A stretch of 58,525 bases of DNA from the NCBI GenBank assembly GCA_003551435.1, contig PUMQ01000004.1, positions 1 through 58,525 of the forward strand, read 5' to 3'. Each line of letters starts with the position of its first letter. The stretch's first letter is position 1. This document shows, piece after piece, positions 1-58,525 of this stretch. The notes beneath the pieces are model-generated. The model was not told the origin of the DNA and made no database searches. It worked only from the letters and a program-made list of their open reading frames with translations. The translations under genes and the position numbers were made by a program. This DNA comes from Candidatus Nealsonbacteria bacterium (lineage in GTDB: Bacteria; Patescibacteriota; Minisyncoccia; Minisyncoccales; PWPS01).

Positions 1-279
1 AATGCTCGTTCAGCTCATGATGCACTTAAATTATCTCATGCGAATAAAGACAAATACAGAAGTGACTGGGACAAAATTAAGATAAGCATAATGAGAGAAA
101 TTTTGCGTGCAAAAGTGGATCAGCATCCTTATATCAAGAAAAAGCTCTTAGAATCGGGCGATAGAGAGCTTATAGAGGACTCCTGGCGTGATTCATTTTG
201 GGGTTGGGGACCCAATAAAGACGGGAAGAATCATCTAGGAAGACTCTGGATGGAGCTTCGAGAAGAGCTTCGCAGTTAA
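1..279 (+). CDS. NADAR (YbiA/DUF1768-like) domain protein, C-terminal part; 5' end outside window
   Basis: Frame +1 is open from nt 1 to the TAA at 277-279. The C-terminus LIEDSWRDSFWGWGPNKDGKNHLGRLWMELR resembles the D..WG.G..G.N.LG..LM..R signature of NADAR proteins. A hairpin plus T-run follows. Confidence 0.5.
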   Translation, partial: NARSAHDALKLSHANKDKYRSDWDKIKISIMREILRAKVDQHPYIKKKLLESGDRELIEDSWRDSFWGWGPNKDGKNHLGRLWMELREELRS

Positions 280-308
280 TATACAAAGCATATAAAATAT
301 ATATTTAA

Positions 309-340
309 GGGCGGGACCAACTTGGTGTCCGCTTTTTTTA
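309..340 (+). terminator. Intrinsic terminator after the NADAR gene
   Basis: Imperfect hairpin GGGCGGGACC-AACTT-GGTGTCCGC followed by TTTTTTT (333-339). Confidence 0.6.
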
Positions 341-386
341 TTTTTCTGAAAAGGATGGTTTCTCGGGTTTTTATTTTTATGGTAAA

Positions 387-1376
387 ATGATAACTATGAA
401 AGGAAAAAAGGAAATTATTATATACCAAACCAAAGAAGGGAAGATCGAGTTTAGGGGTGATCTTGAAAAAGAAACTGTTTGGGGATCTTTAAACCAAATA
501 GCAGATTTATTTGATGTAAAAAAACCTGCCATATCTAAACATCTCAAGAATATATATAAAGATAGAGAGCTTGATAAAAAGTCAACTGTTTCCATTTTGG
601 AAACAGTTCAGAGAGAAGGAAACAGAAGAGTTGTTCGTAAAATAGAGTATTATAATCTTGACGCAATTATATCAGTCGGCTACAGAATCAATTCTAAAAA
701 AGCTACGCAATTTCGTATTTGGGCAACAAAAACTCTAAAACAACACCTGCTTAAGGGATACACGATTAACAAAAGGCAGATTAATAAGAATTACTGGAAG
801 TTTATGGAAGCAATGTCGAATGTGAAGGCTGCTCTTCCTGACAAGCAAAAAGTTGGAAACAAAGAGGTTTTAGAACTTGTTAATGCTTTTGCCAGCACAT
901 GGTTTTCATTAAATGCGTATGACAGGGAAAAATTTCCCAAAAAGAAGCGTTCTAGGAGAAAAGTGGAAATTACCGCGGAAGAACTGAAAGATGTCCTTCA
1001 AAGCTTTAAGAAAGAATTGAAAAAGAAAAAACAGGCAACAGAATTTTTTGGACAAGAAAGAAATAAAGAAGCAATTAAAGGAACGGTGGGGAGTGTTTTT
1101 CAGTCGTTTGGAGGAAAAGATGTTTATCCAAGTATAGAGGAAAAGTCTGCTCATCTTCTCTATTTCATTATCAAAAATCATCCTTTTGTCGATGGCAATA
1201 AAAGAAGCGCTGCTTTTTCGTTTGTTTGGTTTTTAAGAAGGGCGGGTATTTTGCGAGCAGCCTTCACCCCTGAAGCGTTAACGGCGCTAACTATCTTAAT
1301 AGCAGAAAGTAATCCAAAAGATAAAGACAAGATGATTAAATTGGTATTATTGTTATTAGGAAAGGAAAATAATTAA
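387..1376 (+). CDS. RhuM-like N-terminal domain fused to a Doc (death-on-curing, Fic-fold) C-terminal domain
   Basis: The N-terminus (IIIYQTKEGKIEFRG..WGSLNQIADLF..YYNLDAIISVGYRINSKKATQFRIWATKTLKQHLLKGY) is RhuM-family-like. The C-terminus carries HPFVDGNKRSAAF, the Doc-type H-x-F-x-D-G-N-K-R motif. A TGgTAAAAT extended -10 (380-388) overlaps ATG 387, so ATG 396 may be the true start and the mRNA may be leaderless. Confidence 0.7.
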   Translation: MITMKGKKEIIIYQTKEGKIEFRGDLEKETVWGSLNQIADLFDVKKPAISKHLKNIYKDRELDKKSTVSILETVQREGNRRVVRKIEYYNLDAIISVGYRINSKKATQFRIWATKTLKQHLLKGYTINKRQINKNYWKFMEAMSNVKAALPDKQKVGNKEVLELVNAFASTWFSLNAYDREKFPKKKRSRRKVEITAEELKDVLQSFKKELKKKKQATEFFGQERNKEAIKGTVGSVFQSFGGKDVYPSIEEKSAHLLYFIIKNHPFVDGNKRSAAFSFVWFLRRAGILRAAFTPEALTALTILIAESNPKDKDKMIKLVLLLLGKENN

Positions 1377-1499
1377 ACTTCAAAACAGGTTTGAACCCCG
1401 ATATACAATACGGGGCAGGCGCCGACCATTTCCCGGAGCCCTTCGATGATACTCAGGACAGGCCACTTTCTAATTTTTTTCTATTAATATCCCGGTTTT

Positions 1500-1526
1500 C
1501 CGGAGGTCGGACCTCCGGGATTTTTT
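1500..1526. repeat. Palindromic repeat copy (CCGGAGGTCGGACCTCCGG) plus T-run; likely also a terminator
   Basis: Perfect 9+1+9 palindrome at 1500-1518 followed by GATTTTTT. It shares the GGTCGGACC core with the repeats at 14964, 16568, 31439, 38550 and 52778. Confidence 0.7.
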
Positions 1527-1591
1527 AATACCGAGGCACTTATTATTCTATAGCTTATGACGACAGGATGATTTCTTGGGTTTTTGTTTTG

Positions 1592-1600
1592 TGCTATAAT
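1592..1600 (+). promoter_or_regulatory. Extended -10 promoter (TGcTATAAT) for the 1640-2499 genes
   Basis: TGCTATAAT lies 40 nt upstream of ATG 1640. No clear -35 element. Confidence 0.4.
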
Positions 1601-1639
1601 CTAGTTGTCGGCTGTTAATAATCCAATAAAAACAACATC

Positions 1640-1879
1640 ATGGAAAAGAAAAAAGAAGAAAAAATGAAGAACGAAATAAAAGATGAGATTATTAATAAAA
1701 TAAAAAAAGAAATTAAAAAAGATGATGACTCTCCCGGAGGGCTTTTTATTCCCGCCGGAGTTTTGGGAGGAATAGGATTCGGTTTTCTTTTTGGCAATCT
1801 TGTTGCGGGACTTTTTATCGGCTTGGGAGTTGGCTTTACTCTTTTTGCCGTTTACGAGATTTCCAGGAGAAGTAAATAA
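1640..1879 (+). CDS. Small membrane protein (Lys/Glu-rich N-terminus, Gly-rich C-terminal transmembrane segments)
   Basis: 79-aa ORF with a charged N-terminal half, then GGLFIPAGVLGGIGFGFLFGNLVAGLFIGLGVGFTLFAVY. The next gene starts 6 nt after its stop. Confidence 0.5.
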   Translation: MEKKKEEKMKNEIKDEIINKIKKEIKKDDDSPGGLFIPAGVLGGIGFGFLFGNLVAGLFIGLGVGFTLFAVYEISRRSK

Positions 1880-1884
1880 AAAAC

Positions 1885-2499
1885 ATGAACAGTAATAATA
1901 AAAAAACTTTAGACGAAGAAGTAAAAGAATTAAAAAAAATCCCCGGAGGAGTCAAGGGAGAGAAATTTTTTGTTTTCATTTCCTACGTTCGTAACAAAGA
2001 AGGAGAAGAGGGAGTAGAGAAACTTCTCAAAAAGATGAGAGATTTTGGGTGTCCGATCGACCTCAAGGAAATGAGCCACTTTAAGATGTATCCGGAGTAT
2101 TATAGGGTAGTACTTATGGTTGTTACAAAAGAACTGTTCGGCTGGACGGAAAAAGATGTTTTTGAAATGGGGTACTACTCGCCACGGTACTCTTTTCTCA
2201 CTAAACTTCTTATGAGGCACTTTATTTCCATAAGAAAAGTTTTTGAAATGACGCCGGTTTTCTGGAGCAAACACCATGACTTCGGATCGGTTGAACCGAT
2301 ATCTCTGGATGAAAAAAAAGGATACGCAGTAATACGACTTAGTGATTATAAATTCCACCCGCTTATGTGTGGTCATTTTGCAGGGTACTTTAAAGGTGTT
2401 GCAGAGCTTTGTTTAAAAAACAAAAAAGTTGATGTTGAGGAAATAAAATGCATGCACAAGGGGGATGATTTCCACGAGTATCGTATAATGTGGCCCTAG
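1885..2499 (+). CDS. V4R-like small-molecule-binding domain protein, divergent paralog 1 of 4
   Basis: 204 aa. The C-terminus HPLMCGHFAGYFKGVAELCLKNKKVDVEEIKCMHKGDDFHEYRIMW fits the V4R pattern pvC.f.aG...G....G..v.v.E..C...Gd..(C/H).(F/Y).i. Same length and layout as 2917, 10795 and 11437. Confidence 0.55.
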   Translation: MNSNNKKTLDEEVKELKKIPGGVKGEKFFVFISYVRNKEGEEGVEKLLKKMRDFGCPIDLKEMSHFKMYPEYYRVVLMVVTKELFGWTEKDVFEMGYYSPRYSFLTKLLMRHFISIRKVFEMTPVFWSKHHDFGSVEPISLDEKKGYAVIRLSDYKFHPLMCGHFAGYFKGVAELCLKNKKVDVEEIKCMHKGDDFHEYRIMWP

Positions 2500-2554
2500 C
2501 TGATTTTTTTAAATGACTAAATTTGTTTTACTATAAATTTTCCGAGTAGATAGT

Positions 2555-2827
2555 ATGGATACTTTGGACATTCTAACAGTTCTCTCCTATATCGGTCTTA
2601 ATGTTGACATTATTTTTCAGATAAGAAGAATTTATAGCACCAAATCATCAAGAGACCTTTCTCTTCTCGGTTTGAGCGTCCGTTATACGGCTATTTTAAT
2701 AATTTTGTACAAATTTATAAGCATCAGCGATATGGCTTTGATTATCGGACAGGTGCTTATTGTTCTAACTTTCACTTTATACTTTTTTCTCGCCTTTTTT
2801 TATTTCATAAAAAGAAAGTCTAACTAG
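2555..2827 (+). CDS. PQ-loop / SemiSWEET-like 3-TM membrane protein
   Basis: 90 aa with three hydrophobic segments. IFQIRRIYSTKSSRDLSLLGL resembles the PQ-loop motif, with F in place of P. Confidence 0.5.
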   Translation: MDTLDILTVLSYIGLNVDIIFQIRRIYSTKSSRDLSLLGLSVRYTAILIILYKFISISDMALIIGQVLIVLTFTLYFFLAFFYFIKRKSN

Positions 2828-2916
2828 ACCAAAATAAATTAAGTCCTTTTTTTTAGTGAAAGAAAGCTAAAGAAGGATTGAATAGGTAAAAAATTTTCTA
2901 TCTAATTTTCTAAATT

Positions 2917-3528
2917 ATGGTTACGCTGACGGAAAAAGACAAAAAATATATTGAAAACACGGAAGGGACGGTACTTGCACGAGCAGCCATTGATCACTTA
3001 ACGGTACTGGAAAGGAAACATGGAAAAAAGGTGAAAGGAGATATTAAGAGAGAGATGGAAAATGTCGGATACAGCCTCGATACCTTCAAAATAAAGCCGG
3101 CAGAGAGAATTCCGACCTCTCACTATATGGCTTTTTTTGTCGTTGAAAAGCAGTTGTTTAACTTGGATGATGAGGGCATCCGGGAAATGGGAAGGGAAAC
3201 GGCAAAGATGTCTTTTTTACTTAGATTTGCGAGTAGCTTGCTGATTTCCATTGAAACACTTTGCAAAAACTCAAACGTAGCCTGGAACAAATACTACCGC
3301 GGGGGAGGAGGAGAGCTTTATATAACGGAACTTAAGAAAGAAGAAAAAATACTAAGAGGGGAGCTGAGAAATTTTTTGGGACATCCTATCCACTGCCGTT
3401 ACATGGAGGGATATTTCGGGCAGGTTGTTTCCCTGGTTGCCGGTGGAGAGGCAAAGTGCCGTGAAGAAAAATGCCCTTTTTCGGAAGAAGAAAGTAATGT
3501 TCACCGTTTTATGGCCACATGGAAGTAG
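2917..3528 (+). CDS. V4R-like domain protein, paralog 2 of 4
   Basis: 203 aa, alignable end to end with 10795 and 11437 (MVTLTEKDKKYI.., FNLDDEGIREMG, NVAWNKYY, HPIHCRYMEGYFGQ, CREEKCPF..VHRF..W). Confidence 0.6.
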   Translation: MVTLTEKDKKYIENTEGTVLARAAIDHLTVLERKHGKKVKGDIKREMENVGYSLDTFKIKPAERIPTSHYMAFFVVEKQLFNLDDEGIREMGRETAKMSFLLRFASSLLISIETLCKNSNVAWNKYYRGGGGELYITELKKEEKILRGELRNFLGHPIHCRYMEGYFGQVVSLVAGGEAKCREEKCPFSEEESNVHRFMATWK

Positions 3529-3585
3529 CCGGAATTTATACTTTCTCCCAAGAAAAAAGGAAACAGATTGCCAAAAAACAGTAAG

Positions 3586-3613
3586 GAAAGAAGATACTTC
3601 TTTCACTTTTTTT
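3586..3613 (+). terminator. Intrinsic terminator after V4R paralog 2
   Basis: GAAAGAAG-ATA-CTTCTTTC hairpin followed by ACTTTTTTT. Confidence 0.65.
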
Positions 3614-3635
3614 ATTCTGAAATTTGCAAGGGTTT

Positions 3636-3667
3636 TGAAAAAGAAAACCCCCTTTTTAGAAAGGGGG
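3636..3667 (-). terminator. Intrinsic terminator of hup
   Basis: 8-bp hairpin CCCCCTTT/AAAGGGGG (3648-3667). On the - strand it is followed by TTTTCTTTTTC. Confidence 0.7.
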
Positions 3668-3686
3668 CAGAAAAGAAAAACAGTGT

Positions 3687-3959
3687 TTATTTCACCGCGT
3701 CTTTCAATGCTTTACCGGCTTTGAATTTGGGAACTTTCGCTGCTGCAATCTTGATTTTTTCTCCGGTTCTCGGATTTACTCCTTGCCTTGCTTTTCTTTT
3801 GGCGACAGAAAAAGTGCCGAAACCGGTAAGGGTTACGTCTTTTCCTTTTTTTAACGCTCCGCTAACTTCTTCCAGGACAGCGTTTAAACACTTTCCTGCT
3901 TGAGCTTTGGATATTTTGGCTTTTTTTGCCAATGCTTCTACAAGATCTTGTTTGCTCAT
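3687..3959 (-). CDS. hup: HU family DNA-binding protein
   Basis: 90 aa: [60 protein letters not shown], a typical HU/IHF sequence. Confidence 0.95.
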
Positions 3960-4123
3960 AAAATTTTTAATTTAAAAGATAATCGACCTTTGCTTCCCTG
4001 TACTACAATATCTTATACCCGCCATATAAGTCAAGAGGGCGTTTTATTTTTATCCGAACCAAAAACTTGCCACAAAAGAATATTTTCTGGTACAATGAAT
4101 CAGTAAAAATTAATAAAACTTCT

Positions 4124-4804
4124 ATGGAAAAAAAGATAATCGTTCTTCTTATTACCGCTGTTTTTGTAGCTGGAGCCGGATGGGCCTTGTTTGGCTCTCC
4201 TCCGGAAAGGACTCCCTCGGAAGAAGAAGAGGGAGTGGCTGAGAAAGAAGAAGATTTCCAAGAAATTAAAGAGATACTGCCGGACATTCTGGCTGAGGTG
4301 AAAAAGGTGCGCTCGCTGAGTTATAATTTTACGGAGACAGAAGAAGGGAAAGTGGTTTCCGGAAAAATTTACCAAAAGGAAGATAAGATAAGAATGGAGG
4401 TTGAAGAGGGCGGAGAACAGGTAGTTACCCTTCTTAACATAGATGAGAAGAGCGCCTATACCTACTTTCCTTCCGAAAACATTGCTTTGGAAATAGAGTT
4501 TGATGAGGCAAGTGACGCGCTGGACAGGTCCGTCAAAGAGCAGGCTTTAGCTGTTTTTGATCACGACTTGGAAGTTACGGGAAAAGAAGAGGTAGGAGGG
4601 AAAGAAACGGTGGTTATTGAATATACTGCCGAGAGAGAGAACGTAAAAATGTGGATTTGGAAAGAGTACGGGCTTCCGGTAAAAGTGGAAACCGGACTCA
4701 GAGAGAGAAAGATTGAAATAAGAGAGGTGGATTTTAATTACATTTCCGATGATATGTTCAATCTTCCTCCCGACGTTCAGCTCGTGGAATCACCCTTTAT
4801 CTAG
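4124..4804 (+). CDS. Membrane-anchored or secreted hypothetical protein
   Basis: ATG 4124 gives MEKKIIVLLITAVFVAGAGWALFG (signal or anchor), then an acidic soluble domain. The 4067 start in the ORF track adds an unlikely extension. Confidence 0.5.
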   Translation: MEKKIIVLLITAVFVAGAGWALFGSPPERTPSEEEEGVAEKEEDFQEIKEILPDILAEVKKVRSLSYNFTETEEGKVVSGKIYQKEDKIRMEVEEGGEQVVTLLNIDEKSAYTYFPSENIALEIEFDEASDALDRSVKEQALAVFDHDLEVTGKEEVGGKETVVIEYTAERENVKMWIWKEYGLPVKVETGLRERKIEIREVDFNYISDDMFNLPPDVQLVESPFI

Positions 4805-4869
4805 ATTTCAGGAAGCATGGCGGTTTGTTTTTATTTTTCAAGGTGATATACTGAAAAAACGTTTGTGAT

Positions 4870-5583
4870 ATGTATATCGGAACTTTATACAACGTTCTTG
4901 TGTGCTTTATTGCCGGATTAAGCGGGATTTTAGTTTTTTTTAAACTGCAAGCTTTAAGAGAAGAAGAAGAGCAGAGATACAGCAGGGGGCTTGATTATTT
5001 TCTTCTTTCTTTCGGGGTGCTTTGGATTTTAGTGGGAGTGCGAAACTTTTTTTTCTGGGCGGGATATGGCGCTCTGGACACTCTTATTTGGAAGTGGATA
5101 GTGGGCCCTTTGACTTATTTGCACCTCCTTCCCCTTTTTTATTTTTACGGGTGGTCTTTTTTTGATCGTCACAGAGCTTTGTATGTTCTTTTTGTGGGAA
5201 CTTTCACTGTAATAACTTTTTTTACGGTGGGAGTTTTTTTCGCCTACGGGTTTGAGCTTTCCGAAATGACCTACTGGGGAACCAAATATGACGCCAACCC
5301 CCTTACCCACAGTATCTTTACTTACGGAATTTTTATACCCGCCCTTTTTTGCGTATTTTTCGATGTCTTGCGAAGATTTAAGGCGTGGAAAGAAAAAAAG
5401 TTTTTTGCCAATAAAAGACTGTTCGCATTCAATATAGGGCTTTTAATTTACGCCCTGGTAGCCGTTTTTGACGGGCTGGCCATAGCAAGAGGAGAAACGC
5501 TTCTTCTTGTGAGAATAGGGATTATGGTGTCCGCTTTAATTATTTATTTTTTCGCTACAGGCACGGAGCTTGACGAAGAGTAA
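4870..5583 (+). CDS. Polytopic (about 7-TM) membrane protein, function unknown
   Basis: 237 aa with repeated hydrophobic segments and no motif I recognise. Confidence 0.5.
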   Translation: MYIGTLYNVLVCFIAGLSGILVFFKLQALREEEEQRYSRGLDYFLLSFGVLWILVGVRNFFFWAGYGALDTLIWKWIVGPLTYLHLLPLFYFYGWSFFDRHRALYVLFVGTFTVITFFTVGVFFAYGFELSEMTYWGTKYDANPLTHSIFTYGIFIPALFCVFFDVLRRFKAWKEKKFFANKRLFAFNIGLLIYALVAVFDGLAIARGETLLLVRIGIMVSALIIYFFATGTELDEE

Positions 5584-5599
5584 TCCTAATTTTCCAAAT

Positions 5600-6319
5600 A
5601 TGTCGTCATCGGAAAAAAAGAAAAAAGGAGGAATATTCAAGGGGACGAGGACTCTTTTTACAAAGCTGCTATTTGTTTCGGTGGTATTTACCGCTTTGCC
5701 GGTGTTTATTTCCGGGCTTTTGATTGTTTTTTCGTACGAGCACGCAATAGAAAGCTTTTTTCTCGCCCAGGAAGAGGAGTTTATTGCAGCCATAGGAAAG
5801 CCGTTTATCTCAATTTTACAAAACCTCAGATCCCAAGCATTTCTGACGGTGATTATGGTCATCGCCCTGTCTCTCTTCGGAGCCTCTTTGCTGGCCAGAC
5901 AGCTTATCCGTCCGATTAAAAAACTAACAAGAGGAGCAGAGAAAGTAAGAAGGGGAAGCTTTGACGTTCAGGTGGAAACCGACGGGGAAGATGAAATCGG
6001 ACAGCTGACAAAAACTTTTAACGAAATGGTAGACCAGCTCAAAAAGCAAACCTTTTTGAGAGAACAGAAAGAAACCTTGGAAGTGAGAGTGGCAGCAAGA
6101 ACAAAAGAGCTTGAAGAGCTTAACAAACAACTTGAATCACAGGTGAAAGAAAGGACAAGCGAGCTGGAAAAAAGAGTAAAAGAATACGAAAAGATGAACA
6201 AGCTGATGGTGGGAAGGGAACTTAAAATGATAGAGCTTAAAAAGGAACTTAAAAAAGCCAGGGAAGAGCTGGAAAGAATAAAAAAAGAAGGGGCGACGGA
6301 AACAGGTAGCCAGGATTAA
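5600..6319 (+). CDS. Membrane protein with a HAMP domain and a coiled-coil tail, no recognisable output domain
   Basis: Two TM segments, then the HAMP-like stretch LIRPIKKLTRGAEKVRRGSFDVQVETDGEDEIGQLTKTFNEMVDQL, then heptad-rich K/E sequence to the stop. ATG 5600 is preferred over TTG 5570. Confidence 0.6.
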   Translation: MSSSEKKKKGGIFKGTRTLFTKLLFVSVVFTALPVFISGLLIVFSYEHAIESFFLAQEEEFIAAIGKPFISILQNLRSQAFLTVIMVIALSLFGASLLARQLIRPIKKLTRGAEKVRRGSFDVQVETDGEDEIGQLTKTFNEMVDQLKKQTFLREQKETLEVRVAARTKELEELNKQLESQVKERTSELEKRVKEYEKMNKLMVGRELKMIELKKELKKAREELERIKKEGATETGSQD

Positions 6320-6337
6320 TTTCCATTTGCGTATATT

Positions 6338-7666
6338 ATGGAAGAACAAAATTACGACAAGCAGGGTAATCTCGAAAAAAAGACGAGCAAAAAAATTGTT
6401 TTGGGGATTGCTGTTGTAACGGTTTTTTCTGCTCTCTTGGTGATTTTTTTCTTCTCTGGAAAAAGAGACAATCCCACTCACCTTTCGGCGGAAACAGTTT
6501 CTTTCCAGGAAATAAAGCTTTCCTGGACGGGAGATGAAAACGCCCGCCAGTTTAATATCTATCGCGCGGAAGATCCTGGGGGTCCCTACGAAAGAGTCGG
6601 CTTTTCAGAAGAGCCGGAGTTTCTGGACAAAGGATTGCGCCCAAACACAGAGTACTTCTACAAGGTTACCCAGATTGTTGACTTTAGAGAAAGCTCTTTT
6701 AGCGGAAGAGCGGGGAGTGTAACTGACCCTGCCGCTCCGACGGGAGTAAGAGCGGAAGCGGTTGATTTTCAAAGAGAAATGCGCTTGCAAATTGATCTTA
6801 ACTGGGATTATGTGGTGGGAGCGGATAAGTACGTTGTTTACCGATCCGAGCACGAAGGAGGAGTTTACGAAAAAATAGCGGAAACATCGCTTGAAAACTA
6901 CTCGGATGCCGATATACAGCCGCACACCACTTACTACTACGCGATTACCCAGATTACGGATGAAAAGGAGAGCGTTTACAGCAAGGAGGTGAGTGCTACA
7001 ACCGGATCAGCGTGGCATTGCGGAGACGATTTAGAGTATGGAGGAAAGGTTTATTCCACAGTGGAAATAGGAGAACAGTGCTGGTTCCGGGAAAATATGG
7101 ATATTACGGAAGAAAAAATTGAGAGGAATTGTAAGATAGAAAGATACTGTTACGACAATGATCAGGTGATGTGTGATGTTTATGGGAGCCTGTACACTTT
7201 TTCCGGTATATCTTGCGGACAGAACGTTGAAGGAATGCGCGGAATATGTCCTTTGGGATGGCGGATTCCCACCGATGATGATTGGAAAAAACTGGAGACG
7301 GAAGTGGGGATAAGAGGCGGAGAGCTTGGAGCTTACGGGTTCCGGGGTACAGATGAGGGAAGCAAGCTGGCGGGAAGGCGTGAATTGTGGAAGCAGGGCC
7401 CTTTAACACAGAGTGGAGCTTTTGGAAGTTCCGGATTAGACCTTCTTCCCGGAGGCTACCAGCCGGCGTTTAACTTGAGACTGTTTTACAACTTGAAGGA
7501 AGGCGCTATTTTCTGGTCTTCTACTCGGGCAAACGAAGATGAAGAGTGCACCTATTGGGAAGCGGCTTACTCGGTTCGGGAACTGCACTACGACAGCGAA
7601 CAGTTAAAAAAACACTGTCACCTGGGAGTGGGAACGGCCTACCTTCGGTGTATGAGAGATTACTAG
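6338..7666 (+). CDS. Surface protein: N-terminal anchor, two FN3-like repeats, C-terminal FISUMP (Fibrobacter succinogenes major paralogous) domain
   Basis: Two repeated units (..Y.IYRAEDPGGPYERV..NTEYFYKVTQI / YVVYRSEHEGGVYEKI..HTTYYYAITQI). The C-terminus has CWFRENMD..YGSLYTF..CPLGWRIPTDDDWKKLE, typical of TIGR02145-type domains. Confidence 0.65.
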   Translation: MEEQNYDKQGNLEKKTSKKIVLGIAVVTVFSALLVIFFFSGKRDNPTHLSAETVSFQEIKLSWTGDENARQFNIYRAEDPGGPYERVGFSEEPEFLDKGLRPNTEYFYKVTQIVDFRESSFSGRAGSVTDPAAPTGVRAEAVDFQREMRLQIDLNWDYVVGADKYVVYRSEHEGGVYEKIAETSLENYSDADIQPHTTYYYAITQITDEKESVYSKEVSATTGSAWHCGDDLEYGGKVYSTVEIGEQCWFRENMDITEEKIERNCKIERYCYDNDQVMCDVYGSLYTFSGISCGQNVEGMRGICPLGWRIPTDDDWKKLETEVGIRGGELGAYGFRGTDEGSKLAGRRELWKQGPLTQSGAFGSSGLDLLPGGYQPAFNLRLFYNLKEGAIFWSSTRANEDEECTYWEAAYSVRELHYDSEQLKKHCHLGVGTAYLRCMRDY

Positions 7667-7742
7667 TTGCCGGATTGGCAAATTTTTAGTAAACTGGAAC
7701 AGTATTAAAAAATAACTAAATGCGTTTTCGCATTCCATTAAT

Positions 7743-8495
7743 ATGGACATCAAAAAAACACTTTTTGTAGTCGGTGCAGTTGTAGGAGTATCTCTTTTTG
7801 TCGTTCTTGTCTGTTATTTTCTTCTTTTCCAAGTAGGCTATACCGATCTTGTGGGGAAGACGATTATTATTTCCGAGGGCGATGATGATCTGCTGGTACT
7901 GGATGAAAAAGAAAACGTAGTATTCAGCTACTCTATCTCCGAGTGGAACAGGCAGGCCGGAGAAAAGTGGGATGAGTTTTTCACAGAGCCCATAGAGATT
8001 GACGAAATAACCATCGGCCCTAACGCTTTTACTCGGTTCACGGCCATATCTCCTTTTCCGGAAAGCACCAGAAGACTCGGTTTTGCCGTATCAACTTATG
8101 CCGCCCCGACTGACGTTTCGCTCTTTTGGGTAATAGATATTGTTACAAGAGAGTTGAGCTTGGTGGGAGAGGAAAACAAAGGAGTGGTGGGAAACATAAG
8201 CTGGTCTCCGAATAGAGTGCATTTTGCCTATTACCTTAATACGGAACGCGCTGCGGGAGAGTATCTTACCGTGGATAACGGGGTAACCTTTGAAAAAGAA
8301 TTCAATCTGTCGGGAGAAGATATTTTAGAAGCTATGGAAGAGGAAGAAGATGAAGCTTTCACGCCGGAATTCAGGAGTCTTAAGTGGAGCGAAGAGGGAG
8401 AAAAACTGATGTTTTCTACCGATACGCCCGAAGAAGACGTTTCGGCGGACTGGGTTATTAACGTGGATGGAACAGAGCTCACCAGAGAAAACTAA
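7743..8495 (+). CDS. Membrane-anchored hypothetical protein
   Basis: 250 aa with an N-terminal TM segment (LFVVGAVVGVSLFVVLVCYFLLF) and an acidic extracytoplasmic domain. Confidence 0.45.
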   Translation: MDIKKTLFVVGAVVGVSLFVVLVCYFLLFQVGYTDLVGKTIIISEGDDDLLVLDEKENVVFSYSISEWNRQAGEKWDEFFTEPIEIDEITIGPNAFTRFTAISPFPESTRRLGFAVSTYAAPTDVSLFWVIDIVTRELSLVGEENKGVVGNISWSPNRVHFAYYLNTERAAGEYLTVDNGVTFEKEFNLSGEDILEAMEEEEDEAFTPEFRSLKWSEEGEKLMFSTDTPEEDVSADWVINVDGTELTREN

Positions 8496-8499
8496 TTTT

Positions 8500-8904
8500 A
8501 TGAAGATAAACCTTCTTGCTTATTTTCTCTGTTTGGTTTTTTTGATTGTTGTGGACGGAATATGGCTCTCTTTTGTAATAAAGAGATTCGTTACAGACAA
8601 GATAGGGCACCTGATGGCCGAATCCGTGAAAATGGGGCCGGTGGTGGTTTTTTATCCTCTTTATGCGCTGGCTGTTACTGTTCTTGTTATTTTACCGGCC
8701 TTGGAAGGGGGATTTCCTTTGTGGAAGGTGTTTTTACTTGGAGGGCTTTTGGGACTTGCCGCCTACGGGGCTTATGATCTTACCAACCAGGCTACCTTAA
8801 AAGATTGGCCCTTATCGATGACTGTCGTTGATATGTGCTGGGGAGGAGTAATGACAGGTGCGGTAAGTACGGCAGTTGTTTATTTATTAAAATTTTTTAA
8901 CTGA
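8500..8904 (+). CDS. DUF2177-like small membrane protein
   Basis: ATG 8500 gives MKINLLAYFLCLVFLIVVDGIWLSFVIKRF.., four hydrophobic segments, about 134 aa. The family call is from memory of the DUF2177 N-terminal pattern. Confidence 0.45.
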   Translation: MKINLLAYFLCLVFLIVVDGIWLSFVIKRFVTDKIGHLMAESVKMGPVVVFYPLYALAVTVLVILPALEGGFPLWKVFLLGGLLGLAAYGAYDLTNQATLKDWPLSMTVVDMCWGGVMTGAVSTAVVYLLKFFN

Positions 8905-8912
8905 TTTATTGT

Positions 8913-9368
8913 ATGAGTAAAACCATTTTAGCTGTTTTAAGCGGACTTTTTATCATCGGAGGGTCGCTTTACCTTACTGCACCCCAAGAAGACTCCGAAA
9001 CGATGCGTGAAGAAGAGCTGGCGGTGGAAAGAAGTGAAAAGGAAGAGAAAGGAGAGATATTGGGAGAAGAAAAGGAAGAAGCAGAAGAGGTAAGCGATTA
9101 CGAAAAAGAAGATCTTATCGGCTGTTTGGCGGAAAGGGGAGTTGTTATTTACGGAAGCAAAACATGTCCCGCTTGTGCTCATCTTGCCGAAAGCTTCGGG
9201 GGCTATGAGGCGGTAGAAAAGATATATGTAGAGTGCACACAAGAGAGAGAACGGTGCAACAAAGAAAAGGTAACGGGATTTGTTCCCGAAATACAGATCA
9301 AAGAAAAGCTGTACGAGGGACAAAGAGACCCCGCCTCCCTTGCCCGAGAAACGGGGTGTGAATTTTAA
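8913..9368 (+). CDS. Membrane-anchored thioredoxin/glutaredoxin-like protein
   Basis: N-terminal anchor, acidic linker, then VVIYGSKTCPACAHL (a CxxC motif in thioredoxin-fold context). Confidence 0.6.
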   Translation: MSKTILAVLSGLFIIGGSLYLTAPQEDSETMREEELAVERSEKEEKGEILGEEKEEAEEVSDYEKEDLIGCLAERGVVIYGSKTCPACAHLAESFGGYEAVEKIYVECTQERERCNKEKVTGFVPEIQIKEKLYEGQRDPASLARETGCEF

Positions 9369-9399
9369 AATTATTGCTGAGGTAAAAAAAGAGTGCTAG

Positions 9400-10698
9400 C
9401 TAGCACTCTTTTTTTGTTTCTTTTTCCGGATACTCGGGCGTTCCTTCTTTCGGGTTTTCAGAAAAAACAGGCAGTAAATGCTCGTAAATCTTTCTTACTC
9501 TCGTATTGTAGATGAAAAAGATAAGGGATGATGTAAGAAGAATGGAGAAGAAAACAACCGCGTAGGTAACGTCTTGGATTATCTGTCCTCCCTCAAGCCC
9601 TTTCTGTAGAGGGATTAGTGCCAGCACAGCGGTGGCGAGCCCCCGGGGAACGGTAACGGAAATAATGGAAGCGTCAAATTTCGGCGTTGATTTAGGGATA
9701 CTAAAAAGGACTGCCGGAATACGGATGGCAAAAATAAAGAGCGTTAAGAGAAGTCCTAAGAAAAGAATGGGGATGTTGTCAAAGTTGAGAGATATTCCGA
9801 TAAAGAGGAAAAAGAAGATCTTTATAAGAAAAACCACCTCGCAGAAAAAGGAGAGCTCTTTATTGGATAGCTGTTGTGGGCGGAGCAAAGCATAAAGAAA
9901 CTTGTGGCGTTTTTCAAGGAAGGCGATAAAGACAGGCATATTTCCCAGAATGATGCCGAAAATGATAATGGAGACGAGCCCGCTAAATCCCATAAGCTCG
10001 GTTATTCCGTAAATGATGAAAACAAAGGCGGGGGTGGTAAAGGAAGAGTTCTTAATATTGTGCACTTTGTTTAAGAGCAAAGACCAAAAAAAGGCGGCCA
10101 AGGTTCCAATGAGGATGGCCATGATAAGCATTCTTCCGATGTCAAAAACAACCGAGTCAATGTGCAGAACTCCTATTTCCAGGGAAGTTATAAAAGCAAG
10201 GGTAAAAACAATACTGAGCATTCCGCTTAGTCCGGACTCCAAAAAAAGAGTAGCGCGCGAATCTTCCCTTATCTTCATTTTCTCTATTAAAGGAACAACA
10301 ATGGCGGCTGCGTTGTCTCCCAAAATAGCGCCGATAAGAAAGGCGGAAACGGTGCTAAAGCCGGCAAAGACGCTCAGCAGAATCCCGGTTCCCGCCATAG
10401 TTAAAAGAAAACTTGTTAAAGACAAGCTGACGGTTCCGAAGCTGGCTTTTTTTAAAGAGTCGATTCTCAATCTGGTGGCTCCCTCAAAAAGGATGATTAC
10501 CAAAACGAGCATTACCAGCACGTTTCCCGCTTCTCCCAAGAAATCGGGAGGGACGATATTTAAAAGAGGCCCTATTACTATTCCGATACACATCAAAAGC
10601 AAAACGTCGGGAATTCTCACAAAGCCGAATAGCCACGCAAAAAAATGAGCCAGAAAAACAAGAAGCCCGATAAATATAATGCTTAATCCTATTTCCAT
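9400..10698 (-). CDS. Cation:proton antiporter (Na+/H+ exchanger family)
   Basis: 432-aa polytopic protein with length and TM pattern typical of the CPA family (..GPLLNIV.., ..ESGLSG..). Confidence 0.7.
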   Translation of the reverse strand: MEIGLSIIFIGLLVFLAHFFAWLFGFVRIPDVLLLMCIGIVIGPLLNIVPPDFLGEAGNVLVMLVLVIILFEGATRLRIDSLKKASFGTVSLSLTSFLLTMAGTGILLSVFAGFSTVSAFLIGAILGDNAAAIVVPLIEKMKIREDSRATLFLESGLSGMLSIVFTLAFITSLEIGVLHIDSVVFDIGRMLIMAILIGTLAAFFWSLLLNKVHNIKNSSFTTPAFVFIIYGITELMGFSGLVSIIIFGIILGNMPVFIAFLEKRHKFLYALLRPQQLSNKELSFFCEVVFLIKIFFFLFIGISLNFDNIPILFLGLLLTLFIFAIRIPAVLFSIPKSTPKFDASIISVTVPRGLATAVLALIPLQKGLEGGQIIQDVTYAVVFFSILLTSSLIFFIYNTRVRKIYEHLLPVFSENPKEGTPEYPEKETKKEC

Positions 10699-10794
10699 AT
10701 TCCGATTTTAGCACAGAATTTTTAAAAAATCATCCAGTTGCTTTTTGCTTCTTAGCTTGTTAAAATAGATTAAAGCGAGTATAAAATAAGACAT

Positions 10795-11400
10795 ATGGTT
10801 ACGCTTACCAAAAAAGACAAAGAGTACATAGACAGCACCAAGGGAAAACTTGTAGCTCGCGGTATTTTTGATCATCTTCCCGTAATGGAAAGAATGTTTG
10901 GGAAAGGAGCGCCGGAAAAAGTGGAAAAAGAAATGAGGCGCTTGGGATATGGTATTAATTTTTCGGAAACAAAAATCTCAGATAAAATACCTACCTCTTC
11001 CTATATCGCTTTTCTGGTCACACAAAAGTACGTTTTTAATCTGGAGGAAAAAGATTTCAGAAAAATAGGCACAGAAACGGCAAAGCTATCTTTTCTCTTG
11101 AAATTCGTCAGTAAATTTTTGGTTTCTTTAGAGGCGATTTGTGAAAATTCAAACGTCGCCTGGAAAAAGTATTATTACGAGGGAGGAGAGCTTCATATAA
11201 CGGAGGTTAATAAGGAAGAGAAAAAAGTAACGGCGGAACTTAGAGATTTTGTCGGCCATCCGGTTCACTGCTGTTATCTGGAGGGATATTTTGCTCAGAT
11301 AATGTTTTTTGTTCTCGGAGGAAAAGTGACCTGCCGTGAAGAAGCGTGTCCCTTCAAAGATGGGGGAGATATTCACCGCTTTGTGATTACTTGGGAATAG
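10795..11400 (+). CDS. V4R-like domain protein, paralog 3 of 4
   Basis: 201 aa: HPVHCCYLEGYFAQIMFFVLGGKVTCREEACPFKDGGDIHRFVITWE. In tandem with paralog 4. Confidence 0.6.
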   Translation: MVTLTKKDKEYIDSTKGKLVARGIFDHLPVMERMFGKGAPEKVEKEMRRLGYGINFSETKISDKIPTSSYIAFLVTQKYVFNLEEKDFRKIGTETAKLSFLLKFVSKFLVSLEAICENSNVAWKKYYYEGGELHITEVNKEEKKVTAELRDFVGHPVHCCYLEGYFAQIMFFVLGGKVTCREEACPFKDGGDIHRFVITWE

Positions 11401-11436
11401 AATTACTAAAATTAAAAATATTTAACAATTCAAAGA

Positions 11437-12033
11437 ATGATTACTCTAGAAGAAAAGGACAAAGAGTATATCAATAACTCGAAAGGCACTTATGCCGCTC
11501 GCGGAGTTATTGACAACTTAAACGTTATAAGGCAGGAGTTTGGGAAAGAAGGCGAGGAAAAAATTAAAGAGGAGATGAAAAAGCTGGGGTATGACATATA
11601 TGGAATCAAGGGAGGAGAAAAAATAAATGTGGATCTTTTTCTTACTTTTTTGGTTGTGAAAAAACAACTTTTTAACTTGGATGACGAAGGCGTGCGTGAA
11701 ATGGCGGCAAAAGCGGCCAAGTTTTCTTTTTTTATCAGATTTGCAAGCAGGTTTTTAGCTTCGCTGGAAACGATTTGCAGAAATGCGGACGCCGCTTGGC
11801 ACAAGTATCATGACAGCGGAAACCTTTATATTACCGAGGTTGATAAAGAGAAAAAAAGAATAACAGGAGAAGTTCACGGGTTTTTAGGACACCCGGTATA
11901 CTGTCTTTTTCTTGAGGGATATTTTGCTCAGATAATCTTCTTTGTACTTGGCACAAAGGTGGTCTGTCGAGAGGAGGGGTGTCCCTTTAAAGACGGGGGA
12001 GATATTCACCGCTTTGTAATTACCTGGGAGTAA
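11437..12033 (+). CDS. V4R-like domain protein, paralog 4 of 4
   Basis: 198 aa: HPVYCLFLEGYFAQIIFFVLGTKVVCREEGCPFKDGGDIHRFVITWE. Two 23-nt blocks are identical to paralog 3 (11914-11936 = 11281-11303; 11995-12017 = 11362-11384). Confidence 0.6.
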   Translation: MITLEEKDKEYINNSKGTYAARGVIDNLNVIRQEFGKEGEEKIKEEMKKLGYDIYGIKGGEKINVDLFLTFLVVKKQLFNLDDEGVREMAAKAAKFSFFIRFASRFLASLETICRNADAAWHKYHDSGNLYITEVDKEKKRITGEVHGFLGHPVYCLFLEGYFAQIIFFVLGTKVVCREEGCPFKDGGDIHRFVITWE

Positions 12034-12034
12034 T

Positions 12035-12682
12035 ATGGCTTTTTTCTATTTTTTTCTTTTAGTTTTGTTTCTTATCATCATCTCTCCTTTGATTGCCGCT
12101 TTTTTCTTTCTTTACATGGTGAGATTGGGGTTTGATTTTTTGGATTTCTCACCTTCGGTGGCTTTTTTGATACTTTTTTTGATACTTATCGGCTCTTTTA
12201 TTAATATTCCGCTTACAAAAAAAAGACTTGTGAAGGTTTCCGAACCTTATTTTCTGGGAATGGGGAGCCGGCCGGTCTGGAGAGCGCAGGGGGTTTCCGT
12301 AAACGTCGGGGGAGCGCTAATCCCCCTTCTTATTGCCGGCTACTTTTTCCCTCAAGTGCCGCTACAAGCCCTCCTTGTTACCACTACAGTGGTTGCTTTT
12401 TTTTCTTTTTTGGGAGCCCGCTTTATAGAGAAAAGAGGAGTGGTTATCCCTATGATTTTACCTGTCCTTTTTTCCGCCTTTTTCGCTGTGATTCTCGCTC
12501 CCTCTTATGCCGCACAGGTTGCCTTTAGTGCCGGAGTCCTCGGAGTTTTGATAGGTGCCGACCTTTTTTACCTTCCTTTTGTTTTGAAAAAAAGCGGAGG
12601 AGTGGCGGTATTGGGAGGAGCGGGAGTTTTTGACGGCATATTCTTAGTAGGTCTTATTTCCGCTTTTCTTGCCGCTCTCTAA
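12035..12682 (+). CDS. Polytopic membrane protein (possibly DUF1614-like)
   Basis: 215 aa, starting 1 nt after the stop of paralog 4 and so probably co-transcribed. The INIPL and VNVGGALIPLLIA motifs recall DUF1614, but that recollection is weak. Confidence 0.4.
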   Translation: MAFFYFFLLVLFLIIISPLIAAFFFLYMVRLGFDFLDFSPSVAFLILFLILIGSFINIPLTKKRLVKVSEPYFLGMGSRPVWRAQGVSVNVGGALIPLLIAGYFFPQVPLQALLVTTTVVAFFSFLGARFIEKRGVVIPMILPVLFSAFFAVILAPSYAAQVAFSAGVLGVLIGADLFYLPFVLKKSGGVAVLGGAGVFDGIFLVGLISAFLAAL

Positions 12683-12787
12683 AATATTTGACAAAAAAGC
12701 CTAAATAGAGTAGTCTTTCTCACATAAAGTAGAGAAATGGGGTCGGGTTTCTTTTTAATTATTAAATAAAGCTTACTTAAACTTTAA

Positions 12788-12982
12788 ATGGAAGGCACAA
12801 TCAAAACCCTTACAGAGAGAGGATTCGGTTTCATTGAAAGAGAAGGAGAGGACGATCTTTTTTTCCACTCCAACGATCTTGTCGACGTGAACTTTGATGA
12901 TCTTAGCGTAGGGGACAAAGTGAGTTTCGAGGTTGCTACGTCCAACAAAGGACCGAAGGCGACTAACGTTTCTCGCGTCTAA
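12788..12982 (+). CDS. Cold-shock domain protein
   Basis: 64 aa: GTIKTLTERGFGFIEREGEDDLFFHSNDL. The RNP1-like GFGFI and RNP2-like FFH motifs are present. Confidence 0.9.
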   Translation: MEGTIKTLTERGFGFIEREGEDDLFFHSNDLVDVNFDDLSVGDKVSFEVATSNKGPKATNVSRV

Positions 12983-13034
12983 AAAAAGAAATCCTCTCTT
13001 TTTAGAGGGGGTTTCCCTTTTAGAGAGAAGAAAA

Positions 13035-13066
13035 GAGGGGGCGGATCCCCCCTTTTTCGTTTTTTC
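13035..13066 (+). terminator. Intrinsic terminator after the csp gene
   Basis: GGGGG-CGGATC-CCCCC hairpin followed by TTTTTCGTTTTTT. A weaker hairpin lies at 12993-13008. Confidence 0.6.
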
Positions 13067-13091
13067 GGTTTGCATTATAATAAAGCTGGTT

Positions 13092-14954
13092 ATGGCAAAA
13101 AAAATTATAGGGGAAATAAGCATTACTTCGCTTGGAAAGGGGTATTTAAAAAGCGAGGAACTAAAAGAAAGCGTGAGGATTGACGCTCCTTTTTTAAACA
13201 CTGCCCTTCACAACGATAAGGTGGAAGCGGTTCTTTTCCCAAGAAAGAAAAACGAAAAAAAGCAGTCCGGAGAAGTAGTTAAAGTATTAAAAAGGGCGAA
13301 AAACAGATTTGTGGGAACGGTAGAAAAAAAGAAAGGGCAGAAATTTGCTTTTGTTTCCCCGGACGATCCCAAAATGTACGTTGATATTTTTATTCCCGGA
13401 AACAAACTGCAAAACAAAACAAAGGTTCTTACAGAGATTGTCAGCTGGAAAGATCCTAAAAAAAACCCGGAAGGAAGGGTTTTGGAGGTGATCGGAAAGA
13501 AGGGAAAGATGGACACCGAAATGCACTCCATTGTGCTAGAAAAGGGATTGGCCGTAAAATTTCCCAAAAAAGTAAAAGAAGAGGCCAGGAAAGCAAAAAG
13601 AAAAACGTTTAGTGTCGGAAAAAGAAGGGATTTCCGAAAAGTGGCCACCTTTACCATTGATCCTGAAGACGCTAAAGACTTTGATGATGCCCTTTCTTTA
13701 AAAAAACTTAAAGAAGGGGTTTACGAGGTGGGAGTCCACATTGCCGACGTTTCTTATTACGTAGAAGAGGGAAGCGCTACCGACAAGGAAGCAAAAAAGC
13801 GGGGCTTTTCTATCTATCTTGTTGACCGCACCATTCCTATGCTTCCTGAAGATCTTTCCAATGATGCCTGCAGCCTAAGGCCAAATGAAGACAGAGCCGC
13901 CTTTTCCGTTGTTTTTAAGATGAAGAAAAACGGGGAAGTGCTGGACACATGGTTCGGAGAAACAGTCATTTGTTCCAAAAAAAGGTTTACTTACAAAGAG
14001 GCGCAAGACGTCCTGCAAAAGAAAAAAGGGAGGTTCTATGAAGAGCTCTTGTTTCTTAACTCTGTTTCGGAGAAACTGAAAAAAGAAAGAGAAAGAAAGG
14101 GAGCTCTCCGGTTTGATGACGATGAGCTTCTGTTCCAGCTTGATCACGATGGGGTGCCGATTGGTATTTTCCGCAAAGAACATCTCCCCACTCACGGACT
14201 AATAGAGGAGTTTATGATTTTGGCAAACAGGAGTGCTTCGGAAAAATTCAACACTCTCTATAGAATCCATGAGCCGCCGGACAAAGAGATGATTGATAAT
14301 CTTCTTTCTTTCCTTTCCGGCCTTGGTTATAAGATAAAGGTAAAAGGAAGAGAGATGAATTCTTCCGAAATAAATAACCTTATAGAAAAAGTCCGGGGGA
14401 AGGATGAGGAGTTTCTTGTAAAGAAGGCTGTTCTGCGGTCGATGTCCAAGGCGGCTTACTCAGTGAAAAACAAAAAACATTTCGGTTTAGCGGTCAAAGA
14501 ATATATGCACTTTACTTCTCCTATAAGAAGATACGCCGACCTTATGATGCACAGGATTGTAAAAAAGAAATTGAAAGGGAAGAAAGTTAATGCGCCAGAT
14601 TACGACAAGGTAGCCAAAGAAATATCTTTAAGAGAGCTTGATGTGCTTGAAGCGGAAAGAGATTCCATTGCTTATAAACAAGTGGAATATATGCTCCGCA
14701 AGAAAGGGGAATTGTTTGAAGCCATTATTTCCGGAGTGACCAATTCGGGAATTTTTGTCCAAGAACTTGAAACGAAGGCGGAAGGAATGATCTCTATCCG
14801 CGACATGGACGACGATTATTATATTTTAGACGAAGAAAATTACGCTCTTATCGGAACAAGAAAGAGAAAGAGATATGCTCTGGGAAACAAGATAAAGGTG
14901 AGGCTTGTTGGAGGAAGTCTGGAAATGAAACAACTGGACTTCACTCTTGCTTAA
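13092..14954 (+). CDS. rnr: Ribonuclease R (RNB family 3'-5' exoribonuclease with C-terminal S1 domain)
   Basis: RNB-domain motifs (TIDPEDAKDFDDALS, YLVDRTIPMLPE, HFGLA..YMHFTSPIRRYADLMMHR) and an S1-like C-terminus. ATG 13092 (MAKKIIGEI) is preferred because the track's 12933 start overlaps csp and its terminators. Confidence 0.9.
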   Translation: MAKKIIGEISITSLGKGYLKSEELKESVRIDAPFLNTALHNDKVEAVLFPRKKNEKKQSGEVVKVLKRAKNRFVGTVEKKKGQKFAFVSPDDPKMYVDIFIPGNKLQNKTKVLTEIVSWKDPKKNPEGRVLEVIGKKGKMDTEMHSIVLEKGLAVKFPKKVKEEARKAKRKTFSVGKRRDFRKVATFTIDPEDAKDFDDALSLKKLKEGVYEVGVHIADVSYYVEEGSATDKEAKKRGFSIYLVDRTIPMLPEDLSNDACSLRPNEDRAAFSVVFKMKKNGEVLDTWFGETVICSKKRFTYKEAQDVLQKKKGRFYEELLFLNSVSEKLKKERERKGALRFDDDELLFQLDHDGVPIGIFRKEHLPTHGLIEEFMILANRSASEKFNTLYRIHEPPDKEMIDNLLSFLSGLGYKIKVKGREMNSSEINNLIEKVRGKDEEFLVKKAVLRSMSKAAYSVKNKKHFGLAVKEYMHFTSPIRRYADLMMHRIVKKKLKGKKVNAPDYDKVAKEISLRELDVLEAERDSIAYKQVEYMLRKKGELFEAIISGVTNSGIFVQELETKAEGMISIRDMDDDYYILDEENYALIGTRKRKRYALGNKIKVRLVGGSLEMKQLDFTLA

Positions 14955-14963
14955 CTAAAATCC

Positions 14964-15030
14964 CGGAGGTCGGACCTCCGTAAACTTGCGAAGGTCGGAC
15001 CTTCGCAAACTTGCATAAGGTGGACCTCTG
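14964..15030. repeat. Cluster of three palindromic repeats (CGGAGGTCGGACCTCCG / TGCGAAGGTCGGACCTTCGCA / degenerate CATAAGGTGGACCTCTG) spaced by AAACTTG
   Basis: Read directly at 14964-14980, 14987-15007 and 15014-15030. The cluster starts 10 nt after the rnr stop. Confidence 0.85.
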
Positions 15031-15031
15031 T

Positions 15032-15060
15032 TTGACAAATGTCCAGTATTCTGATATAAT
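15032..15060 (+). promoter_or_regulatory. Consensus sigma-70-type promoter (TTGACA-N17-TATAAT)
   Basis: TTGACA at 15032-15037 and TATAAT at 15055-15060. A GGGAGG Shine-Dalgarno sequence and ATG 15114 lie downstream. Confidence 0.7.
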
Positions 15061-15113
15061 ATAGAAAGCTCTATTCATAGAGAGAAAAAAGATTTTACAG
15101 GGAGGAAAAAATA

Positions 15114-15296
15114 ATGAAAAGATTTATCTCTTTGCTCTTTTTGGTAATTTTGTTTATTTTGTCCCTCTGGCCCGCTCTCTGTATAGGAGAATGGTTGGCA
15201 AAAAGTCTATTCAATGCTTTCATTATTCAGGGCTTTCTGATCATGATAGTGTTCCGGCTTTTTGTCTTTATATTTAAGATTTTAAAATCCGCCTAA
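15114..15296 (+). CDS. Small (60-aa) two-TM membrane protein
   Basis: It has its own consensus promoter, a GGGAGG ribosome-binding site and a terminator, forming a self-contained unit. Confidence 0.55.
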   Translation: MKRFISLLFLVILFILSLWPALCIGEWLAKSLFNAFIIQGFLIMIVFRLFVFIFKILKSA

Positions 15297-15327
15297 GTGG
15301 GGCAAAAAAAAGCAGGATTGGGTAAAG

Positions 15328-15350
15328 GGCGTCTTCGGACGCCTTTTTTA
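15328..15350 (+). terminator. Intrinsic terminator
   Basis: GGCGTC-TTCG-GACGCC followed by TTTTTTAT. Confidence 0.75.
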
Positions 15351-15385
15351 TTTCCCTTTTTATTTTTTTGGGGCATAATGTGAGT

Positions 15386-16564
15386 ATGTTTAAGTTTGAG
15401 GTCAAAAAAGAATCAGGAAGAGCGCGTACCGGCATTTTACACACTCCCCACGGAGAGATAAAAACCCCCGGGTTTGTTCCGGTAGCTACCAAAGGAGCGC
15501 TAAAAGGAATGGGCTTTGAAAGAGCAAAAGAGCTTGGCGCGGATGTTTTTATGGTAAATACCTTTCACTTTTACTGCAAAAAAGAGTACGAGACGGTAAA
15601 AAAAATGGGAGGGCTTCATAAATTTTTGGACGTAAACTTTCCTTTAATGACAGATAGTGGAGGGTTTCAGGTATTTAGCTTGGGTTTTGGATATGAGCAC
15701 GGAGTGGGAAAGATTGCTCCTAATATTTCTGAAAAAGATAATAAAAAGAAGAAAAATTTGGTTAAAATAGAAGAAAATGGGGCTATTTTTTCGTCTCCTT
15801 TTGACGGAAGCAAAGTGGAAATTACTCCCGAAAGCTCAATTGATGCCCAAAAAAAGATGGGAGCGGATATTATTTTCGCCTTTGACGAGTGCACTTCTCC
15901 ACTGGCTTCTTATAAATATCAGAAGGAATCTCTTAAAAGAACTCATCAATGGGCGGAGCGTTCTCTGGAGGCGCTCGGGAAAACAAGAAAGCAAGTGATG
16001 ATGGGCATCGTCCAGGGAGGAAAATTTGAAGACTTGCGCAGGGAATCGGCCCGTTTTATCGCCTCTCTCCCTTTTTTCGGATTTGGAATAGGGGGATCTT
16101 TTGGAGAATCCTTTGGCGATTCAAAAAGCAGTATGTCTTCTGTTTTAGAGACGATATTCGAAGAACTTCCCAAAGAAAAGCCGCGGCACCTGCTAGGAAT
16201 CGGGGAGCCGGAAAACCTCATAGAAAGCGCTTTGAGAGGAGTAGATCTTTTTGATTGCGTGATTCCCACCCGTTTTGCCCGCCACGGAACGGCTCTCACA
16301 AGGAAGGGGAGAATTAATATAAAAGCGTCTTGCTACAGAGAAGATAAAAACCCGCTTGATAAGAGCTGCTCTTGCAACGTGTGCCGGAGATATAAAAAAA
16401 GCTACCTTCACCACTTGGTAAAAAACAAAGAAATTTACGGAATTATGCTTTTAACAGAGCACAATCTTCACTTTGTTTTGCATTTAATGGAGAAAATAAG
16501 AGAAGCAATTGAAAAAGGGGACTCCTCGGAATTAAAAAAAGAGTATCTCTCAAACCCTAGATAA
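15386..16564 (+). CDS. tgt: tRNA-guanine transglycosylase (queuine tRNA-ribosyltransferase family)
   Basis: MFKFEV..GRARTG.LHTPHGEIKTPGFVPVATKG, DSGGFQV, GIVQGG, LLGIGEP, and the zinc motif CSCNVCRRY..YLHH. The start could be ATG 15386 or GTG 15380. Confidence 0.9.
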   Translation: MFKFEVKKESGRARTGILHTPHGEIKTPGFVPVATKGALKGMGFERAKELGADVFMVNTFHFYCKKEYETVKKMGGLHKFLDVNFPLMTDSGGFQVFSLGFGYEHGVGKIAPNISEKDNKKKKNLVKIEENGAIFSSPFDGSKVEITPESSIDAQKKMGADIIFAFDECTSPLASYKYQKESLKRTHQWAERSLEALGKTRKQVMMGIVQGGKFEDLRRESARFIASLPFFGFGIGGSFGESFGDSKSSMSSVLETIFEELPKEKPRHLLGIGEPENLIESALRGVDLFDCVIPTRFARHGTALTRKGRINIKASCYREDKNPLDKSCSCNVCRRYKKSYLHHLVKNKEIYGIMLLTEHNLHFVLHLMEKIREAIEKGDSSELKKEYLSNPR

Positions 16565-16567
16565 TTT

Positions 16568-16612
16568 CCAAAGGTCGGACCTCTGCAACTCTGCGAAGGT
16601 CGGACCTTTGCA
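16568..16612. repeat. Two palindromic repeat copies between the convergent tgt and topA genes
   Basis: CCAAAGGTCGGACCTCTG (16568-16585) and TGCGAAGGTCGGACCTTTGCA (16592-16612) fill the 52-nt gap between the two stop codons. Confidence 0.85.
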
Positions 16613-16616
16613 ATTA

Positions 16617-18698
16617 TTATTCTTCTTTTGAGTTTTCTGTGGGTTTTTTGCTTGAAGTGAAAGTGCAGTCGGGATAGCGGTTGCAAGCGTAGAAAATGTT
16701 ACCTTTTTTTGACCTTCTTTTTACCACATCTCCCTCTTTGCACTCCGGGCACTTGATGTCCAAATCATCTTCAATGGATTTTATATTCTTACACTCCGGG
16801 TAGTTACTGCATCCGTAAAACTTTCCGAACTTGCTCTGCTTGAGCTGCATCTTCTTGCCGCACTTATCGCAAACCACATCATCTTCATTTTCTTCTTTAT
16901 CTCCGTTTAACGGTTTTGTGTTTTTACAGTCGGGGAAGTTTTTACAGGCGATAAATTTCCCGTATTTTCCGAGCTTTATCGCCATTTCCCCGCCACATTT
17001 TTCACATTTTTCCTCTGTTTTTTCTTCTTGCATAATATCTTCTTTTTTAATTTCTAATTCTTTTTCTTTTATTTTTTTATCAAAATCATCGTAAAAATCT
17101 TTTATTATATTCCGCCACTCTTTTTCTCCTTGTGCAATTCCGTCCAAATCTTCTTCCATTTTAGCGGTAAATTTGAGATCTACAATAGAAGGAAAGTGTT
17201 TTAAAAGAAGATTGCTCACGATTCTTCCTATTTCGGTTGGCTTAAGGCTTCTTTTTTCTATTTTTTCGATATAGTTTCTTTGGTAGAGGGTGGAGAGAAT
17301 GGGCGCGTAAGTGGAAGGCCTTCCTATTCCGTGCTTTTCCATTTCTTTTATAAGGGTCGCTTCTGTAAACCTTGCCGGGGGCTTAGTAAAGTGTTGGTTT
17401 GCTTCAATTTTTTTTGCGGTCAGTTTTTCTTCTTTTTCTATTAAAGGAAGTTCGTTTTCTTCAAACTTTACCGGGTACACCTTGGTAAAGCCGTCAAAAC
17501 GCATCACTGATCCGGAAGAAGAGAGAGTATAGCTGTTTTCTTTTTTTGCTTCCACTTCTATATTCGTAGAGTAAAACACGGCGTCGCTCATCAGGCAGGC
17601 CGTAAAACGTCTCCATATTAAATCATAGAGCTTTGCCTCTTCTTTTTTCAGATTACCGGCTTTTTGTGGGGAAGTTTCAAGAGAAGTCGGCCTTACAGCT
17701 TCGTGCGCTTCTTGTGTTTTTCCTTTTGCCGCAAATGTTCTTTCTTTATGGTATTTTTCTCCGAAGTTTTCCTTGATGTATTTCTCTCCCGCCTTTTTTG
17801 CTTCAAGAGAAAGATGGAGAGAGTCGGTGCGGTGGTAAGTAATTAATCCTTTTTCGTACAAGGATTGGGCTATACCCATTGTAAAACGAGACGGAAAACG
17901 CAACCTTTTAAAGGCTTCTTGCTGCAGTGTGCTGGTTGTAAAAGGGGGGAGCGGACGGCGTTTTTTTTCTTTTTGCTCTATTGACTTTACGGCAAAAGAT
18001 GCTTTTTCCAACTCTTCTTTTATTCCTTCCGCCTCTTCTTTTTCTTTTATCTCAAGTTTGCTGATCTTTTTCCCGTTTTTTTCTTTAAGGACAGCCGTGA
18101 ATTCTCCGTTTGCACAAGAAAGAAGAGCGGAAACACTCCAGTACTCATCCGCCCTAAAGGCTTCTATTTCTTTTTCCCTTTCGGTAACTATCCGCAAAGC
18201 GGCCGACTGTACTCTTCCGGCAGAGAGTCCCCTTACCACCTTTTTCCAGAGAAGAGGAGAAAGTTTGTACCCCACCAGCCTGTCTAAAACCCTCCGTGCT
18301 TGCTGGGCGTTTACCAGATTGACATCAATAGATCCGGGATTTTTTACCGCCTCTTCCACCGCTTTTTTAGTGATTTCGTTAAAAACCACTCTCTTGTAGT
18401 TTTCCAATCCCAGCGCTTGGACAAGGTGGTAAGAAATGGCCTCTCCCTCTCTGTCAGGGTCGGTGGCAAGATATACCTCGTCCGCTTTTTTTACAGCTTC
18501 TTTTAAGGGCTTTATATTCTTTCTGGATTTCAGGGGAATAACATATTGGGGCTCAAAATTGTTTTCCACGTCGATTCCCAGCTTACTTTTGGGAAGATCG
18601 CGAATATGCCCGCCGGAGGCGAGCACTTTGTAATTATTTCCCAAGAACTTTTCTAGAGTTTTTGTTTTTGTCGGGCTTTCCACCAGTACTAATTTCAT
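16617..18698 (-). CDS. topA: DNA topoisomerase I
   Basis: TOPRIM start MKLVLVESPTKTKTLEKFLG, DPDREGEAI, the active-site region ITYHRTDS, and C-terminal CxxC zinc-ribbon repeats. ATG 18698 is preferred over 18719. Confidence 0.95.
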   Translation of the reverse strand: MKLVLVESPTKTKTLEKFLGNNYKVLASGGHIRDLPKSKLGIDVENNFEPQYVIPLKSRKNIKPLKEAVKKADEVYLATDPDREGEAISYHLVQALGLENYKRVVFNEITKKAVEEAVKNPGSIDVNLVNAQQARRVLDRLVGYKLSPLLWKKVVRGLSAGRVQSAALRIVTEREKEIEAFRADEYWSVSALLSCANGEFTAVLKEKNGKKISKLEIKEKEEAEGIKEELEKASFAVKSIEQKEKKRRPLPPFTTSTLQQEAFKRLRFPSRFTMGIAQSLYEKGLITYHRTDSLHLSLEAKKAGEKYIKENFGEKYHKERTFAAKGKTQEAHEAVRPTSLETSPQKAGNLKKEEAKLYDLIWRRFTACLMSDAVFYSTNIEVEAKKENSYTLSSSGSVMRFDGFTKVYPVKFEENELPLIEKEEKLTAKKIEANQHFTKPPARFTEATLIKEMEKHGIGRPSTYAPILSTLYQRNYIEKIEKRSLKPTEIGRIVSNLLLKHFPSIVDLKFTAKMEEDLDGIAQGEKEWRNIIKDFYDDFDKKIKEKELEIKKEDIMQEEKTEEKCEKCGGEMAIKLGKYGKFIACKNFPDCKNTKPLNGDKEENEDDVVCDKCGKKMQLKQSKFGKFYGCSNYPECKNIKSIEDDLDIKCPECKEGDVVKRRSKKGNIFYACNRYPDCTFTSSKKPTENSKEE

Positions 18699-18773
18699 GT
18701 CAGAGGAAGAATAACACAAAAAAAGAAAAGGAGAAAGGGGCCTAACCGCCTACACCGATACCGGGTGTCGGGG

Positions 18774-18801
18774 TTGACAAAGTAGGAAAATGTAATATAA
18801 T
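18774..18801 (+). promoter_or_regulatory. Consensus promoter (TTGACA-N16-TATAAT) facing away from topA
   Basis: TTGACA at 18774-18779 and TATAAT at 18796-18801 on the + strand. The region up to the 3' end of pth contains no + strand ORF. Confidence 0.65.
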
Positions 18802-18807
18802 ATAAGT

Positions 18808-19033
18808 GTTCTTTAAAATCCCTTCGGGTTATCTGCGAGTGGCTTATTGTTTTTCTGCACGTATCTTTTGATCTTGCAGTTACAAAATCCCTCCTTTTTT
18901 TATTGGGAAGGAAGAGCGATTTATTCAATCTTCCTTTCCTTAAGCCGGTGTCCGTAACGGATACTTTCCGTCTTTCGGCCTGTAATCAGGTTTGAAGGCC
19001 GGAGCTCGCAGGTAGCCCAAAGGGATTTTTATT
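18808..19033 (+). ncRNA. Candidate structured ncRNA (~225 nt), family unassigned
   Basis: It has its own promoter. A 22-bp closing helix forms between 18815-18822/19022-19029 (8 bp) and 18826-18839/19005-19018 (14 bp). That helix includes two G.U pairs that would be C.A mismatches on the - strand. Internal helices: 18841-46/18941-46, 18855-59/18875-79, 18906-14/18930-39, 18948-64 and 18977-92. The 3' end is a U-run (19026-19035). Confidence 0.55.
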
Positions 19034-19690
19034 TTACTCGGGCTGGTTTTTTTCTTCCTCCAGATTAATTGTTTTTGCCGATATCTCCGAAAGAACAGCA
19101 TTTTTCAACTCTTCGGCCGCTTTCTCTTCAACTTTTTTTGTACTTGCCGGCAAACTTTTTAAAACAAAGTCTATCGCTTTTTCGTTTTTTCCTTTCTTTT
19201 CCGCTCTCTTACGGATTCCCACCCGCAATCGGACGAACTTTTTCGTTCTCAGCGATTTTATAACCGAAGCTACTCCCTTGTGCCCGGCGCTTCCCCGGGA
19301 AAAAGAAAAACGCAAAGTACCCAAAAAAAGATCACTGTCGTCGTGAACCAAAATCAATCTCTCAGGAGGAAGGCAAAACCTTTCCAGCGCCTTTCTTATC
19401 GCTTCCCCGGAAAGATTCATAAAAGTTAAAGGAAGAAGAAGGGCTACTCTTTTTCCTTCTATCTCTCCCTTTGAAACAAAAGATCTCAGGGTGTTGTCTT
19501 TAGAAAAGTCGGGAAGGGAAGATATCTCTCTTAGGCGCGAAACGATACGAAAACCGGCGTTGTGAGCCGTTTTTTTATAATCTTCTCCCGGGTTTCCAAG
19601 ACCGACAACAAGGTAATCAACGTTAGGCTCCTTCTTTTCTTCTCTTTTCTTAAATAAATTTCTAAACATGGAAAACAACTTGAAATTCAT
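19034..19690 (-). CDS. pth: Peptidyl-tRNA hydrolase
   Basis: YLVVGLGNPGEDYKKTAHNAGF, VHDD.DL..G..R, GSAGHKG. The start is ATG 19690 or 19669; the track's 19783 start overlaps lepB. Confidence 0.85.
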   Translation of the reverse strand: MNFKLFSMFRNLFKKREEKKEPNVDYLVVGLGNPGEDYKKTAHNAGFRIVSRLREISSLPDFSKDNTLRSFVSKGEIEGKRVALLLPLTFMNLSGEAIRKALERFCLPPERLILVHDDSDLFLGTLRFSFSRGSAGHKGVASVIKSLRTKKFVRLRVGIRKRAEKKGKNEKAIDFVLKSLPASTKKVEEKAAEELKNAVLSEISAKTINLEEEKNQPE

Positions 19691-19791
19691 TATACCTTTT
19701 TTAAAAGTAAATCGCAAAAAAGAGGACCGGACTTTTACAGGGTTTTGTAGGGATTTGATTCTTTTGTTAAAATTTGCTAACATTGCGGCGT

Positions 19792-20331
19792 ATGAGAACG
19801 ATGCTCAGCCATTTTTGGGAAGTAATGAAGGTGGTTGTTATTGCTCTGCTTATCGTAATACCGATAAGGATTTTTTTGTTCCAGCCGTTTATTGTCCGCG
19901 GGTCTTCCATGGAACCCAGCTTTCATGAATCCGATTACCTCATCGTGGACCAGCTGTCTTACCGTTTTCGGGATCCGGAAAGAGGGGAAGTGGTTGTTTT
20001 TCAGTATCCGCACGATCCTTTCAAAAGGCACATTAAGAGAATTATCGGTCTTCCCGGAGAAGAGCTTGTTGTTCAAGAAGAGAAGATCCTTATTACAATT
20101 GACGGAGAGGAAACAGTTTTAAGCGAAGACTATCTTCCAAGACCGATTCCGATGGGACGGGAAGAGGTTTCTCTCGGAGAAGGAGAATATTTTGTAATGG
20201 GAGATAACAGGGGCGCTTCTTTTGATTCGCGAAACTGGGGTCCTCTTCCGGAAGAAAATATTGTAGGAAAAGTGCTTATCCGAATTTCTCCTTTTAGCGC
20301 TTTTGCGTTTGTGGAAGCGCCGGATTACTGA
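19792..20331 (+). CDS. lepB: Signal peptidase I
   Basis: GSSMEPSF (catalytic Ser box), KRIIGLPGE (Lys box), GDNRGASFDSRNWG. ATG 19792 is preferred over TTG 19774. Confidence 0.9.
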   Translation: MRTMLSHFWEVMKVVVIALLIVIPIRIFLFQPFIVRGSSMEPSFHESDYLIVDQLSYRFRDPERGEVVVFQYPHDPFKRHIKRIIGLPGEELVVQEEKILITIDGEETVLSEDYLPRPIPMGREEVSLGEGEYFVMGDNRGASFDSRNWGPLPEENIVGKVLIRISPFSAFAFVEAPDY

Positions 20332-20453
20332 CAACCAATGACAAATGACAAATGACAAATGACAAATGACAAATGACCAATGACAAATGACCGTTGATAA
20401 GGAAGTCATAAGTCATAAGTTATAAGTCATGGGTCATAGGTCATAAGCCATAA
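20329..20453. repeat. Composite heptanucleotide-repeat element: 9 x (A/C)AATGAC, 13-nt spacer, 7 x GTCATAR
   Basis: The left array (20329-20391) begins with the lepB TGA stop codon itself. The right array (20405-20453) ends 6 nt before the hisS ATG. The arrays are inverted relative to each other, matching at 5 of 7 positions per unit. Confidence 0.9.
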
Positions 20454-20459
20454 ACATTT

Positions 20460-21734
20460 ATGCCAAAGAAACTTCAAAGTCCCAGCGGAATGCACGACAT
20501 TTTCGGGAGCCAGTACGATTACTTCCAAAAAGTAAGAGAGGTTGTTTTTAAAAATGCTGAAATTTACGGATTTCAAGGCATTGAAACACCGGTTATCGAA
20601 GATACGGAAATATTTACCCGCGGAACGGGAAAATTTACCGATATTGTGGAAAAAGAGATGTACACTTTTAAAACCAAGGGAGGGGATAGAGTTTCTTTAA
20701 GGCCGGAGGGAACTCCTCCTATTATGCGTGCTTTCATCCAGCACGGGCTTTACACCAAGCCCCAGCCGGTGAAGTTTTTTTACTTTGCTCCCTACTTCCG
20801 CTACGAAAGGCCGCAGGCGGGCAGGTATCGTCAGTTTTGGCAGTTTGGATTTGAGACAATCGGGAGAGGAGGGCCGGTAGTCGATACCCAGGTGATTGTA
20901 TTGGTTTACAACATACTAAAGGAGCTGGGAATAAAAAACGTGGTAACCGAGATAAACAGCATGGGAGACGAGAAGTGCCGGGAAGAGTATAAAAAAGCCC
21001 TTAAGAAACATTTAAAAAAGCAGAGTTCCCGTCTTTGTACTGACTGTAAAAGAAGAGTGGAAAAGAATCCTCTTCGGGCGCTGGACTGTAAGAAGTGTCT
21101 GGAAGTTAAGGCGGAAGCCCCACAGATTTTAGACCACATCTGCAAGAAGTGCTGCGAAGACTTCAGGAGAGTTTTGGAATTTTTAGAGGAAGTAGAAATC
21201 CCTTACGACTTAAACCCTTTTCTTGTCAGAGGATTAGACTACTATACGGGAGTGGTTTATGAGTTTTTTGCCCGTTCTAAAAAAAGCGGTGAAGAGGAGT
21301 TTCTCGCTCTCGGAGGAGGGGGAAGGTATGACGGGTTGAGTGCCGCCCTTGGTGGAGAAGAAAGACCGGCTACGGGAGCGGCTATGGGAGTGGAGAGAAT
21401 AGTTCTTCTGATGAAGAAAAACGGAGAGGTTTATGAGAAAGAAAAACCTCGGGTTTTTATCGCTCAGCTGGGAGATCTGGCAAAAAAGAAGTCGCTCAAG
21501 CTCTTTGAAGAGCTAAAGAAGGCCAATATTCCGGTTGCGGAAGCCTTCGGGCAGGATTCTTTGAAAAACCAAATGAGTAGAGCAGCCAAACTGGAAGCGG
21601 ATATAGCTATTATTATCGGCAAGGAGGAGGCGGCCGAAGACAAAGTTATTTTACGCGATATGGATTCCGGAGGGCAGGAGAAAGTAAAAACAAGCGAAAT
21701 AATAAAAGAAGTGAAGAAAAAACTCAAAGAATAA
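20460..21734 (+). CDS. hisS: Histidyl-tRNA synthetase
   Basis: Class II motifs: G..D.., FRYERPQAGRYRQFWQ.G, GGGGRYDGL, and a C-terminal anticodon-binding domain. Confidence 0.95.
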   Translation: MPKKLQSPSGMHDIFGSQYDYFQKVREVVFKNAEIYGFQGIETPVIEDTEIFTRGTGKFTDIVEKEMYTFKTKGGDRVSLRPEGTPPIMRAFIQHGLYTKPQPVKFFYFAPYFRYERPQAGRYRQFWQFGFETIGRGGPVVDTQVIVLVYNILKELGIKNVVTEINSMGDEKCREEYKKALKKHLKKQSSRLCTDCKRRVEKNPLRALDCKKCLEVKAEAPQILDHICKKCCEDFRRVLEFLEEVEIPYDLNPFLVRGLDYYTGVVYEFFARSKKSGEEEFLALGGGGRYDGLSAALGGEERPATGAAMGVERIVLLMKKNGEVYEKEKPRVFIAQLGDLAKKKSLKLFEELKKANIPVAEAFGQDSLKNQMSRAAKLEADIAIIIGKEEAAEDKVILRDMDSGGQEKVKTSEIIKEVKKKLKE

Positions 21735-21737
21735 AAA

Positions 21738-21780
21738 GTGACAAATGACAACTATAATGATCGTAGATTATAGGTCATAA
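21738..21780. repeat. Miniature version of the heptamer element (GTGACAA ATGACAA ... GTCATAA) with an embedded TATAAT
   Basis: Two left units (21738-21751), TATAAT at 21753-21758, and one right unit (21774-21780), between hisS and the HIT gene. Confidence 0.6.
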
Positions 21781-21791
21781 ACCAATTCATC

Positions 21792-22109
21792 ATGGACTGT
21801 TTATTCTGTAAAATAATAAAAAAGGAGATTCCTTCAAAAACGGTTCTTGAAAATGAGAGCGTGATTGTTTTTGAAGATATTAATCCCAAGATGCCGGTTC
21901 ACTTGCTTGTCGTTCCTAAAAAACACATTGCCTCGGTAAATGAAATAAAAGAGGAAGACAAGGAACTTATCGGAGAGCTTTTTCTTACCGCCAAACAGGC
22001 GGCGGAAAAGGTTGGAGTAAAAGACAAAGGATACAAGTTGTCCGTTCATGTTGGAGAAGGAGGAGGGCAGGAAATATTCCACCTCCACATTCACCTTCTT
22101 GGAGGATAA
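21792..22109 (+). CDS. HIT (histidine triad) family protein
   Basis: CLFCKI.., and the histidine triad HLHIHLLGG at the C-terminus. Confidence 0.9.
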   Translation: MDCLFCKIIKKEIPSKTVLENESVIVFEDINPKMPVHLLVVPKKHIASVNEIKEEDKELIGELFLTAKQAAEKVGVKDKGYKLSVHVGEGGGQEIFHLHIHLLGG

Positions 22110-22127
22110 AAATAACAAGTAATCATT

Positions 22128-22346
22128 ATGCCTTTAGAAGTAACAAGAAAAGAAAAAGAAAACAACAGCAGCCTGGTGTACCGTTTTACCCGCTCGGTAA
22201 TCCAGAGCGGAATTATCAGAGAAGCGCGTTCCCGCCGGTTTTTCCAGCGGCCAATGAGTAAAACGGCAAAAAAGCGCGCCGCTTTAAGGAAAATAAGAGC
22301 CAAGGAAGAGTACGAGAAAAAGCTTAAAGCGGGACAGATAAAATAA
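22128..22346 (+). CDS. rpsU: 30S ribosomal protein S21
   Basis: 72 aa, basic: VYRFTRSVIQSGIIREARSRRFFQRP..KKRAALRK resembles S21 (..RRFKR...K.G...E.RRR..YEKP). Confidence 0.75.
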   Translation: MPLEVTRKEKENNSSLVYRFTRSVIQSGIIREARSRRFFQRPMSKTAKKRAALRKIRAKEEYEKKLKAGQIK

Positions 22347-22757
22347 ATGGCGCCGGAGGTAAATAATTTAACCCGTTTTTCCGTCAATGAAAGATTGATT
22401 AGCAAAGCGGCTGAAATTGTTTTAAAAAAAGAGGGGGCGGAAGGTGAAGTCTCGGTGGCATTGGTAGGAGAAAAGAGAATAAGAGAAGCAAATAGAATTT
22501 ACCGCAAAAAAGACAAGGTAACGGACGTTCTTTCTTTTTTTTACAGCGAGAAAGGGTTTTTGGGAGAAGTGGTTCTTTGTCCTTTGAAGATTAAGAAAAA
22601 CTCCAAAAAGGGCGGTTTTACAAAAGAGATTTGTCGTGTTACTATACACGGAGTGCTTCATCTTCTGGGATACGAAGATACTACAAAAAAAAGTAAAGAG
22701 GAAATGGAAGAGAAAACAAACCGTTATTTGAAAATAATTTATAAAGAGGTAAAATAG
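22347..22757 (+). CDS. ybeY: rRNA maturation endoribonuclease YbeY
   Basis: TDVLSF, and the HGVLHLLGYED metal-binding motif near the C-terminus. Starts directly at the rpsU stop. Confidence 0.85.
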   Translation: MAPEVNNLTRFSVNERLISKAAEIVLKKEGAEGEVSVALVGEKRIREANRIYRKKDKVTDVLSFFYSEKGFLGEVVLCPLKIKKNSKKGGFTKEICRVTIHGVLHLLGYEDTTKKSKEEMEEKTNRYLKIIYKEVK

Positions 22758-22761
22758 GACA

Positions 22762-23973
22762 ATGAGCAAAGCCCCCACCATTGCAGCCGTTGACGTCGGA
22801 ACAGGCGTTGTAAAAGCCATTATCGTTCAGAAAGAACCCGAGGAAGGGGGTTTCAAAGTGCTCGGAAAAGCGGAAAACATCTCTTCCGGAGTGCGCAAGG
22901 GGGTGGTCAACGACCCGGACAAGACGGGAAAGGTTATCCAAGCGACTATGGCGGAGGCAAAAAGGGAAGCGGGAAGGGAGATAGACGAAGTTTATGCTAA
23001 TATAAACGGGATGCACATCTTTTGTCTCTCTTCTAAGGGCCTTATCTCCGTCTCACGGGCCGATCAAGAGATAGCCCAAGACGACATAGACAGGGTAATC
23101 GAGGCGGCAAAGACTTTTTCTTTGCCTGTAAACAAGGAAATTCTCCAAATTTTTCCCCGAGAGTTTATTATAGACAGAGAGAAAGGGATTAAGAATCCCT
23201 TGGGCCTTTACGGAGTAAGGTTGGAAACGGAGATTATTGCCGTAGGAGGATTTGTTTCTTACTCTAAAAATCTCGGGCAAGCTGTTTTAAATGCCGATCT
23301 TCAGGCAAGTGACCTTATTTTAGACCCTATAGCCACCTCCCGGGCAGTACTTACTTCCCAGGAAAAGGAGCTTGGAGCGGTTGTTGTTGATCTTGGAGCG
23401 GGAACAGCCGGAATTTCCGTTTACGAAGAAGGAGATCTTTTGCACACATCCGTTTTGCCGGTAGGAACCAACAATATTCGCAATGACATAGCTATCGGAC
23501 TTAGGGTGGATATAGAAACAGCGGAGTTTATAAAAAACAAATTCGGGGCTTCCATTCTGGGCCCTAAGAGCACCAAAAAAGAAAAACTCAAGCTTTCCTC
23601 GGGAGAGGAGATCTCTTTCCAAAAAAATGAAATAAGGAAGATAGCCGAACCGCGCTTGGAGGAGATTTTTGACGAAGTGGAAAAAGAGCTAAAGAAGATT
23701 TCCCGCAACAGACTGCTTCCCGGAGGAGCTATTTTAACCGGCGGAGGAGCGAAAATTCCTCATATAGTTGATTTTGTAAAAAAGAGACTCGGGCTTCCTT
23801 GCCGGATAGGAGTTCCTCGCAGATTTTCTCCCTTGGAAGACGATCCTTCTCTTTCTACTCTTTGCGGACTTGTTCTCTGCGGAATGGATTTGGAGGAAGA
23901 AGAAGGAGGAAGAATCAACTTTAAAGGGGCGTTTTCGAAAATAAAAAAGATATTTCAGGTATTTATTCCCTAG
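22762..23973 (+). CDS. ftsA: Cell division protein FtsA
   Basis: Actin-fold motifs (AAVDVGTGVVKA, VVDLGAGTAGISV, GGGAKIP) and a C-terminal amphipathic helix (FSKIKKIFQVFIP). Confidence 0.9.
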   Translation: MSKAPTIAAVDVGTGVVKAIIVQKEPEEGGFKVLGKAENISSGVRKGVVNDPDKTGKVIQATMAEAKREAGREIDEVYANINGMHIFCLSSKGLISVSRADQEIAQDDIDRVIEAAKTFSLPVNKEILQIFPREFIIDREKGIKNPLGLYGVRLETEIIAVGGFVSYSKNLGQAVLNADLQASDLILDPIATSRAVLTSQEKELGAVVVDLGAGTAGISVYEEGDLLHTSVLPVGTNNIRNDIAIGLRVDIETAEFIKNKFGASILGPKSTKKEKLKLSSGEEISFQKNEIRKIAEPRLEEIFDEVEKELKKISRNRLLPGGAILTGGGAKIPHIVDFVKKRLGLPCRIGVPRRFSPLEDDPSLSTLCGLVLCGMDLEEEEGGRINFKGAFSKIKKIFQVFIP

Positions 23974-23976
23974 TTT

Positions 23977-24906
23977 ATGAGAAGTTTGCCGAAAATAAAA
24001 GTGGTTGGCGTAGGCGGAGCCGGAGGAAACGCCGTTTCCCGAATGGCTGATTGCGGAATAAAAGGAGTGGAGCTTATGGCGATAAATACCGATTTCCACG
24101 ACCTTGAGAGCTGCAAAGCGGATAGTAAAATCCGTATCGGCAAAAAATTAACGGGAGGCCTTGGAACGGGAATGAATCCCGAGCTGGGAAGAAGGGCGGC
24201 TGAAGAAAACAGGGAGGAAATAAGCAAAGCGCTTCAAGGTTCGGACATGATTTTCCTTACCGCCGGAATGGGCGGAGGAACCGGGACGGGAGCACTTCCG
24301 ATAATTGCCGAAATCGCTAAAGAAAGCGGGGCGTTGACTATCGCAGTGGTTACTACGCCTTTTTCTTTTGAAGGAAAAGAGAGAGGCAGAGTGGCCAAGA
24401 GAAGAATGAAGGCGCTTCAAGAAAGAGTGGATACCCTAATCCCCATTTCCAACGACCGCCTTTTATCCTCTCTGGAACCGGGAATCACTCTTTCACAAGC
24501 TTTCTGGACTTGTGACGAAATACTCCGTCAGGCGGTGCAAGGAATTTCGGATCTTGTTACTCTTCCGGGAATTATTAATATTGACTTTGCCGACGTGAAA
24601 GCGATTATGAAAAACTCAGGCTCGGCTCTTTTCGGGAAAGGGGTAGCCAAAGGTAAGCGCCGAGCGGAAGAAGCCGCTATTCGCGCTCTCAACCTTCCTC
24701 TTGTCAACCTTTCTTGTGAAAACGCAAAAGGAGTTTTATTTAACGTGAACGGCGGAAAAGATCTCAGCTTATCGGAAATAAACGAAATAGCGGAAGTGAT
24801 TAAAAAGCGGGTTTCCTCTGGGGCGAGCATTATTTTCGGGGCGGTGGAAGACAAAAATCTGGAAGAAGGGGAAATTAAAGTTACCGTGATTGCAACCGGA
24901 TTTTAA
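23977..24906 (+). CDS. ftsZ: Cell division GTPase FtsZ (core only, no C-terminal linker or tail)
   Basis: [12 protein letters not shown], the GGGTGTG tubulin signature, NTD, and the end of the core at VTVIATGF followed directly by the stop codon and a terminator. Confidence 0.95.
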
Positions 24907-24922
24907 TCCGGTTTTCTTTTTT
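24894..24922 (+). terminator. Intrinsic terminator overlapping the ftsZ stop codon
   Basis: AACCGGA-TTTTAA-TCCGGTT followed by TTCTTTTTT. Confidence 0.75.
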
Positions 24923-24943
24923 AAGAGAATTTTTATGCAGGAT

Positions 24944-24972
24944 TTGACCCCTGCTTTTCATTGGAGTAGAAT
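24944..24972 (+). promoter_or_regulatory. Promoter for nrdDG (TTGACC-N17-TAGAAT)
   Basis: TTGACC at 24944-24949 and TAGAAT at 24967-24972, 43 nt upstream of ATG 25015. Confidence 0.6.
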
Positions 24973-25014
24973 GGGGGAGATTACTTAAAAAGATATTAAA
25001 AATGAAAGAGCAAT

Positions 25015-28000
25015 ATGGAAAACAAAGTTAGCAAGGTGATAAAAAGAGACGGAACGGTCGTTGATTTTGAAAAGGAAAAAATAGCCAATGCTGTCTTCAA
25101 GGCAATTACTTCCACAGGGCAAGGAGACGGGAAAAAATCAAAGGAAATTTCAGACAGAGTGGTGAAGCTCCTTAACAGGCGGTTTAAAAAAGAAGAGATT
25201 CCCCAGGTAGAGCAGATCCAGGATATCGTGGAAGAGGTTCTTATTTTGGAAGGATTGGTAGAGACTGCCCGGAGCTATATTCTTTACCGCGAGCAGAGAA
25301 GAAAGATAAGAGAGGCGGTAGTGGCCGTTGATGAATCAACGGAAATGGTGGACAAGTATATAAAAGAGATGGACTGGCAGGTTAAGGAAAACGCCAACAT
25401 GACCTACTCTCTGCAAGGGCTTAACCAGTACGCTATAAAAGAAGCGGCCAAAAAATACTGGCTAAATAGAATCTACCCGAAAGAGGTAAGAGAAGCCGGA
25501 GCAGAAGAGGACTTTCACATCCATAACTTGGAAACACTTGCTCCTTATTGCGCGGGGTGGGATCTTAACGATCTTCTTTTGCGGGGATTTGGCGGGGTGC
25601 CCTCGAAAATCGAGTCCAAACCGCCAAAGCACTTCAGAAGCGCCCTCGGGCAGCTGGTAAACTTTCTTTTTACTCTCCAAGGAGAAACGGCGGGAGCGAA
25701 CGCGGTAAGCAATTTTGACACTCTTCTTGCTCCTTTTATAAAATACGATAACTTGAACTACTCTCAGGTAAGGCAGGCGATGCAGGAGTTTTTGTTTAAC
25801 TGCATGGTGCCCACCCGCGTAGGCTTCCAGTGTCTTTCCGAAGATACTGAAATCTTAACCAGGAACGGGTGGAAGAAGTACGACGAAGTAAACAAGGGAG
25901 ATGTTATAAAAACCTTTAATACGGAAAAAGCGGTCGTGGAGGAAAAGAAGGTCAAGAAGGTGTTTAAAAGGGAGTATTCCGGTAAGATGTACAACGTCTT
26001 AAACAAAATCCAAGACCAACTCGTCTCTCCGGAACACAGAATGGTAAGGAAAAAATTCAATAGCGAAAATTACTGCTTGGAAAAAGTGGAAGATTTTATG
26101 AAACTGAAATCTCCGCAAATTGTTCCCATTTCTGCCGATAACAACAATAGAGAAATAAATTTAAAGGATGAAGAAATAAAGCTTATTGCCTGGATTGTTT
26201 CCGAGGGGACGATGGAAATTAAAAACAACTGGAGAAGAATAACAATCTACCAATCACGGATAAAAAATAAGGAAAAATACAACGAAATTATTTCTCTTTT
26301 GAAAAAGCTGAAGATAAACCACTCTCTCCAGGAGGGAGTAAAATCGTTGGGGCAAACCGTAACACAGATCAGATTTAATGCGGAAAACTCAAGAAAAATA
26401 TTAAAATGGTTTGATAGTAACGACAACGTAAAAGTTATTCCCAAGAAGTTTTTAGAGATGAGCCAGAGGCAAAGTAAGCTGTTTCTGGAAACTTATATTA
26501 AAGGGGACGGCCACGAGAACTGTAAAATAACGGTATCTAGCAAAAGAGCGCTTGGGGACCTGCAGAGAATTATCTTTAACTCGGGATATGGATTTACTAC
26601 CGCGGAAAGAATGTCTTCCGGGGTGGGCAACAAGATGCTTTACATAATAAGGGTGATTAGGCGCCGGGAAACGGGCATTAGCAAAGTAAAAAAGGTTAAT
26701 TACAAGGGGATTATCTGGTCTGTTAACACCGATAACGAAACAGTTATCGCCAAAAGAAAAGGAAAGGTTTTTATAACCGGCAACACTCCCTTTCTCAATG
26801 TTTCGCTGGATATTAACGTTCCCCACTTCTTAAAAGACCAGCCGGTTGTTATCGGAGGAAAGCCACAGGAAGAAACTTACGGCGAATTTCAGGAAGAGAT
26901 GAACATTTTCAACAAAGCTTTTTACGAATGCCTAATGGAGGGAGATTCCAAAAACAGGCCTTTTACCTTTCCCATTCCCACTATTTCTGTTACCAAAGAC
27001 TTTGACTGGAACAATCCTTCTCTTGAAAAAATGTGGGAAGCGACGGCTAAATACGGAATCAACTACTTTTCCAACTTTGTCCAGTCGGATATGAACCCCG
27101 AGGATTTCCGTTCAATGTGTCTTCACGCCGAAGAGGATATTTTTGTAAAAAAGGGAAGAGAGATTAGAAAAATAACCGTTGATGAGCTTTTTGAAGCCTA
27201 TAAGGGAAAAGAAATAGACAAAGAGTGGTTTGGAGTGAAAGAACCGATTGAAACAATCTCCCTGAACCCCGATACGGGCAAGTTAGAGTGGGCGGAGGTC
27301 GGTAAGTTTTTGAAAGTTAGCGAAGATGAGATGGTTTCCATAGAAGCTATGGACGGAAAAACGATGAATGTTAGTAAAAACCATCTTGTTGCGGTGTTTA
27401 CGGAAGAAGGGATTAAGACAAAGAAAGCGGAAGATATCAGTGAAGAGGACTTTCTTTTGGTTCTCAAAGACGGATCGGGCATTCTCAACACCGACAAGAA
27501 AGAAATAGACGAAAAGATGGCTTGGTTTATAGGCCTTTTCATCGCCGATGGTAATTATTTGTATGATAGCAGATATGAAGAAGAGGTTCTAAGAGGAGTG
27601 CAAATCACGTTTAACAGAAAAGAAAAGGCTTTGATAGAAAAGACCAAAGAGGTGGTGAAAAAACTTCTCGGGTATGAAATGAAATTTATTTTAGACAAGA
27701 GGTACGAAAACTCGCTTAGAGGATATATTTATCACAGTGAATTCGCGAAAAAACTGAAAGAAGAAATGGGTGTTTCCAAGTATGGCAAGCTGCCGAATTG
27801 GATCTGGTCCGCCGACAGTGAAACAGTGGAGGTTTTTCTTGAAGGATTTTTTGACGGTGACGGATATGAGGGAGGCAAGGAGATTCATATTAACGATTTT
27901 CAATTATCCAAGGAGCTTAATCTTCTTTTTCAGTTGGTCGGAATAAGTGTTACCTACAGAAGAAGAGAGAAATCCCAGATTATAAGAATCCAGCATGTTC

Positions 28001-29286
28001 TCGGACGGGGAAGTAACGGCAAAAAAGTGGTTAAAGATAAGCTTCACAACCTAATACCTCAATTTTTACTTGAAGAGAAAGGTTTTAAGAACGAAGAAGG
28101 AAAAAATGTCTATCAGTCATTTGGGTGTCGGCAAGTGTCTTTATCTTCTGTGGATAGATGGGACCTTGGCAACGACAAGATAGAGAAATTGAAGAAGTCG
28201 GATTTTGCCGTAGTAGAAGTAAGAAGTGTGAAAAAAGAAAAATTGGAATCGGGACAATTCTTTTATGATGTTGAGCTCAAGAAAAATCACTATTTTGTTC
28301 ATTCGGACGGAAACATTACCCATAACTGCTGTCGCCTCAGGTTGTCAAACAAAGAACTTATGAAAAGAGGAGGAGGGCTTTTCGGCTCGCATCCTCTTAC
28401 AGGCAGCCTGGGAGTAGTGACTATCAATCTTCCTCGTATCGGGTACTTGTCCAAAACAAATAAAGATTTTTACGAGAGACTGGGAAGACTGATGGATCTT
28501 GCCAGAGATTCGCTGGAAGTAAAGAGAAAAGCATTGGAAAACTTCATGGAAAAAGGGCTTTATCCTTACTCCAAATACTACCTTTCTCCGGTTAAAAAGC
28601 TGAGAGGGAGTTATTTCGGAAATCACTTTTCCACTATCGGCCTTATAGGAATGAACGAAGCGCTTTTAAACTTTCTCGGAGAGGATATCTCTTCTAAAAG
28701 AGGAAGAAAGTTTTCTCTGGAGGTTTTGGATTTTATGCGCGACAGATTGGTTGAGTATCAGGAAAAAACAGGCCACCTTTATAATCTTGAAGCCACTCCT
28801 GGAGAGGGAACCGCTTACCGTCAGGCGAGAATAGACAAAGAAAAATATCCCGACATTATCACCGCCGGCACGGAAAAAATTCCCTACTACACAAATTCCA
28901 CCCACCTCCCGGTTGGCTTTACGGACGACATATTTGAAGCATTAGAGCTTCAGGACGAGTTGCAGTGCAAATATACCGGAGGCACGGTAGCCCACCTTTT
29001 CTTGGGAGAAAGAATATCGGACCCCGAAGTGGCAAAAAACATTATTCGCAAAGTGTTTGAGAAGTTTCATCTTCCCTACGTTACTCTTACTCCCACTTTC
29101 TCTATTTGTCCCCACCACGGGTACTTAAGCGGACAGTACTTTGAGTGCCCTAAGTGTACTATAAAACAGCCTTGCGAAGTTTATTCGCGGATAGTAGGGT
29201 ATCTACGTCCCGTAAAGCAGTGGCACGAAGGAAAACAGCAAGAGTTCAAAGAAAGAAAAGAGTACGCCATACCCAAGACCAAATGA
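25015..29286 (+). CDS. nrdD: Anaerobic (class III) ribonucleoside-triphosphate reductase containing two inteins
   Basis: N-terminal ATP-cone (VIKRDGTVVDFEKEKI). NrdD core motifs flank the insertions (..RVGFQ|TPFLNV.., ..FRSM|CCRLRL..). The C-terminus has a Cys zinc site (CPHHG..CPKC) and the glycyl-radical motif YSRIVGYLRP. The extein totals 702 aa of the 1423 aa. Confidence 0.9.
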   Translation: MENKVSKVIKRDGTVVDFEKEKIANAVFKAITSTGQGDGKKSKEISDRVVKLLNRRFKKEEIPQVEQIQDIVEEVLILEGLVETARSYILYREQRRKIREAVVAVDESTEMVDKYIKEMDWQVKENANMTYSLQGLNQYAIKEAAKKYWLNRIYPKEVREAGAEEDFHIHNLETLAPYCAGWDLNDLLLRGFGGVPSKIESKPPKHFRSALGQLVNFLFTLQGETAGANAVSNFDTLLAPFIKYDNLNYSQVRQAMQEFLFNCMVPTRVGFQCLSEDTEILTRNGWKKYDEVNKGDVIKTFNTEKAVVEEKKVKKVFKREYSGKMYNVLNKIQDQLVSPEHRMVRKKFNSENYCLEKVEDFMKLKSPQIVPISADNNNREINLKDEEIKLIAWIVSEGTMEIKNNWRRITIYQSRIKNKEKYNEIISLLKKLKINHSLQEGVKSLGQTVTQIRFNAENSRKILKWFDSNDNVKVIPKKFLEMSQRQSKLFLETYIKGDGHENCKITVSSKRALGDLQRIIFNSGYGFTTAERMSSGVGNKMLYIIRVIRRRETGISKVKKVNYKGIIWSVNTDNETVIAKRKGKVFITGNTPFLNVSLDINVPHFLKDQPVVIGGKPQEETYGEFQEEMNIFNKAFYECLMEGDSKNRPFTFPIPTISVTKDFDWNNPSLEKMWEATAKYGINYFSNFVQSDMNPEDFRSMCLHAEEDIFVKKGREIRKITVDELFEAYKGKEIDKEWFGVKEPIETISLNPDTGKLEWAEVGKFLKVSEDEMVSIEAMDGKTMNVSKNHLVAVFTEEGIKTKKAEDISEEDFLLVLKDGSGILNTDKKEIDEKMAWFIGLFIADGNYLYDSRYEEEVLRGVQITFNRKEKALIEKTKEVVKKLLGYEMKFILDKRYENSLRGYIYHSEFAKKLKEEMGVSKYGKLPNWIWSADSETVEVFLEGFFDGDGYEGGKEIHINDFQLSKELNLLFQLVGISVTYRRREKSQIIRIQHVLGRGSNGKKVVKDKLHNLIPQFLLEEKGFKNEEGKNVYQSFGCRQVSLSSVDRWDLGNDKIEKLKKSDFAVVEVRSVKKEKLESGQFFYDVELKKNHYFVHSDGNITHNCCRLRLSNKELMKRGGGLFGSHPLTGSLGVVTINLPRIGYLSKTNKDFYERLGRLMDLARDSLEVKRKALENFMEKGLYPYSKYYLSPVKKLRGSYFGNHFSTIGLIGMNEALLNFLGEDISSKRGRKFSLEVLDFMRDRLVEYQEKTGHLYNLEATPGEGTAYRQARIDKEKYPDIITAGTEKIPYYTNSTHLPVGFTDDIFEALELQDELQCKYTGGTVAHLFLGERISDPEVAKNIIRKVFEKFHLPYVTLTPTFSICPHHGYLSGQYFECPKCTIKQPCEVYSRIVGYLRPVKQWHEGKQQEFKERKEYAIPKTK
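25831..26784 (+). mobile_element. Intein 1 with LAGLIDADG homing-endonuclease domain (residues 273-590, 318 aa)
   Basis: Starts CLSEDTEIL (Cys1). Block B is VSPEH. LAGLIDADG-like motifs are LIAWIVSEG and FLETYIKGDGH. Ends ..VFITGN followed by +1 Thr; the penultimate residue is Gly rather than His. Confidence 0.8.
27118..28326 (+). mobile_element. Intein 2 with LAGLIDADG homing-endonuclease domain (residues 702-1104, 403 aa)
   Basis: Starts CLHAEEDIFV (Cys1). Block B is VSKNH. LAGLIDADG motifs are WFIGLFIADGN and FLEGFFDGDGY. Ends ..GNITHN followed by +1 Cys of the conserved CCRL motif. Confidence 0.85.
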
Positions 29287-29981
29287 AAATAGGAGGCCTT
29301 CAAAAAACTACTCTTATAGACTATCCCGGAAAAGTGGCTACTACCGTTTTTTTATCCGGGTGTAATTTCCGTTGCGGGTACTGCTACAACCCGGAGCTTG
29401 TTTTGCCCGAAAAAGCAAAAAAACATCCGGAAATCTCCCAAGAAGACTTTTTCCGGTTTCTTGACTCCAGGAAAAACCTTCTTGACGGAGTTTGCGTTAC
29501 CGGAGGGGAACCGACTGTCAACCCGGAGCTTTCTTGGTTTTTAGGGGAAATAAAGAAAAGAGGGTTTTTGGTAAAGCTTGACACCAACGGCTCTCATCCG
29601 GAAACACTTGAAAACCTTTTTAAGAAAGGGCTTGTTGATTATGTGGCTATGGACATCAAGGCCCCTTTGGAAAAATACGAGGAGGTTACGGGAAGCAAGA
29701 TAGACAAGGAAAAAATTAAAAAAAGCATAGAGATTATTAAAAATTCAGAAATAGAGTACGAGTTTCGTACCACTCTCATTCCCGGGGTACACGGAAAAGA
29801 GGAAGTAAGTAAAATGGGGGAGCTTATAAAAGGAGCAAAAAGGTATTTTCTGCAAAACTTTATGCCGGAAAAAACGATAAACAACGGCTTTCTTGAAAAA
29901 AAACCTTTTGTCGTTAAGGATTTGGAAAACTTCCGTAAAGAAGCTTCTTTTTTCGTGGAAAATTGCAGTATAAGAGAGTAA
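29283..29981 (+). CDS. nrdG: Anaerobic ribonucleotide reductase activating protein (radical SAM)
   Basis: MKIGGLQKTTLIDYPGK..LSGCNFRCGYCYNPEL (CxxxCxxC). The ATG overlaps the nrdD stop as ATGA. The track's 29154 start lies inside nrdD. Confidence 0.85.
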   Translation: MKIGGLQKTTLIDYPGKVATTVFLSGCNFRCGYCYNPELVLPEKAKKHPEISQEDFFRFLDSRKNLLDGVCVTGGEPTVNPELSWFLGEIKKRGFLVKLDTNGSHPETLENLFKKGLVDYVAMDIKAPLEKYEEVTGSKIDKEKIKKSIEIIKNSEIEYEFRTTLIPGVHGKEEVSKMGELIKGAKRYFLQNFMPEKTINNGFLEKKPFVVKDLENFRKEASFFVENCSIRE

Positions 29982-30010
29982 TACGCTTCTAAGAAGCCGT
30001 TTCTTTTGCT

Positions 30011-31435
30011 ATGACTTTTTCCAAAGCGGTCTTCTTTTTTTCTTTGTCTTTTATTCTCGGGGTGTTTTTTGCTCCGGTGAGCCTTTTTTTCGGCCTTCTG
30101 TCCGTTTTTTCTTTTTACTGCCTCTCTCGCAGGCTCGTGGTTGCCGTTTTTTGCATGGTTTTCTTTCTTTTTGGCGCTTTTTCTTTCCACTCTTTTCTTT
30201 ACAACATCCCTTCTTCTGTAGAAAGCCCGGTTTACGGGGTGGTAAAAGAAGAACCGGTTCTAAGAGACAATTCCACGAGAGTTGTTTTTGAACATGAAGA
30301 AGGAAGAGCGCTTTTATATACCGAGTACTACGCGGATTACCGGTACGGGGACGTGCTTAAAACAAAAGGAGACTTTGTTAAGCCCGAGCCGGAAGAGTAT
30401 GCCAACTACCTTAAAAAAGAGGGGATATACCATCTCTCTTTTTTTCCGGAAATAGAAAAAAAGGGAAGTAAGGGAAGCGCTTTTTATAGAGCGCTCTTTT
30501 CTTTAAAAGAGATGGGAAGAAGAAACCTTCAAAGATCTATTCCTCCTCCCCAGCTTTTCCTTTCAGAGGCGATGGTTTTGGGAGAAAGAGATTCTTTTAC
30601 GCAGGACTTTAGCGAAAAGCTGAGCATTACTGGAACCCGCCATATTACCGCTATTTCCGGAATGCACATTGTTATCATTTCCGCTATGCTTTTTTATCTT
30701 TTTCTTTTTTTCAACTTGAAAAAAAGATGGGCGGCTCTTTTTTCTCTCTTTTTCATTTTCCTTTTTATTTTTTTTGTAGGTGTTCCCGCTTCGGCATTGA
30801 GAGCCGGAATAATGGGAGGAGCTCTTCTTTTGTCAAATGTTTTTTACAGGAAAACGGATACTTTTCGCCTTCTTTCCATGGCCGCGGCAGTAATGCTTGT
30901 TTTTAACCCTCTCCTTTTGCACTACGACTTGGGTTTCCAACTCTCATTTTTGGCGGTTTTGGGAATTATTTTTTTGCACCGCCCCGCAAAAAATCTTCTT
31001 TGCGGAATTAGATTCCCGGAGACCCGGCTTCCGGAACAGCGCCGTTTTGTAGAAATGATAAATAGATTTTTTGGGAAAAACGAAAGGATTGCGGACCTTG
31101 TTGCTGTAACTCTCGGAGCGCAGATTTTTGTTTTTCCCCTTATTTTGTACAATTTCGGGCACGTTTCTCTGGTTTCCGTGCCGGCAAATGTCCTTATTGT
31201 CCCCCTCCTCCCTTTTATTATGGTCTTCGGATTTTTAACCGCTCTTACGGGGTTTGTATTGTTTTCTTTTCCTTTGTATCTTTTCCTTTCTTTTGTTCTT
31301 TTTGTGGTTGATATTTTCTATGTTTTTCCTTTTTCGGCGGTTTTTATAGAAAACGTTCCTTTTTCTTTTATTTTCCTTTTTTACGCTCTGCTCTTCTACA
31401 AAATCTACGCGCTACAATCCCGGAACCCACAATAA
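30011..31435 (+). CDS. comEC: ComEC/Rec2 family competence channel protein (no C-terminal metallo-beta-lactamase domain)
   Basis: N-terminal OB/DUF4131-like region, then the polytopic domain with ITGTRHITAISGMHIVII (ComEC signature G..H..AISG.H). Confidence 0.8.
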   Translation: MTFSKAVFFFSLSFILGVFFAPVSLFFGLLSVFSFYCLSRRLVVAVFCMVFFLFGAFSFHSFLYNIPSSVESPVYGVVKEEPVLRDNSTRVVFEHEEGRALLYTEYYADYRYGDVLKTKGDFVKPEPEEYANYLKKEGIYHLSFFPEIEKKGSKGSAFYRALFSLKEMGRRNLQRSIPPPQLFLSEAMVLGERDSFTQDFSEKLSITGTRHITAISGMHIVIISAMLFYLFLFFNLKKRWAALFSLFFIFLFIFFVGVPASALRAGIMGGALLLSNVFYRKTDTFRLLSMAAAVMLVFNPLLLHYDLGFQLSFLAVLGIIFLHRPAKNLLCGIRFPETRLPEQRRFVEMINRFFGKNERIADLVAVTLGAQIFVFPLILYNFGHVSLVSVPANVLIVPLLPFIMVFGFLTALTGFVLFSFPLYLFLSFVLFVVDIFYVFPFSAVFIENVPFSFIFLFYALLFYKIYALQSRNPQ

Positions 31436-31438
31436 ATT

Positions 31439-31513
31439 TGCGAAGGTCGGACCTTCGCAAGTTCTCTGCAAGTTTGCAAAGGTCTGCAAATTTGCGAAGG
31501 TCGGACCTTCGCA
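31439..31513. repeat. Palindromic repeat cluster: two perfect TGCGAAGGTCGGACCTTCGCA copies flanking a truncated copy
   Basis: Perfect copies at 31439-31459 and 31493-31513. The truncated copy TTGCAAAGGTCTGCAA is at 31474-31489. GATTTT follows. The cluster starts 4 nt after the comEC stop. Confidence 0.9.
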
Positions 31514-31591
31514 GATTTTGTTGTATTTGTTTTTTTAAAGGAAAGTGATACTATGAAAGGTAAGAGAGTATTTTTAATCTTTTAAAACACT

Positions 31592-33253
31592 ATGGATAAA
31601 AAGGAGAAAGTTCTCAAAGAAATTAAAAGCAAGGCCAAAAAAAGGAAGTATATTATTATCGGCGTTGCGGTTTTGATAATCGCCGTAATCGTTTTTGCCA
31701 GCAATGACGGGGAAGAGCAAGAGCATGTAGTGGCTGAGAGAGGCAATCTAACACAAGAGCTTTTTGAGACCGGCTCTACGGAAAAAGGAGAAGAGGTAAC
31801 GTTGAGTTTTAAAGAAGGAGGGAAGATAGAAAGCGTATTTGTAAAAGAAGGAGAGGAGGTAAAAGGGGGAGATGCCGTTGCAGCCCTTGATAAGGGAGAT
31901 CTCAGAATTTCATTAAGAGAAGCGGAGGCGGCCCTTTCTTCTGCCAGGGCGTCTTTTGAAAGATTTCTTTCGGGTGCCACAAGAGAAGAAATAGAGGTGG
32001 CTCGGGCGGCGGTACAATCGGCGGAAGCGGGTTTAAATTCCGCAAAAGACAACCTAAGTGAGCAGGAGAAAATAGCAGAAGAAACCCTAAAAGATGTCCA
32101 TCAAGGAACAGCCACTACCCTGGGAACAGTCTCTCTCTTGGGAGAAACTTACTCTAGTGTTAACGAAATAAAAATGGGGGTGGCAAGGATAGCAAGACAG
32201 TACTTTACGGGCATAGTTGTTTCGGAAACCACTTCCGGGAGAAGAAGCAGGGATGTTATAAGAAGAAGTTCCGAGGAAATAGAAAAATACAAGGACATGG
32301 CAACCAAAGAAGAAGTTGATTTCAAAGAGAAAGAAGATGCTTTGAGAAAAACCGAAAAAGAGCTCAGGGTAATCATAGGAGAGTTGGACAACCTGGTAGA
32401 TGTGGTGGAATCCGACTTTTATAAAGACACGGTTGCCGAAGCGGACAAGAGTTTAATCCGCACCTACAGAAGAACGGCAAACAGCGCTTTGAACGACGTT
32501 TCTTCTCTTTTAAGAAGAATATCTTCGGTAAACGTTGAAATAAGCGCAAAACTGACCTCCGCCAGGGGGCAGGTGGATTCGGCGAGAACCGCTTTAAATC
32601 AGGCAGAGAGAGAGCTTTCGCGTATCAAGGCGGATCCCGAATCGGCGGACGTTCGTGCCAAAGAGGCGGCAGTTGACCAAGCACGGGCACGAGTAGAGGC
32701 TTTGCAAAAGAGAATTACGGACGCTACCTTAAGAACTCCGGTTGCCGGAACGGTTTCCGATGTTTTAATGAGAGGAGGAGAAGTTGCGGGAGCAGGAAGT
32801 CCGGTGGCGGTTATCATACCCGAAGAAGAAATGCAGATCACACTTGATATTTACGAAGGGGATATTGCCAATGTTCAGGTGGGAGACAGGGCGATGGCTT
32901 CTTTTGTCGCTTTCCCCGACAGGGAGTTCCCCGGACAAGTTGTTTTTGTAAATCCCGCCGGCAGGGTAATAGACGGCGTTGTTTATTACAACGTAAAAGT
33001 AATGCTTGATGAGTACCCGGAAGGGGTTTTGCCCCAAATGACGGTTGACGTAACCATCAGAACGGGAGAGAAAGAAGACGTTATCATTCTTCCCGAGAGA
33101 GCCATTTACCGTAGAGAAGGAAAGCGCTTTGTCCGCGTTTTGGAAAATGGAGAGCATGTTGAAAGAGAGGTGGAAGTGGGTTTAAGAGGAGAAAGAAGGA
33201 TGGTAGAGATTATTTCGGGGATAAGAGAAGGGGAAAAAGTTCTGGTAGAATAA
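31592..33253 (+). CDS. HlyD/MacA-like periplasmic adaptor (membrane fusion) protein
   Basis: N-terminal TM segment, lipoyl-like VKEGEEVKGGDAVAALD, a long coiled coil, and a beta-barrel C-terminus. ABC and FtsX genes follow. Confidence 0.8.
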   Translation: MDKKEKVLKEIKSKAKKRKYIIIGVAVLIIAVIVFASNDGEEQEHVVAERGNLTQELFETGSTEKGEEVTLSFKEGGKIESVFVKEGEEVKGGDAVAALDKGDLRISLREAEAALSSARASFERFLSGATREEIEVARAAVQSAEAGLNSAKDNLSEQEKIAEETLKDVHQGTATTLGTVSLLGETYSSVNEIKMGVARIARQYFTGIVVSETTSGRRSRDVIRRSSEEIEKYKDMATKEEVDFKEKEDALRKTEKELRVIIGELDNLVDVVESDFYKDTVAEADKSLIRTYRRTANSALNDVSSLLRRISSVNVEISAKLTSARGQVDSARTALNQAERELSRIKADPESADVRAKEAAVDQARARVEALQKRITDATLRTPVAGTVSDVLMRGGEVAGAGSPVAVIIPEEEMQITLDIYEGDIANVQVGDRAMASFVAFPDREFPGQVVFVNPAGRVIDGVVYYNVKVMLDEYPEGVLPQMTVDVTIRTGEKEDVIILPERAIYRREGKRFVRVLENGEHVEREVEVGLRGERRMVEIISGIREGEKVLVE

Positions 33254-33274
33254 ACAATTAATTTGCTTTGCTTT

Positions 33275-33946
33275 ATGGAAAACATCATAGAACTTCGCGA
33301 TGTCTGGAAAATTTACGATCTGGGGAAGATAAGAATAGAGGTTTTAAGAGGAATAAACCTTGAAATAAAAAAGAAAGACTTTGCTCTTATCTTGGGCCCC
33401 AGCGGATCGGGGAAATCCACTCTTCTTAACATGGTAAGCTGTCTTGACGTTCCCACCGAGGGAAAGATTTTACTGGACGGGAAGGATGTTTCCAGGCTTA
33501 GTGAAGACGATTTGGCCGGAGTTCGCGGGAAAAAGATAGGTTTTGTATTCCAGCAGTTCAATCTTCTGCCTCATCTTACGGCCTTGGAAAATGTGACTCT
33601 TCCCACTGTTTTTCAAGGAGTGACCGGGGAAGAGAGAGAAAAGAGAGGAAAAGATCTTTTAGTTTCGGTGGGGCTTGGAGAGAGAATGAATCACCGGCCG
33701 GCGGAGCTTTCCGGGGGAGAAAAACAAAGAGTGGCTATTGCCAGAAGCCTTGTAAACGAGCCGGAAATAATCGTTGCTGACGAGCCGACCGGAAACATTG
33801 ACTCTAAAACGGGAGAGGTGATTATGAATATACTGAAAGATTTGAACCAAAAAGGAAGAACCGTTATTGTGGTTACCCACGATGCGGAGCTTCGGGAGTT
33901 TTCCAATAGAGTGGTAAAAATAAAAGACGGAGTAATAGATGAGTAG
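33275..33946 (+). CDS. ABC transporter ATP-binding protein (MacB/LolD-like)
   Basis: Walker A GPSGSGKST, signature LSGGEKQRVAIARSL, Walker B IIVADEPTGNID. ATG 33275. Confidence 0.9.
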   Translation: MENIIELRDVWKIYDLGKIRIEVLRGINLEIKKKDFALILGPSGSGKSTLLNMVSCLDVPTEGKILLDGKDVSRLSEDDLAGVRGKKIGFVFQQFNLLPHLTALENVTLPTVFQGVTGEEREKRGKDLLVSVGLGERMNHRPAELSGGEKQRVAIARSLVNEPEIIVADEPTGNIDSKTGEVIMNILKDLNQKGRTVIVVTHDAELREFSNRVVKIKDGVIDE

Positions 33947-35147
33947 CGAGTATTTCAAAATAGCTCTGCGTAATATGAGATCTCGCTCTTTACGGAGCTC
34001 TCTTTCTATTTTGGGAATAGTAATAGGCGTTTTTCTTGTTGTTTCTTTAATTTCTGTTGCTAGGGGAGTAGCAGATGAGGTGGATGACCTGATGAGTATG
34101 GTGGGTGCGGACTTGATTATTGTTCTTCCCGTACAGGACTTCGGAGTGACCGGAATGTTTACTTGGGGAGGATTCAGAGAGCACGAGCTGGATGCCATAA
34201 GAAGAGCGGAAGGGCTTGACAAGGCGCTGGAGATGACCATGCGATCTTACAGGGTCCGCCATTATACGGATGAAGAGATTGCTATTCTTTGGGGAATAGA
34301 TTATGTGGAAGGAATTCCTTACCTTGAAGAGATGATGGGGCTTGAAATTGCTCAAGGCCGCCTTCCCCGCCCAGGAATGAGCGAGTTGGCGGTGGGGAGC
34401 TTGGTTCCGCGGGAGTTTTTCCCCGATATGCGGGCAGGAGACGAAGTGACCATAGGCGGGAGAAGATTTACCGTTGCGGGAGTTTTGCGCTCTTTAGGGC
34501 ACAGAGAAAACGACCTCTCCATTATGATGGATATAGATGAGTACAGGAGCGTCACCGGAGATAGAGATACGCAAGTTGTTTTCGGGGGAGTTAAAGAGGG
34601 CTACGACCCAAAGACGGTCGGAGAGAATATAGAAAGGGAGCTCGGAGAAGCCGGAAGAAGAGCAAGAGGAGAGGAAGAGCCGGTTTTCAGCGTTATTACC
34701 GCCGAAACTTATGCGGAAGTGGCCGGAGGTATCATGTTTCTTCTCCAATTTGCCACCTTGGCTTTTGCCGGCATAGCCGTTGTAGTTGGAGCTATCGGAA
34801 TAATGAACAGCATGTTTACTGCTGTAAGAGAGAGAACCAAAGAAATAGGAGTTTTAAAAGCGGTGGGAGCAAGAAAAAGAGATATTATTTCCGTGTTTCT
34901 TATAGAATCCGGGATAATAGGTTTTGTTGGTGGAGTTATAGGGCTTGTTTTGGGGATAGGCGCCGCCAAGGCGGCAGAATATATTATAACGGAAGCACAG
35001 CCCATGCTTTATGTGGAAGCGCACATCTCTTTTACTTTAATATTTTTGTCTTTGTTTTTCTCTTTTCTTGTAGGGGCTGTAGCCGGATATCTTCCTGCAA
35101 GGCAAGCAGCCATGAAAAACCCGGTTGATGCGCTAAGTTACGAGTAA
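33939..35147 (+). CDS. ABC transporter permease, FtsX/MacB type (copy 1)
   Basis: 402 aa: N-terminal TM, periplasmic domain, and a C-terminal FtsX 3-TM domain (KEIGVLKAVGARKRDI). Overlaps the preceding stop codon. Confidence 0.85.
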   Translation: MSSEYFKIALRNMRSRSLRSSLSILGIVIGVFLVVSLISVARGVADEVDDLMSMVGADLIIVLPVQDFGVTGMFTWGGFREHELDAIRRAEGLDKALEMTMRSYRVRHYTDEEIAILWGIDYVEGIPYLEEMMGLEIAQGRLPRPGMSELAVGSLVPREFFPDMRAGDEVTIGGRRFTVAGVLRSLGHRENDLSIMMDIDEYRSVTGDRDTQVVFGGVKEGYDPKTVGENIERELGEAGRRARGEEEPVFSVITAETYAEVAGGIMFLLQFATLAFAGIAVVVGAIGIMNSMFTAVRERTKEIGVLKAVGARKRDIISVFLIESGIIGFVGGVIGLVLGIGAAKAAEYIITEAQPMLYVEAHISFTLIFLSLFFSFLVGAVAGYLPARQAAMKNPVDALSYE

Positions 35148-35151
35148 ATTT

Positions 35152-36366
35152 ATGAACAGCGAGTATTTCAAAATTGCCTTTAAAAACCTGAGAGCCCGTT
35201 CTTTGCGGAGCTGGCTTACCATTTTGGGCATCGTCATCGGAATCTTTCTTGTCATATCTCTCCTTTCTTTGAGTGAAGGGCTTAAAAATTCCATTATGAG
35301 CGAGCTCCAAACCATGGGAGGGGATATGATTATAGTCATTCCAGGAGATGTCACGGACATGATGACAGCTATGATGGGAGGAGTGGAGCTCAAAGATAGG
35401 GAGATTGATGCCATAAAAAGGGCACGGGGAGTGGATGTCGTTTTAGAGATGCCCTTTGCCGGGGCGATGGTAAGGCATTACCAGCAGGCGGAGATGGCAC
35501 TGATTTACGGAGTTGATTTTAACGAAGGACTTACCGTGCTCCACGAAGACATGGGCTGGGATGCTGCAAAGGGAAGGCTTGCTTTGCCCGGAAGAAGAGA
35601 GGTAATGGTGGGAAATCTTGTTCCCAGAGATATTTTTCCCGACCTGGTGGCGGGAGACACTCTCACCATTGAAGGGAGAGAGTTTATCGTTTCGGGAGTT
35701 TTGCGCTCTTTAGGAAACAGGGAAGACGATTTGGCTATCGCTATGGATTTGCAGGATTACAGAGACGTTACCGGGAGAAGAGAAGGAACGCCGATGGCTT
35801 TGGTAAAGATGCACGACGGATATGACATCAACGTTGTCATGGAAAACATAGAAAGAGAGCTTGAAGACGCTATGATAAGGAGAAGAGGCGAAGACGCTCC
35901 CTCTTTTTCGGTTCTGTCTAGCGAAAATGTTATTGAGATGGTAGAAAGCATTATGGGCATTTTGCAGATAGCGGTTGTCGCTTTTGCCAGCATTGCCATT
36001 GTTGTTGGAGGCATAGGTATTATGAACACTATGTACACCTCGGTAAGAGAAAGAACCAAGGAAATAGGGCTCCTGAAGGCAGTGGGGGCTAGGGGCCGGC
36101 ACATTATTTCCATTTTCCTTTTTGAAGCGGGAATAATCGGCCTTGTGGGAGGAGTTGGAGGAGTTATTTTGGGAATTTTACTGGCTCTTTCCGTGGAAAA
36201 TGTTTTAGCCGGGACGAATGCCATGTTTCATTTGCAGGCCCATATTTCTTTGTGGCTGGTGCTTTTCGGACTTTCTTTTTCTTTTGTTGTGGGCTGTATT
36301 TCCGGTCTTTTACCCGCTCGCCAGGCGGCCAAATTAGAGCCGGTGGAAGCTTTAAGGTATGAGTAA
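35152..36366 (+). CDS. ABC transporter permease, FtsX/MacB type (copy 2, paralog of copy 1)
   Basis: 404 aa, colinear with 33939-35147 (MNSEYFKIAFKNLRARSLRS.., KEIGLLKAVGARGRHI). Confidence 0.85.
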   Translation: MNSEYFKIAFKNLRARSLRSWLTILGIVIGIFLVISLLSLSEGLKNSIMSELQTMGGDMIIVIPGDVTDMMTAMMGGVELKDREIDAIKRARGVDVVLEMPFAGAMVRHYQQAEMALIYGVDFNEGLTVLHEDMGWDAAKGRLALPGRREVMVGNLVPRDIFPDLVAGDTLTIEGREFIVSGVLRSLGNREDDLAIAMDLQDYRDVTGRREGTPMALVKMHDGYDINVVMENIERELEDAMIRRRGEDAPSFSVLSSENVIEMVESIMGILQIAVVAFASIAIVVGGIGIMNTMYTSVRERTKEIGLLKAVGARGRHIISIFLFEAGIIGLVGGVGGVILGILLALSVENVLAGTNAMFHLQAHISLWLVLFGLSFSFVVGCISGLLPARQAAKLEPVEALRYE

Positions 36367-36748
36367 TATGAGCTATTTTAAAAAAATTATAAGGGCCTTT
36401 TATAACGCTTTTCGGGGCATAAAAGAGGCTTTTATAGAACAGAGCTTTCGCATTCTTTTTGTAATTGCCCTTTTTGTTGTTTTTTGCCTCTTTTACTTTC
36501 CTTTTGAACCGCTGGAAAGGGCGATTCTTATTCTGGTAGTCGCTCTTGTCTTATCCCTGGAGCTTATAAACTCCCAGATTGAGAGAATTTTGGACATTTT
36601 AAGGCCGGATTACAGCGAAGAGGTGAGGAAAATGAAAGATATTTCCGCCGGAGCAGTGCTTGTTGCCAGCATCGGAGCTATTTTTTTGGCGGTTATTATC
36701 ATTCTTCCCTACATTCTTCTCCTTCTTGAAAGATTTTCTTTTTTTTGA
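36359..36748 (+). CDS. dgkA: Diacylglycerol/undecaprenol kinase (DgkA family)
   Basis: Three TM segments, with LELINSQIERILD and KDISAGAVLVA (prokaryotic DAGK motifs). Overlaps the preceding stop codon. Confidence 0.7.
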   Translation: MSNMSYFKKIIRAFYNAFRGIKEAFIEQSFRILFVIALFVVFCLFYFPFEPLERAILILVVALVLSLELINSQIERILDILRPDYSEEVRKMKDISAGAVLVASIGAIFLAVIIILPYILLLLERFSFF

Positions 36749-36760
36749 CAATATAAGGTT

Positions 36761-37120
36761 ATGAGATTAATTAAAATCATTAAAAAACCTGTATCTCTTA
36801 AAGAAGTACGAGAGATTGCCAAAGAAACCCACGGAGATATGGTCAAGGGAGCGGCTGACGTTGAGAGGAATATTATTGCTCTTGGCGGAGAGTGGCACAT
36901 AGACGCCAATAACGAACTTCTTGCAGACGGCTCCCAACAGAACAACATATGGGGATTTAATATTTACCCTTATGAAAAGAAAGATTTCGCGCTTGAATAT
37001 ATCTCGCTTATCAACATAAGGCCGTCTCAGGGAAGCCGTGAAATGGAAATCAAAGACGAAAAGATACGAGAACAGATTAAAAGTATTATAAAGCAGCTAA
37101 TTCCGGAACTTTATGACTGA
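36761..37120 (+). CDS. Hypothetical soluble protein
   Basis: 119-aa ORF in the operon. I recognise no motif. Confidence 0.45.
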   Translation: MRLIKIIKKPVSLKEVREIAKETHGDMVKGAADVERNIIALGGEWHIDANNELLADGSQQNNIWGFNIYPYEKKDFALEYISLINIRPSQGSREMEIKDEKIREQIKSIIKQLIPELYD

Positions 37121-37385
37121 AAAGGACAGCCGTTTTTACTTTGCAAACTTTGCGGCGGATATATTGCGTTGTGCTGTCGCTTCGGCAGGCGGAAACAGAA
37201 AGCGATACCGGTCGTCTCTTATTCGCCTCCGCTCGTCTTTAAAATATTTGCGCAAAGCGGGGCGGCCCGAAGCGTATGAAGAGGCGCTTCTTCTGATGCT
37301 TGCCTTGAAATGTGCCAAAGAAGATAATAATATTTCAAAATTCAAAGAGGATGTTAACAGATTAATTTCTTCTACAAGCTTATGA
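37113..37385 (+). CDS. Hypothetical helical protein
   Basis: 90-aa ORF whose start overlaps the upstream stop and whose stop overlaps the htrA ATG, a pattern of translational coupling. Confidence 0.4.
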   Translation: MTEKDSRFYFANFAADILRCAVASAGGNRKRYRSSLIRLRSSLKYLRKAGRPEAYEEALLLMLALKCAKEDNNISKFKEDVNRLISSTSL

Positions 37386-38536
37386 AAAAAGGAATTTTAG
37401 CCGGGTTTGCCACTTTTCTTATTCTACTTGCCGTTCTTTTTGCGGGAATGGTTATTGGAGGAAACTTTTTTGACTTTGGAAGAGTTGAAGAGAAAGAGGA
37501 AGAAGAAAAGAAAGAGTACGAACCCGTCCTTGACCACGAAAGGGCGGTAATAGAAGTAGTCGAGAAAAATATTCCCGCGGTAGTTAGTATTGTCGCCACC
37601 AGGTATGTAGAGGATATCAGAGTTCCTTTCAGAGAGCTTTTTCTTCTTCCCGAAGACTATGAAGAAAGAGAAAGGCTGGAGACGGAACACGGAACCGGCT
37701 TTATAATCTCTCAAGACGGACTTATTTTAACCAACCGCCATGTGGTAGGCGACGAGGGTGCGGAATACACGGTGTTTTTGTCTACCGGAGAAATGGTTGA
37801 AGCGGAAGTTTTAGTCCGCGATCCGGTACAAGACTTGGCAGTTTTAAAAATAGAAAAAGAAGATCTTCCGACGGTAGCTATCGGAGACTCGGACACTGTC
37901 CGGCCCGGACAAACGGCCATTGCCATCGGCAATGCCCTGGGAGAGTTTGATGACACCGTTTCTGTGGGAGTTATTTCCGGAACGGGGCGCCGGGTGGTAG
38001 CGAGAGGAAGAGTGGGGACGGAGGTGCTTCACGACGTTATCCAGACTGATGCGGCCATTAATCTCGGGAACTCCGGAGGGCCGCTTCTTAATCTGGAAGG
38101 AGAAGTTATCGGAATAAACACCGCTACTGCCATGCATGCCGAAGGAATCGGATTTGCCATTCCTGTAAACAGGGCTAAAAGAGCTGTTGAGGCGGCAAGA
38201 GAAGGGAAGGAAATAGCCTATCCTTTTTTGGGAGTCCGCTACGTAATGGTAGATAGCGAAGTTAAGCGAGAAAGAAACCTTCCTGTTGATTACGGAGCGC
38301 TGATTATTTCCGGAGGGCCCGGAGAAGAAGCCGTTTACTACGGATCGGCTGCGGATTCGGCGGGATTGAGAGAAGGGGATATCCTTCTTGAATTTGACGA
38401 AGAAAAACTAACCAAAGAAAATCATTTAGCGACGGTTATCACGCGCTACTATCCGGGAGATGAAGTGGATCTTAAAGTTTTGCGCGGTGACAAAGAAAAA
38501 GAAATGCGCATAACTCTCGGAGAAATGCCCGACTAG
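37382..38536 (+). CDS. htrA: HtrA/DegP-family serine protease with PDZ domain
   Basis: N-terminal anchor. Catalytic triad contexts are TNRHVV, DLAVLK and GNSGGPLLN. A PDZ-like domain forms the C-terminus. Confidence 0.9.
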   Translation: MKKGILAGFATFLILLAVLFAGMVIGGNFFDFGRVEEKEEEEKKEYEPVLDHERAVIEVVEKNIPAVVSIVATRYVEDIRVPFRELFLLPEDYEERERLETEHGTGFIISQDGLILTNRHVVGDEGAEYTVFLSTGEMVEAEVLVRDPVQDLAVLKIEKEDLPTVAIGDSDTVRPGQTAIAIGNALGEFDDTVSVGVISGTGRRVVARGRVGTEVLHDVIQTDAAINLGNSGGPLLNLEGEVIGINTATAMHAEGIGFAIPVNRAKRAVEAAREGKEIAYPFLGVRYVMVDSEVKRERNLPVDYGALIISGGPGEEAVYYGSAADSAGLREGDILLEFDEEKLTKENHLATVITRYYPGDEVDLKVLRGDKEKEMRITLGEMPD

Positions 38537-38540
38537 CTTC

Positions 38541-38602
38541 CCGCAAAGTTGCGAAGGTCGGACCTCCGCACCTCCGCAAAGTTGCGAAGGTCGGACCTTT
38601 GC
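38541..38602. repeat. Tandem duplication of CCGCAAAGTTGCGAAGGTCGGACCT (two palindromic repeat copies)
   Basis: Palindromes at 38550-38570 and 38583-38602, each preceded by CCGCAAAGT. The duplication starts 5 nt after the htrA stop. Confidence 0.9.
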
Positions 38603-38640
38603 TCCTTTGTTATTTTTTTGTGGTGTTTTTTAGGATTTAC

Positions 38641-38669
38641 TTGACAAAAAAATAAAACAAAGGTAGAAT
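38641..38669 (+). promoter_or_regulatory. Near-consensus promoter (TTGACA-N17-TAGAAT)
   Basis: TTGACA at 38641-38646 and TAGAAT at 38664-38669. Confidence 0.65.
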
Positions 38670-38675
38670 GAAAAT

Positions 38676-38956
38676 GTGGGGTCCTTTTTCTTTCCGACTA
38701 GACCCTTAGTCCTCTTCCAAAGAGGGCCCCCGCCAAAGTTCTTTAAGATTCCTCCGCCGGGTACTTGGATCCCTTAGAGTACTGCAACACCGAGAGAAGG
38801 ACGCTTCTATTTGATTGAAGAGACGATTTACCCCGGCGGGGGAGAAAAAAAGCAACGCAACGTTGCTTACATATAAAAAGGGGGCTTCCCTGGTTTTTTT
38901 GGCACCTCGCTGCCAACACAACACTCCTTTCCCTGGGCTAAGCTCCCTCTTTTTTT
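38676..38956 (+). ncRNA. Candidate GC-rich structured RNA (~280 nt): independent ncRNA or regulatory leader of clpB; family unassigned
   Basis: It lies between a promoter and a terminator. Helices: 38678-84/38724-30 (one G.U), enclosing hairpins 38696-38711 and 38711-38725. A 13-bp helix pairs 38751-63 with 38829-42 (one bulge, one G.U). A perfect hairpin sits at 38851-67, and a helix at 38900-04/38911-15. The terminal helix 38880-87/38940-47 (one G.U) is followed by TCTTTTTTT. A second hairpin at 38957-73 follows. Confidence 0.5.
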
Positions 38957-38976
38957 CGGCCATTTTTTGGCCGTTC

Positions 38977-39004
38977 TTGATTTTTAAGTAAAAAATGATA
39001 TCAT
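38977..39004 (+). promoter_or_regulatory. Possible clpB-proximal promoter (TTGATT-N16-TGaTATCAT)
   Basis: TTGATT at 38977-82, an extended -10 TG at 38996-97, and TATCAT at 38999-39004, 44 nt upstream of ATG 39048. Confidence 0.45.
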
Positions 39005-39047
39005 GACAGTCCGAGAGAGTTAATTGTCACTAATATTATTTACCACC

Positions 39048-41771
39048 ATGCCAACAGTACCGGGTTCAAATTTCACCCACAAAGCTCAGCAGGCAATTAT
39101 TAATTCCCAGAAAATTGCCTATCAGAAGGGGAATCGCCAAATAGATCCGCTTCATCTTTTGCTTGCTTTGCTTTTGCAAGAAGAAAGTATTGTTTTAAAT
39201 GTATTAAAAAGAACGGGAGTGGATGTGGAGATGCTAAAAAAGAGAATTAGCCGTTCTATTAGAGCTATTCCCAATGATTCGGCCGCGCAAGAAGGAGCAA
39301 CCGGCCAGTTTTACCTTTCCCAAGAAGTGGCTCGGATACTAAAAACAGCCGGAGACGAAGCGGACAAGATGCAAGACAAGTTCATCTCCGTAGAACACCT
39401 CTTCCTCTCCCTTCTTTTAACCGAAACAAGAACGAGAGATATTCTGCAAACGGCTACTTTCCTTCCTCCCGGAAAAGGGGGTCCCGATCCGATGGAGGCG
39501 GAAAAATTAAGTTATGACTTGGTAAAGGCGAAACTCCGCGATATTCGGGGAAATCAGCAGATTACAGACCCTCACCCAGAATCAAAAATGCAGGTTTTGG
39601 AAAAATACACTACCAATCTTACCGAGATGGCAAGACAGGGAAAGATAGACCCGGTAGTGGGAAGGAAGAAAGAAATGAGGAGGTTGATGCAGGTTCTTTC
39701 AAGGAGGACAAAGAACAACCCCGTCCTTGTAGGAGAAGCGGGGACAGGAAAAACGGCTATTGTGGAAGGATTAGCCCAAAGAATAGCCAAGAAAGACGTC
39801 CCCGAGAGCCTGAAAAACAAGGAAGTGATAGCTCTTGATATAGGGTCTCTTGTGGCCGGCACAAGATACAGAGGGGAGTTTGAAAACAGGGTTAAAGCGC
39901 TCCTTAAAGAGGTAAAAAACAAGAAAGACAGATACATCCTCTTTATAGACGAACTGCATACCATTATCGGCGCCGGGGCGGCGGAAGGGTCTGTTGACGC
40001 TTCCAATCTTTTAAAGCCGGATCTTGCCCGCGGTGAGCTCCGGGCTATCGGAGCAACCACCATGAAAGAGTATCAGAGATATATAGAAAGAGACCCCGCT
40101 CTTGAAAGAAGGTTCCAGCCGATTACCGTTTCAGAGCCTACCGAAGAAGAGGCAATTCAGATATTAAGGGGGATAAAAGAAAAGTACGAGATGCATCACG
40201 GGGTGAAAATAGAAGAGTCGGCTCTCAAGGCGGCGGTAGAGCTGTCCGCGCGCTATATTACCGACAGATATCTTCCGGACAAGGCGGTAGACCTTATGGA
40301 CGAGGCGATGAGCTCTCTCAGGTTGGAGGTGGAATCCCAGCCGGTGAAGCTGGAAGACCTTAAAAAAGAGATTCAAGATCTGGAAATTGAGATGGAATCT
40401 CTGAAAAACAGCAACTCGGAAGGAACCGAGAAAAGAAAAAGAGTTATCTCCCGCCAGCTTGCCGACCTTAAAGAGAAAGCAGGCGAGCTTGAAGCAAGGT
40501 GGAGCGCGGAGAGGGAAACTATCGCCCACATAAAAAAACTAAAAAGCGAGATAGATAATCTAAAGTACGAGGCGGAAAGAGCGGGCCAGGAGGCGGATTT
40601 GCAAAAAGTGGCGGAGATTAAGTACGGAAAGATTCCCGAACTTACCAAAGAGCTCAATTCGGAAGAAAAAAAGCTTAAAAATCTACAAAAGAAAAAGGCG
40701 GTTCTCAAAGAATCGGTTACAAGAGAAGACGTGGCCGGGGTTGTTTCCCGCTGGACGGGCATTCCGGTAATGAGCATGCTTGAAGAAGAAGCGAAAAAGC
40801 TCCAAAAGATGGAAAAGATAGTATCTCGCCGGGTAGTCGGCCAAAACGAGGCGATTGCCGCCGTTTCCAATGCTATTCGCCGGGCCCGCGCCGGAGTTTC
40901 GGACGAGAACAAGCCCTTGGGTTCTTTTCTCTTCCTTGGCCCTACCGGAGTGGGGAAAACGGAAACCGCCCGAGCACTGGCAGAATTTCTTTTTAGCAGT
41001 GAAAGCGCCCTTATCCGCCTTGATATGTCCGAGTACATGGAGATGCACTCTGTTTCCAAAATGATAGGGGCTCCTCCCGGATACGTGGGACATGAAGATT
41101 CAGGGCAGCTCAGCGAGGCGGTGCGTAAAAGGCCCTACAGCGTAATTCTTGTTGATGAGGTGGAAAAAGCCCACCCTGACGTGTTTAATATACTCCTGCA
41201 GGTATTAGAAGACGGGCAGCTTACGGACGCCAAAGGAAGGAAAGTTTCCTTTAAAAATACGATAATTGTTATGACTTCCAATGTGGGGTCAGAGCACATT
41301 ACCGAGATGGAAGCGATAGGGTTTGATGCCAAAGAAGAAGAAAGCGCTAAAGAAAACTTAAAAGAAAAAGTTACCGAGGCGCTTAAAAAGACGTTCCGTC
41401 CCGAGTTTATCAACCGGATTGACGACATTATCATCTTTAACCACTTAACAGAGGAGAATATTAATAAGATTGCCGATCTTGAGCTGGAAAAAGTGGAAAA
41501 AAGGATGAAAGAGAACCATGACATCACGGTAACCTTCCAAAAACAAGTAAGAGATATGCTTGCCAAGGAGGGTTTTGACAAAAGCATGGGTGCTCGCCCA
41601 ATGAAAAGGCTGATCCAGAAGAAAATTCTCAATCCGCTTGCCTTGGAGATAATATCCAAAGATACCGAGCCGGGAGAGAGGATTACGGTTAAAATGAAAG
41701 GAGACGATGTGGCTTTTGAAGTAACGGGAAAAAGAACAAATAAAAAAAGAGAACAGATATCCGTAAGATAA
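39048..41771 (+). CDS. clpB: ClpB chaperone (AAA+ disaggregase)
   Basis: Clp N-domain repeats. NBD1 has GEAGTGKTA and NBD2 has GPTGVGKTE. A long coiled-coil middle domain is typical of ClpB. ATG 39048 is preferred over TTG 39024. Confidence 0.9.
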   Translation: MPTVPGSNFTHKAQQAIINSQKIAYQKGNRQIDPLHLLLALLLQEESIVLNVLKRTGVDVEMLKKRISRSIRAIPNDSAAQEGATGQFYLSQEVARILKTAGDEADKMQDKFISVEHLFLSLLLTETRTRDILQTATFLPPGKGGPDPMEAEKLSYDLVKAKLRDIRGNQQITDPHPESKMQVLEKYTTNLTEMARQGKIDPVVGRKKEMRRLMQVLSRRTKNNPVLVGEAGTGKTAIVEGLAQRIAKKDVPESLKNKEVIALDIGSLVAGTRYRGEFENRVKALLKEVKNKKDRYILFIDELHTIIGAGAAEGSVDASNLLKPDLARGELRAIGATTMKEYQRYIERDPALERRFQPITVSEPTEEEAIQILRGIKEKYEMHHGVKIEESALKAAVELSARYITDRYLPDKAVDLMDEAMSSLRLEVESQPVKLEDLKKEIQDLEIEMESLKNSNSEGTEKRKRVISRQLADLKEKAGELEARWSAERETIAHIKKLKSEIDNLKYEAERAGQEADLQKVAEIKYGKIPELTKELNSEEKKLKNLQKKKAVLKESVTREDVAGVVSRWTGIPVMSMLEEEAKKLQKMEKIVSRRVVGQNEAIAAVSNAIRRARAGVSDENKPLGSFLFLGPTGVGKTETARALAEFLFSSESALIRLDMSEYMEMHSVSKMIGAPPGYVGHEDSGQLSEAVRKRPYSVILVDEVEKAHPDVFNILLQVLEDGQLTDAKGRKVSFKNTIIVMTSNVGSEHITEMEAIGFDAKEEESAKENLKEKVTEALKKTFRPEFINRIDDIIIFNHLTEENINKIADLELEKVEKRMKENHDITVTFQKQVRDMLAKEGFDKSMGARPMKRLIQKKILNPLALEIISKDTEPGERITVKMKGDDVAFEVTGKRTNKKREQISVR

Positions 41772-41778
41772 TGTACAT

Positions 41779-41889
41779 ATGAACAGCCTTACCGGTATTT
41801 TCATTATAGTCGCCATTGTCTTCCTCTTTTATGTTTACGTGAGTTTTATGCACTACATTTCCATTACCGGCGTTTTTCCGGGAGCATAA
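41779..41889 (+). CDS. Possible 36-aa hydrophobic miniprotein
   Basis: MNSLTGIFIIVAIVFLFYVYVSFMHYISITGVFPGA, 8 nt after the clpB stop and upstream of a bidirectional terminator. No clear Shine-Dalgarno sequence. Confidence 0.25.
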   Translation: MNSLTGIFIIVAIVFLFYVYVSFMHYISITGVFPGA

Positions 41890-41934
41890 AATTATCTATT
41901 CTTTCCAAGAGAAGTGGATGTATAGTAAAAAAAA

Positions 41935-41961
41935 GCCGCCCTGCTTTGTGAGGGCGGTTTT
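41935..41961. terminator. Bidirectional intrinsic terminator
   Basis: GCCGCCCT-GCTTTGTG-AGGGCGGT, flanked by AAAAAAA upstream and TTTT downstream. Confidence 0.75.
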
Positions 41962-41986
41962 AGCTTGGAGAACAAAGGTTATATTA

Positions 41987-42376
41987 CTACCAGAAATTTC
42001 TCGGGGGTCTTCCTAGCAAGGTGAGTGCGGCAATCAGTGTTACCGTTGCCAGACTCATTCCCGGCCTTGGGTAGCCCTCGAGAATTTTTCCGTTTTCTTC
42101 TCCCCAGTCAAACTGGGGGAAGGCTCTTTGGACTATGAGAAAAGCCGGCTTGTGCCGAGGGTAATTATTTTTCGGCATCCTCAGCCCAAGCTCTTCAAGG
42201 ATCTCCCGGGACTTTTTACTGGTTATTCTAAAAGTTTCTCTTGCCACAATTTCTTCTACCTTCTCCCGGGTCACCTCTATCTCCTTCATCTGCTTGTTTA
42301 CATAACACACGACTCTCAACTTTCTATTATTATTTTCGTCAGATTCGGAAATAACTCCTTCACTTGCCTCTATCAT
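41987..42376 (-). CDS. Hypothetical protein with a C-terminal hydrophobic tail
   Basis: ATG 42376 is preceded by AGGAGG at a 6-nt spacing. 129 aa, ending MSLATVTLIAALTLLGRPPRNFW. It has its own promoter. I recognise no family. Confidence 0.55.
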   Translation of the reverse strand: MIEASEGVISESDENNNRKLRVVCYVNKQMKEIEVTREKVEEIVARETFRITSKKSREILEELGLRMPKNNYPRHKPAFLIVQRAFPQFDWGEENGKILEGYPRPGMSLATVTLIAALTLLGRPPRNFW

Positions 42377-42473
42377 TTTTGTCCTCCTTTTCTTAAGGTA
42401 AATCAAGCTGATTTAAAAGTGCTTCCCTCCTTTCTTTATTATTTTCGCCCGATCTCCCTTAATTTATTCCGCT

Positions 42474-42501
42474 ATTATATTAATCTTTTAAAACTTGTCA
42501 A
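42474..42501 (-). promoter_or_regulatory. Consensus promoter (TTGACA-N16-TATAAT), near-duplicate of the one at 43318-43345
   Basis: The - strand reads TTGACAAGTTTTAAAAGATTAATATAATAGCGGAATA, against TTGACAAGTTTTCAAATATTAATATAATGGCGGAATA at the second site. Confidence 0.7.
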
Positions 42502-42523
42502 ATCCGGGATCTTGAGCTGGCAA

Positions 42524-42547
42524 GAAAAAGCCCTCTTTTTAGAGGGC
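42524..42547 (-). terminator. Intrinsic terminator of the 42580-43038 gene
   Basis: GCCCTCT-TTTT-AGAGGGC hairpin, with a T-run on the - strand (CTTTTTCTT). Confidence 0.75.
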
Positions 42548-42579
42548 CCTTTGAAGGAATTTGATTATGGAAAGAGCGA

Positions 42580-43038
42580 TTATAACTTGGAGAAGTAGAA
42601 GTTGTCTTTTTTCTTCATCTGTCCGAGCTGCGGGTGAACAGTGTTTGAGATAGCATTTTCTTCTCGTCCGGCCTCGTCTTTTTTCAGGACGTCTTTAAAC
42701 AATCTTGTGACGGCCTTAACACGCGCCCTCACATCTTCCCCTGCTTCTCCGTGAGAAACCCACTGATCTTCTCCCTTCTCACTCAATAGCATCACTATGA
42801 CTTTCCCGTTGTTGCTTGACTCGTCAGACTGAACGAGCCGCATGCTTGAGATTTCGGGAGAGAAAAGCTCCATTAAACCTTTTTTAAAGGCCTCGTGGAG
42901 TGCCTCTACGGCGGAGTTTGCTTCGGCTGTGGTTTTTATTTCCTTGCCGTCTTTTTTGATTTTCACAATCACTTGTTGAAAAACGTCCTCATTTTCGTTG
43001 ATATCTGCTATAACGCGAACCTGCTTTACAGAAAACAT
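42580..43038 (-). CDS. Hypothetical protein, possibly resembling the LeuA allosteric (LeuA_dimer) regulatory domain
   Basis: 152 aa with an AGGAGG ribosome-binding site. The pattern V.V...........V.V.....G.E..T.A.....VEAL..A.... then ..G.V.V.L...G...W...G...D...A..KA resembles isopropylmalate synthase regulatory domains. This is a by-eye judgement only. Confidence 0.5.
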   Translation of the reverse strand: MFSVKQVRVIADINENEDVFQQVIVKIKKDGKEIKTTAEANSAVEALHEAFKKGLMELFSPEISSMRLVQSDESSNNGKVIVMLLSEKGEDQWVSHGEAGEDVRARVKAVTRLFKDVLKKDEAGREENAISNTVHPQLGQMKKKDNFYFSKL

Positions 43039-43311
43039 AAATATTCCTCCTTTTTTTTGGAAACAAGTCAGGCCCCTTGTTTTCCTTTTTAGAAAGATCT
43101 TTTCGGCCTGAGGGAGACTAAGAAAGAACCTCTCTCAAGCAAAAAAGAAAACCTCCCGTTTTTTCGGGAGGTTTTGATGAAGTCTATTTATTTATTATGT
43201 TTGTATGCGGCTAAAAAGAAAACCTCCCGAACCTTTCGTAAGGAGAATGATAATAAAGAAGATAATGTTTTGCAGGGAAGTTTTCATAAAATTCCGAAAC
43301 AGTTTTTATAT
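43039..43311 (-). promoter_or_regulatory. ~270-nt leader with mutually exclusive terminator and antiterminator pairings and a 30-codon Ile/Phe/Leu-rich leader ORF
   Basis: On the - strand CGGGAGGTTTT occurs twice (43229-43219 and 43158-43148), around AAAACCTCCCG (43175-43165). The central segment plus the downstream copy form an 11-bp terminator followed by CTTTTTT. The central segment plus the upstream copy form the alternative hairpin. The leader ORF (43287-43195) encodes MKTSLQNIIFFIIILLTKGSGGFLFSRIQT and covers the upstream copy. Confidence 0.5.
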
Positions 43312-43317
43312 TCCGCC

Positions 43318-43345
43318 ATTATATTAATATTTGAAAACTTGTCAA
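43318..43345 (-). promoter_or_regulatory. Consensus promoter (TTGACA-N16-TATAAT) for the leader and the 42580-43038 gene
   Basis: -35 at 43345-43340 and -10 at 43323-43318 on the - strand. Confidence 0.7.
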
Positions 43346-43356
43346 GAGCGAGGCGT

Positions 43357-43385
43357 TTGACAAAAATTATTAAATAGATTATATT
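43357..43385 (+). promoter_or_regulatory. Divergent promoter (TTGACA-N17-TATATT) for the small-gene operon at 43433-44047
   Basis: TTGACA at 43357-62 and TATATT at 43380-85. Its -35 lies 11 nt from the -35 of the opposing promoter. Confidence 0.65.
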
Positions 43386-43432
43386 CCGCTAACTTTTCAT
43401 TGTTTTTATTCTTTTAAAGGAGGGATTTCGCA

Positions 43433-43681
43433 GTGAAAAGATGTAAAGAGTGTGAAAGGAGGGAAGCGACTCGAGGGCTAAATAATATCAACAACATTGG
43501 AAACCTTGAGTTTTGTCCGAACCCCGAGTGTAGAGTTGCCCACATCGTGGGCATGGGGCCTCCTGAAGAGATGATTCACTCTCTTCCAAAACACGAAGAG
43601 GAAAAGAAGATAAAAAACGCTACCGAAAAAGGGTGTTGGGACAAGATTCTGGAAGCACCGTCTTCCCGGAAAACAAAGTAA
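43433..43681 (+). CDS. Small zinc-ribbon-like protein (82 aa)
   Basis: GTG start 7 nt after AGGAGGG. Cysteine pattern CKEC..(21)..CPNPEC. Confidence 0.5.
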   Translation: MKRCKECERREATRGLNNINNIGNLEFCPNPECRVAHIVGMGPPEEMIHSLPKHEEEKKIKNATEKGCWDKILEAPSSRKTK

Positions 43682-43714
43682 TTCTTGAAAAAGAAAGAGG
43701 TGAGAGAAGGGAAT

Positions 43715-43855
43715 ATGGCAAAAAAAAAGAAAGGAGAGATCGAAGAAGGAAGAAAACTGAAAAAAGGGCAAAAAATTCCCAAAGGAAACGGGGAAGCCCT
43801 CTACCGAGAGCTCGGGGCGGCAAAGAAGAAAAACCGAGCTTGCTCTTTAAAGTAG
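43715..43855 (+). CDS. Lys-rich miniprotein (46 aa)
   Basis: MAKKKKGEIEEGRKLKKGQKIPKGNGEALYRELGAAKKKNRACSLK, with a GAAGGG ribosome-binding site. Not in the supplied ORF track because it is under 60 aa. Confidence 0.35.
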   Translation: MAKKKKGEIEEGRKLKKGQKIPKGNGEALYRELGAAKKKNRACSLK

Positions 43856-43885
43856 TGGTAAAATAAAAAGAAAGAAGGAAAGCAG

Positions 43886-44047
43886 GTGCTCAAGAAAGGT
43901 AGACAAGCATTGAGGGAAGAGGACTTAGCTGGGAAAAACGTAATTGTTCTTTGCTGTATGTGCAATAAGAAATCGGTAGCAAAGGTGGAAAAAGGAATGA
44001 CTGCCACCTGTCTGCACTGTAAAGAGCAGGGCAATCTCGCCGGTTAA
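43886..44047 (+). CDS. Small zinc-ribbon-like protein (53 aa)
   Basis: GTG start after an AAGGAAAG ribosome-binding site. Cysteine pattern CCMC..(18)..CLHC. A bidirectional terminator follows. Confidence 0.4.
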   Translation: MLKKGRQALREEDLAGKNVIVLCCMCNKKSVAKVEKGMTATCLHCKEQGNLAG

Positions 44048-44062
44048 GGCCGCTAGTGCCAA

Positions 44063-44088
44063 AAGGCCCCGTAAGAAAAAGGGGCCTT
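44063..44088. terminator. Bidirectional intrinsic terminator
   Basis: AAGGCCCC-(10 nt)-GGGGCCTT, between the convergent 43886-44047 ORF and the CapA-like gene. Confidence 0.7.
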
Positions 44089-44090
44089 TA

Positions 44091-45074
44091 TTAATTCCCG
44101 ACGGTTTCTTCTCTCACAACCCTTGGTTGATAGTATTCATTAAGCTCGTAGTGTATTTTTCTTGCTTTAGTAATTTCTTTTTCTTCAATCTCTATTTCAA
44201 GCAGAAAGCCGCGCATTGTTTCTTTTGAAAAGTACTGGTCAAAAATAAAGTTTCCCAAAGAGTAGGCGATATACTTTCCTTCGTATTTTTCCACCGGCTG
44301 GGTAACATGGGGGTGGTGGCCGATGACAATGTCTGCTCCGTAATCAATCGCTTTTCTGCTTAAAAACTTCTGGTTTTCATTGGGCTCTTTTTGGTACTCG
44401 TCTCCGTAATGAAAAGTGACAACCAGAAAATCAACCTCTTTTTTTGCCTCTTCTATGTCTCTTTTCATATTCTCTTCTGAAAGGTCGGTTACTCCGGACA
44501 GGTTTTTATCGGCAAGAGCGGACGGAAAGAGAAATTCGGTGTATCCCAAAAAACCCACTTTCATCTCTTCTCCCAAGGAAAAAACAGCAGGGGAGTGGGC
44601 CTCTTGTTTATTAAACCCTCCGCCGGTATAGGCGATTCCTTTCTGATTGAGTATTTCCATTGTGTGTTCAAAGGCCTCCCTTGTGTAGTCAAAAGCGTGA
44701 TTGTTAGCAAGAGAAACAATATCAAATCCGGCAAAAGATAGCCCTTCCGCTGCTTCGGGCTCTGCCCTGAAAGAGTAGAGACTTCCCATATCTCTCCCTC
44801 TGTCCGAGATCATGCTCTCTAGGTTGCCAAAAAGAATGTCCGCGGCATGCAGGGTTTCTACAATATGCAGGAAAGGAAAAGAGTAATCTCCTTCTCCGTG
44901 CTTTTCTACCATATGCTTAACGCCCCTATCTAGCATAACGTCTCCCGCAAAGAGAATGGTGTATTTTTCCGGTTCTTTTTCTTTAGCTATCTCTCTAATC
45001 TCTTCCCCAAAAAGAGGGAAAAGAAGAAGGAGAATCACCAGAAGAGCTCCTAAAAAAAGAAAGTATTTTTTCAT
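44091..45074 (-). CDS. CapA-family (PGA_cap) metallophosphatase-like protein
   Basis: N-terminal anchor, then ILFAGDVMLDRGV, GNLE, SLANNHAFDY, IVIGHHPHV. Confidence 0.8.
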   Translation of the reverse strand: MKKYFLFLGALLVILLLLFPLFGEEIREIAKEKEPEKYTILFAGDVMLDRGVKHMVEKHGEGDYSFPFLHIVETLHAADILFGNLESMISDRGRDMGSLYSFRAEPEAAEGLSFAGFDIVSLANNHAFDYTREAFEHTMEILNQKGIAYTGGGFNKQEAHSPAVFSLGEEMKVGFLGYTEFLFPSALADKNLSGVTDLSEENMKRDIEEAKKEVDFLVVTFHYGDEYQKEPNENQKFLSRKAIDYGADIVIGHHPHVTQPVEKYEGKYIAYSLGNFIFDQYFSKETMRGFLLEIEIEEKEITKARKIHYELNEYYQPRVVREETVGN

Positions 45075-45209
45075 ACTGTTTCCATTTTATTTTAAAAAAA
45101 GTGAAAAGTCCACTGTTGATTTTTTTTTCTTTTCCTGTTATAGTACGGGAGCATTGGAGGGGATTTGCTCTTTTCTTTGGTCGAGCATTAATAATCCAAC
45201 GGAAAAATC

Positions 45210-45755
45210 ATGAGTGAAGACTACATTAACCTGGAGAATAAGCCTGAAAAAAAGAAAGATACCGTTTTCTCTATCTTGGTTATCATTCTGGTACTTATTC
45301 TCGTCTTCGGTTTTGTCGCTTTAAGAGAGTATAGCGCAAAAGAGATTCTTTCTACCGCTTCCGAAAGGATAATAGAGCAGGTAGAAGAAAGGTTCCCTCC
45401 TGCAGAAGAAGAGCCCGAAGAAGAGGTGGAAGAAGAAGAGGTGGAAGTGGCTGTACAGAGAGATTATTACACTCAAGAAGCGCAACGTGGAGAGGGATTA
45501 ACCCATCTTGCCAGGCGCGCTTTGACAGATTACATGCAAGAAGAAGAGATCCACCTTACAAGCGAAGAAAGAGTCTATATAGAAGATTACGTGCAAAAGC
45601 GCCTTCCTACACAGAGAGCGGACAGATGGCTTGATTTGGGAGAAGAAGTGGAAATCTCCCGGAATCTTATAGAAGAAGCGGTAAGCCAAGCAGAAATGCT
45701 TACCCCCGCCCAGATAAATAATCTGAGCCAGTACGCCGCCCTGGCCGCTTTTTAA
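45210..45755 (+). CDS. Membrane-anchored acidic hypothetical protein
   Basis: 181 aa with a TM segment at residues ~19-40 and a Glu-rich linker. Confidence 0.45.
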   Translation: MSEDYINLENKPEKKKDTVFSILVIILVLILVFGFVALREYSAKEILSTASERIIEQVEERFPPAEEEPEEEVEEEEVEVAVQRDYYTQEAQRGEGLTHLARRALTDYMQEEEIHLTSEERVYIEDYVQKRLPTQRADRWLDLGEEVEISRNLIEEAVSQAEMLTPAQINNLSQYAALAAF

Positions 45756-45804
45756 GCCTATTTCGCTTTACCGGCCTAAGTCTTTTGCCTTTTGCTGCTT
45801 TAGC

Positions 45805-46419
45805 ATGGACAAGCCTTACTTTATAGAGCTTACGAACAAACTTTACCGTCTCACCTTCTTTTTCCCCGCCAAAGAACCTCTTCGGCAGAAAATAAGAGAG
45901 GTTGGCGACGAAATACTCGCCAATCTGGTCCTTATCTTAGAAGGGGAGTTAAAGGAGAGAAAAGAGGCGGCTTTCGGGGTGGAAAGGAATATTGAGATAC
46001 TGGACGCTCTTTTAGAGCTTAGCAAAGCGCAAAACTGGGTAGAAAGGGAAGAAACGGAGAAATTAAAAAGAATGTATTTGGAAATAAAAAAGGAAGTGGA
46101 GGAATTTAACGATATTTTAAGAAGAAAAACCGCCTTTTATGAGGAAAAAGCGGCTTTGATAGAGAGTGAAAAGGAAGAAAAGAGCGTTGAGCCGAAAAGA
46201 GAGGCTCTTCCCGGGAAGAAAAAAGAAGCCAGCTTAAACGAGAGGCAGAGGAAAATAATTGAAGCTTTAAGGAAAAAAGAAAAAATGCAGGTGCAAGACT
46301 TCCAGAGAGTGCTTCCCAAGATTACCAAAAGAACTTTAAGGAGAGATCTGAGTGCTTTGGTAGACAAAAAAGCGGTGAAAAGATTCGGAAAAGGAAACGT
46401 CACTTACTACACCGTCTGA
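45805..46419 (+). CDS. Hypothetical protein with a C-terminal DeoR-like winged-helix DNA-binding domain
   Basis: The C-terminal LNERQRKIIEALRKKEKMQVQDFQRVLPKITKRTLRRDLSALVDKKAVKRFGKGNVTYY has the DeoR-type HTH pattern. The N-terminus is a helical bundle. Confidence 0.55.
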   Translation: MDKPYFIELTNKLYRLTFFFPAKEPLRQKIREVGDEILANLVLILEGELKERKEAAFGVERNIEILDALLELSKAQNWVEREETEKLKRMYLEIKKEVEEFNDILRRKTAFYEEKAALIESEKEEKSVEPKREALPGKKKEASLNERQRKIIEALRKKEKMQVQDFQRVLPKITKRTLRRDLSALVDKKAVKRFGKGNVTYYTV

Positions 46420-46424
46420 CATTT

Positions 46425-46443
46425 CCAAAGGTCGGGCTTTTGG
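46425..46443. repeat. Degenerate copy of the palindromic repeat (CCAAAGGTCGGGCTTTTGG)
   Basis: Lies 6 nt after the stop of 45805-46419 and shares the AAGGTCGG core. Confidence 0.55.
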
Positions 46444-46465
46444 ATAACTTTAGGAGAGATATCAG

Positions 46466-46542
46466 ATAGGACATAAATTAAGAACAATAGGACAACAATA
46501 GGACAAAGAAAAGGGATTGTTTTTGTCCTATCTCTGTCCTAT
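46466..46542. promoter_or_regulatory. Operator-like array: 3 direct ATAGGACA boxes followed by 2 inverted TGTCCTAT boxes
   Basis: Direct boxes at 46466-73, 46487-94 and 46498-505. Inverted boxes at 46524-31 and 46535-42. Neighbouring boxes are spaced 11 bp apart. The array lies between the wHTH gene and the ECF sigma gene. Confidence 0.55.
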
Positions 46543-46686
46543 TTAAAGACTTGGGCTTTCTTTTACCGCCCGCTTTATTAGAGCATTATAAAGGCAGGGA
46601 TAAAAAAGACTTCTGTTTTTAAAAGCTTCCGGACAAATAGGGAAAATTTTCCGGGAGGACAAACAGGCCAAAGCCGGTAGAAACAA

Positions 46687-47250
46687 ATGTTTAAACGGAG
46701 GGAAAAAAAGATAAAAAAAGAGTTTGAAAAGATTTACGACACCCACATAGAACAGGTGTTCCGTTTTGTTTATCTTAAAGTGGGCTCTAAAGACGATGCG
46801 GAAGATATTACTTCCCGGGTCTTTCTCCAGACGTGGAAGTCGGTGACAAAGGAAAGTCCGGATAAAAAAAGCGCTCCTCTTGAAAATCCTCGCGCTTTTC
46901 TCTACCAGGTGGCGAGAAATCAGGTTATTGATTACTATCGGAAAAACCGCCCCAAAAGAGAAGAAATAGAGGAAAAATCGGCCAAACCGAGGCGCGTTCC
47001 CTTAGAAGAGGCGACAGTTGTCGATAAATCACTGCGTGCCGATGAAAAAGCCCTTCTAGAGTCGGAGATAGAAAGCATAAAAGATGCTCTCGGGAAGCTA
47101 AATGAGGACTACCAGAACGTCATAATCTGGTATTATTTAGATGAGCTGAGCATACCGGAGATAGCGGATCTCTTAGAAAAGCCGGAGGCGTCCGTAAGAG
47201 TTTTAATACACCGTGCCGTGGCCTCCCTTAAAAAACAGCTTAAAAAATAG
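46687..47250 (+). CDS. ECF-type (sigma-70 family group 4) RNA polymerase sigma factor
   Basis: Region 2 is VFRFVYLKVGSKDDAEDITSRVFLQTW..ARNQVIDYYR. Region 4 is LSIPEIADLLEKPEASVRVLIHRAVASLKKQL. Confidence 0.85.
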   Translation: MFKRREKKIKKEFEKIYDTHIEQVFRFVYLKVGSKDDAEDITSRVFLQTWKSVTKESPDKKSAPLENPRAFLYQVARNQVIDYYRKNRPKREEIEEKSAKPRRVPLEEATVVDKSLRADEKALLESEIESIKDALGKLNEDYQNVIIWYYLDELSIPEIADLLEKPEASVRVLIHRAVASLKKQLKK

Positions 47251-47258
47251 AGATATTT

Positions 47259-47311
47259 TTGAAATTTGAAACTTGAAATCGTTTTAAAATTTGAAATTTA
47301 AAATTTAAAAT
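47259..47311. repeat. AT-rich heptanucleotide tandem repeats (TTGAAAT/TTAAAAT, 3 + 4 units)
   Basis: TTGAAAT TTGAAAC TTGAAAT at 47259-79, then TTAAAAT TTGAAAT TTAAAAT TTAAAAT at 47284-311. Confidence 0.8.
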
Positions 47312-47322
47312 TGCCCCGAGGT

Positions 47323-47347
47323 GTAACATTTCGGCCGTTTTTACGTC
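47323..47347 (+). promoter_or_regulatory. ECF-type promoter candidate (GTAAC-N16-CGTC)
   Basis: GTAAC at 47323-27 and CGTC at 47344-47. The AAC-N16-CGT spacing is typical of ECF promoters. It lies 34 nt upstream of ATG 47381. Confidence 0.5.
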
Positions 47348-47380
47348 TCCTAGAAAAGAGAGGCGTTTTATCCGAAATTT

Positions 47381-47950
47381 ATGGAAAAAGAAATCCTCCA
47401 GAAAATCTACAACCTCCGCAAGGTAAAGCCTGACAGTGATTGGGTGGAAAAAACTAAAGAAAGCATCCTTAAAGAAGATGCCGTTTTTGATGGCAGCAGG
47501 TTCTCTTTTTCCGATTACTTTGCTATTCCCGCTTTCCGAAACGGACTTACAGTAGCCGGAGCTTGTGCTTTCCTGCTCGCCTTTGTTATTCTAGCCTTTC
47601 CCCTTCTTCCTTCAAACTACGAGAGCAACTTTGCCTATATCCCCGCGCCGGTAGGAGTGGTAGAAGAAAGAGATAAGGTGAGAGAGGTTTCCGAAGAGGA
47701 CGAAGTGGCGGCCAAGAGAGCGCGACTTGAAGACCCCGTAAGAAGCGAGTATGATCTTTTGATGAGCGTTTACCGCGAGCTTCAGTCGGAGGTTCTGGGA
47801 ACAAGGTTTAATACGGAAGATCCCAAAGAGATGGCTGAAAGGGCGCTTGAAGAGATGAAAGAGATGGGAGTGGACACAAAGCAGGCGGAAGATGCGTTTG
47901 AAGAAGAAGATTACTTTGAAGTTCTTGACATTTATCTTGAACAAGAATAA
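47381..47950 (+). CDS. Single-pass membrane protein, positional candidate anti-sigma factor
   Basis: 189 aa with a central TM segment (LTVAGACAFLLAFVILAFPLL). It sits directly downstream of the ECF sigma gene. No zinc-binding anti-sigma motif is visible. Confidence 0.4.
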   Translation: MEKEILQKIYNLRKVKPDSDWVEKTKESILKEDAVFDGSRFSFSDYFAIPAFRNGLTVAGACAFLLAFVILAFPLLPSNYESNFAYIPAPVGVVEERDKVREVSEEDEVAAKRARLEDPVRSEYDLLMSVYRELQSEVLGTRFNTEDPKEMAERALEEMKEMGVDTKQAEDAFEEEDYFEVLDIYLEQE

Positions 47951-48011
47951 AATCACGGAATATTTAAATGTTTAACAATTCGGAAGTTAGAAGAAGCCAG
48001 TCGTTTTCCAT

Positions 48012-48070
48012 TGTCCTCACACCACACAGGTGGCGTGGGGACTCCCATGCCAGTTTTTGGTGTGAGGACA
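48012..48070 (+). other. Long two-tier hairpin (13-bp perfect stem plus 8-bp apical stem)
   Basis: TGTCCTCACACCA (48012-24) pairs with TGGTGTGAGGACA (48058-70). The apical stem GGCGTGGG-GACT-CCCATGCC (48032-51) has one G.U pair valid only on the + strand. A GAAGGTCGG half-repeat follows at 48072-80. Confidence 0.6.
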
Positions 48071-48198
48071 GGAAGGTCGGCAACGACAGTATTACAAAGA
48101 AGGTTTCCTTAGAAAGCGAGTTTGTTTTCTAAAGGAAGCAGTTGTTGAATTAATAACCTGCAGGACGCGTAATAAAAACGCGCCTGCCAAAAGAAAAA

Positions 48199-50298
48199 AT
48201 GGAAAAACTTACAAAGAAGATTGTTGTCGGTTTGACGGCTCTCGCTCTTTGTTTTTCACTCGCTGTCGTAACGACTGCCGAGAATGACGTGGACTCGGAG
48301 ATTGATGAGATGTGGACCATGCTCAGAGATCTTGCCACGGCGCTTGGCGTTGATATAGACGACGAAGAAGTGGATGACGAAGAGGAAGTAGATGAGCCCA
48401 CAGAAACCGTCGCTATTGCAGGCATTCCGGAGAACTTTACCTTTACCCAAAACCTTGGAGTAGGTTCCAGGGGAACGGATGTAAAGTATCTTCAGATTGT
48501 CCTTAACGCCGATCCTGACACAAGATTGGCGGAAACGGGAGCCGGCTCCCCGGGTAATGAAACCGAATATTTCGGTCCCATTACGCAAGCGGCCGTAAAT
48601 AAGTTCCAAAGCAAGCACGCCGCCGAGGTCTTGACGCCTCTTAACCTTACCGCTCCTACCGGCTTTGTGGGAACGCAAACCAGAGCAAAGCTTAACAGCA
48701 TGCTTGAAGTTGGTGTTGTTGACCCGACAGAGCCCACGGACGAGGTAATGGATATGCTAAAAGACATTATGGCCAGGCTGCAAGCTCTCGAAAAGAAGCT
48801 TGATCCTACAGTCGGAGAAGAAGGAGAACTTAAGGTAACAACGAGAGGTGACATCCGCAACGTTGAAGTTTATGCGGAAGAAACCGAAGATGTTGCCATG
48901 TTCCGTCTTGAAGCTGAAGATTCCGAAGTAACTGTCCAGAGAATTGATGTTTACTTCAATAATCCGACAGACGGTGATCTTACTCATACCACTACCGCTA
49001 CCAACTTCAGAAGCTGGGTTGACCACATGGCAATCAAAGTTGACGGAGAAGTTGTTGCGGAGAGGAATATTACGAGAACCACTGTTGACAGGACCGATGA
49101 AAGAGTTCGCTTCAGTGGGCTTAACATTGTCGTTCCCGAAGATGGACACACCGACTTTGTTGTTGAAGTTACCGCTTCTGATGAAGACAATGATCACTCG
49201 CCTACAGCTACGCAACTTTCTCTCGGATTCCCCGCAGGTAGTGATGCGATTCGCTGGGTTGACACTGCCGGAACCACCGTTTCTACCGACGGTGCTGAAA
49301 GGTGGTTTTACCTGATGGGAGAACCCGACGGAGAACTGGAGATTAGAAGAACTGCCGGCTCTCCTCCGGAAGGAGCAGCTATGGTAAGCACAACCGGTGA
49401 CACCGAAGTTGACCTCTTAGAGTTCAGCATGAAAGCCAAAGATGCTACCGTTGAACTTGAAGAGCTTAAGGTGGAAATTACCGAATCAAGTGCCAGCTTC
49501 ATTAAAACCTACATTCAAGATGTATTCCTTACCGATGGAGACGAAGAGTTCTATGCTACTCTTGAAAAAGATGGTAGCAATTACTATGCCTACTTTGACC
49601 TTGAAGAGTACGAAATAAAGAAAGATGATACAGAGATATTCACCGTTTATGTTGATGTTCTTGAGATTGACATTGAGCATCAAGGAGCCGTTGTAAAGGC
49701 AGTAATTGAAGAAAATCAAGAAGTCGGTTACGACCTTCTTGACCAAGCGGTAAGAACCGACAGGACAATCAGAGGATTTGACCAGCACCTTTATGCTGTT
49801 GCTCCTCTACTTACCTTGGTTGATGGCGATGCTAGCTGGATAGGTGAAGCAGGAACCACTAGCGGTAACGTTGCCATTGAATTCAAGGTAGAAGCTGTCG
49901 GTGGAAGAGTTTACATTCCGGTAGGTGACGATGACAATGTTGTTACCCTTTCAGACGCAGACTTCACAACAGGCACAACTCCGGCAATCAAAAACCTGTT
50001 TGCCCTCAGAGGGTTTGACAAGGCCACTACCCAGGAGATAGAACAAATTACCGGAGGAACGAAGGATACAACCCCGGATTATGAAGATACCACCGCTTAC
50101 GGAGCAACTGACGCCTACGTGATTGAAGAAGGAAGTTCTGCTACCTTTGAACTGTTTGCAGGAGGAACAAACCTCTCGGCAGGAAGAAGGGGTATTGTAA
50201 ACTGGCTCACATGGTTCTTTGAAGACGAAGATGCAAAGTTGCTACCGATGGTGTGGCACGGAGACTTTGTCGATCATTTGAGAACCGACCGTCTGTAA
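48199..50298 (+). CDS. Large secreted protein with an N-terminal peptidoglycan-binding (PG_binding_1-like) domain
   Basis: Signal peptide, acidic linker, then [35 protein letters not shown]. The remaining ~550 aa are Thr/Asp/Glu/Val-rich and beta-type. Confidence 0.6.
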
Positions 50299-50342
50299 AG
50301 GCAGACTGAGCTAAACTTCTGAGGTTCCGCCTCGGAAAACCA

Positions 50343-50370
50343 AAAACCCCCGCAAACCAGCGGGGGTTTT
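50343..50370. terminator. Bidirectional intrinsic terminator
   Basis: AAAACCCCCG-(8 nt)-CGGGGGTTTT, a 10-bp stem between convergent genes. Confidence 0.8.
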
Positions 50371-50394
50371 GGTTTCTATGAGAGTAAATAAATT

Positions 50395-52662
50395 TTATTC
50401 CGGAAGAGATCTGATGAACGCTTCTACAACGGGTGCCGCTTCCGGCTGAAAATCAAGCGCTTTTAAGGCGTATTCTCTTGCTCTTTGGTAATCTCCCGTT
50501 TCTTTATAGGCGGCGGCGATGGAAGAGTAGTGCTGTGCTTCCTCGGGCTGCTCTTCTATCATTATCAGATAAAGAGGAATGAGCGCTTTGTAGTTTTCCG
50601 TGTAAATATGGTGATTTATAATAAGCTGGAGTTCAAGAGCGATGTCTACTTCCCTTTTTCTTGCTTCTTCAAGCGCTTCTTTGGCGTTTTCTTTTCCGAG
50701 TATGGAAAGAGACACTCCTTTGGCAAAAAAGCACTCTCCTTCTTCTCCCAAGCTAAGGCACTCCTCGGCGCTTTCAAGTGATTTTTGTAAGTTGTCTTTT
50801 CTTAAATAGAGAAGCGCCAGCCGTCCTTTGGTGGTATATCTGTTGGGGCTTATCTCCTCTGCCCTTAAGAGTGCTTCTATTGCCGTTTCAAGCGTTTCTT
50901 CTCTGTCTTTGGTATAGGGAATGAGGTTTAGTGCCGCTCCGGCAAGGTTGCTCCATCCTCTAGTAAAGGTGGGCCTTTCTTCGGTTACTTTTTTGAACAT
51001 TTCAAAGATTTCCTTCCTGTTTTCTTCTTCTTCAACGCAATTCTCCAAGATAAGGCCCTTTCTAAAGAAGATATGGGAATTTATGGGGGTTTCTATCTCT
51101 GTGGCTTTTTCCGCCAAGCTTACTGCCGCTTGGCACTCTCCTATTTCCGAGTACTTTTCTGCCACGGTAATGTCTCTGTTTGCAGAAAGCATGGAGAAAT
51201 TGAGGTTTGCAAAGTAAAGATAAAAAGGAATGGAAATGATAAGAAAAACATATCCGTATTTAGAGAAGCGCTCTCTTTTTCCCAGCTCTTCTTTCATATC
51301 CGCCTCCTTTTCCTTAATACAGAGGTGAAAGATGTATCCCATGGCTACTGCAAAAACAAGGTAAATGGCAAAATCGTCAACGGTAAAGAAGTTGGCGACA
51401 AAAAATGTAATCAGCGTCGCTTTCATTGCATGACTCCCTATATCCTCCCTCTCTCTTTCTTCTTTCTCTTTTTCCGCATACTCTTTTGATTTTTTCATCA
51501 GAGCGAGAAAAAGAGAGATAAATACCAGGAAAAGGGCTCCCATTGCCGGAAATCCTCCCCAGACACCTATTTCCAAAGGAAGATTGTGCGCTTTGTCCCA
51601 CCAACCTTCTTTTTGAATGTAAGGTGCGTCCGGATGGTAGTGCCGGTCAAAAGCGTAAGCAAAGTTCTCCGGCCCGTACCCGGTAATCGGTTTTTCTTTG
51701 ATTGCTTCCCAGGAAATAATAAATCCTCCAATACGCGGATCTTCAAGTGCCCTTTGTACGTCCATTCTCCGGGTTAACTGATAGAGAAAAGGAGTATTTT
51801 CAACAAACTGCGGAAGAGGGGCCGTATTTACGAAATAAACGAGGAATCCGGCTAGTAACACACAACCCAAAAGCCCTGCCTTGAGAAACTTGAAAACTTT
51901 TTCTTTCCTCGGGAAAAAAAGAGCAAAGAAAAGAGCTCCGGCAAGAAGCCCCAAAACAGCCGCGCGGGTAAAAGTGAGAAGAACTCCGAAGAAAATGAAA
52001 AGGAGGGCTACAGAGTAAATGGTTTTCCACCTTTTTTCAGTTTCTTTTAAGAGAAATCCTAAAAGAGGGAAGAAGAGAAGAGCAAGGTAAACACCAAGAA
52101 TTGTAGGGTTGCCGAAAGTGGCAAAAGGCCGGCGGGCCGCTTGGACCACCCACTGCTCAAACCATCCCTGCCACTGGAGAAGGGCAAAAAATACTGCCAC
52201 CACTCCGGTAAAAAAGAGAGTGTTCCATACAAGTTTCCAGTTTTTTTTGTCCAAAAGAAAGTAAAGAAAGTAGCCGAAAACAAACAGAAGGAAGAAATTT
52301 AAAAGCCCTCCTCCCCGAGAAGGGCTTCCGAAAATGCTGAAATTGGAATCTACGGAGAATATCAGTGAAAAAACAAGAGCAAAAAGGAGAATGAGAGGGG
52401 CAAAAAAGAAAAGCCCTTTCTCTGCCCTTATTTTACCGATAATTCTTCTGAAAATAATGGCGTTTTTGCTAAAAAAAGCGCCGTAAAGGAAAAAAAGCAA
52501 AAGCACTCCAAAAACAATGCGGAAAAGGATTGCTTTTCCGAAAGCGGGAGGGGAGAATAAAGGAGGGTGGCTCAAGAGAGCGCCGGCAAGGAGAATAAGA
52601 ATAATTCCCGCTTTATAAACAGAAGGCAGCTCGCCTACGGCATTTATTATTTTTTTCCCCAT
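50395..52662 (-). CDS. O-antigen ligase/polymerase-like (Wzy_C) membrane protein fused to C-terminal TPR repeats
   Basis: Polytopic N-terminal ~480 aa with WDKAHNLPLEIGVWGG (Wzy_C-like H-N motif), then ~270 aa of TPR-like repeats. ATG 52662 (MGKKIIN). Confidence 0.7.
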   Translation of the reverse strand: MGKKIINAVGELPSVYKAGIILILLAGALLSHPPLFSPPAFGKAILFRIVFGVLLLFFLYGAFFSKNAIIFRRIIGKIRAEKGLFFFAPLILLFALVFSLIFSVDSNFSIFGSPSRGGGLLNFFLLFVFGYFLYFLLDKKNWKLVWNTLFFTGVVAVFFALLQWQGWFEQWVVQAARRPFATFGNPTILGVYLALLFFPLLGFLLKETEKRWKTIYSVALLFIFFGVLLTFTRAAVLGLLAGALFFALFFPRKEKVFKFLKAGLLGCVLLAGFLVYFVNTAPLPQFVENTPFLYQLTRRMDVQRALEDPRIGGFIISWEAIKEKPITGYGPENFAYAFDRHYHPDAPYIQKEGWWDKAHNLPLEIGVWGGFPAMGALFLVFISLFLALMKKSKEYAEKEKEEREREDIGSHAMKATLITFFVANFFTVDDFAIYLVFAVAMGYIFHLCIKEKEADMKEELGKRERFSKYGYVFLIISIPFYLYFANLNFSMLSANRDITVAEKYSEIGECQAAVSLAEKATEIETPINSHIFFRKGLILENCVEEEENRKEIFEMFKKVTEERPTFTRGWSNLAGAALNLIPYTKDREETLETAIEALLRAEEISPNRYTTKGRLALLYLRKDNLQKSLESAEECLSLGEEGECFFAKGVSLSILGKENAKEALEEARKREVDIALELQLIINHHIYTENYKALIPLYLIMIEEQPEEAQHYSSIAAAYKETGDYQRAREYALKALDFQPEAAPVVEAFIRSLPE

Positions 52663-52777
52663 ATTTTTTCTTTTAGGGCGTTGCAAAACCTCGGTTAAGC
52701 AACGGTAAAACAACAACTGTTTTAAAATCTGCGGGGATTATAACCCGTCTTCCTTTTTTTATCAAATCCCAAAGACT

Positions 52778-52798
52778 TGCAAAGGTCCGACCTTCGCA
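52778..52798. repeat. Palindromic repeat copy in inverted orientation (TGCAAAGGTCCGACCTTCGCA)
   Basis: The central asymmetric base is reversed (GGTCCGACC versus GGTCGGACC elsewhere). Confidence 0.8.
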
Positions 52799-52832
52799 AA
52801 ATGTGCGGTATTTTGTCTTTTGTCTTTTTTCG

Positions 52833-52841
52833 TGGTAAAAT
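52833..52841 (+). promoter_or_regulatory. Extended -10 promoter (TGgTAAAAT)
   Basis: The same 9-mer occurs at 380-388 and 56910-56918. It lies 33 nt upstream of ATG 52874. Confidence 0.4.
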
Positions 52842-52873
52842 TGCCGAGATTTTAAAATTAAATTTAAATTAAA

Positions 52874-53707
52874 ATGGCAGAAAAAATTAAAGCGGGGATT
52901 GCCGGCACGGGAATGGTCGGCGGAGCTCTGGAGAAGTACCTTGAAAAAAGAGGGGGCGTTGAAATTTTTGTTTACGACAAAGGGCAAAAAAGAGGCTCCA
53001 TGGAGGAGGTAAACAAAGCGGATACTGTTTTTATTTGCGTTCCAACCCCATACCAAGAAGAAGCAGGGGGATTTGATTTAAGTTATGTGGAAGAAACGTG
53101 CCAGAACCTGAAAGGTGAAAAAACGGTAGTTATCAAATCTACCGTTTTGCCGGGAACCACGGAAATTTTGCAAAAAAAATATCCCGCCCACAGGTTTCTG
53201 TTTAATCCCGAGTTTCTGGTGGAAGCCAAAGCTCAAGAGACAATGGAAAAGCCCGACAGGCAGATTATGGGATATACCGAAAAAAGCCTAGAGGAAGCGG
53301 AAAAAGTAATGGAAATTCTCCCGGACGCTCCTTATAAAAAGACAATGCCCGCTACCGAGGCGGAAATGGTTAAGTATTTCGGAAACAATTTTCTTTCCGT
53401 AAAGGTAATTTTTGGAAATTTAATGTACGATATCTGCCAAAACTTGGGCATTGATTACGATATGGTCAGAGAAGCGGCTTCCAAAGACCCGCGAGTAGGC
53501 CCGAGTCACCTTGAAATTTTCCACGGAGGGTATAAAGGATATGGCGGGAAATGCCTTCCGAAAGACACCAAAGCGCTTATCCAGCTTGCCAAAACCGTGG
53601 GGGCGGACGCTGGTCTTTTGGAAAAAGTGGAAGAAATAAATAACCGCCTTATGAAAGAACAGGGGATAGATGATCCGGAAAAATACTCGGAAAGAAACCC
53701 CTATTAA
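52874..53707 (+). CDS. UDP-glucose/GDP-mannose dehydrogenase-family protein lacking the C-terminal UDP-binding domain
   Basis: Rossmann fold IAGTGMVGGAL, VPTP, STVLPGTT, NPEFLVEAKA, and the catalytic-Cys motif GGKCLPKD. Only ~45 aa follow the Cys, and the stop abuts a heptamer repeat element. Confidence 0.7.
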   Translation: MAEKIKAGIAGTGMVGGALEKYLEKRGGVEIFVYDKGQKRGSMEEVNKADTVFICVPTPYQEEAGGFDLSYVEETCQNLKGEKTVVIKSTVLPGTTEILQKKYPAHRFLFNPEFLVEAKAQETMEKPDRQIMGYTEKSLEEAEKVMEILPDAPYKKTMPATEAEMVKYFGNNFLSVKVIFGNLMYDICQNLGIDYDMVREAASKDPRVGPSHLEIFHGGYKGYGGKCLPKDTKALIQLAKTVGADAGLLEKVEEINNRLMKEQGIDDPEKYSERNPY

Positions 53708-53841
53708 CTGACAAATAACCAATGACAAATGACAAATGACAATTTTATCTAACAATCAAATGTCAAGTGTTAAATGTTAAATGTTGTTAGTAGTCATAAG
53801 TCATGGGTCATAAGTCATAGGTCATAGGTCATAAGCCATAT
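53706..53841. repeat. Composite heptanucleotide-repeat element: 5 x (A/C)AATGAC-type units, 52-nt spacer containing GTTAAAT x2, 7 x GTCATAR
   Basis: The left array (53706-53740) overlaps the TAA stop. The middle has GTTAAAT GTTAAAT GTTGTTA (53769-89). The right array (53793-53841) runs into the ATG at 53840. The right arrays here and at 20405-20453 both have 7 units ending GTCATAA GCCATA. Confidence 0.9.
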
Positions 53842-55630
53842 GTCAGATATTCTTAAAAAACTACTGGAGATTCTTCCTTCCAAAGACAAGGCGAAGCTGG
53901 GAATTCTTGCCGTTATGATGCTTGTGGGAGGGTTTCTGGAGGTTTTCAGTATCGGGATTATTGCCGGATTTGTGGCTGTGGTTGCCGATCCGGGCATTCT
54001 TTTTGATATAGAGCCCCTAAAGAGAGTGCTTAACTTTCTTGGTATTGAAACTTCAAGAGACATTCTTTTTTACGGAGCGATTTTTCTGATTATCGTTTTT
54101 TTGCTTAAAAACGCCTATATCGTTTTTTATAAATACGTTAAAGCGCGTTTCATCTATCACCGCTACAAATCAATTTCAAGGAAGCTCTTCGGAATTTATA
54201 TGAACGTTCCTTACTCTTTCCATTTAAGAAGAAACAGCGCCGATCTTACCCGGAATGTGGTCACCGAAGCAAAAGCGCTGGCTACCAATGTTATGCTTCC
54301 TGTTTTGGAAATTGCCACCGAAACGGTGATGATTTTGGGGGTAATTACTCTTCTTTTTGTGGTTGAGCCTACGGTTACTTTGGTAACTATTTTTCTTTTG
54401 GGGGGAGTGAGCGCTCTTTTCTTAAAAGTGGTGAGAGGACGGACCAAAAAGCACGGAGAAAGGGCGCTTGAAGAGAGGGCGAGGATAATAAAAACGGTAA
54501 ACGAGGGAGTGGGAGGATTTAAAGACGCTACCGTAATGAACAGACAGAACTGGTTTACAAAGAGATTTGAAAAAAGCGTGGATGCTCTCTCTAGAGCGGA
54601 GATATTCAGGCAGGCGGTCAAGGCAACGGTACGCCCGGTAATAGAAACTATCGCCGTTTTGGGGGTTCTTCTTATCGCCCTTCTTCTTTTGAACAAAGGG
54701 TACTCTATCGGAGCTTTGGCTTCCGTTCTTGCTTTGTTTGTTCTCTCTATTCAACGCCTTCTTCCCGCTATAAACAGCATTGTCGGCAACTACAACAGTT
54801 TGCGCTACCACGCTTATGCCCTACAGCCGATATACGAGGATATGACCGCTCTTAAAGAGTATGAAGAAAAAAAGAGAGAGTTTGTTAAAGATAAAATGCC
54901 CCTAAAAGAGAGCATAGAAGTTAGGAAAGTTACCTTTGTTTACCCGGAAACAAAAGAGGAAGTGCTAAAAGACGTCTCTCTTTCTGTTAAAAAGGGTTCT
55001 GCTATCGGGCTTGTGGGAGCTACCGGTTCAGGGAAAACGACCCTTGTTGACCTGATTTTAGGGCTTTTAGAGCCTACCAAGGGAGAGGTTTTAGTTGACG
55101 GGAAGGATATAAAAGAAAGTGTTAACGAGTGGCAGGAAAATATCGGCTATATCCCCCAGTTTATCTATCTTTCCGACGACAGTATTCGCAACAACATTGC
55201 TTTTGGCATTGATGAAGAAAAAATAGACGAAAAAAGAATAAAAGAGGCGGTAAAAGCGGCCCGGCTTGACGAGTTTGTGAAGAGTTTGCCCGAAGGGCTT
55301 AGCACTTTCATAGGAGAAAGGGGAATTCGCTTGAGTGGAGGCCAAAGACAGAGAATAGGAATTGCCCGAGCTCTTTACAACGATCCGGAAGTGCTTGTTA
55401 TGGACGAAGCGACCTCCTCTTTGGACAATGTAACAGAAAAGTTCGTCATAGAGGCGATAGAACGGCTCAAAAAAGAGCGTACCCTTATTATCATCGCCCA
55501 CCGGCTTACCACCGTTAAGAACTGTGATACCCTTTATCTTATAAAAAAAGGTAAAATAGCCGCTCAAGGGAGCTACGAAAAGCTTTTAGAAAACAAAGAC
55601 TTCAAAGAAATGACCGACTCGGGGAAATAG
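53840..55630 (+). CDS. ABC exporter, fused permease and ATPase (MsbA-like)
   Basis: Six-TM N-terminal domain, Walker A GATGSGKTT, signature LSGGQRQRIGIARAL, Walker B VLVMDEATSSLD. Confidence 0.9.
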   Translation: MSDILKKLLEILPSKDKAKLGILAVMMLVGGFLEVFSIGIIAGFVAVVADPGILFDIEPLKRVLNFLGIETSRDILFYGAIFLIIVFLLKNAYIVFYKYVKARFIYHRYKSISRKLFGIYMNVPYSFHLRRNSADLTRNVVTEAKALATNVMLPVLEIATETVMILGVITLLFVVEPTVTLVTIFLLGGVSALFLKVVRGRTKKHGERALEERARIIKTVNEGVGGFKDATVMNRQNWFTKRFEKSVDALSRAEIFRQAVKATVRPVIETIAVLGVLLIALLLLNKGYSIGALASVLALFVLSIQRLLPAINSIVGNYNSLRYHAYALQPIYEDMTALKEYEEKKREFVKDKMPLKESIEVRKVTFVYPETKEEVLKDVSLSVKKGSAIGLVGATGSGKTTLVDLILGLLEPTKGEVLVDGKDIKESVNEWQENIGYIPQFIYLSDDSIRNNIAFGIDEEKIDEKRIKEAVKAARLDEFVKSLPEGLSTFIGERGIRLSGGQRQRIGIARALYNDPEVLVMDEATSSLDNVTEKFVIEAIERLKKERTLIIIAHRLTTVKNCDTLYLIKKGKIAAQGSYEKLLENKDFKEMTDSGK

Positions 55631-55646
55631 TTTTTAAAAATCAATT

Positions 55647-55955
55647 ATGGAAGTTGTATTCTACGGGAAATCTGTACAAAAATTTATAAAATCACTAAAT
55701 AAATCAACTGTTGCAAAAACTATCCGTACAGTGGAACTCTTAGAGTGCTTCGGGAATAAACTTGGCATGCCATATAGCAAAAAGATAGACGAAAATCTTT
55801 TTGAGCTGAGAATAAGAGGGTCTCAAGAAGTAAGGATTATCTTTACTTTTAGTAAAAATAAAGCAATTCTTCTTCACGGATTTATCAAGAAAGAGCAAAA
55901 AATACCTAAACGTCATCTTAGAATAGCATGGGAAAGGAAAAGGGGGCTTGACTAA
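55647..55955 (+). CDS. higB: Gp49/HigB-type (RelE superfamily) toxin
   Basis: 102 aa: ..FIKSL.....AKTIRTVELLE..G..L.MPYSKKIDENLFELRIRG.QEVRIIFTF..NKAILLHGFIKK.QKIPK, typical of phage Gp49-like toxins. Confidence 0.75.
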   Translation: MEVVFYGKSVQKFIKSLNKSTVAKTIRTVELLECFGNKLGMPYSKKIDENLFELRIRGSQEVRIIFTFSKNKAILLHGFIKKEQKIPKRHLRIAWERKRGLD

Positions 55956-55984
55956 TATAACGTATATGATATACTTCCTTTACT

Positions 55985-56263
55985 ATGAAAAAAAATAGTT
56001 TCAAAAATTTTAAAAAAGAGGTTTTGAAGGATAAAGAGACCAAGCGTTATTATGACGAACTTGGTTTTGAATTTGAATTGATCCGGCTCTTAATAGAGAA
56101 AAGAAACAAAAAAGGCCTAACTCAAAAAGAATTGGCTGAAAAGAGCGGTACCAAGCAATCGGCTATTGCTCGTCTTGAGTCCGGAAAATACAATCCATCA
56201 CTTTCTTTTTTAAACAAAATTGCTAAAGCTTTGGACATAAAAATTAGAGTTGATGCAACATAG
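55985..56263 (+). CDS. higA: XRE-family HTH antitoxin (HigA-like)
   Basis: KGLTQKELAEKSGTKQSAIARLESGKYNPSLSFLNKIAKAL, a Cro/C1-type HTH, located downstream of the toxin as in HigBA loci. Confidence 0.8.
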   Translation: MKKNSFKNFKKEVLKDKETKRYYDELGFEFELIRLLIEKRNKKGLTQKELAEKSGTKQSAIARLESGKYNPSLSFLNKIAKALDIKIRVDAT

Positions 56264-56302
56264 AGCCTATTGCTTAACTCTGGGTTTTGCAACAGGCTAA
56301 AA

Positions 56303-56328
56303 AAGGTTGACAGCAAACCTTTTTTTTG
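56303..56328 (+). terminator. Intrinsic terminator after higA
   Basis: AAGGTT-GACAGCA-AACCTT followed by TTTTTTT. Confidence 0.7.
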
Positions 56329-56421
56329 TTAGGTTGCCTCCCTAGAGCCGTTATCCACTAACGTCTCTTTATAAAGAGTGGATGGTCGATGACGGTAAAT
56401 TAAAATAAGTTTCATTAAAAC

Positions 56422-56793
56422 ATGAATATCCTAAAATTAACCGCCTATATCACCGTTCTTGCTCTTGTATTCGCTGTGGTGGGAGTTTCTTCTGTTTCCG
56501 GACAGGGGCTTTCAATGATAGAAATAGACGATGAAGTGTTTCCGGTAGACAACGAGCAGTTGGAGGAAGAGTGGGATGAGCCGGCAGATGAGCCGGTGGA
56601 CGAAGATCCTCTCCCGGCACCCGACAGAGTACCGGTAGAGGTTGATGAAGATCCCGAGCTTATATTTGACGAAGAGCCGGTAGAGGTTGACGAATTTGAG
56701 GAAGAGATGGACGGGGGAATGACCGTCCTTGTCGTTGTCGCCATTGTTATTATCGCAGGAGTTATCTTCTACGTTATGCGCTCTAAGAAGTAA
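56422..56793 (+). CDS. Secreted or anchored acidic Asp/Glu/Pro-rich protein with a C-terminal TM anchor
   Basis: Signal-like N-terminus, a highly acidic middle (EEEWDEPADEPVDEDPLPAPD..), and a C-terminal VLVVVAIVIIAGVIFYVM followed by RSKK. Confidence 0.5.
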   Translation: MNILKLTAYITVLALVFAVVGVSSVSGQGLSMIEIDDEVFPVDNEQLEEEWDEPADEPVDEDPLPAPDRVPVEVDEDPELIFDEEPVEVDEFEEEMDGGMTVLVVVAIVIIAGVIFYVMRSKK

Positions 56794-56820
56794 AAGAGAA
56801 TGGCATAGAAAAATAACAGT

Positions 56821-56845
56821 CCCCGCTATTTTTTAGCGGGGTTTT
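56821..56845 (+). terminator. Intrinsic terminator
   Basis: CCCCGCT-ATTTTTT-AGCGGGG followed by TTTT. Confidence 0.75.
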
Positions 56846-57029
56846 GTTAACTTTGATAAAATAAGTAAAGATTTCCAAAAAGAGCGGTTTTTCTTTTCCT
56901 CTTTCTGTGGTAAAATCCCCAAACACTGCCTATAAATCACCGGCCGTCTTGCAAAAAAAGAGTGAGAAGCCAAAAAAATTAAAAACTACGCGGAAAGTGA
57001 ATGGCTAATGAGAAGCAAAAGGAAGACTC

Positions 57030-57066
57030 TTGACTTTTATTTCCTTTAGTATACAATTATTGTATA
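57030..57066 (+). promoter_or_regulatory. Promoter (TTGACT-N16-TACAAT) overlapped by a 17-bp perfect palindrome TATACAAT-T-ATTGTATA (putative AbiEi operator)
   Basis: TTGACT at 57030-35 and TACAAT at 57052-57. The palindrome spans 57050-57066, 16 nt upstream of ATG 57082. Confidence 0.6.
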
Positions 57067-57081
57067 TCAAAAGAAACGCTT

Positions 57082-57735
57082 ATGAACAAAAAACATAATA
57101 ATATCTCCAGAGCAAAGGAAGTAAAGGAGCTTGTCAAAAGCATGCCCTATTTCACAATACAGAGCCTGTCTTCTTTAAATATAAAAGAGTATTATCTGAA
57201 AATAATACTTTCTAGACTAAAGAAAAAAGGAGAGATTGTTTCTTTAAAAAGAGGAGTATATGTTTCTCGCGGATATTTGGAGGAGATGAAAAATAAAAAT
57301 GTTTGGAATGGCTATATGGAGTTTTTGTGCGGTGTCTTGTATTCTCCTTCCTATTTAAGTCTGGAGTACGTTTTAAATGAAAACAATATTTTAAGTGAAA
57401 GCTCTTTTGGTTTTTCAATGATAAGCGTCAAAAAGACCAATAAGATTAAAAACGAACTGGGAGATTTTTATTATTATAATATAAAAGAAGATTTGTTTTG
57501 CGGGTTTAAAACGGAAGAAAAAAGCGGTTTTTTCGTCTATAAAGCTACCGTCGGAAAGGCCTTGTTTGACTTCCTATACCTGAGGAAAAATACTATTTTT
57601 AGCAAAGATTTTCTGGATTCACTGAGAATAAACAAAGGGCAGATAGGGGAAGATGACTTTAAAGAGTTTAAAAAATACGCAGAAAAGGAGGGGAGCGAAA
57701 AAATGAAAAAAATAACCAAATTTTATGCGGGCTAA
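57082..57735 (+). CDS. abiEi: AbiEi-family (type IV TA) antitoxin / transcriptional regulator
   Basis: The N-terminal wHTH-like region ..YYLKIILSRLKKKGEIVSLKRGVYVS is typical of AbiEi_4-type antitoxins. The gene overlaps the downstream AbiEii gene by 11 nt. Confidence 0.65.
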   Translation: MNKKHNNISRAKEVKELVKSMPYFTIQSLSSLNIKEYYLKIILSRLKKKGEIVSLKRGVYVSRGYLEEMKNKNVWNGYMEFLCGVLYSPSYLSLEYVLNENNILSESSFGFSMISVKKTNKIKNELGDFYYYNIKEDLFCGFKTEEKSGFFVYKATVGKALFDFLYLRKNTIFSKDFLDSLRINKGQIGEDDFKEFKKYAEKEGSEKMKKITKFYAG

Positions 57736-58525
57736 GGCGATATTGGAAAAAATTGTAGAAGAAAACAGGGATAAGCCGGATTTCTATGTCCGGAATCTTT
57801 TAAGGGAATATCTCCAAATTTTAATCTTGCACCATATCTATTCTTGTGAAAAATACAGAGAGCTGTTTTTTTACGGTGGGACTTGTTTGGCACACTGCCA
57901 TAATTTGCCTCGTCTTTCGGAAGATTTGGATTTTGTGGATACAAAAAGAGAAGTGGATATATATGCTTTAGCGGAAGATGCAAGGCTTTTTTTGGAAAAA
58001 GAAGCGGGGCTTGCTCCCGAGACCAAGATTCAAAAGTTTCGTGTTTATTTTAAGTTTCCCGTGTTAAAAAGCTTAGGTCTTGCAAAAAGTAAGGCGGAAT
58101 CGGACCACCTTTTTGTAAGGATAGAAGTGTTTTCCGATTTTGATTTTTGTAGCGGATTTAAAGAAGAATTTAAGCCTATATTCAAATTCAATTATCCGAT
58201 ACTTGTAAAAACTTTCGATCTTCCGACTTTGATGTCCACCAAAATAAGGGCCGTCCTTTATAGAAAATGGGAAAAGACAAGTAAAACGGGAGAAACATTG
58301 GTGAGAGCGAAAGGAAGAGATTTCTTTGATTTAATTTGGTTCTTACAGAAGAACGTGGAACCCAATTTTCACTGCATTGAAAAGGTAAAAAACAAAAGGG
58401 AGCTGAAGGAGGAGCTTTTGAAAAGAATAGAAAGCGTAGATGAGAGAAGCGTGTCTCTTGACTTGAAAAATTTTGTGGCCGATAGTAATTTCGCGGATAA
58501 TTTAGGGAAAAACGTTAAAGAAATA
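57725..58525 (+). CDS. abiEii: AbiEii/AbiGii-family nucleotidyltransferase toxin (3' end outside window)
   Basis: Open frame from ATG 57725 to the end of the window; it is absent from the supplied ORF track. FFYGGTCLAHCHNLPRLSEDLDFVD matches the GG(T/S)AL...R.S.D(I/L)DF nucleotidyltransferase motif. Confidence 0.75.
   Translation, partial: MRAKAILEKIVEENRDKPDFYVRNLLREYLQILILHHIYSCEKYRELFFYGGTCLAHCHNLPRLSEDLDFVDTKREVDIYALAEDARLFLEKEAGLAPETKIQKFRVYFKFPVLKSLGLAKSKAESDHLFVRIEVFSDFDFCSGFKEEFKPIFKFNYPILVKTFDLPTLMSTKIRAVLYRKWEKTSKTGETLVRAKGRDFFDLIWFLQKNVEPNFHCIEKVKNKRELKEELLKRIESVDERSVSLDLKNFVADSNFADNLGKNVKEI

Follow-up and report, generated by a model that had tools for sequence, protein, structure and literature searches.

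A predicted structured RNA with an invariant anti-Shine-Dalgarno-like block, encoded between pth and topA in Nealsonbacteria-like Patescibacteria

Introduction

Several bacterial small RNAs (sRNAs) bind Shine-Dalgarno (SD) regions through C-rich loops, as described for the 6C sRNA (PMC6486639), the UCCC motif of the Rsa RNAs (PMC2790875), sX13 (PMC3771888) and RNAIII (PMC2837412). RsaE/RoxS, 6C and sX13 measure ~70-120 nt (RNAIII is the exception), consist of two to three simple hairpins and in most cases have several C-rich motifs. The 16S rRNA tail sequence CCUCCU is also copied in a large, conserved and structured non-coding RNA, the ~600-nt OLE RNA of Bacillota, in which this mimic is base-paired to an SD-like strand (PMC12054373). 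For Patescibacteria, we found no non-coding RNA beyond the universal ones described in Rfam or in the literature searched.

Here we analyse a candidate RNA gene between pth and topA in a 58,525-nt stretch of Candidatus Nealsonbacteria bacterium DNA (PUMQ01000004.1, hereafter the window). The predicted RNA shares with RsaE/RoxS, S. aureus RNAIII, M. tuberculosis 6C and Xanthomonas sX13 independent transcription, a terminator, an exposed C-rich motif complementary to the SD sequence and conservation throughout a lineage, but differs from the C-rich-loop sRNAs in having a single motif, a five-helix fold of 180-230 nt, a 26-bp terminal helix and an invariant block of 16 nt. Like OLE RNA, it is large, conserved, structured and equipped with a copy of the 16S tail, whereas its mimic is predicted to be unpaired, its length is ~200 nt and its hosts are Patescibacteria. 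With 6S RNA it has in common a length of ~180-230 nt, a long helix that closes the ends, a strong promoter and a stand-alone gene in a small genome.

Results

The - strand genes topA (16617-18698) and pth (19034-19690) enclose a gap free of open reading frames (ORFs), into which, as an earlier note on this DNA had claimed, a consensus promoter points from the + strand. The promoter scan matched TTGACA-N16-TATAAT at 12 of 12 positions upstream of the candidate RNA (18774-18801), with the -35 hexamer TTGACA at 18774-18779 and the -10 hexamer TATAAT at 18796-18801, the latter embedded in the conserved TATAATATAAT. Promoter spacing predicts an RNA start at ~18807-18810, and the fold together with the score of a covariance model, R1, supports a whole predicted transcript of ~225 nt (~18808-19036, + strand) that is ORF-free and, because both genes are on the - strand, antisense to topA as well as to pth. 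The U-run expected after the closing stem (P1) is present as UUUUUAUUUUA at 19026-19036 on the + strand and overlaps the pth stop codon (19034-19036); the 3' end of the RNA is uncertain and may fall in this run or in a second U-run at 19047-19053. A terminator scan of 18400-19400 detected no canonical terminator hairpin, and the promoter scan detected no consensus promoter for topA in the pth-topA spacer. Small ORFs inside the RNA, such as one of 30 codons that begins with UUG at 18902, cross a variable hairpin and are not conserved, and a coding role was rejected.

At the syntenic site and convergent with pth, related Nealsonbacteria-like genomes yielded 13 distinct homologous sequences, all of which (13/13 of these long-form, or type-N, homologues) carry a perfect TTGACA-N16/17-TATAAT upstream; most also have a separate terminator hairpin just 3' of P1. 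Every helix covaries strongly across these related pth-topA intergenic regions. Over the 13 sequences, 96.0% of the cells in modelled pairs are paired and 37 of the 55 pairs show compensatory changes, compared with 6-13 in slid alignments, and none of 500 shuffles reached 37. R1 scores the RNA strand at 91-183 bits and the reverse strand, wherever a reverse match was listed, at 35-49 bits; for the window RNA the values are 173.6 bits on the + strand and 39 bits on the - strand. When R1, which was trained on seven sequences, was searched over 80 topA loci, strong scores were confined to those seven. Two further loci matched at 26 bits, L015, a real short form of the RNA (see below; E 1e-4), and L043, a plain hairpin, and because the plain hairpin scores as high as L015, scores at this level are no proof of homology. 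The RNA with its C-rich loop was absent from nine more pth loci (among L095-L105), where the synteny is different (pth-mfd, pth-rpsF, pth/S1), and it is therefore not universal beside pth.

Folding places the + strand at -101.8 kcal/mol, against -54.3 +/- 4.3 kcal/mol for 200 shuffles (z -11.1; no shuffle folded as well), and its reverse complement, the - strand, at a weaker -81.3 kcal/mol (z -7.8). The architecture comprises the closing stem P1 followed by P2, P3, a variable hairpin, P4 and P5, which makes five helices beyond P1, in agreement with the earlier estimate of at least five. The junction closed by P1 carries P2, P4 and P5, and P3 (with the variable hairpin in some species) lies within the P2 domain. 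P1 joins 18814-18840 to 19004-19030 by 10 bp, one C.A mismatch and 14 bp which, with two pairs of the family model, give 26 modelled pairs; compensatory changes occur in 16 of these 26, with 95.5% of cells paired. The 22-bp end pairing previously proposed thus exists and is fuller than described, and what had been drawn as a 3x3 internal loop is mostly paired (UU/AA). Strand-specific G.U pairs are likewise present, with three U.G pairs in P1 rather than the two first counted; P4 and P5 contribute five further G.U/U.G pairs, all G.U pairs would become A.C on the - strand, and the conservation of these pairs identifies the + strand as the RNA strand.

The inner helices are likewise supported by covariation. 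P2 pairs GGCU (18841-18844) with AGCC (18943-18946), with compensatory changes in three of four pairs and 100% of cells paired, and is connected to P3 by a single-stranded linker (18845-18854) that is U-rich in all homologues. The P3 hairpin (18855-18879) shows compensatory changes in all five modelled pairs. The variable hairpin, P3a (18905-18939), occurs in the window and in L004, L006 and L086 and is absent from the other homologues. P4 (18947-18965) has a G-N-A-A-N loop, which in L089 is a GNRA tetraloop; all of its cells pair (100%), three pairs are compensatory and the first pair is G.U in 13/13 sequences. P5 (18967-19003) is a hairpin of two segments with the loop CUG-UAAU-CAG and compensatory changes in 10 of 13 pairs. 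A pseudoknot of the P4 loop was considered and rejected; complements (GUUAC or AUUGC) lie nearby in some sequences, at inconsistent positions.

Comparison with catalogued families used Rfam 15, against which the 58.5-kb window was scanned at the gathering score, the region 18650-19150 at E <= 10 with permissive filters and four loci with short forms at E <= 1. No relevant match appeared in any of these scans, which returned chance matches to eukaryotic lncRNA models and nothing clean from cmscan for 6S, SRP, RNase P or tmRNA. The 6S models (RF00013, RF01685) matched neither the window at gathering score nor 18650-19150 at E <= 10, and instead of the 6S rod with its two-sided central bubble and coaxial terminal stem, covariation supports a consensus with a multibranch junction that leaves 0-1 nt unpaired on its 3' side, which bears out the remark in the earlier note that a branched fold is untypical of 6S. 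Bacterial SRP RNA (4.5S or Bacillus type) gave no Rfam match and its helix 8 motifs are absent from the alignment, the sole GGAAGGAAG-like stretch sitting in the variable hairpin that most homologues lack. The same holds for RNase P RNA, with no Rfam match and neither the P4, the CR-I (GAGGAAAGUCC) nor the CR-V sequences in the homologue alignment. ARAGORN found no tmRNA or tRNA in the window, and there was no Rfam tmRNA match and no tRNA-like end; the earlier failure to see SRP, RNase P and tmRNA motifs is upheld by both programs. No covariance model of RsaE, 6C, sX13 or another sRNA family matched, nor did the OLE model in the window or the region. The RNA also departs from an intrinsic bidirectional terminator in its 225-nt multi-helix fold, its own promoter and the separate terminator of its homologues. 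Literature searched on non-coding RNAs of CPR/Patescibacteria, on 6S RNA in CPR and on sRNAs from metatranscriptomes yielded no earlier description of the RNA. We conclude that the pth-topA gap almost certainly encodes a real, new family of structured RNA; of the two possibilities raised in the earlier note, a new family is supported by the lack of a clean Rfam match, the covariation and the promoter in 13/13 sequences, and a divergent housekeeping RNA is not.

The tightest constraint falls on a single strand in the P2 domain, AAAAUCCCUCCUUUUU (18884-18899, + strand; CCCUCC core at 18889-18894), located between the U-rich linker and P3 on its 5' side and the 3' strand of P2. This block is identical in 13/13 distinct sequences, including those retrieved by protein rather than by motif, and is unchanged even in L089, in which the sequence of P1 has diverged. 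This block went unnoticed in the first reading and is the most informative feature of the RNA. Its predicted probability of being unpaired is 0.98 in the window RNA, where the mean for whole RNAs is 0.2-0.33, and CCCUCC is predicted to be exposed (0.90-1.0) in 18 of the 20 sequences folded; in an alternative drawing, a weak A-U stem would present a UCCCUCC heptaloop. In most bacteria the 16S rRNA ends in GAUCACCUCCUUUCU; neither the window nor the retrieved loci contain a 16S 3' end. The block looks like this anti-SD tail: aligned with the canonical tail, which may not be the lineage's own, AAAAUC-CCUCCUUUUU matches AUC-CCUCCUUU with one base missing. The resemblance of AAAAUCCCUCCUUUUU to the anti-SD makes translation start sites the probable place of action of the RNA.

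Apart from the RNA gene, the window contains a single exact match to the block, AAAGGAGGGAUUU (43416-43428, + strand), an exact 13-nt complement of AAAAUCCCUCCUUUUU at the ribosome-binding site (RBS) of an orphan ORF that encodes 82 aa with CxxC (43433-43681). The duplex is predicted at -19.8 kcal/mol, and the protein had no homologue among 5.8 billion sequences; as a trans target of the RNA, AAAGGAGGGAUUU is a weak lead. SD-led leaders are predicted to pair with AAAAUCCCUCCUUUUU 3.4-6.3 kcal/mol better than with the canonical 16S tail. Since SD statistics from ORF heuristics were noisy and chose internal starts, we used the positional profile and called gene starts instead. Among called starts in related loci about 2 of 17 have an SD, and the profile has a weak peak at -14 to -10; strong SDs thus form a special class, as called starts are mostly without one. 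GGAGGGA was not clearly enriched over other GGAGGN at start sites.

Six other Patescibacteria loci contain shorter RNAs of 90-145 nt, encoded opposite to pth/topA and, where pth is in view, downstream of it. These RNAs are plain hairpins or three-way junctions, and their folds exceed those of shuffles in five of six loci (z -5.3 to -9.0), with L026 weaker (z -2.1). The hairpin stems differ (GGUUA/UAACC, AGAGAC/GUCUCU, GCGAAG/CUUCGC, CGGGA/UCCCG), CCCUCC occupies a hairpin loop in every short form, and a GGC/GCC helix after P1 is common to long and short forms. Across lineages the loop varies between UCCCUCC, ACCCUCC and CCCCUCC. A second model, R2, based on four of the short forms, recovers L021 (E 0.0016) and misses the long form, so that covariance models do not establish homology between long and short forms; their link is suggested by position, architecture and the CCCUCC loop. 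The short forms of L012 and L015 end in U-run terminators with no ORF seen before them, and in L064 a 44-aa hydrophobic ORF directly follows the RNA, with no terminator between, and has an SD, GGGAGGGAU, that is complementary to the loop of the same RNA, AUCCCUCCU.

Discussion

Our preferred reading, a tentative one, is that the RNA represents an independently transcribed, uncatalogued family of sRNAs that pair with GGAGG(G) RBSs through an anti-SD-like loop. Transcription would start at a sigma-70-type promoter ~6 nt before P1, and we infer that the RNA is probably abundant. The rigid scaffold would display AAAAUCCCUCCUUUUU for pairing with G-rich RBSs (AAAGGAGGG and others) in a limited set of mRNAs, and pairing between block and RBS would compete with the 16S rRNA tail and so alter the translation or stability of the mRNA. 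Since most genes in the lineage seem to lack an SD, the minority with a strong one would make up the regulon. SD pairing as such is, to judge from sequence, a possible rather than a probable mechanism. In its favour are the complementary SD in L064, the exact 13-nt complement at an RBS in the window, the stronger predicted pairing of SD-led leaders with the block than with the canonical 16S tail, and the C-rich-loop precedents; the lack of a clear enrichment of GGAGGGA at start sites and the 16 invariant nt, more than SD pairing needs, count against it.

That same surplus, which includes the AUC before CCUCC and the U-run after it, is one argument for the main rival, which we consider rather unlikely, namely that the block is a decoy of the 16S 3' tail that binds or sequesters a tail-recognising factor (bS21, the KH domain of Era, YbeY, S1 or IF3) and would tune ribosome maturation or initiation, with the remaining fold as a protein-binding scaffold. 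A conserved scaffold of this complexity, together with the GNRA-like loop of P4, hints at a ribonucleoprotein (RNP); with five helices over 180-230 nt, a 26-bp stem and this loop, the RNA goes far beyond known seed-pairing sRNAs and looks more like an RNP or tertiary-folded RNA. In lineages with few SDs the 16S tail is handled differently, which we also count in favour of a decoy. There is a precedent in the anti-SD mimic in P6 of OLE RNA, which binds bS21 (PMC12054373), and the genes for bS21 (rpsU, 22128-22346) and YbeY (22347-22757) follow on the same strand, 3 kb downstream, and also occur in L089, L091 and L093, but rpsU-ybeY is a common conserved gene order and 3 kb is some distance away. 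Against a decoy, all lineages have C where 16S rRNA has A1534 (CCCUCC, not CACCUCC), and the block is therefore an imperfect copy of the tail unless the lineage's own 16S differs; the arrangement in L064, moreover, favours SD pairing.

It is improbable that the sequence acts as a cis element of pth-topA, whether as a bidirectional terminator, through transcription interference or as a cis-antisense RNA that pairs with read-through from pth and sets the expression of topA (or dprA-folC-topA), with a product that has no function in trans. The co-orientation of pth and topA, the lack of a consensus topA promoter in their spacer, the constant convergence of the RNA with the abutting pth, the good fold of the - strand as well, and the A-run/hairpin/U-run terminators between pth and the RNA in homologues are all compatible with such a role. 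A terminator or interference would, however, need neither five covarying helices, nor G.U pairs on one strand, nor an invariant unpaired 16-mer, nor a universal perfect promoter, and the partner gene varies: L015 has dprA and folC between the RNA and topA, and the L064 RNA sits ~1.4 kb upstream of the latter gene.

Two further explanations are very improbable. A highly divergent housekeeping RNA (6S, SRP/4.5S, RNase P or tmRNA) missed by Rfam models would fit the perfect promoter and the deep conservation in tiny genomes, and none of the four families lies elsewhere in the window, which is a fraction of the genome, but it is contradicted by the permissive scans at E <= 10, the missing tRNA-like end, the absence of SRP helix 8, RNase P P4 and CR-I/CR-V sequences, the multibranch junction in place of a 6S rod and the short forms that are plain hairpins or three-way junctions. 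Type I toxin mRNAs typically combine end-to-end pairing with an anti-SD hairpin, and the RNA, which has both in common with the hok and aapA1 leaders, might be a remnant or relative of a structured 5' leader from a gene for a small hydrophobic peptide, its loop and end pairing silencing the SD and the window's peptide ORF lost, leaving the RNA non-functional or repurposed; L064, with its 44-aa hydrophobic ORF and loop-matching SD, supports this, whereas no ORF separates RNA and terminator at any of the 13 long-form loci, L012 and L015 likewise end in terminators with no ORF before them, no antisense antitoxin RNA was seen, and strong purifying selection without any ORF shows the RNA itself to be the conserved product rather than a remnant.

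For RNA biology, the locus adds a new structured family, with two covariance models and about 19 sequences. Patescibacteria are ultra-small bacteria with tiny genomes in which few regulators are known; they cannot be grown in isolation and seem rarely to use SD sites, and a 16-nt anti-SD-like block that has been kept while the helices diverged offers a handle on their control of translation. Should it prove to be no more than a further seed-pairing sRNA, it would still be the phylum's first. The broadest interpretation, which we regard as doubtful, is that a dedicated, strongly expressed RNA has been retained in several lineages of Patescibacteria (CPR) and presents a copy of the anti-SD tail on a rigid scaffold, which can be anything between a hairpin of 90 nt and a five-helix fold of 230 nt. 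In genomes whose genes have mostly abandoned SD initiation, it would serve as a global competitor or decoy that controls the small number of SD-led mRNAs or else the factors acting on the 16S 3' end; if true, it would be a device for translation control undescribed in any bacterium.

A stand-alone RNA gene between topA and pth

The 335-nt gap between topA (16617-18698, - strand; Toprim, Topoisom_bac and zinc-ribbon domains) and pth (19034-19690, - strand; Pept_tRNA_hydro domain) contains a candidate RNA gene on the + strand. The earlier note had described a consensus promoter pointing into an ORF-free gap and a U-run following the closing stem, and all three elements were recovered: the promoter scan scored the sigma-70 consensus TTGACA-N16-TATAAT at 18774-18801 (+) with 12/12 matches, the ORF scan revealed no + strand ORF of at least 40 aa in the ~225 nt downstream of it, and the U-run lies at 19026-19036 (+), overlapping the pth stop codon. 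The nearest topA relatives (70-76% identity) belong to MAGs, many from soda-lake sediments, that carry the label Candidatus Nealsonbacteria, Paceibacterota or Patescibacteria. In six of these relatives nhmmer detected the intergenic RNA sequence on the strand opposite topA and upstream of that gene. A metagenome scan with an alignment-derived pattern added eight contigs, three of which carried new sequences, and further contigs were reached via pth homologues, that is, picked by protein and not by RNA motif. The long form of the RNA is thus represented by 13 distinct sequences, 179-233 nt in length (alignment A5). In every locus showing both genes it is located between pth and topA, convergent with pth, and in the window and three relatives (L089, L091 and L093) ybeY, bS21, HIT, hisS and lepB follow one another on one strand, with pth and topA on the other.

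The promoter is perfect (TTGACA-N16/17-TATAAT) in all 13 long-form loci and lies 0-36 nt ahead of the modelled RNA, while a separate canonical terminator hairpin is found 5-25 nt past the closing helix P1 in most of them. The terminator scan found no canonical hairpin at the window locus, because pth abuts the RNA, so the transcript would end at the U-run at 19026-19036 or at another at 19047-19053. The long-form RNA is a stand-alone promoter-to-terminator gene and not a leader, with no ORF downstream on its own strand.

A small ORF of ~167-168 aa is convergent with topA in three relatives (L007, 3570-4076, - strand; L093, 5543-5648; L089, 5499-5621); Pfam assigns a GGDEF domain in L093 and nothing in L089, the L007 ORF was read by eye, and its RBS, AAAGGAGGGAUU, is complementary over 12 nt to the single-stranded block of the RNA. 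The 'binchicken' MAG records L011, L015, L021, L030 and L039 are titled 'uncultured Gammaproteobacteria' or 'Saccharibacteria'; topA identity and gene order place them with Patescibacteria/Paceibacteria, and their organism labels look unreliable.

Covariation supports a branched, strand-specific fold

The RNA stretch has a folding energy of -101.8 kcal/mol (z = -11.1 relative to 200 dinucleotide shuffles at -54.3 +/- 4.3), whereas its reverse complement reaches only -81.3 kcal/mol (z = -7.8). The transcript ends had been proposed to pair and do so more extensively than described, over 10 bp, one C.A mismatch and 14 bp in the window RNA, or 26 pairs in the family model (P1, 18814-18840 with 19004-19030). 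G.U pairs are present in this stem as claimed, but as three U.G pairs instead of two, and P4 and P5 contribute a further five G.U/U.G pairs. P1 runs directly into P2 (GGCU/AGCC), which encloses a U-rich linker, hairpin P3, an invariant block and, in four species only, a variable hairpin, which spans 18905-18939 (+) in the window. P4 follows on the 3' side of P2 with a G-N-A-A-N loop (a GNRA tetraloop, GAAA, in L089) that hints at a tertiary contact, and P5 comes last with a UAAU or UUAU loop. The variable hairpin of L004 (~2650-2690, - strand; GUGCGGGAUUUGAACCCCGUAC) resembles a tRNA T-arm (GG-UUCGAAUCC type), unlike those of the window, L006 and L086.

The comparison of homologous pth-topA gaps proposed in the earlier note bears out this fold. 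RNAalifold on a MAFFT-only alignment of seven sequences revealed compensatory changes in 19/50 pairs. In the 13-sequence alignment A5, which was fitted to the model and is somewhat favourable to it, standard pairs fill 96.0% of cells and both-sided changes affect 37/55 pairs (16/26 in P1, 3/4 in P2, 5/5 in P3, 3/7 in P4 and 10/13 in P5) versus 6-13 in controls with the 3' partners shifted by 1-3 columns, and none of 500 column shuffles equalled the observed pairing values. The MAFFT-only result and the shifted controls both indicate that the covariation signal is genuine. The structure is real, with each of the helices P1-P5 supported. Conserved G.U pairs, such as the invariant one at the base of P4, and the scores of R1, a covariance model of the long form (91-183 bits on the RNA strand versus 35-49 bits on the reverse strand where such a match was listed), fix the assignment to the + strand, in agreement with the claim that the G.U pairs are strand-specific. 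Weak R1 matches on both strands also fall at 31431-31521, where a palindromic unit (UUUGCGAAGGUCGGACCUUCGCA) occurs twice between genes; the two copies fold together into one long hairpin (-54 kcal/mol, z -8.5) that is probably a bidirectional terminator or a repeated palindromic element.

The RNA matches no known family

Scanning all 4227 families of Rfam 15 with cmscan at the gathering score gave no match in the whole 58.5-kb window, and at E <= 10 the RNA region returned only chance matches to eukaryotic lncRNA models and similar. ARAGORN predicted no tRNA or tmRNA in the window, which is a long stretch to hold no RNA gene recognised by either search. Nothing supports a divergent 6S, SRP, RNase P or tmRNA: SRP helix-8 motifs and RNase P P4/CR sequences are missing from the alignment, as the earlier note had observed for this RNA, and the consensus is branched and leaves essentially nothing unpaired on its 3' side, unlike the rod-and-bubble of 6S RNA, as it had also argued. 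Its suggestion of a new family is supported by the covariation, the conservation and the lack of an Rfam match, and the literature searched contained no prior description of such an RNA in CPR/Patescibacteria. The RNA almost certainly represents a new, uncatalogued and strand-specific structured family. Its fold, strand, promoter and conservation are demonstrated, whereas its expression is inferred.

Short forms share the presented CCCUCC

Six other Patescibacteria loci encode shorter RNAs on the strand opposite pth/topA, located ~50-260 nt (L012, L015, L021 and L064) or ~300 nt (L026) downstream of pth, or in a locus with no pth in view (L014). Five of the six fold well below shuffled sequences (z -5.3 to -9.0), L026 more weakly (z -2.1). 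L012, L014, L015 and L064 (127-144 nt) consist of a long P1, a GGC/GCC-type P2 enclosing a hairpin and a P5-like hairpin, and covary among themselves in 22/35 pairs; L021 and L026 (~90-96 nt) each form one long hairpin. L012, L015 and L064 have their own TTGACA promoter, perfect in L064, and the promoter scan scored none for L014, L021 and L026. CCCUCC occupies the presenting loop in all six, predicted unpaired in five and ambiguous in L012 (0.67), on stems that differ (GGUUA/UAACC, GGUUA/UAGCC, AGAGAC/GUCUCU, GCGAAG/CUUCGC and CGGGA/UCCCG). The junction sequence AG-Y-GGC...GCC is common to both forms, which are probably homologous. R2, a covariance model built from the four three-way short forms, finds L021 (E 0.0016) and did not detect the long form; the R1 match to L015 is no higher than that to an unrelated hairpin, and cmscan of four short-form loci against Rfam at E <= 1 returned nothing relevant. 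The RNA is not universal next to pth, being absent in L008, L009, L020 and nine further pth loci. In Hainich groundwater Patescibacteria (L100-L102, 2717-4009) pth is followed by a convergent gene for a 430-aa ribosomal protein S1, with no RNA.

An exposed block complementary to Shine-Dalgarno sites

The defining feature of the RNA, absent from the earlier note, is an exposed anti-SD-like block, AAAAUCCCUCCUUUUU (18884-18899, +). It is the most constrained element, identical in 13/13 long-form sequences, even in L089 with its largely diverged P1. In partition-function folding its CCCUCC core (18889-18894) has an unpaired probability of 0.90-1.00 in every long-form member, versus 0.20-0.33 for the whole RNA, and its A-run and U-run could pair as a weak stem presenting UCCCUCC in a 7-nt loop. 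The block is complementary to AAAAAGGAGGGAUUUU, a strong extended SD, and resembles, with one base missing, the canonical 16S 3' tail, GAUCACCUCCUUUCU, which may not be this lineage's own.

We tentatively propose that the RNA works through SD sites, the exposed block base-pairing with ribosome-binding sites; sRNAs with C-rich loops are the precedents (6C, PMC6486639; the Rsa UCCC motif, PMC2790875; sX13, PMC3771888; RNAIII, PMC2837412). Three observations favour such pairing. In L064 (788-1072, - strand) no terminator separates the short form from the hydrophobic 44-aa ORF just after it (MKTFLICCGVIWFMLFCGGLLVMIGAIRGWRWVGCKPYNQDKDL), whose SD, GGGAGGGAU, is complementary to the CCCUCC loop of the same RNA, AUCCCUCCU. 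The sole exact 13-nt complement of the block in the window, AAAGGAGGGAUUU (43416-43428), lies at the RBS of an orphan 82-aa ORF (43433-43681; region 43330-43681) with two CxxC-like pairs and its own TTGACA...TATATT promoter; this ORF has no Pfam domain and, among 5.8 billion proteins, no homologue except a 99%-identical entry (P0121). For SD-led leaders of these genomes, predicted pairing with the block is 3.4-6.3 kcal/mol stronger than pairing with a canonical 16S tail. Against the proposal, the candidate target is an orphan gene, GGAGGGA shows no clear enrichment at start sites, known seed-pairing sRNAs are all much less elaborate than the long-form scaffold, and 16 invariant nucleotides exceed the need of GGAGG pairing.

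The serious alternative, which we consider less likely, is that the RNA mimics the 16S 3' tail as a decoy and would bind bS21, Era, YbeY or similar. The 16S 3' end is where bS21 and YbeY act, and their genes (22128-22346 and 22347-22757) share the strand of the RNA and lie, with HIT (21792-22109, after lepB-hisS), ~3 kb downstream of it. In OLE RNA, bS21 binds an anti-SD mimic in P6 (PMC12054373). The L064 arrangement, with its SD complementary to the RNA loop, speaks against a decoy, as does the C found consistently in place of A1534, judged against a canonical 16S that may not be the lineage's own. A purely cis role for pth-topA, whether as terminator, antisense RNA or promoter interference, does not account for the strand-specific G.U pairs, the covariation of five helices or the unpaired, invariant block. 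The reading as a type I toxin-like leader suits L064 alone, where the terminator after the 44-aa ORF is shared with pth and the layout is like that of a type I toxin or a cis-regulated small protein.

SD use seems rare in this lineage: only ~2/17 called gene starts have an SD (L089, L091 and L093), the positional profile of 147 ORF starts peaks no more than weakly, at -14 to -10, the leader of topA (start at 18698), CUUUCUCCUUUUCUUUUUUUGUGUUAUUCUUCCUCUGAC-AUG, is pyrimidine-rich and lacks an SD, rpsU in the window has none either, and a few genes carry very strong AAAGGAGG(G) sites. The mRNAs within reach of a CCUCC-bearing RNA would therefore be few and special. The finding adds a new ncRNA family to a phylum in which almost none are known, with a testable link to translation initiation.

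Follow-up and report, generated by a model that had tools for sequence, protein, structure and literature searches.

Organization of the lepB-hisS junction

The window analysed here (the whole stretch of DNA, 58,525 nt) carries on its forward strand lepB, encoding signal peptidase I (19774..20331; Peptidase_S26, E = 5e-45), and the downstream cistron hisS, encoding histidyl-tRNA synthetase (20460..21734; tRNA-synt_His, E = 5e-44), whose start, ATGCCNAAAAA, is kept in 13 congeners. The space between them is filled by two tandem heptanucleotide arrays, likewise read on the forward strand. At the left terminus lies a degenerate unit, TACTGAC, followed by AAC (20326..20335); it is 3 nt off the register of the array, the step from it to the first regular unit being 10 nt and not 7, and the lepB TGA stop codon (20329-20331) sits inside it. 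The left arm proper consists of 8 tandem (A/C)AATGAC units (20336..20391; TRF period 7, 7.9 copies, score 103), which read directly as CAATGAC, five AAATGAC, CAATGAC, and AAATGAC. A first-pass annotation of this DNA had counted nine left units beginning with the stop codon; eight of these are regular, while the ninth is the off-register degenerate unit that holds the TGA. The left arm is followed by a 13-nt non-repeat core, CGTTGATAAGGAA (20392..20404), which forms the hairpin loop and shows few changes among at least 10 dispersed copies, and then by a right arm of 7 tandem GTCATAR units (20405..20453; TRF period 7, 7.3 copies, score 67) in the order GTCATAA (twice), GTTATAA, GTCATGG, GTCATAG, GTCATAA, and GCCATAA, the last being decayed. 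An A/T-rich remnant leader of 6 nt, ACATTT (20454..20459), separates the right arm from the hisS ATG. The 13-nt spacer and the seven GTCATAR units ending 6 nt before the ATG, as first described, are thus read directly in the sequence, as is the mutual inversion of the arms, in which 5 of 7 positions are complementary (ATGAC pairs with GTCAT).

Spurious antisense open reading frames arise from the arrays, for example at 20119-20409 on the minus strand.

Over the whole window, the 14-mer AATGACAAATGACA has 13 matches with at most 2 mismatches against 0.42 expected, a number reached in 0 of 100 shuffles. Related sequences occur at two further junctions. A miniature copy lies between hisS and a HIT gene (21736..21785, forward strand) and consists of GTGAC, ATGAC, a 24-nt centre, and then GGTCATAAACC; it folds weakly (z = -1.5). 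The second full copy (53705..53842, forward strand) belongs to a composite subfamily. It extends from the TAA that ends a gene of the UDP-glucose dehydrogenase family to the start codon of an ABC exporter, an ATG that falls within the last unit of the copy. It comprises a left arm (53709-53742), inner TCAAATG/TTAAATG heptamers (53743-53791), and a right arm (53792-53839), and its composite core recurs at C15:42311 and C4:8597 (contig:position). Common ancestry of this core with elements of congener G006 was considered and rejected, the likeness being one of short repeat words only (E about 5e-4).

A dispersed family of intergenic elements

A genome-wide census, proposed in the first-pass annotation, returned about 23 copies with the lepB-hisS layout, amounting to 0.3% of the 0.6-Mb genome. 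All share the polarity 5'-(MAATGAC)n, core, (GTCATAR)n-3', where the family consensus of the non-repeat core is CGKTRATAARGAA; this core is common to at least 10 copies (one each on contigs C10, C11, C6, C9, and C20, two on C19, and three on C15), and a second subfamily of three copies has a different, longer common core. The copies are almost all intergenic, most of them running from stop codon to start codon. In more than 150 units, the left and right words are told apart by the same two positions throughout. Within the unit, variation (A/C/T) is confined to position 1, the other six positions being fixed, in cyanobacteria as well as here. The genome contains several heptamer words unrelated to one another, and a TGAC core is common to three sub-families (AATGAC, TTGACC, and GTCAAAT).

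Decayed edge units (A[CT]TGAC, ATAAC), comparable to TACTGAC at lepB-hisS, are also found at other copies, and the inverted arms decay gradually at their edges, leaving no sharp terminal inverted repeat to define. Comparison of filled with empty sites, in relatives only about 75% identical, revealed no visible target-site duplication, and a search limited to the transposase families Y1/RAYT (PF01797) and TnpB (PF07282) found neither in the genome. Since neither a target-site duplication nor a sharp terminal inverted repeat can be defined, it is only from their dispersal and from empty sites that the elements may be regarded as mobile. Contig C18 was examined as a candidate insertion sequence and set aside: it has 120-nt inverted repeats at its flanks, but ordinary genes inside.

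Empty sites are found in related genomes, where the first-pass annotation had suggested that they be sought. Five congeners (G013, G010, G009, G001, and G015) keep lepB-hisS synteny with only 5-20 nt between the genes, which makes the element a lineage-specific gain, and in six congeners the hisS-HIT junction measures 0-10 nt. Element-free congeners end lepB with TAA or TAG; the element would have entered the 5-20-nt junction as a unit, exchanging the original stop codon for its own TGA. Both unit arrays are absent from all 40 of the 40 relatives examined, and the core-plus-unit pattern has 0 matches in JGI metagenomes, in which the nearest hisS relatives are at most 57% identical. The organism itself was found in one DNA run only and in no RNA run.

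Taken together, we assign a probability of roughly 0.6 to reading the DNA between lepB and hisS as one copy, devoid of genes, of a dispersed insertion element of the hairpin type, with arms made of tandem heptanucleotide arrays.

RNA folding, orientation, and possible function

The fold-back predicted in the first-pass annotation is recovered by computation, with 5-bp blocks separated by 2-nt A/A loops at -34.9 kcal/mol (z = -4.7). The sense hairpin is nevertheless the weaker of the two (antisense, -41.7 kcal/mol), its ensemble contains many alternative registers with an empty centroid, and, because tandem arms pair in many registers, arm covariation is not meaningful. An Rfam scan of 19000-22500 (E <= 1) gave no relevant family, a chance snoRNA match (E = 0.26) lying elsewhere in that range. 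On the sense strand of 20326-20459 there is neither a sigma-70-type promoter (-35/-10 with a 16-18-nt spacer) nor an intrinsic terminator (GC-rich stem plus T run); since both follow the 7-nt period, no -35-like TGACA word stands 16-18 nt from a -10-like CATAAG word. The element would be transcribed within the lepB-hisS mRNA and fold into a mismatch-studded hairpin, by which the lepB stop would be brought close to the hisS start. We propose that, with stop and start brought together in this way, expression of hisS, for which no Shine-Dalgarno (SD) sequence is needed here, may remain undisrupted. The absence of an SD sequence before hisS had been pointed out previously; it is real, but not special to this gene, as the genome shows no SD enrichment (17.7% versus 20% background, using crude gene starts) and hisS of element-free congeners also lacks one. 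An SD sequence within the loop (TAAGGAAGT) or in the AGGT of right units was rejected on the same lack of enrichment and on wrong spacing to the ATG. A ribosome relay via the ATGA overlaps of the left arm (5-codon mini-ORFs) was likewise rejected, since the right arm has no start codons and the relay cannot reach hisS.

The copies are strongly oriented, 21 of 23 being sense with their flanking genes (two-sided binomial p about 7e-5). Among the sense copies are three whose local genes run counter to both the regional gene-strand majority and the GC skew, which speaks against a replication-linked orientation, although the test is a weak one as GC skew tracks the coding strand. At their right ends, 18 of 23 copies stop -1 to +14 nt short of an ORF that begins with ATG; at their left ends, 15-16 of 23 copies begin within 12 nt of the upstream stop, and the gap on this side ranges from 0 to 309 nt.

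This consistent sense orientation and start-codon placement would fit equally well with a functional intercistronic RNA element, in which the hairpin or the start-adjacent GUCAUAR array is under selection. Such an element could act in mRNA processing or stability, for example by being cut by RNase III in the manner of the intervening sequences of 23S rRNA, which would leave a near-leaderless hisS mRNA; it could hold stop and start together, coupling termination to re-initiation; or it could serve as the docking site of an RNA-binding protein, SD sequences not being used by this organism. Orientation tracks local transcription and not regional strand bias, the right arm stays near the ATG while the left gap varies, SD enrichment is lacking genome-wide, and RNase III is encoded at C6:14710-15102, all of which favor such a role. 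In other phyla, 55 of 127 (ATGACMA)n arrays precede an ORF start by no more than 40 nt in sense orientation, versus 6 of 127 in antisense, and TAACTGA heptamers, for which translational regulation has been proposed, are placed likewise (MacGregor 2015, PMC4679880). Arms so unequal that a simple hairpin leaves them unexplained could mean that the GUCAUAR array close to the start codon acts in its own right. Against this, sister species have the same essential genes at element-free 5-20-nt junctions, so the element is not needed for their expression, the downstream genes (hisS, HIT, ABC exporter, and others) share no functional theme, unit number and arm balance vary widely, and the sense RNA forms the weaker fold in many registers. 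Moreover, RNase III acts poorly on 5-bp helices that are interrupted by 2x2 A/A loops. Selection against the opposite orientation, which would place a more stable, U-rich, stop-free 3' arm beside the start codon, is the most likely source of the sense bias, and a dedicated function is not needed to explain it. We regard a functional RNA element as unlikely, and consider the lepB-hisS spacer to be probably a gene-less, co-transcribed, heptamer-armed hairpin insertion that is neutral or selfish.

Array length and remaining alternatives

Arm length ranges from 1 to 19 units across copies, with AA and AG unit variants alternating in runs, and the arms of one copy are often very unequal (3 versus 19, 4 versus 14). 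Tandem repeats of period 7 form 53 arrays in this genome, 43 of them intergenic despite a coding density of about 91%, versus 8 of period 6, 4 of period 8, and 9 of period 9, nearly all of them coding. MutS was found neither in the genome nor in 20 relatives. The range of 1-19 units per arm together with the lack of MutS fits growth by slippage, and the arms may expand and contract during replication, aided by the absence of MutS.

Slippage alone would suffice if the arrays were purely local microsatellites, each having arisen independently from a chance TGAC/GTCA seed (for example in stop codon contexts) and never dispersed. The MutS-less lineage and the several unrelated heptamer words in one genome are compatible with this, and among the long simple repeats of prokaryotes, those with heptanucleotide units are described as the most abundant class, with polymerase slippage as their cause (Mrazek 2007, as cited in PMC4679880). 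Independent slippage, however, would not recreate shared cores, and both the 13-nt non-repeat core with its left-core-right polarity in at least 10 copies and the longer core in three speak for dispersal, as does the constancy of the two positions that distinguish the arm words; a purely local origin is accordingly improbable. Of the four roles listed in the first-pass annotation, a MITE-like insertion and a slippage-prone tract fit best, given the empty sites, conserved core, variable unit number, and missing MutS.

A protein-binding array (nucleoid, replication, or regulator) or a phase-variable contingency tract altering promoter or gene spacing would place the element at the DNA level. The TGAC core shared by three sub-families and the restriction of variation to position 1 of the unit could fit such a role, but no evidence points to a switch or a binding array: orientation tracks transcription, a constraint not expected of a site in duplex DNA; with a 7-bp period, successive sites fall on different helix faces; on/off switching of housekeeping genes such as hisS would be senseless; and the element has no promoter and no candidate binding protein was identified. 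We consider a DNA-level role highly improbable.

An assembly artefact from collapsed or chimeric repeat reads, which would bear on unit count and not on the existence of the element, is scarcely credible given unique flanks on both sides of more than 20 copies, related architectures in independently assembled congeners, and independent Logan unitigs of the source run, one joining lepB to the left array (19900-20366) and another running through left array, loop, and right array into hisS (20348-20900). As these unitigs cover both sides, the element is no chimera. They meet within identical AAATGAC units, 35 nt of which exceed the 31-mers of the Logan assembly, such that the number of left units rests on one assembly; similarly, the 19-unit array at C15:28426 exceeds typical 2012 read length. 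The possibility of an artefact or of a non-recurring array, raised in the first-pass annotation, is thus countered by recurrence throughout the genome and by the unitigs, the exact left-unit count excepted. A joint of 20364 to 20403 among the unitigs was considered as a length variant and is most likely another copy (C20).

PF05635 cassettes in related genomes

PF05635 ("23S rRNA intervening-sequence"/Avd-like) proteins are present in 17 of 41 relatives. A six-frame search of the present genome gave no match, and the 13-nt loop at lepB-hisS contains no ORF. At 9 of 10 PF05635 loci inspected, an array with a 7-10-nt period lies within about 200 nt, and in five congeners (G006, G012, G001, G025, and G026) reverse-complementary arrays bracket the gene, which is the sole gene found between such arms in the relatives and not a known transposase. 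The cassette arrays of G012 and G006 use the same words as the gene-less hairpins of their own genomes; the heptamer words of congener cassettes are different from those used here. The association is incomplete, G011 having heptamer arrays without PF05635 and G013 a weak PF05635 match with no heptamer arrays in 56 kb. Since congeners carry this four-helix-bundle gene in the loop of the same architecture, the copies described here may best be seen as miniature, orphan derivatives of PF05635 cassettes.

A wider proposal, which we offer tentatively and regard as possible at most, is that heptamer-armed hairpins, including cyanobacterial STRR arrays, are the cis-acting arms of one cross-phylum class of selfish cassettes that, when complete, encode a PF05635 four-helix-bundle protein. 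The present genome, with about 20 gene-less copies and no PF05635 gene, would be the fully orphaned end state. Copies would survive because the sense fold-back keeps stop and start of SD-independent, translationally coupled genes together, and the PF05635 pentamer would be the long-sought partner by which 7-nt arrays are recognized or propagated. The test in this genus supports the association of PF05635 with arrays, not the mechanism.

Significance and comparison with known systems

Knowledge of heptanucleotide arrays (STRR, LSSR) goes back to 1990; they serve in strain typing, and no other long simple repeat is as common in prokaryotes. In a minimal genome, the present locus amounts to a natural experiment of unusual clarity, with dated insertions into tight, conserved, essential junctions. 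The conserved core shows that arrays travel as part of an element, orientation is strongly tied to transcription, and sister species carry a PF05635 gene in the same architecture. If true, the PF05635 link would join STRR-type repeats, 23S rRNA intervening sequences (IVSs), and stand-alone Avd-like proteins in a testable manner. In practical terms, arrays that supply the stop and start codons of their neighbours matter for annotation of Patescibacteria metagenome-assembled genomes, and unit counts are uncertain in short-read assemblies.

The closest match in repeat word is STRR2, reportedly described by Mazel et al. in 1990 as a short tandemly repeated repetitive heptamer, TT(G/T)GTCA, of heterocystous cyanobacteria. 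The first-pass annotation had noted this likeness correctly: TGAC(A/C)AA is the reverse complement of that heptamer, and the left-arm unit (A/C)AATGAC is a rotation of TGAC(A/C)AA. With one genome taken per species, a scan for at least 3.7 tandem ATGACMA units gave more than 120 loci, for the most part in cyanobacteria such as Nostoc and Calothrix and mostly in Nostocales, and STRR-type words have been noted in intergenic regions of Nostoc PCC 7120 (PMC2408588). STRR2 arrays share with the present element the same word, including its A/C (and T) variation, as well as tandem, intergenic, dispersed, and multicopy occurrence, and STRR2-type arrays are also sense-biased and lie just upstream of start codons. 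However, almost all of them consist of one direct array, with only 2 of 129 followed downstream by an inverted GTCAT array, whereas each full copy here adds a second word, GTCATAR, around a conserved core, and the host is a 0.6-Mb Patescibacteria genome and not a cyanobacterium.

The TAACTGA repeats of Beggiatoaceae, Cyanobacteria, and Bacteroidetes (MacGregor 2015, PMC4679880) are similar in their 7-nt period, strictly intergenic sense placement a few nucleotides before SD-less starts, sporadic lineage-specific spread with short repeat-free spacers at the same junction in relatives, and indels in 7-nt steps ascribed to slippage. They differ in that their sets consist of 2-6 units in direct orientation, with a single indirect set on record, and have no conserved core or inverted arm (PMC4679880).

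Protein-coding IVSs of 23S rRNA with an S23p/PF05635 ORF are known from Coxiella and Leptospira (PMC4990558), and PF05635 resembles the Avd protein of diversity-generating retroelements (PMC10053308). As proposed for the present element, IVSs have complementary ends that fold into a stem, are transcribed within a host RNA, and are regarded as selfish. They are excised by RNase III, an enzyme also encoded here, whose cleavage of the present element is putative. Unlike IVSs, the element has no ORF, occupies mRNA spacers and not rRNA helix 45, and has tandem heptamer arms with regular 2-nt mismatches in place of a 28-bp near-perfect stem.

Small dispersed non-coding hairpins such as Correia/NEMIS of Neisseria and REP/BIME and ERIC of enterobacteria lie in operons, are transcribed, and can affect mRNA processing or stability. 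The present element differs from the MITE and REP kind in having no defined terminal inverted repeats, no visible target-site duplication, and no cognate transposase of the Y1/RAYT or TnpB families, and in having arms that are microsatellites probably changing length by slippage. It resembles them in being small, non-coding, dispersed, located between operon genes, and able to fold into a hairpin that is probably co-transcribed, as are the intergenic Correia elements of Neisseria (PMC4853749), and it shares with MITEs presence/absence polymorphism at orthologous sites, here at both lepB-hisS and hisS-HIT.

Structure of the lepB-hisS element

The spacer between lepB (Peptidase_S26 match) and hisS is occupied by a repeat array (window 20326-20453) that is real and far beyond chance: the window contains 13 occurrences of a two-unit 14-mer (no more than 2 mismatches) versus 0.42 expected, and both arms have a period of 7 (TRF scores of 103 and 67). 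The lepB TGA stop (20329-20331) lies within a degenerate unit, TACTGAC. A 10-nt step leads from it to a left arm of eight regular (A/C)AATGAC units (20336-20391), directly 3' of which lie the 13-nt core CGTTGATAAGGAA, a right arm of seven GTCATAR units (20405-20453), and the sequence ACATTT, which precedes the hisS ATG (20460). The layout described in the first-pass annotation is thus borne out, except that its nine tandem left units are eight regular ones plus a degenerate one 10 nt off. The same annotation allowed that the array might be an assembly artefact; independent Logan unitigs from the sole public run containing the organism (a 2012 salt-lake metagenome) confirm the element, one spanning lepB and the left arm and another extending from the left arm through to hisS, and since they end within identical left-arm units, the count of eight comes from the assembly only.

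Folding prediction for the sense RNA recovered the proposed fold-back helix of 5-bp segments split by 2x2 A/A loops (-34.9 kcal/mol, z = -4.7), within an ensemble of many alternative registers; the antisense RNA is predicted to be more stable (-41.7 kcal/mol). No sigma-70-type promoter or intrinsic terminator was found on the sense strand of the element, nor any Rfam match. Read on the opposite strand, the left arm is (GTCATTK)n, which is stop-free and creates spurious minus-strand ORFs (20119-20409, 20294-20416, and 53420-53755; 'VICHLSFVICH...') that gene callers could annotate.

A dispersed and oriented family

A genome-wide census, as the first-pass annotation had proposed, identified approximately 23 family copies totalling 1.9 kb in the 599 kb assembly (21 contigs, ~41% G+C), all with the polarity 5'-(MAATGAC)n, core, (GTCATAR)n-3'. 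A non-repeat core with the consensus CGKTRATAARGAA is common to at least ten copies, and a longer core with TCAAATG/TTAAATG heptamers to three. Units at the edges of the arrays are decayed (A[CT]TGAC, ATAAC; AAGTCAA, AAGCCAT). Across more than 150 units, the dinucleotide 5' of ATGAC is AA, CA, or TA and that 3' of GTCAT is AA or AG, so the arms are distinct words rather than simple mirror copies. Two further copies lie in the window: a composite one, which starts at the TAA stop (53705) of a UDP-glucose-dehydrogenase-family gene and reaches the ATG (53840) of an ABC exporter, and a miniature one between hisS and the HIT gene (21736-21785).

Relative to adjacent genes, 21 of the 23 copies are in sense orientation (two-sided binomial p about 7e-5). 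An ATG-initiated ORF begins -1 to +14 nt past the right arm in 18 of the 23 copies, and 15-16 have an upstream stop no more than 12 nt from the left end, the left gap reaching up to 309 nt. Three copies (contig positions C20:17703, C21:10490, and C19:29619) reside in small gene blocks opposing the regional strand majority and GC skew, and follow the orientation of the local genes. The only antisense exceptions are C13:3171-3252 and C16:8688-8741, the former at the opposite end of a gene that also carries a sense copy (C13:1187-1262).

Lineage-specific gain at tight junctions

Neither the left-arm array nor, at up to 1 mismatch, the right-arm array was found in 40 relatives, among them 13 congeneric species. 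Gene order at lepB-hisS-HIT is conserved across relatives; the empty sites sought in related genomes exist in five congeners (G013, G010, G009, G001, and G015), where the lepB-hisS gap is just 5-20 nt, and six species have 0-10 nt between hisS and HIT. Where the junction is tight lepB ends in TAA or TAG, and here the stop is a TGA supplied by the first unit of the element. The copies form a family that is dispersed between genes, is oriented, has variable arms around a conserved core, and was gained at ancestrally tight junctions. Other, non-heptamer inserts of ~50-150 nt occupy both the lepB-hisS and hisS-HIT junctions of two congeners (G008, L012; G005, L015), so that DNA specific to one lineage seems to settle repeatedly at such tight junctions within operons. 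In JGI metagenomes, the core-plus-unit pattern gave zero matches, and the nearest hisS relatives have an identity of 57% or less; no RNA run containing the organism turned up.

The lack of a Shine-Dalgarno (SD) sequence at hisS, correctly reported at first pass, is not special: it extends to every species compared, and starts in this genome have no SD enrichment (17.7% versus a 20% background; ~600 ORFs, starts called crudely), making the missing SD the ancestral norm. Upstream regions of these ORFs are A/T-rich in place of SD-like words. A clear 16S 3' end (GGATCACCTCCTT) was not found in the assembly.

Arm length variation and other repeats

The number of units per arm varies from 1 to 19, and the two arms of a copy often differ in it (ex. 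3 versus 19, 4 versus 14); GTCATAA and GTCATAG alternate in the longest array, as expected from multi-unit slippage. Period 7 prevails among the genome's tandem repeats (score of at least 40), with 53 arrays, of which 43 are intergenic; periods 6, 8, 9, and 12 account for 8, 4, 9, and 34 arrays, respectively, nearly all coding. No MutS (PF00488) was detected in this genome or 20 relatives, and the lineage thus appears to be without MutS-dependent mismatch repair. Further heptamer words occur, some as inverted pairs (CTTTTCG/AAAAGCG, AAATTTA/TTTGAAA, TTGACC/GTCAAA). These other families, which include (TTTGAAA)8, (CTTTTCG)16, the inverted pair AAAAGCG/CGCTTTT, and AAATTTA, are nearly all intergenic (window 47258-47312; C6:54968-55082, C3:10091-10131, C13:8890-9017, C12:2484-2550, and C19:36421-36511). 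The trait is patchy in the genus: G012, G006, G004, and G011 have other pairs, some of which occupy the same junction at hisS, and no heptamer arrays were found in 56 kb of G013 or 60 kb of G005.

Many contig ends carry one of two unrelated dispersed repeats ~120 nt long, whose copies are 99-100% identical (the first at the 5' ends of C1, C6, C13, and C20 and the 3' end of C3; the second at the 5' ends of C2, C7, and C18 and the 3' ends of C15 and C18); these repeats evidently break the assembly. Contig C18 (3 kb), with inverted copies of one of them at its flanks, encodes ordinary genes and no transposase, and was set aside.

Possible link to PF05635 cassettes

PF05635, the 23S rRNA IVS/Avd-like family, is present in 17 of 41 relatives versus 1 of 14 control genomes, and absent from this genome. 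Its functionally uncharacterised proteins, which are four-helix-bundle pentamers, are relatives of Avd of diversity-generating retroelements (PMC10053308), and the IVS that carry it are selfish inserts that have a stem at their boundary and are removed by RNase III (PMC4990558); an RNase III gene is present here. Tandem arrays with a 7-10-nt period lie within ~200 nt of nine of the ten PF05635 loci inspected, and reverse-complementary arrays bracket five (G006, L246; G012, L252; G001, L251; G025, L254; G026, L247), two further loci being truncated by contig ends. Within this order PF05635 genes are common and typically bracketed by inverted arrays of this period; a G002 locus (L249) is also among them.

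In G006, the PF05635 ATG lies inside the last unit of an (ATTTGAC)n arm, (GTCAAAG)n follows the stop, and gene-less pairs of the same words adjoin the locus. The G012 arms (AATTTTC/GAAAATT) are likewise the words of a gene-less hairpin upstream of its hisS. An ordinary gene between two separate elements was considered and rejected, as the polarity left arm-PF05635 gene-right arm is that of a gene within the loop. The association is imperfect, with arrays but no PF05635 in G011 and a weak PF05635 match without arrays in G013, and the composite core resembles the G006 elements at the level of repeat words only.

Proposed origin

We propose, with a probability of about 0.6, that the element inserted as one unit, that slippage then altered its arms, that it is co-transcribed and folds back as RNA, and that the family descended from PF05635-type cassettes. 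The orientation bias would reflect selection against the antisense orientation, whose 3' arm, (GUCAUUK)n, is U-rich and stop-free and places UUG beside the start codon. Of the roles suggested at first pass, MITE-like insertion and a slippage-prone tract fit best with the empty junctions, shared core, and arms of 1-19 units. Selection for a function of the RNA, in processing, stability, or translational coupling or as a protein landing pad, is a considerably less probable explanation of the element. The remaining probability is divided among slippage that is local to each site, a role in DNA binding or as a contingency tract, and artefact. The family's chief value is as a clean test case for the PF05635 cassette hypothesis and for how orientation relates to transcription.

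Comparison with known heptamer repeats

The left unit, (A/C)AATGAC, is the exact reverse complement of the cyanobacterial heptamer STRR2, TT(G/T)GTCA, as stated at first pass. When one genome per species was scanned, tandem ATGACMA arrays of at least 3.7 units were found at more than 120 loci, mostly in Nostoc, Calothrix, and other cyanobacteria, the remainder belonging to Planctomycetota, Bacteroidota, Acidobacteriota, Chloroflexota, and Myxococcota. At loci in other phyla (L035-L154), the gene's ATG often lies inside the last (ATGACMA)n unit. The orientation rule is shared: elsewhere, an ATG-initiated ORF begins no more than 40 nt downstream of a sense (ATGACMA)n array at 55 of 127 loci and of an antisense one at 6. 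MacGregor described TAACTGA heptamers placed likewise upstream of starts, relatives having short repeat-free spacers (PMC4679880). The kind of repeat is already known but unexplained, and inverted, core-bearing heptamer arrays in Patescibacteria are new: STRR2-type arrays elsewhere are nearly always single and direct, with a downstream inverted GTCAT array at 2 of 129 loci, whereas here the arms are paired and inverted.

Follow-up and report, generated by a model that had tools for sequence, protein, structure and literature searches.

The spacer between htrA and clpB most likely accommodates a self-standing, non-coding gene for a structured RNA of approximately 280 nt. On the + strand, the gene would extend from position 38676 to position 38956 (or 38973) of the window, which is the whole stretch of 58,525 nucleotides that was analysed, and it probably specifies a structured sRNA belonging to a small, undescribed family. 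We infer that this RNA is transcribed and stable. An earlier, sequence-only reading had proposed a structured non-coding RNA with promoter and terminator of its own on this strand; promoter, terminators (T1 and T2), fold and covariation now bear this out, and the candidate, an sRNA of a new family of a familiar kind, is better supported than that reading could know.

The source genome belongs to the Patescibacteria and is placed near Candidatus Nealsonbacteria, its ClpB being 77-83% identical to that of MAGs so named. The region is not an assembly artefact, since the independent Logan assembly of SRR490150 reproduces 7.7 kb around it base for base. The htrA-clpB spacer of the window measures 511 nt, while the distance upstream of clpB in 29 related genomes is mostly 25-220 nt. 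The GC-richness of the stretch, described earlier as conspicuous, is real but modest; it amounts to 49.8% versus 42.3% window-wide, which falls in the top 7% of 281-nt windows, and the stretch is the most GC-rich of the 12 long gaps or segments tested (range 34-44%). Along the locus, the following features are found:

37382-38536, + strand: htrA, an ORF for an S1C serine protease with a PDZ domain (Pfam Trypsin_2/PDZ_2)
38541-38606, + strand: two tandem copies of a REP-like hairpin (GCGAAGGTCGGACCTTYGC) seen in the fold, the second followed by a T-run; probable terminator of htrA, separate from the RNA
38641-38669, + strand: sigma-70-type promoter of the RNA, TTGACA-N17-TAGAAT (11/12 match), with a predicted start at about 38676
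38706-38963, - strand: 85-aa ORF, spurious according to homologue, Pfam and codon-usage tests
38879-38890/38935-38948, + strand: helix of terminator T1 with a G-rich 5' arm and a CU-rich 3' arm, then U7 at 38950-38956
38957-38973, + strand: second terminator hairpin T2, CGGCCA-UUUUU-UGGCCG, with a U-rich tail, ending 3 nt before the clpB -35
38977-39004, + strand: clpB promoter TTGATT-N16-(TG)ATATCAT with an extended -10, outside the RNA and downstream of T1 and T2
39048-41771, + strand: clpB, an ORF with Clp_N, AAA, AAA_2 and ClpB_D2-small, whose ATG at 39048 agrees with the start used in relatives

Homologues of the RNA occupy the htrA-clpB slot in two other lineages, and htrA is the upstream neighbour at every RNA-bearing locus. 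One lineage comprises L110 (GCA_003560725), L111 (GCA_003567375) and L106 (from an ENA sample). L110 and L111 carry a full-length copy in a spacer of 462-478 nt; their HtrA is 90% identical to that of L106 and their ClpB 81% identical to that of the window. Their copy scores 47 bits (E = 1e-11) with R1, a covariance model of the 5' 195 nt of the RNA, and 25-29 bits with R2, a covariance model built on the 3' domain; its fold z is -6.2. L106 shows a REP-like hairpin after htrA, then a promoter and 107 nt from the 5' end of a homologous RNA, which is cut off by the end of the contig. The other lineage is that of L113 (GCA_003560665), also present in Logan SRR490128/129 as L114 and L115, with a spacer of 288 nt. 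Its 5' part is shorter and different, and its 3' domain is clearly homologous (R2 against L113-L115: 51 bits, E = 5e-8; fold z -3.8). The T1 3' domain is the sole domain common to all three lineages. These homologues lie on contigs that were reached by way of HtrA homologues and belong to non-representative genomes, and the copies in L106, L110/L111 and L113 overturn a reading of the RNA as an orphan insertion.

The element is dispensable, because it is absent from the htrA/clpB locus of nine close relatives with a ClpB 77-83% identical to that of the window (L073, L009, L001, L002, L007, L108, L112, L116 and L117), where the htrA-clpB gap is only 69-160 nt; L107 is also without it. In the GTDB representatives closest by ClpB (L073 83%, L001 79%, L009 78%, L002/L007 77%), htrA or another gene is followed by clpB after about 30-110 nt. 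R1 and R2 gave no matches in about 70 loci, and nhmmer together with a single-sequence covariance model gave none in 80 GTDB clpB loci. The nearest HtrA in a database of 5.8 billion proteins is only 66% identical, and a search with the ClpB N-terminus found no closer relatives above 55% identity. A metagenome scan with the 18-mer ATTCCTCCGCCGGGTACT, a stretch that is itself not conserved, returned 21 matches, all due to chance; scans of viral contigs with four patterns gave none or chance matches in GC-rich coding DNA, and blastn against phages and plasmids gave nothing. The family is small and undescribed, confined to some Nealsonbacteria-like Patescibacteria with three lineages so far. Its carriers are scattered on the HtrA tree. 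L117, the sister of L113 on that tree, lacks the RNA and keeps CGGCGTTCTTGATT where carriers have GGCCGTTCTTGATT; this is likely a deletion scar or remnant of the RNA. The simplest history would be that of an ancestral element lost repeatedly, and the RNA may also have been exchanged by recombination among co-occurring relatives.

Sites with at least 11 of 12 matches to the promoter consensus number nine in the window; seven of these are intergenic and most precede genes, so that a consensus of the TTGACA/TAGAAT type is meaningful in this organism. The promoter at 38641-38669, proposed earlier and here matched at 11/12, has TTGACAAAAA-type counterparts at the equivalent place in L111 (10/12), L106 (TTGACA-N17-TAGTAT) and L113 (TTGACA-N17-TATAAA, the -10 of which is without the usual final T). 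The RNA has, thus, the promoter of its own that characterizes an independently transcribed small RNA gene. At the other end, the helix with U-run followed by a second hairpin, likewise described before, was recovered as T1 with U7 and T2. The features of Rho-independent termination, namely, the T1 helix with U7-U9 plus T2, are found in all three lineages, and T2 is kept in L111 and L113, its top pair having changed from A-U to G-C in L113. The separate clpB promoter with extended -10, previously a candidate only, is confirmed and is conserved in 12 relatives, with or without the RNA; in the closest GTDB representatives it takes the form TTGATT-N16/17-TGATATCAT.

When folded from about 38676, the + strand reaches -104 kcal/mol with a z of -3.4, and the - strand a z of -1.8. 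The fold z of the window copy (-2.8 to -3.4) is by itself not distinctive, because other intergenic regions of the window reach -3 to -9. The minimum free energy structure contains nine G.U pairs, five of them within confident helices (pair probability of at least 0.86), and therefore fits the + strand, to which the G.U pairs had already been taken to point. The RNA, on the + strand throughout, is composed of the following elements:

38678-38689/38719-38730, + strand: P1, a 12-bp helix (pair probabilities 0.86 and 0.93) with CU-rich internal loops inside
38696-38711, + strand: apical hairpin within P1
38738-38750, + strand: single-stranded linker GUUCUUUAAGAUU, unpaired in the window fold, which aligns to GUUCUUUAAAAUU in L110/L111/L106
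38750-38761/38832-38843, + strand: P2, a 12-bp GC-rich closing helix (P = 0.93) of a domain spanning 38750-38843, with a poorly defined interior and the conserved GAUUUACC at 38825-38832
38850-38868, + strand: P3 hairpin AAGCAACG-CAA-CGUUGCUU of 8 bp (P = 0.96), preceded by an A-run
38879-38956, + strand: conserved 3' domain (T1 region), containing hairpin Ta
38899-38916, + strand: hairpin Ta inside T1, displaying CCUCGC, with the invariant CACCUCGC at 38903-38910
38921-38930, + strand: unpaired ACACUCCUUU, 3' of Ta within T1

This architecture departs in part from the one drawn before. Instead of two hairpins within a GGGGUCC/GGGCCCC closing helix, the 5' domain is better drawn as a single helix of 12 bp that bears a single apical hairpin, and the covariation supports this version. 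The helix closing a domain of about 65 nt exists as P2 with 12 instead of 13 bp, and the perfect 7-bp hairpin exists as P3 with 8 bp.

The sequence-only reading had staked the RNA beforehand on conservation and covariation in relatives, and compensatory changes were indeed found in two other lineages; they derive from three independent sequences only, in alignments fitted to the model. Because MAFFT misaligned the helices of the 3' domain, alignments based on covariance models served for counting pairs. Comparison of the window with L111 shows all 12 pairs of P1 retained; two of them carry substitutions on both sides (G-C to A-U and U-A to C-G), and two others on a single side. The 12-bp GC-rich helix of P2 is kept in L111 as UUCCCUCCGCCG/CGGCGGAGGGAA, and P3 as AAGCAACA-UUU-UGUUGCU, in which A-U replaces the G-C pair at the top. 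For P1, P2 and P3 together, 100% of 75 cells are paired and nine pairs have changed on both sides, compared with 46-61% paired cells and 0-3 double changes in slid controls; the P2 counts depend on the register, and six double changes in this repetitive CCG helix are to be discounted because a one-base shift is needed to obtain them. For T1, Ta and T2 in the three sequences, 98% of 58 cells are paired and double changes affect six pairs, against 35-57% and 0-2 in slid controls. Each folded alone, the 3' domains of the three lineages adopt the same architecture; the Ta stem differs by lineage (UUGGCA/UGCCAA, AAGCA/UGCUU, GAAAAA/UUUUUC) and CCUCGC is presented by all. Between carrier lineages, the flanking genes are nearly saturated at synonymous sites, fourfold degenerate sites of clpB and htrA being 37-46% identical. 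Over alignment columns, identity of the RNA to the window copy amounts to 55% for L111 (full length) and 69% for L113 (3' domain). Invariant blocks are CACCUCGC, CAC-UC(C)UU, GUUCUUUAA-AUU, GAUUUACC and GGCCGUUCUUGAUU.

No known family accounts for the RNA. Scanning of the whole window with the covariance models of Rfam 15 gave no match at gathering score, and at E <= 10 nothing credible was seen in 38450-39150 or in the L113 and L111 copies; ARAGORN found no tRNA or tmRNA. The gathering threshold was, in particular, not reached for 6S, RNase P, SRP, tmRNA, T-box, riboswitches, csRNA or ROSE/fourU, in line with the earlier statement that signatures of SRP, RNase P, tmRNA, T-box and the cobalamin, TPP and FMN riboswitches are missing.

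Several other explanations of the locus have to be weighed. The RNA had also been thought of as a leader (riboswitch or thermosensor) of clpB, that is, a cis-acting leader or second, regulated clpB promoter at which T1 and T2 would stop transcription and read-through would be conditional on heat, a ligand or a protein. With riboswitch, T-box and thermometer leaders it shares a structured, GC-rich make-up, a terminator at its end and a position ahead of a gene read from the same strand. It lies directly before clpB in the same orientation in three lineages, with T2 only 3 nt from the -35, and both neighbours, htrA and clpB, are heat-shock/proteostasis genes. As a switch, the CACUCCUUU copy would compete with the 3' arm of the terminator for the G-rich 5' arm, and CUCCUUU can pair with that arm when the window copy is folded as a truncated intermediate; in L111 and L113, however, this alternative is weak or not seen, and T2 would stop read-through regardless. 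A leader belongs to the 5' UTR with no promoter intervening, whereas clpB keeps its own conserved extended -10 promoter at 38977-39004 downstream of both terminators. Two or three tandem terminators argue for insulation rather than control, matches to riboswitches, T-boxes or thermometers in Rfam are missing, and clpB is predicted from its promoter to run without the element in most relatives. Because T1, T2 and clpB's own promoter intervene and nine close relatives use this promoter without any RNA, the leader is abandoned as quite unlikely. A housekeeping role, suggested as well, is considered unlikely, since most close relatives lack the RNA at their clpB loci. An unlikely reading, too, is that the conserved part is a terminator or insulator of htrA, i.e., a 3'-UTR element, in which case the 5' part would be no more than rapidly evolving filler and the promoters would match by chance. 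It would explain why the terminator domain alone is common to three lineages, and it draws on L113, which has no other terminator between htrA and the element, and on L117, which retains CGGCGTTCTTGATT without the RNA. A terminator, however, has no need of an invariant loop motif and a conserved unpaired CACUCCUUU; furthermore, a TTGACAAAAA-type promoter stands at the right distance in all three lineages, the window and L111 have P1, linker, P2 and P3 in common, with compensatory substitutions, and both already possess the REP-like htrA terminator upstream of the promoter.

The patchy distribution on the HtrA tree, the origin of all carriers from related samples (SRR4901xx, PW* assemblies and one ENA sample) and the adjoining REP-like repeats could also be accommodated by a non-functional insertion or mobile-element remnant spread by recombination among co-occurring relatives. 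This is very unlikely; mobile DNA is argued against by the single copy in the window, the lack of terminal repeats and of phage, plasmid or viral-contig matches, and the constant slot and orientation, and the RNA is conserved above synonymous sites with pair-preserving changes. Still more improbable is a DNA element, in which a transcription factor acting on clpB would bind the conserved repeat CACCTCGC ... CACTCC, located 50-75 bp ahead of the clpB -35. The CACCTC and CACTC motifs are, in fact, 17-19 bp apart and conserved in three lineages, but the flanking helices covary in an RNA-specific way, the clpB promoter is the same in relatives that lack the motifs, and no likeness to a CIRCE or CtsR box was found by eye against the consensus sequences of the literature. 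Protein coding is hardly credible. Open reading frames do exist, among them the 85-aa minus-strand ORF and small + strand ORFs such as a 33-codon GTG ORF at 38676, and a missing Shine-Dalgarno sequence is no argument against them because most genes here are without one. The 85-aa ORF, which had been considered unlikely to be real, has no homologue among 1.84 billion protein representatives except itself and two tandem-repeat artefacts, has no match in Pfam, is absent from the Logan annotation and contains a minus-strand terminator. Its codon-usage score of -0.08 resembles spurious ORFs (-0.12 +/- 0.10) instead of real genes (0.24 +/- 0.07), and all four ORFs of the region score as non-coding. 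The lengths of indels between homologues are not divisible by three, and in L113 the + strand frame is interrupted by a stop, so that by homologue search, Pfam, codon usage, indels and stops no conserved reading frame is seen. A pseudogene remnant was rejected as well, as six-frame tblastn against the collected DNA matched REP-like repeats only.

For the independent RNA gene, the following course of events is proposed. Transcription would start from the sigma-70-type promoter, and the RNA would open directly with the long 5' helix P1, to be followed by the conserved single-stranded linker, the GC-clamped P2 domain and the small hairpin P3. It would end in the long G-rich/CU-rich helix with U-run as intrinsic terminator, within which Ta would display the invariant CACCUCGC, and the unpaired CACUC(C)UU would then follow. 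T2, a GGCC hairpin, would halt residual read-through just upstream of the clpB promoter, and T1 and T2 together would insulate clpB from the strong upstream promoter.

Among the roles offered by the sequence-only reading, that of a trans-acting RNA appears to be the best. The mode of action would possibly, if rather doubtfully, be base pairing of the conserved CU-rich motifs with purine-rich mRNA sites. Both CACCUCGC and the unpaired CACUCCUUU resemble CACCUCCUUU, the anti-Shine-Dalgarno tail of 16S rRNA; pairing in trans is favoured because of this resemblance and because streptococcal csRNAs show unpaired anti-Shine-Dalgarno stretches. The idea of an anti-Shine-Dalgarno seed is weakened, on the other hand, because most genes of the window are without a Shine-Dalgarno sequence, even a weak one being present at 9 of 56. 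Target prediction within the 58-kb window yielded nothing robust; the gene at 55647 had a duplexfold z of -5, which was lost in cofolding with intramolecular structure.

Exposed C/U-rich motifs near the terminator and a presumed action in trans are shared with the C-rich-seed sRNAs of the RsaE/RoxS type of Gram-positive bacteria, which present such motifs in loops or single-stranded segments close to an intrinsic terminator; size, fold and phylum are different and there is no Rfam match. The csRNAs of streptococci are CiaR-dependent and belong to the same regulon as htrA; their hallmarks are the CiaR-box TTTAAG-N5-TTTAAG and two stem-loops flanking an unpaired anti-Shine-Dalgarno/anti-AUG stretch (PMC3091779). 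As with csRNAs, the RNA would be small and independently transcribed, ends in intrinsic terminators and has a conserved unpaired pyrimidine-rich stretch complementary to sequences of the Shine-Dalgarno type; csRNAs share a regulon with htrA, whereas the RNA physically adjoins it. In contrast to csRNAs, it is two to three times longer with extra P1 and P2, comprises five helical domains, has the plain TTGACA-N17-TAGAAT promoter instead of a CiaR-type one, shows no sequence or Rfam similarity, has no recognized anti-start-codon CAU beside the motif and resides in an organism mostly without Shine-Dalgarno sequences. The CU-rich unpaired motif is the only resemblance by which it could be assigned to the csRNAs, the features of which are otherwise missing. 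Structured non-coding RNA candidates have been sought by the Breaker-lab pipeline in long GC-rich intergenic regions of AT-rich genomes (PMC6429828, PMC8632094, PMC11109978). Here, too, the longest and most GC-rich intergenic region of the neighbourhood is concerned and covariation is seen in few relatives; unlike those candidates, the RNA falls outside the Rfam 15 families from those studies, and it is known from three lineages only.

Taken alone, the RNA would be one more candidate sRNA with a very narrow distribution. To our knowledge, there is hardly any information on the regulatory RNAs of Patescibacteria (CPR). Members of this group are ultra-small, depend on a host and have streamlined genomes, for which 280 nt without coding function are a real cost. 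Conserved yet repeatedly lost and locked between stress-protease and chaperone genes, the RNA provides a concrete, testable entry point, with defined motifs and boundaries and with sister lineages lacking it as natural knock-outs. A 7-nt stretch complementary to the loop ACCUCGC occurs in the 5' part of the RNA in each of the three lineages (window: GUGGGGU at nt 1; L111: GCGAGGU at nt 3; L113: AGCGAGG); such complementarity is reached by 5-12% of shuffled sequences in each lineage, and it is no more than a hint of a long-range contact between 5' end and terminator loop. In a speculative and, in our estimation, quite improbable scenario, the RNA would be the first riboregulator described from the CPR, in which the CACCUCGC loop and CACUCCUUU imitate the 16S rRNA 3' tail and associate with the few mRNAs led by a Shine-Dalgarno sequence or a protein recognizing it, as part of an htrA-clpB proteostasis stress module; the GYGRGGU/ACCUCGC contact may then switch the motifs.

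The hairpins behind htrA are an observation of their own. Their tandem repeat unit measures 33 nt, and the same REP-like hairpin is found at further gene 3' ends of the window (1504, 14968-15014, 16573-16606, 31432-31520 and 52784). The short imperfect palindrome thus occurs at six intergenic sites in 58 kb, all at gene ends and often in tandem, as is typical of REP-like elements; no RAYT transposase was seen in the window. The likeness to dispersed palindromes of this kind, which are short GC-rich hairpins, often tandem, at gene 3' ends, is limited to 38541-38606 and excludes the RNA itself. In L111, one copy of the hairpin is located at the equivalent place.

Besides the candidate RNA between htrA and clpB, the window contains a further structured intergenic region and several smaller features:

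1504, 14968-15014, 16573-16606, 31432-31520, 38541-38606 and 52784-52805: dispersed hairpin family with the core (G)CGAAGGTCGGACCTTCG(C)
15032-15297: small ORF of ~60 codons, with promoter and terminator, flanked by the genes for RNase R and tgt
25015-29286: anaerobic ribonucleotide reductase NrdD, with an inserted intein that contains a LAGLIDADG homing-endonuclease domain
38604-38663: AT-rich inverted repeat of 19 nt, 84% complementary and perfect over 12 nt (TTATTTTTTTGT/ACAAAAAAATAA)
43039-43477: intergenic region with divergent near-perfect promoters at +43357 (11/12) and -43345 (12/12)
47925-48198 (+): promoter TTGACA-N17-TAAAAT (11/12), followed by ~240 nt of non-coding sequence

The structure of the stretch at 47925-48198 is more striking than that of the htrA-clpB RNA. 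Its minimum free energy on the + strand is -93 kcal/mol (z = -9.0), which is far beyond chance expectation, and its stems include a perfect one of 13 bp. No match for this stretch was found in Rfam. A 699-amino acid protein with a PG_binding_1 domain is encoded downstream.

At the promoter of the htrA-clpB RNA, the right arm of the inverted repeat covers the -35 element and the spacer, while the left arm covers the U-tail of the htrA terminator. The repeat may serve as an operator or form a hairpin in read-through transcripts, and it accounts for the weak Rfam matches of the Phe_leader and miRNA type. Further downstream, the -10 region of the clpB promoter, TGATATCA (38995-39004), is palindromic, and therefore an extended -10 element can be read on either strand. 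Together with the terminator on the minus strand at 38868-38850, this would make a short antisense RNA of ~120-140 nt conceivable. In L008, the locus of a more distant relative, a small protein gene (3630-3947) with its own promoter and terminator is inserted at the corresponding position, upstream of the clpB promoter, and a DUF3800-V RNA (Rfam, 58 bits; 7366-7463) lies downstream of clpB.

The (G)CGAAGGTCGGACCTTCG(C) hairpins, which follow genes in the window at their 3' ends as single or tandem copies, are either REP-like elements or a stereotyped terminator. Similar hairpins follow htrA in three contigs of relatives (L106, L111, and L117). In a fourth, L107, tandem copies of GTCATTCCCGCATCTTCTCT are found 3' of htrA (2800-3000), terminating in the palindrome GTCATTCCCGCGCAAGCGGGAATCC, where the contig stops; these repeats belong to another family.

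Within 43039-43477, the Streptococcus sRNA SSRC34 gave a sub-threshold Rfam match at 43075-43176 (-), with 48 bits (E = 6e-4), the gathering score being 64. Directly after nrdD, 724 nt (29287-30010) are devoid of a long ORF.

Even with weak motifs counted, a Shine-Dalgarno sequence precedes only ~9 of the 56 candidate gene starts surveyed in the window, those of clpB and htrA being among the starts without one. The small ORF at 15032-15297 is preceded by a strong motif, GGGAGG, and possesses a perfect extended -10 promoter (12/12) and its own terminator; its predicted product looks membrane-like.
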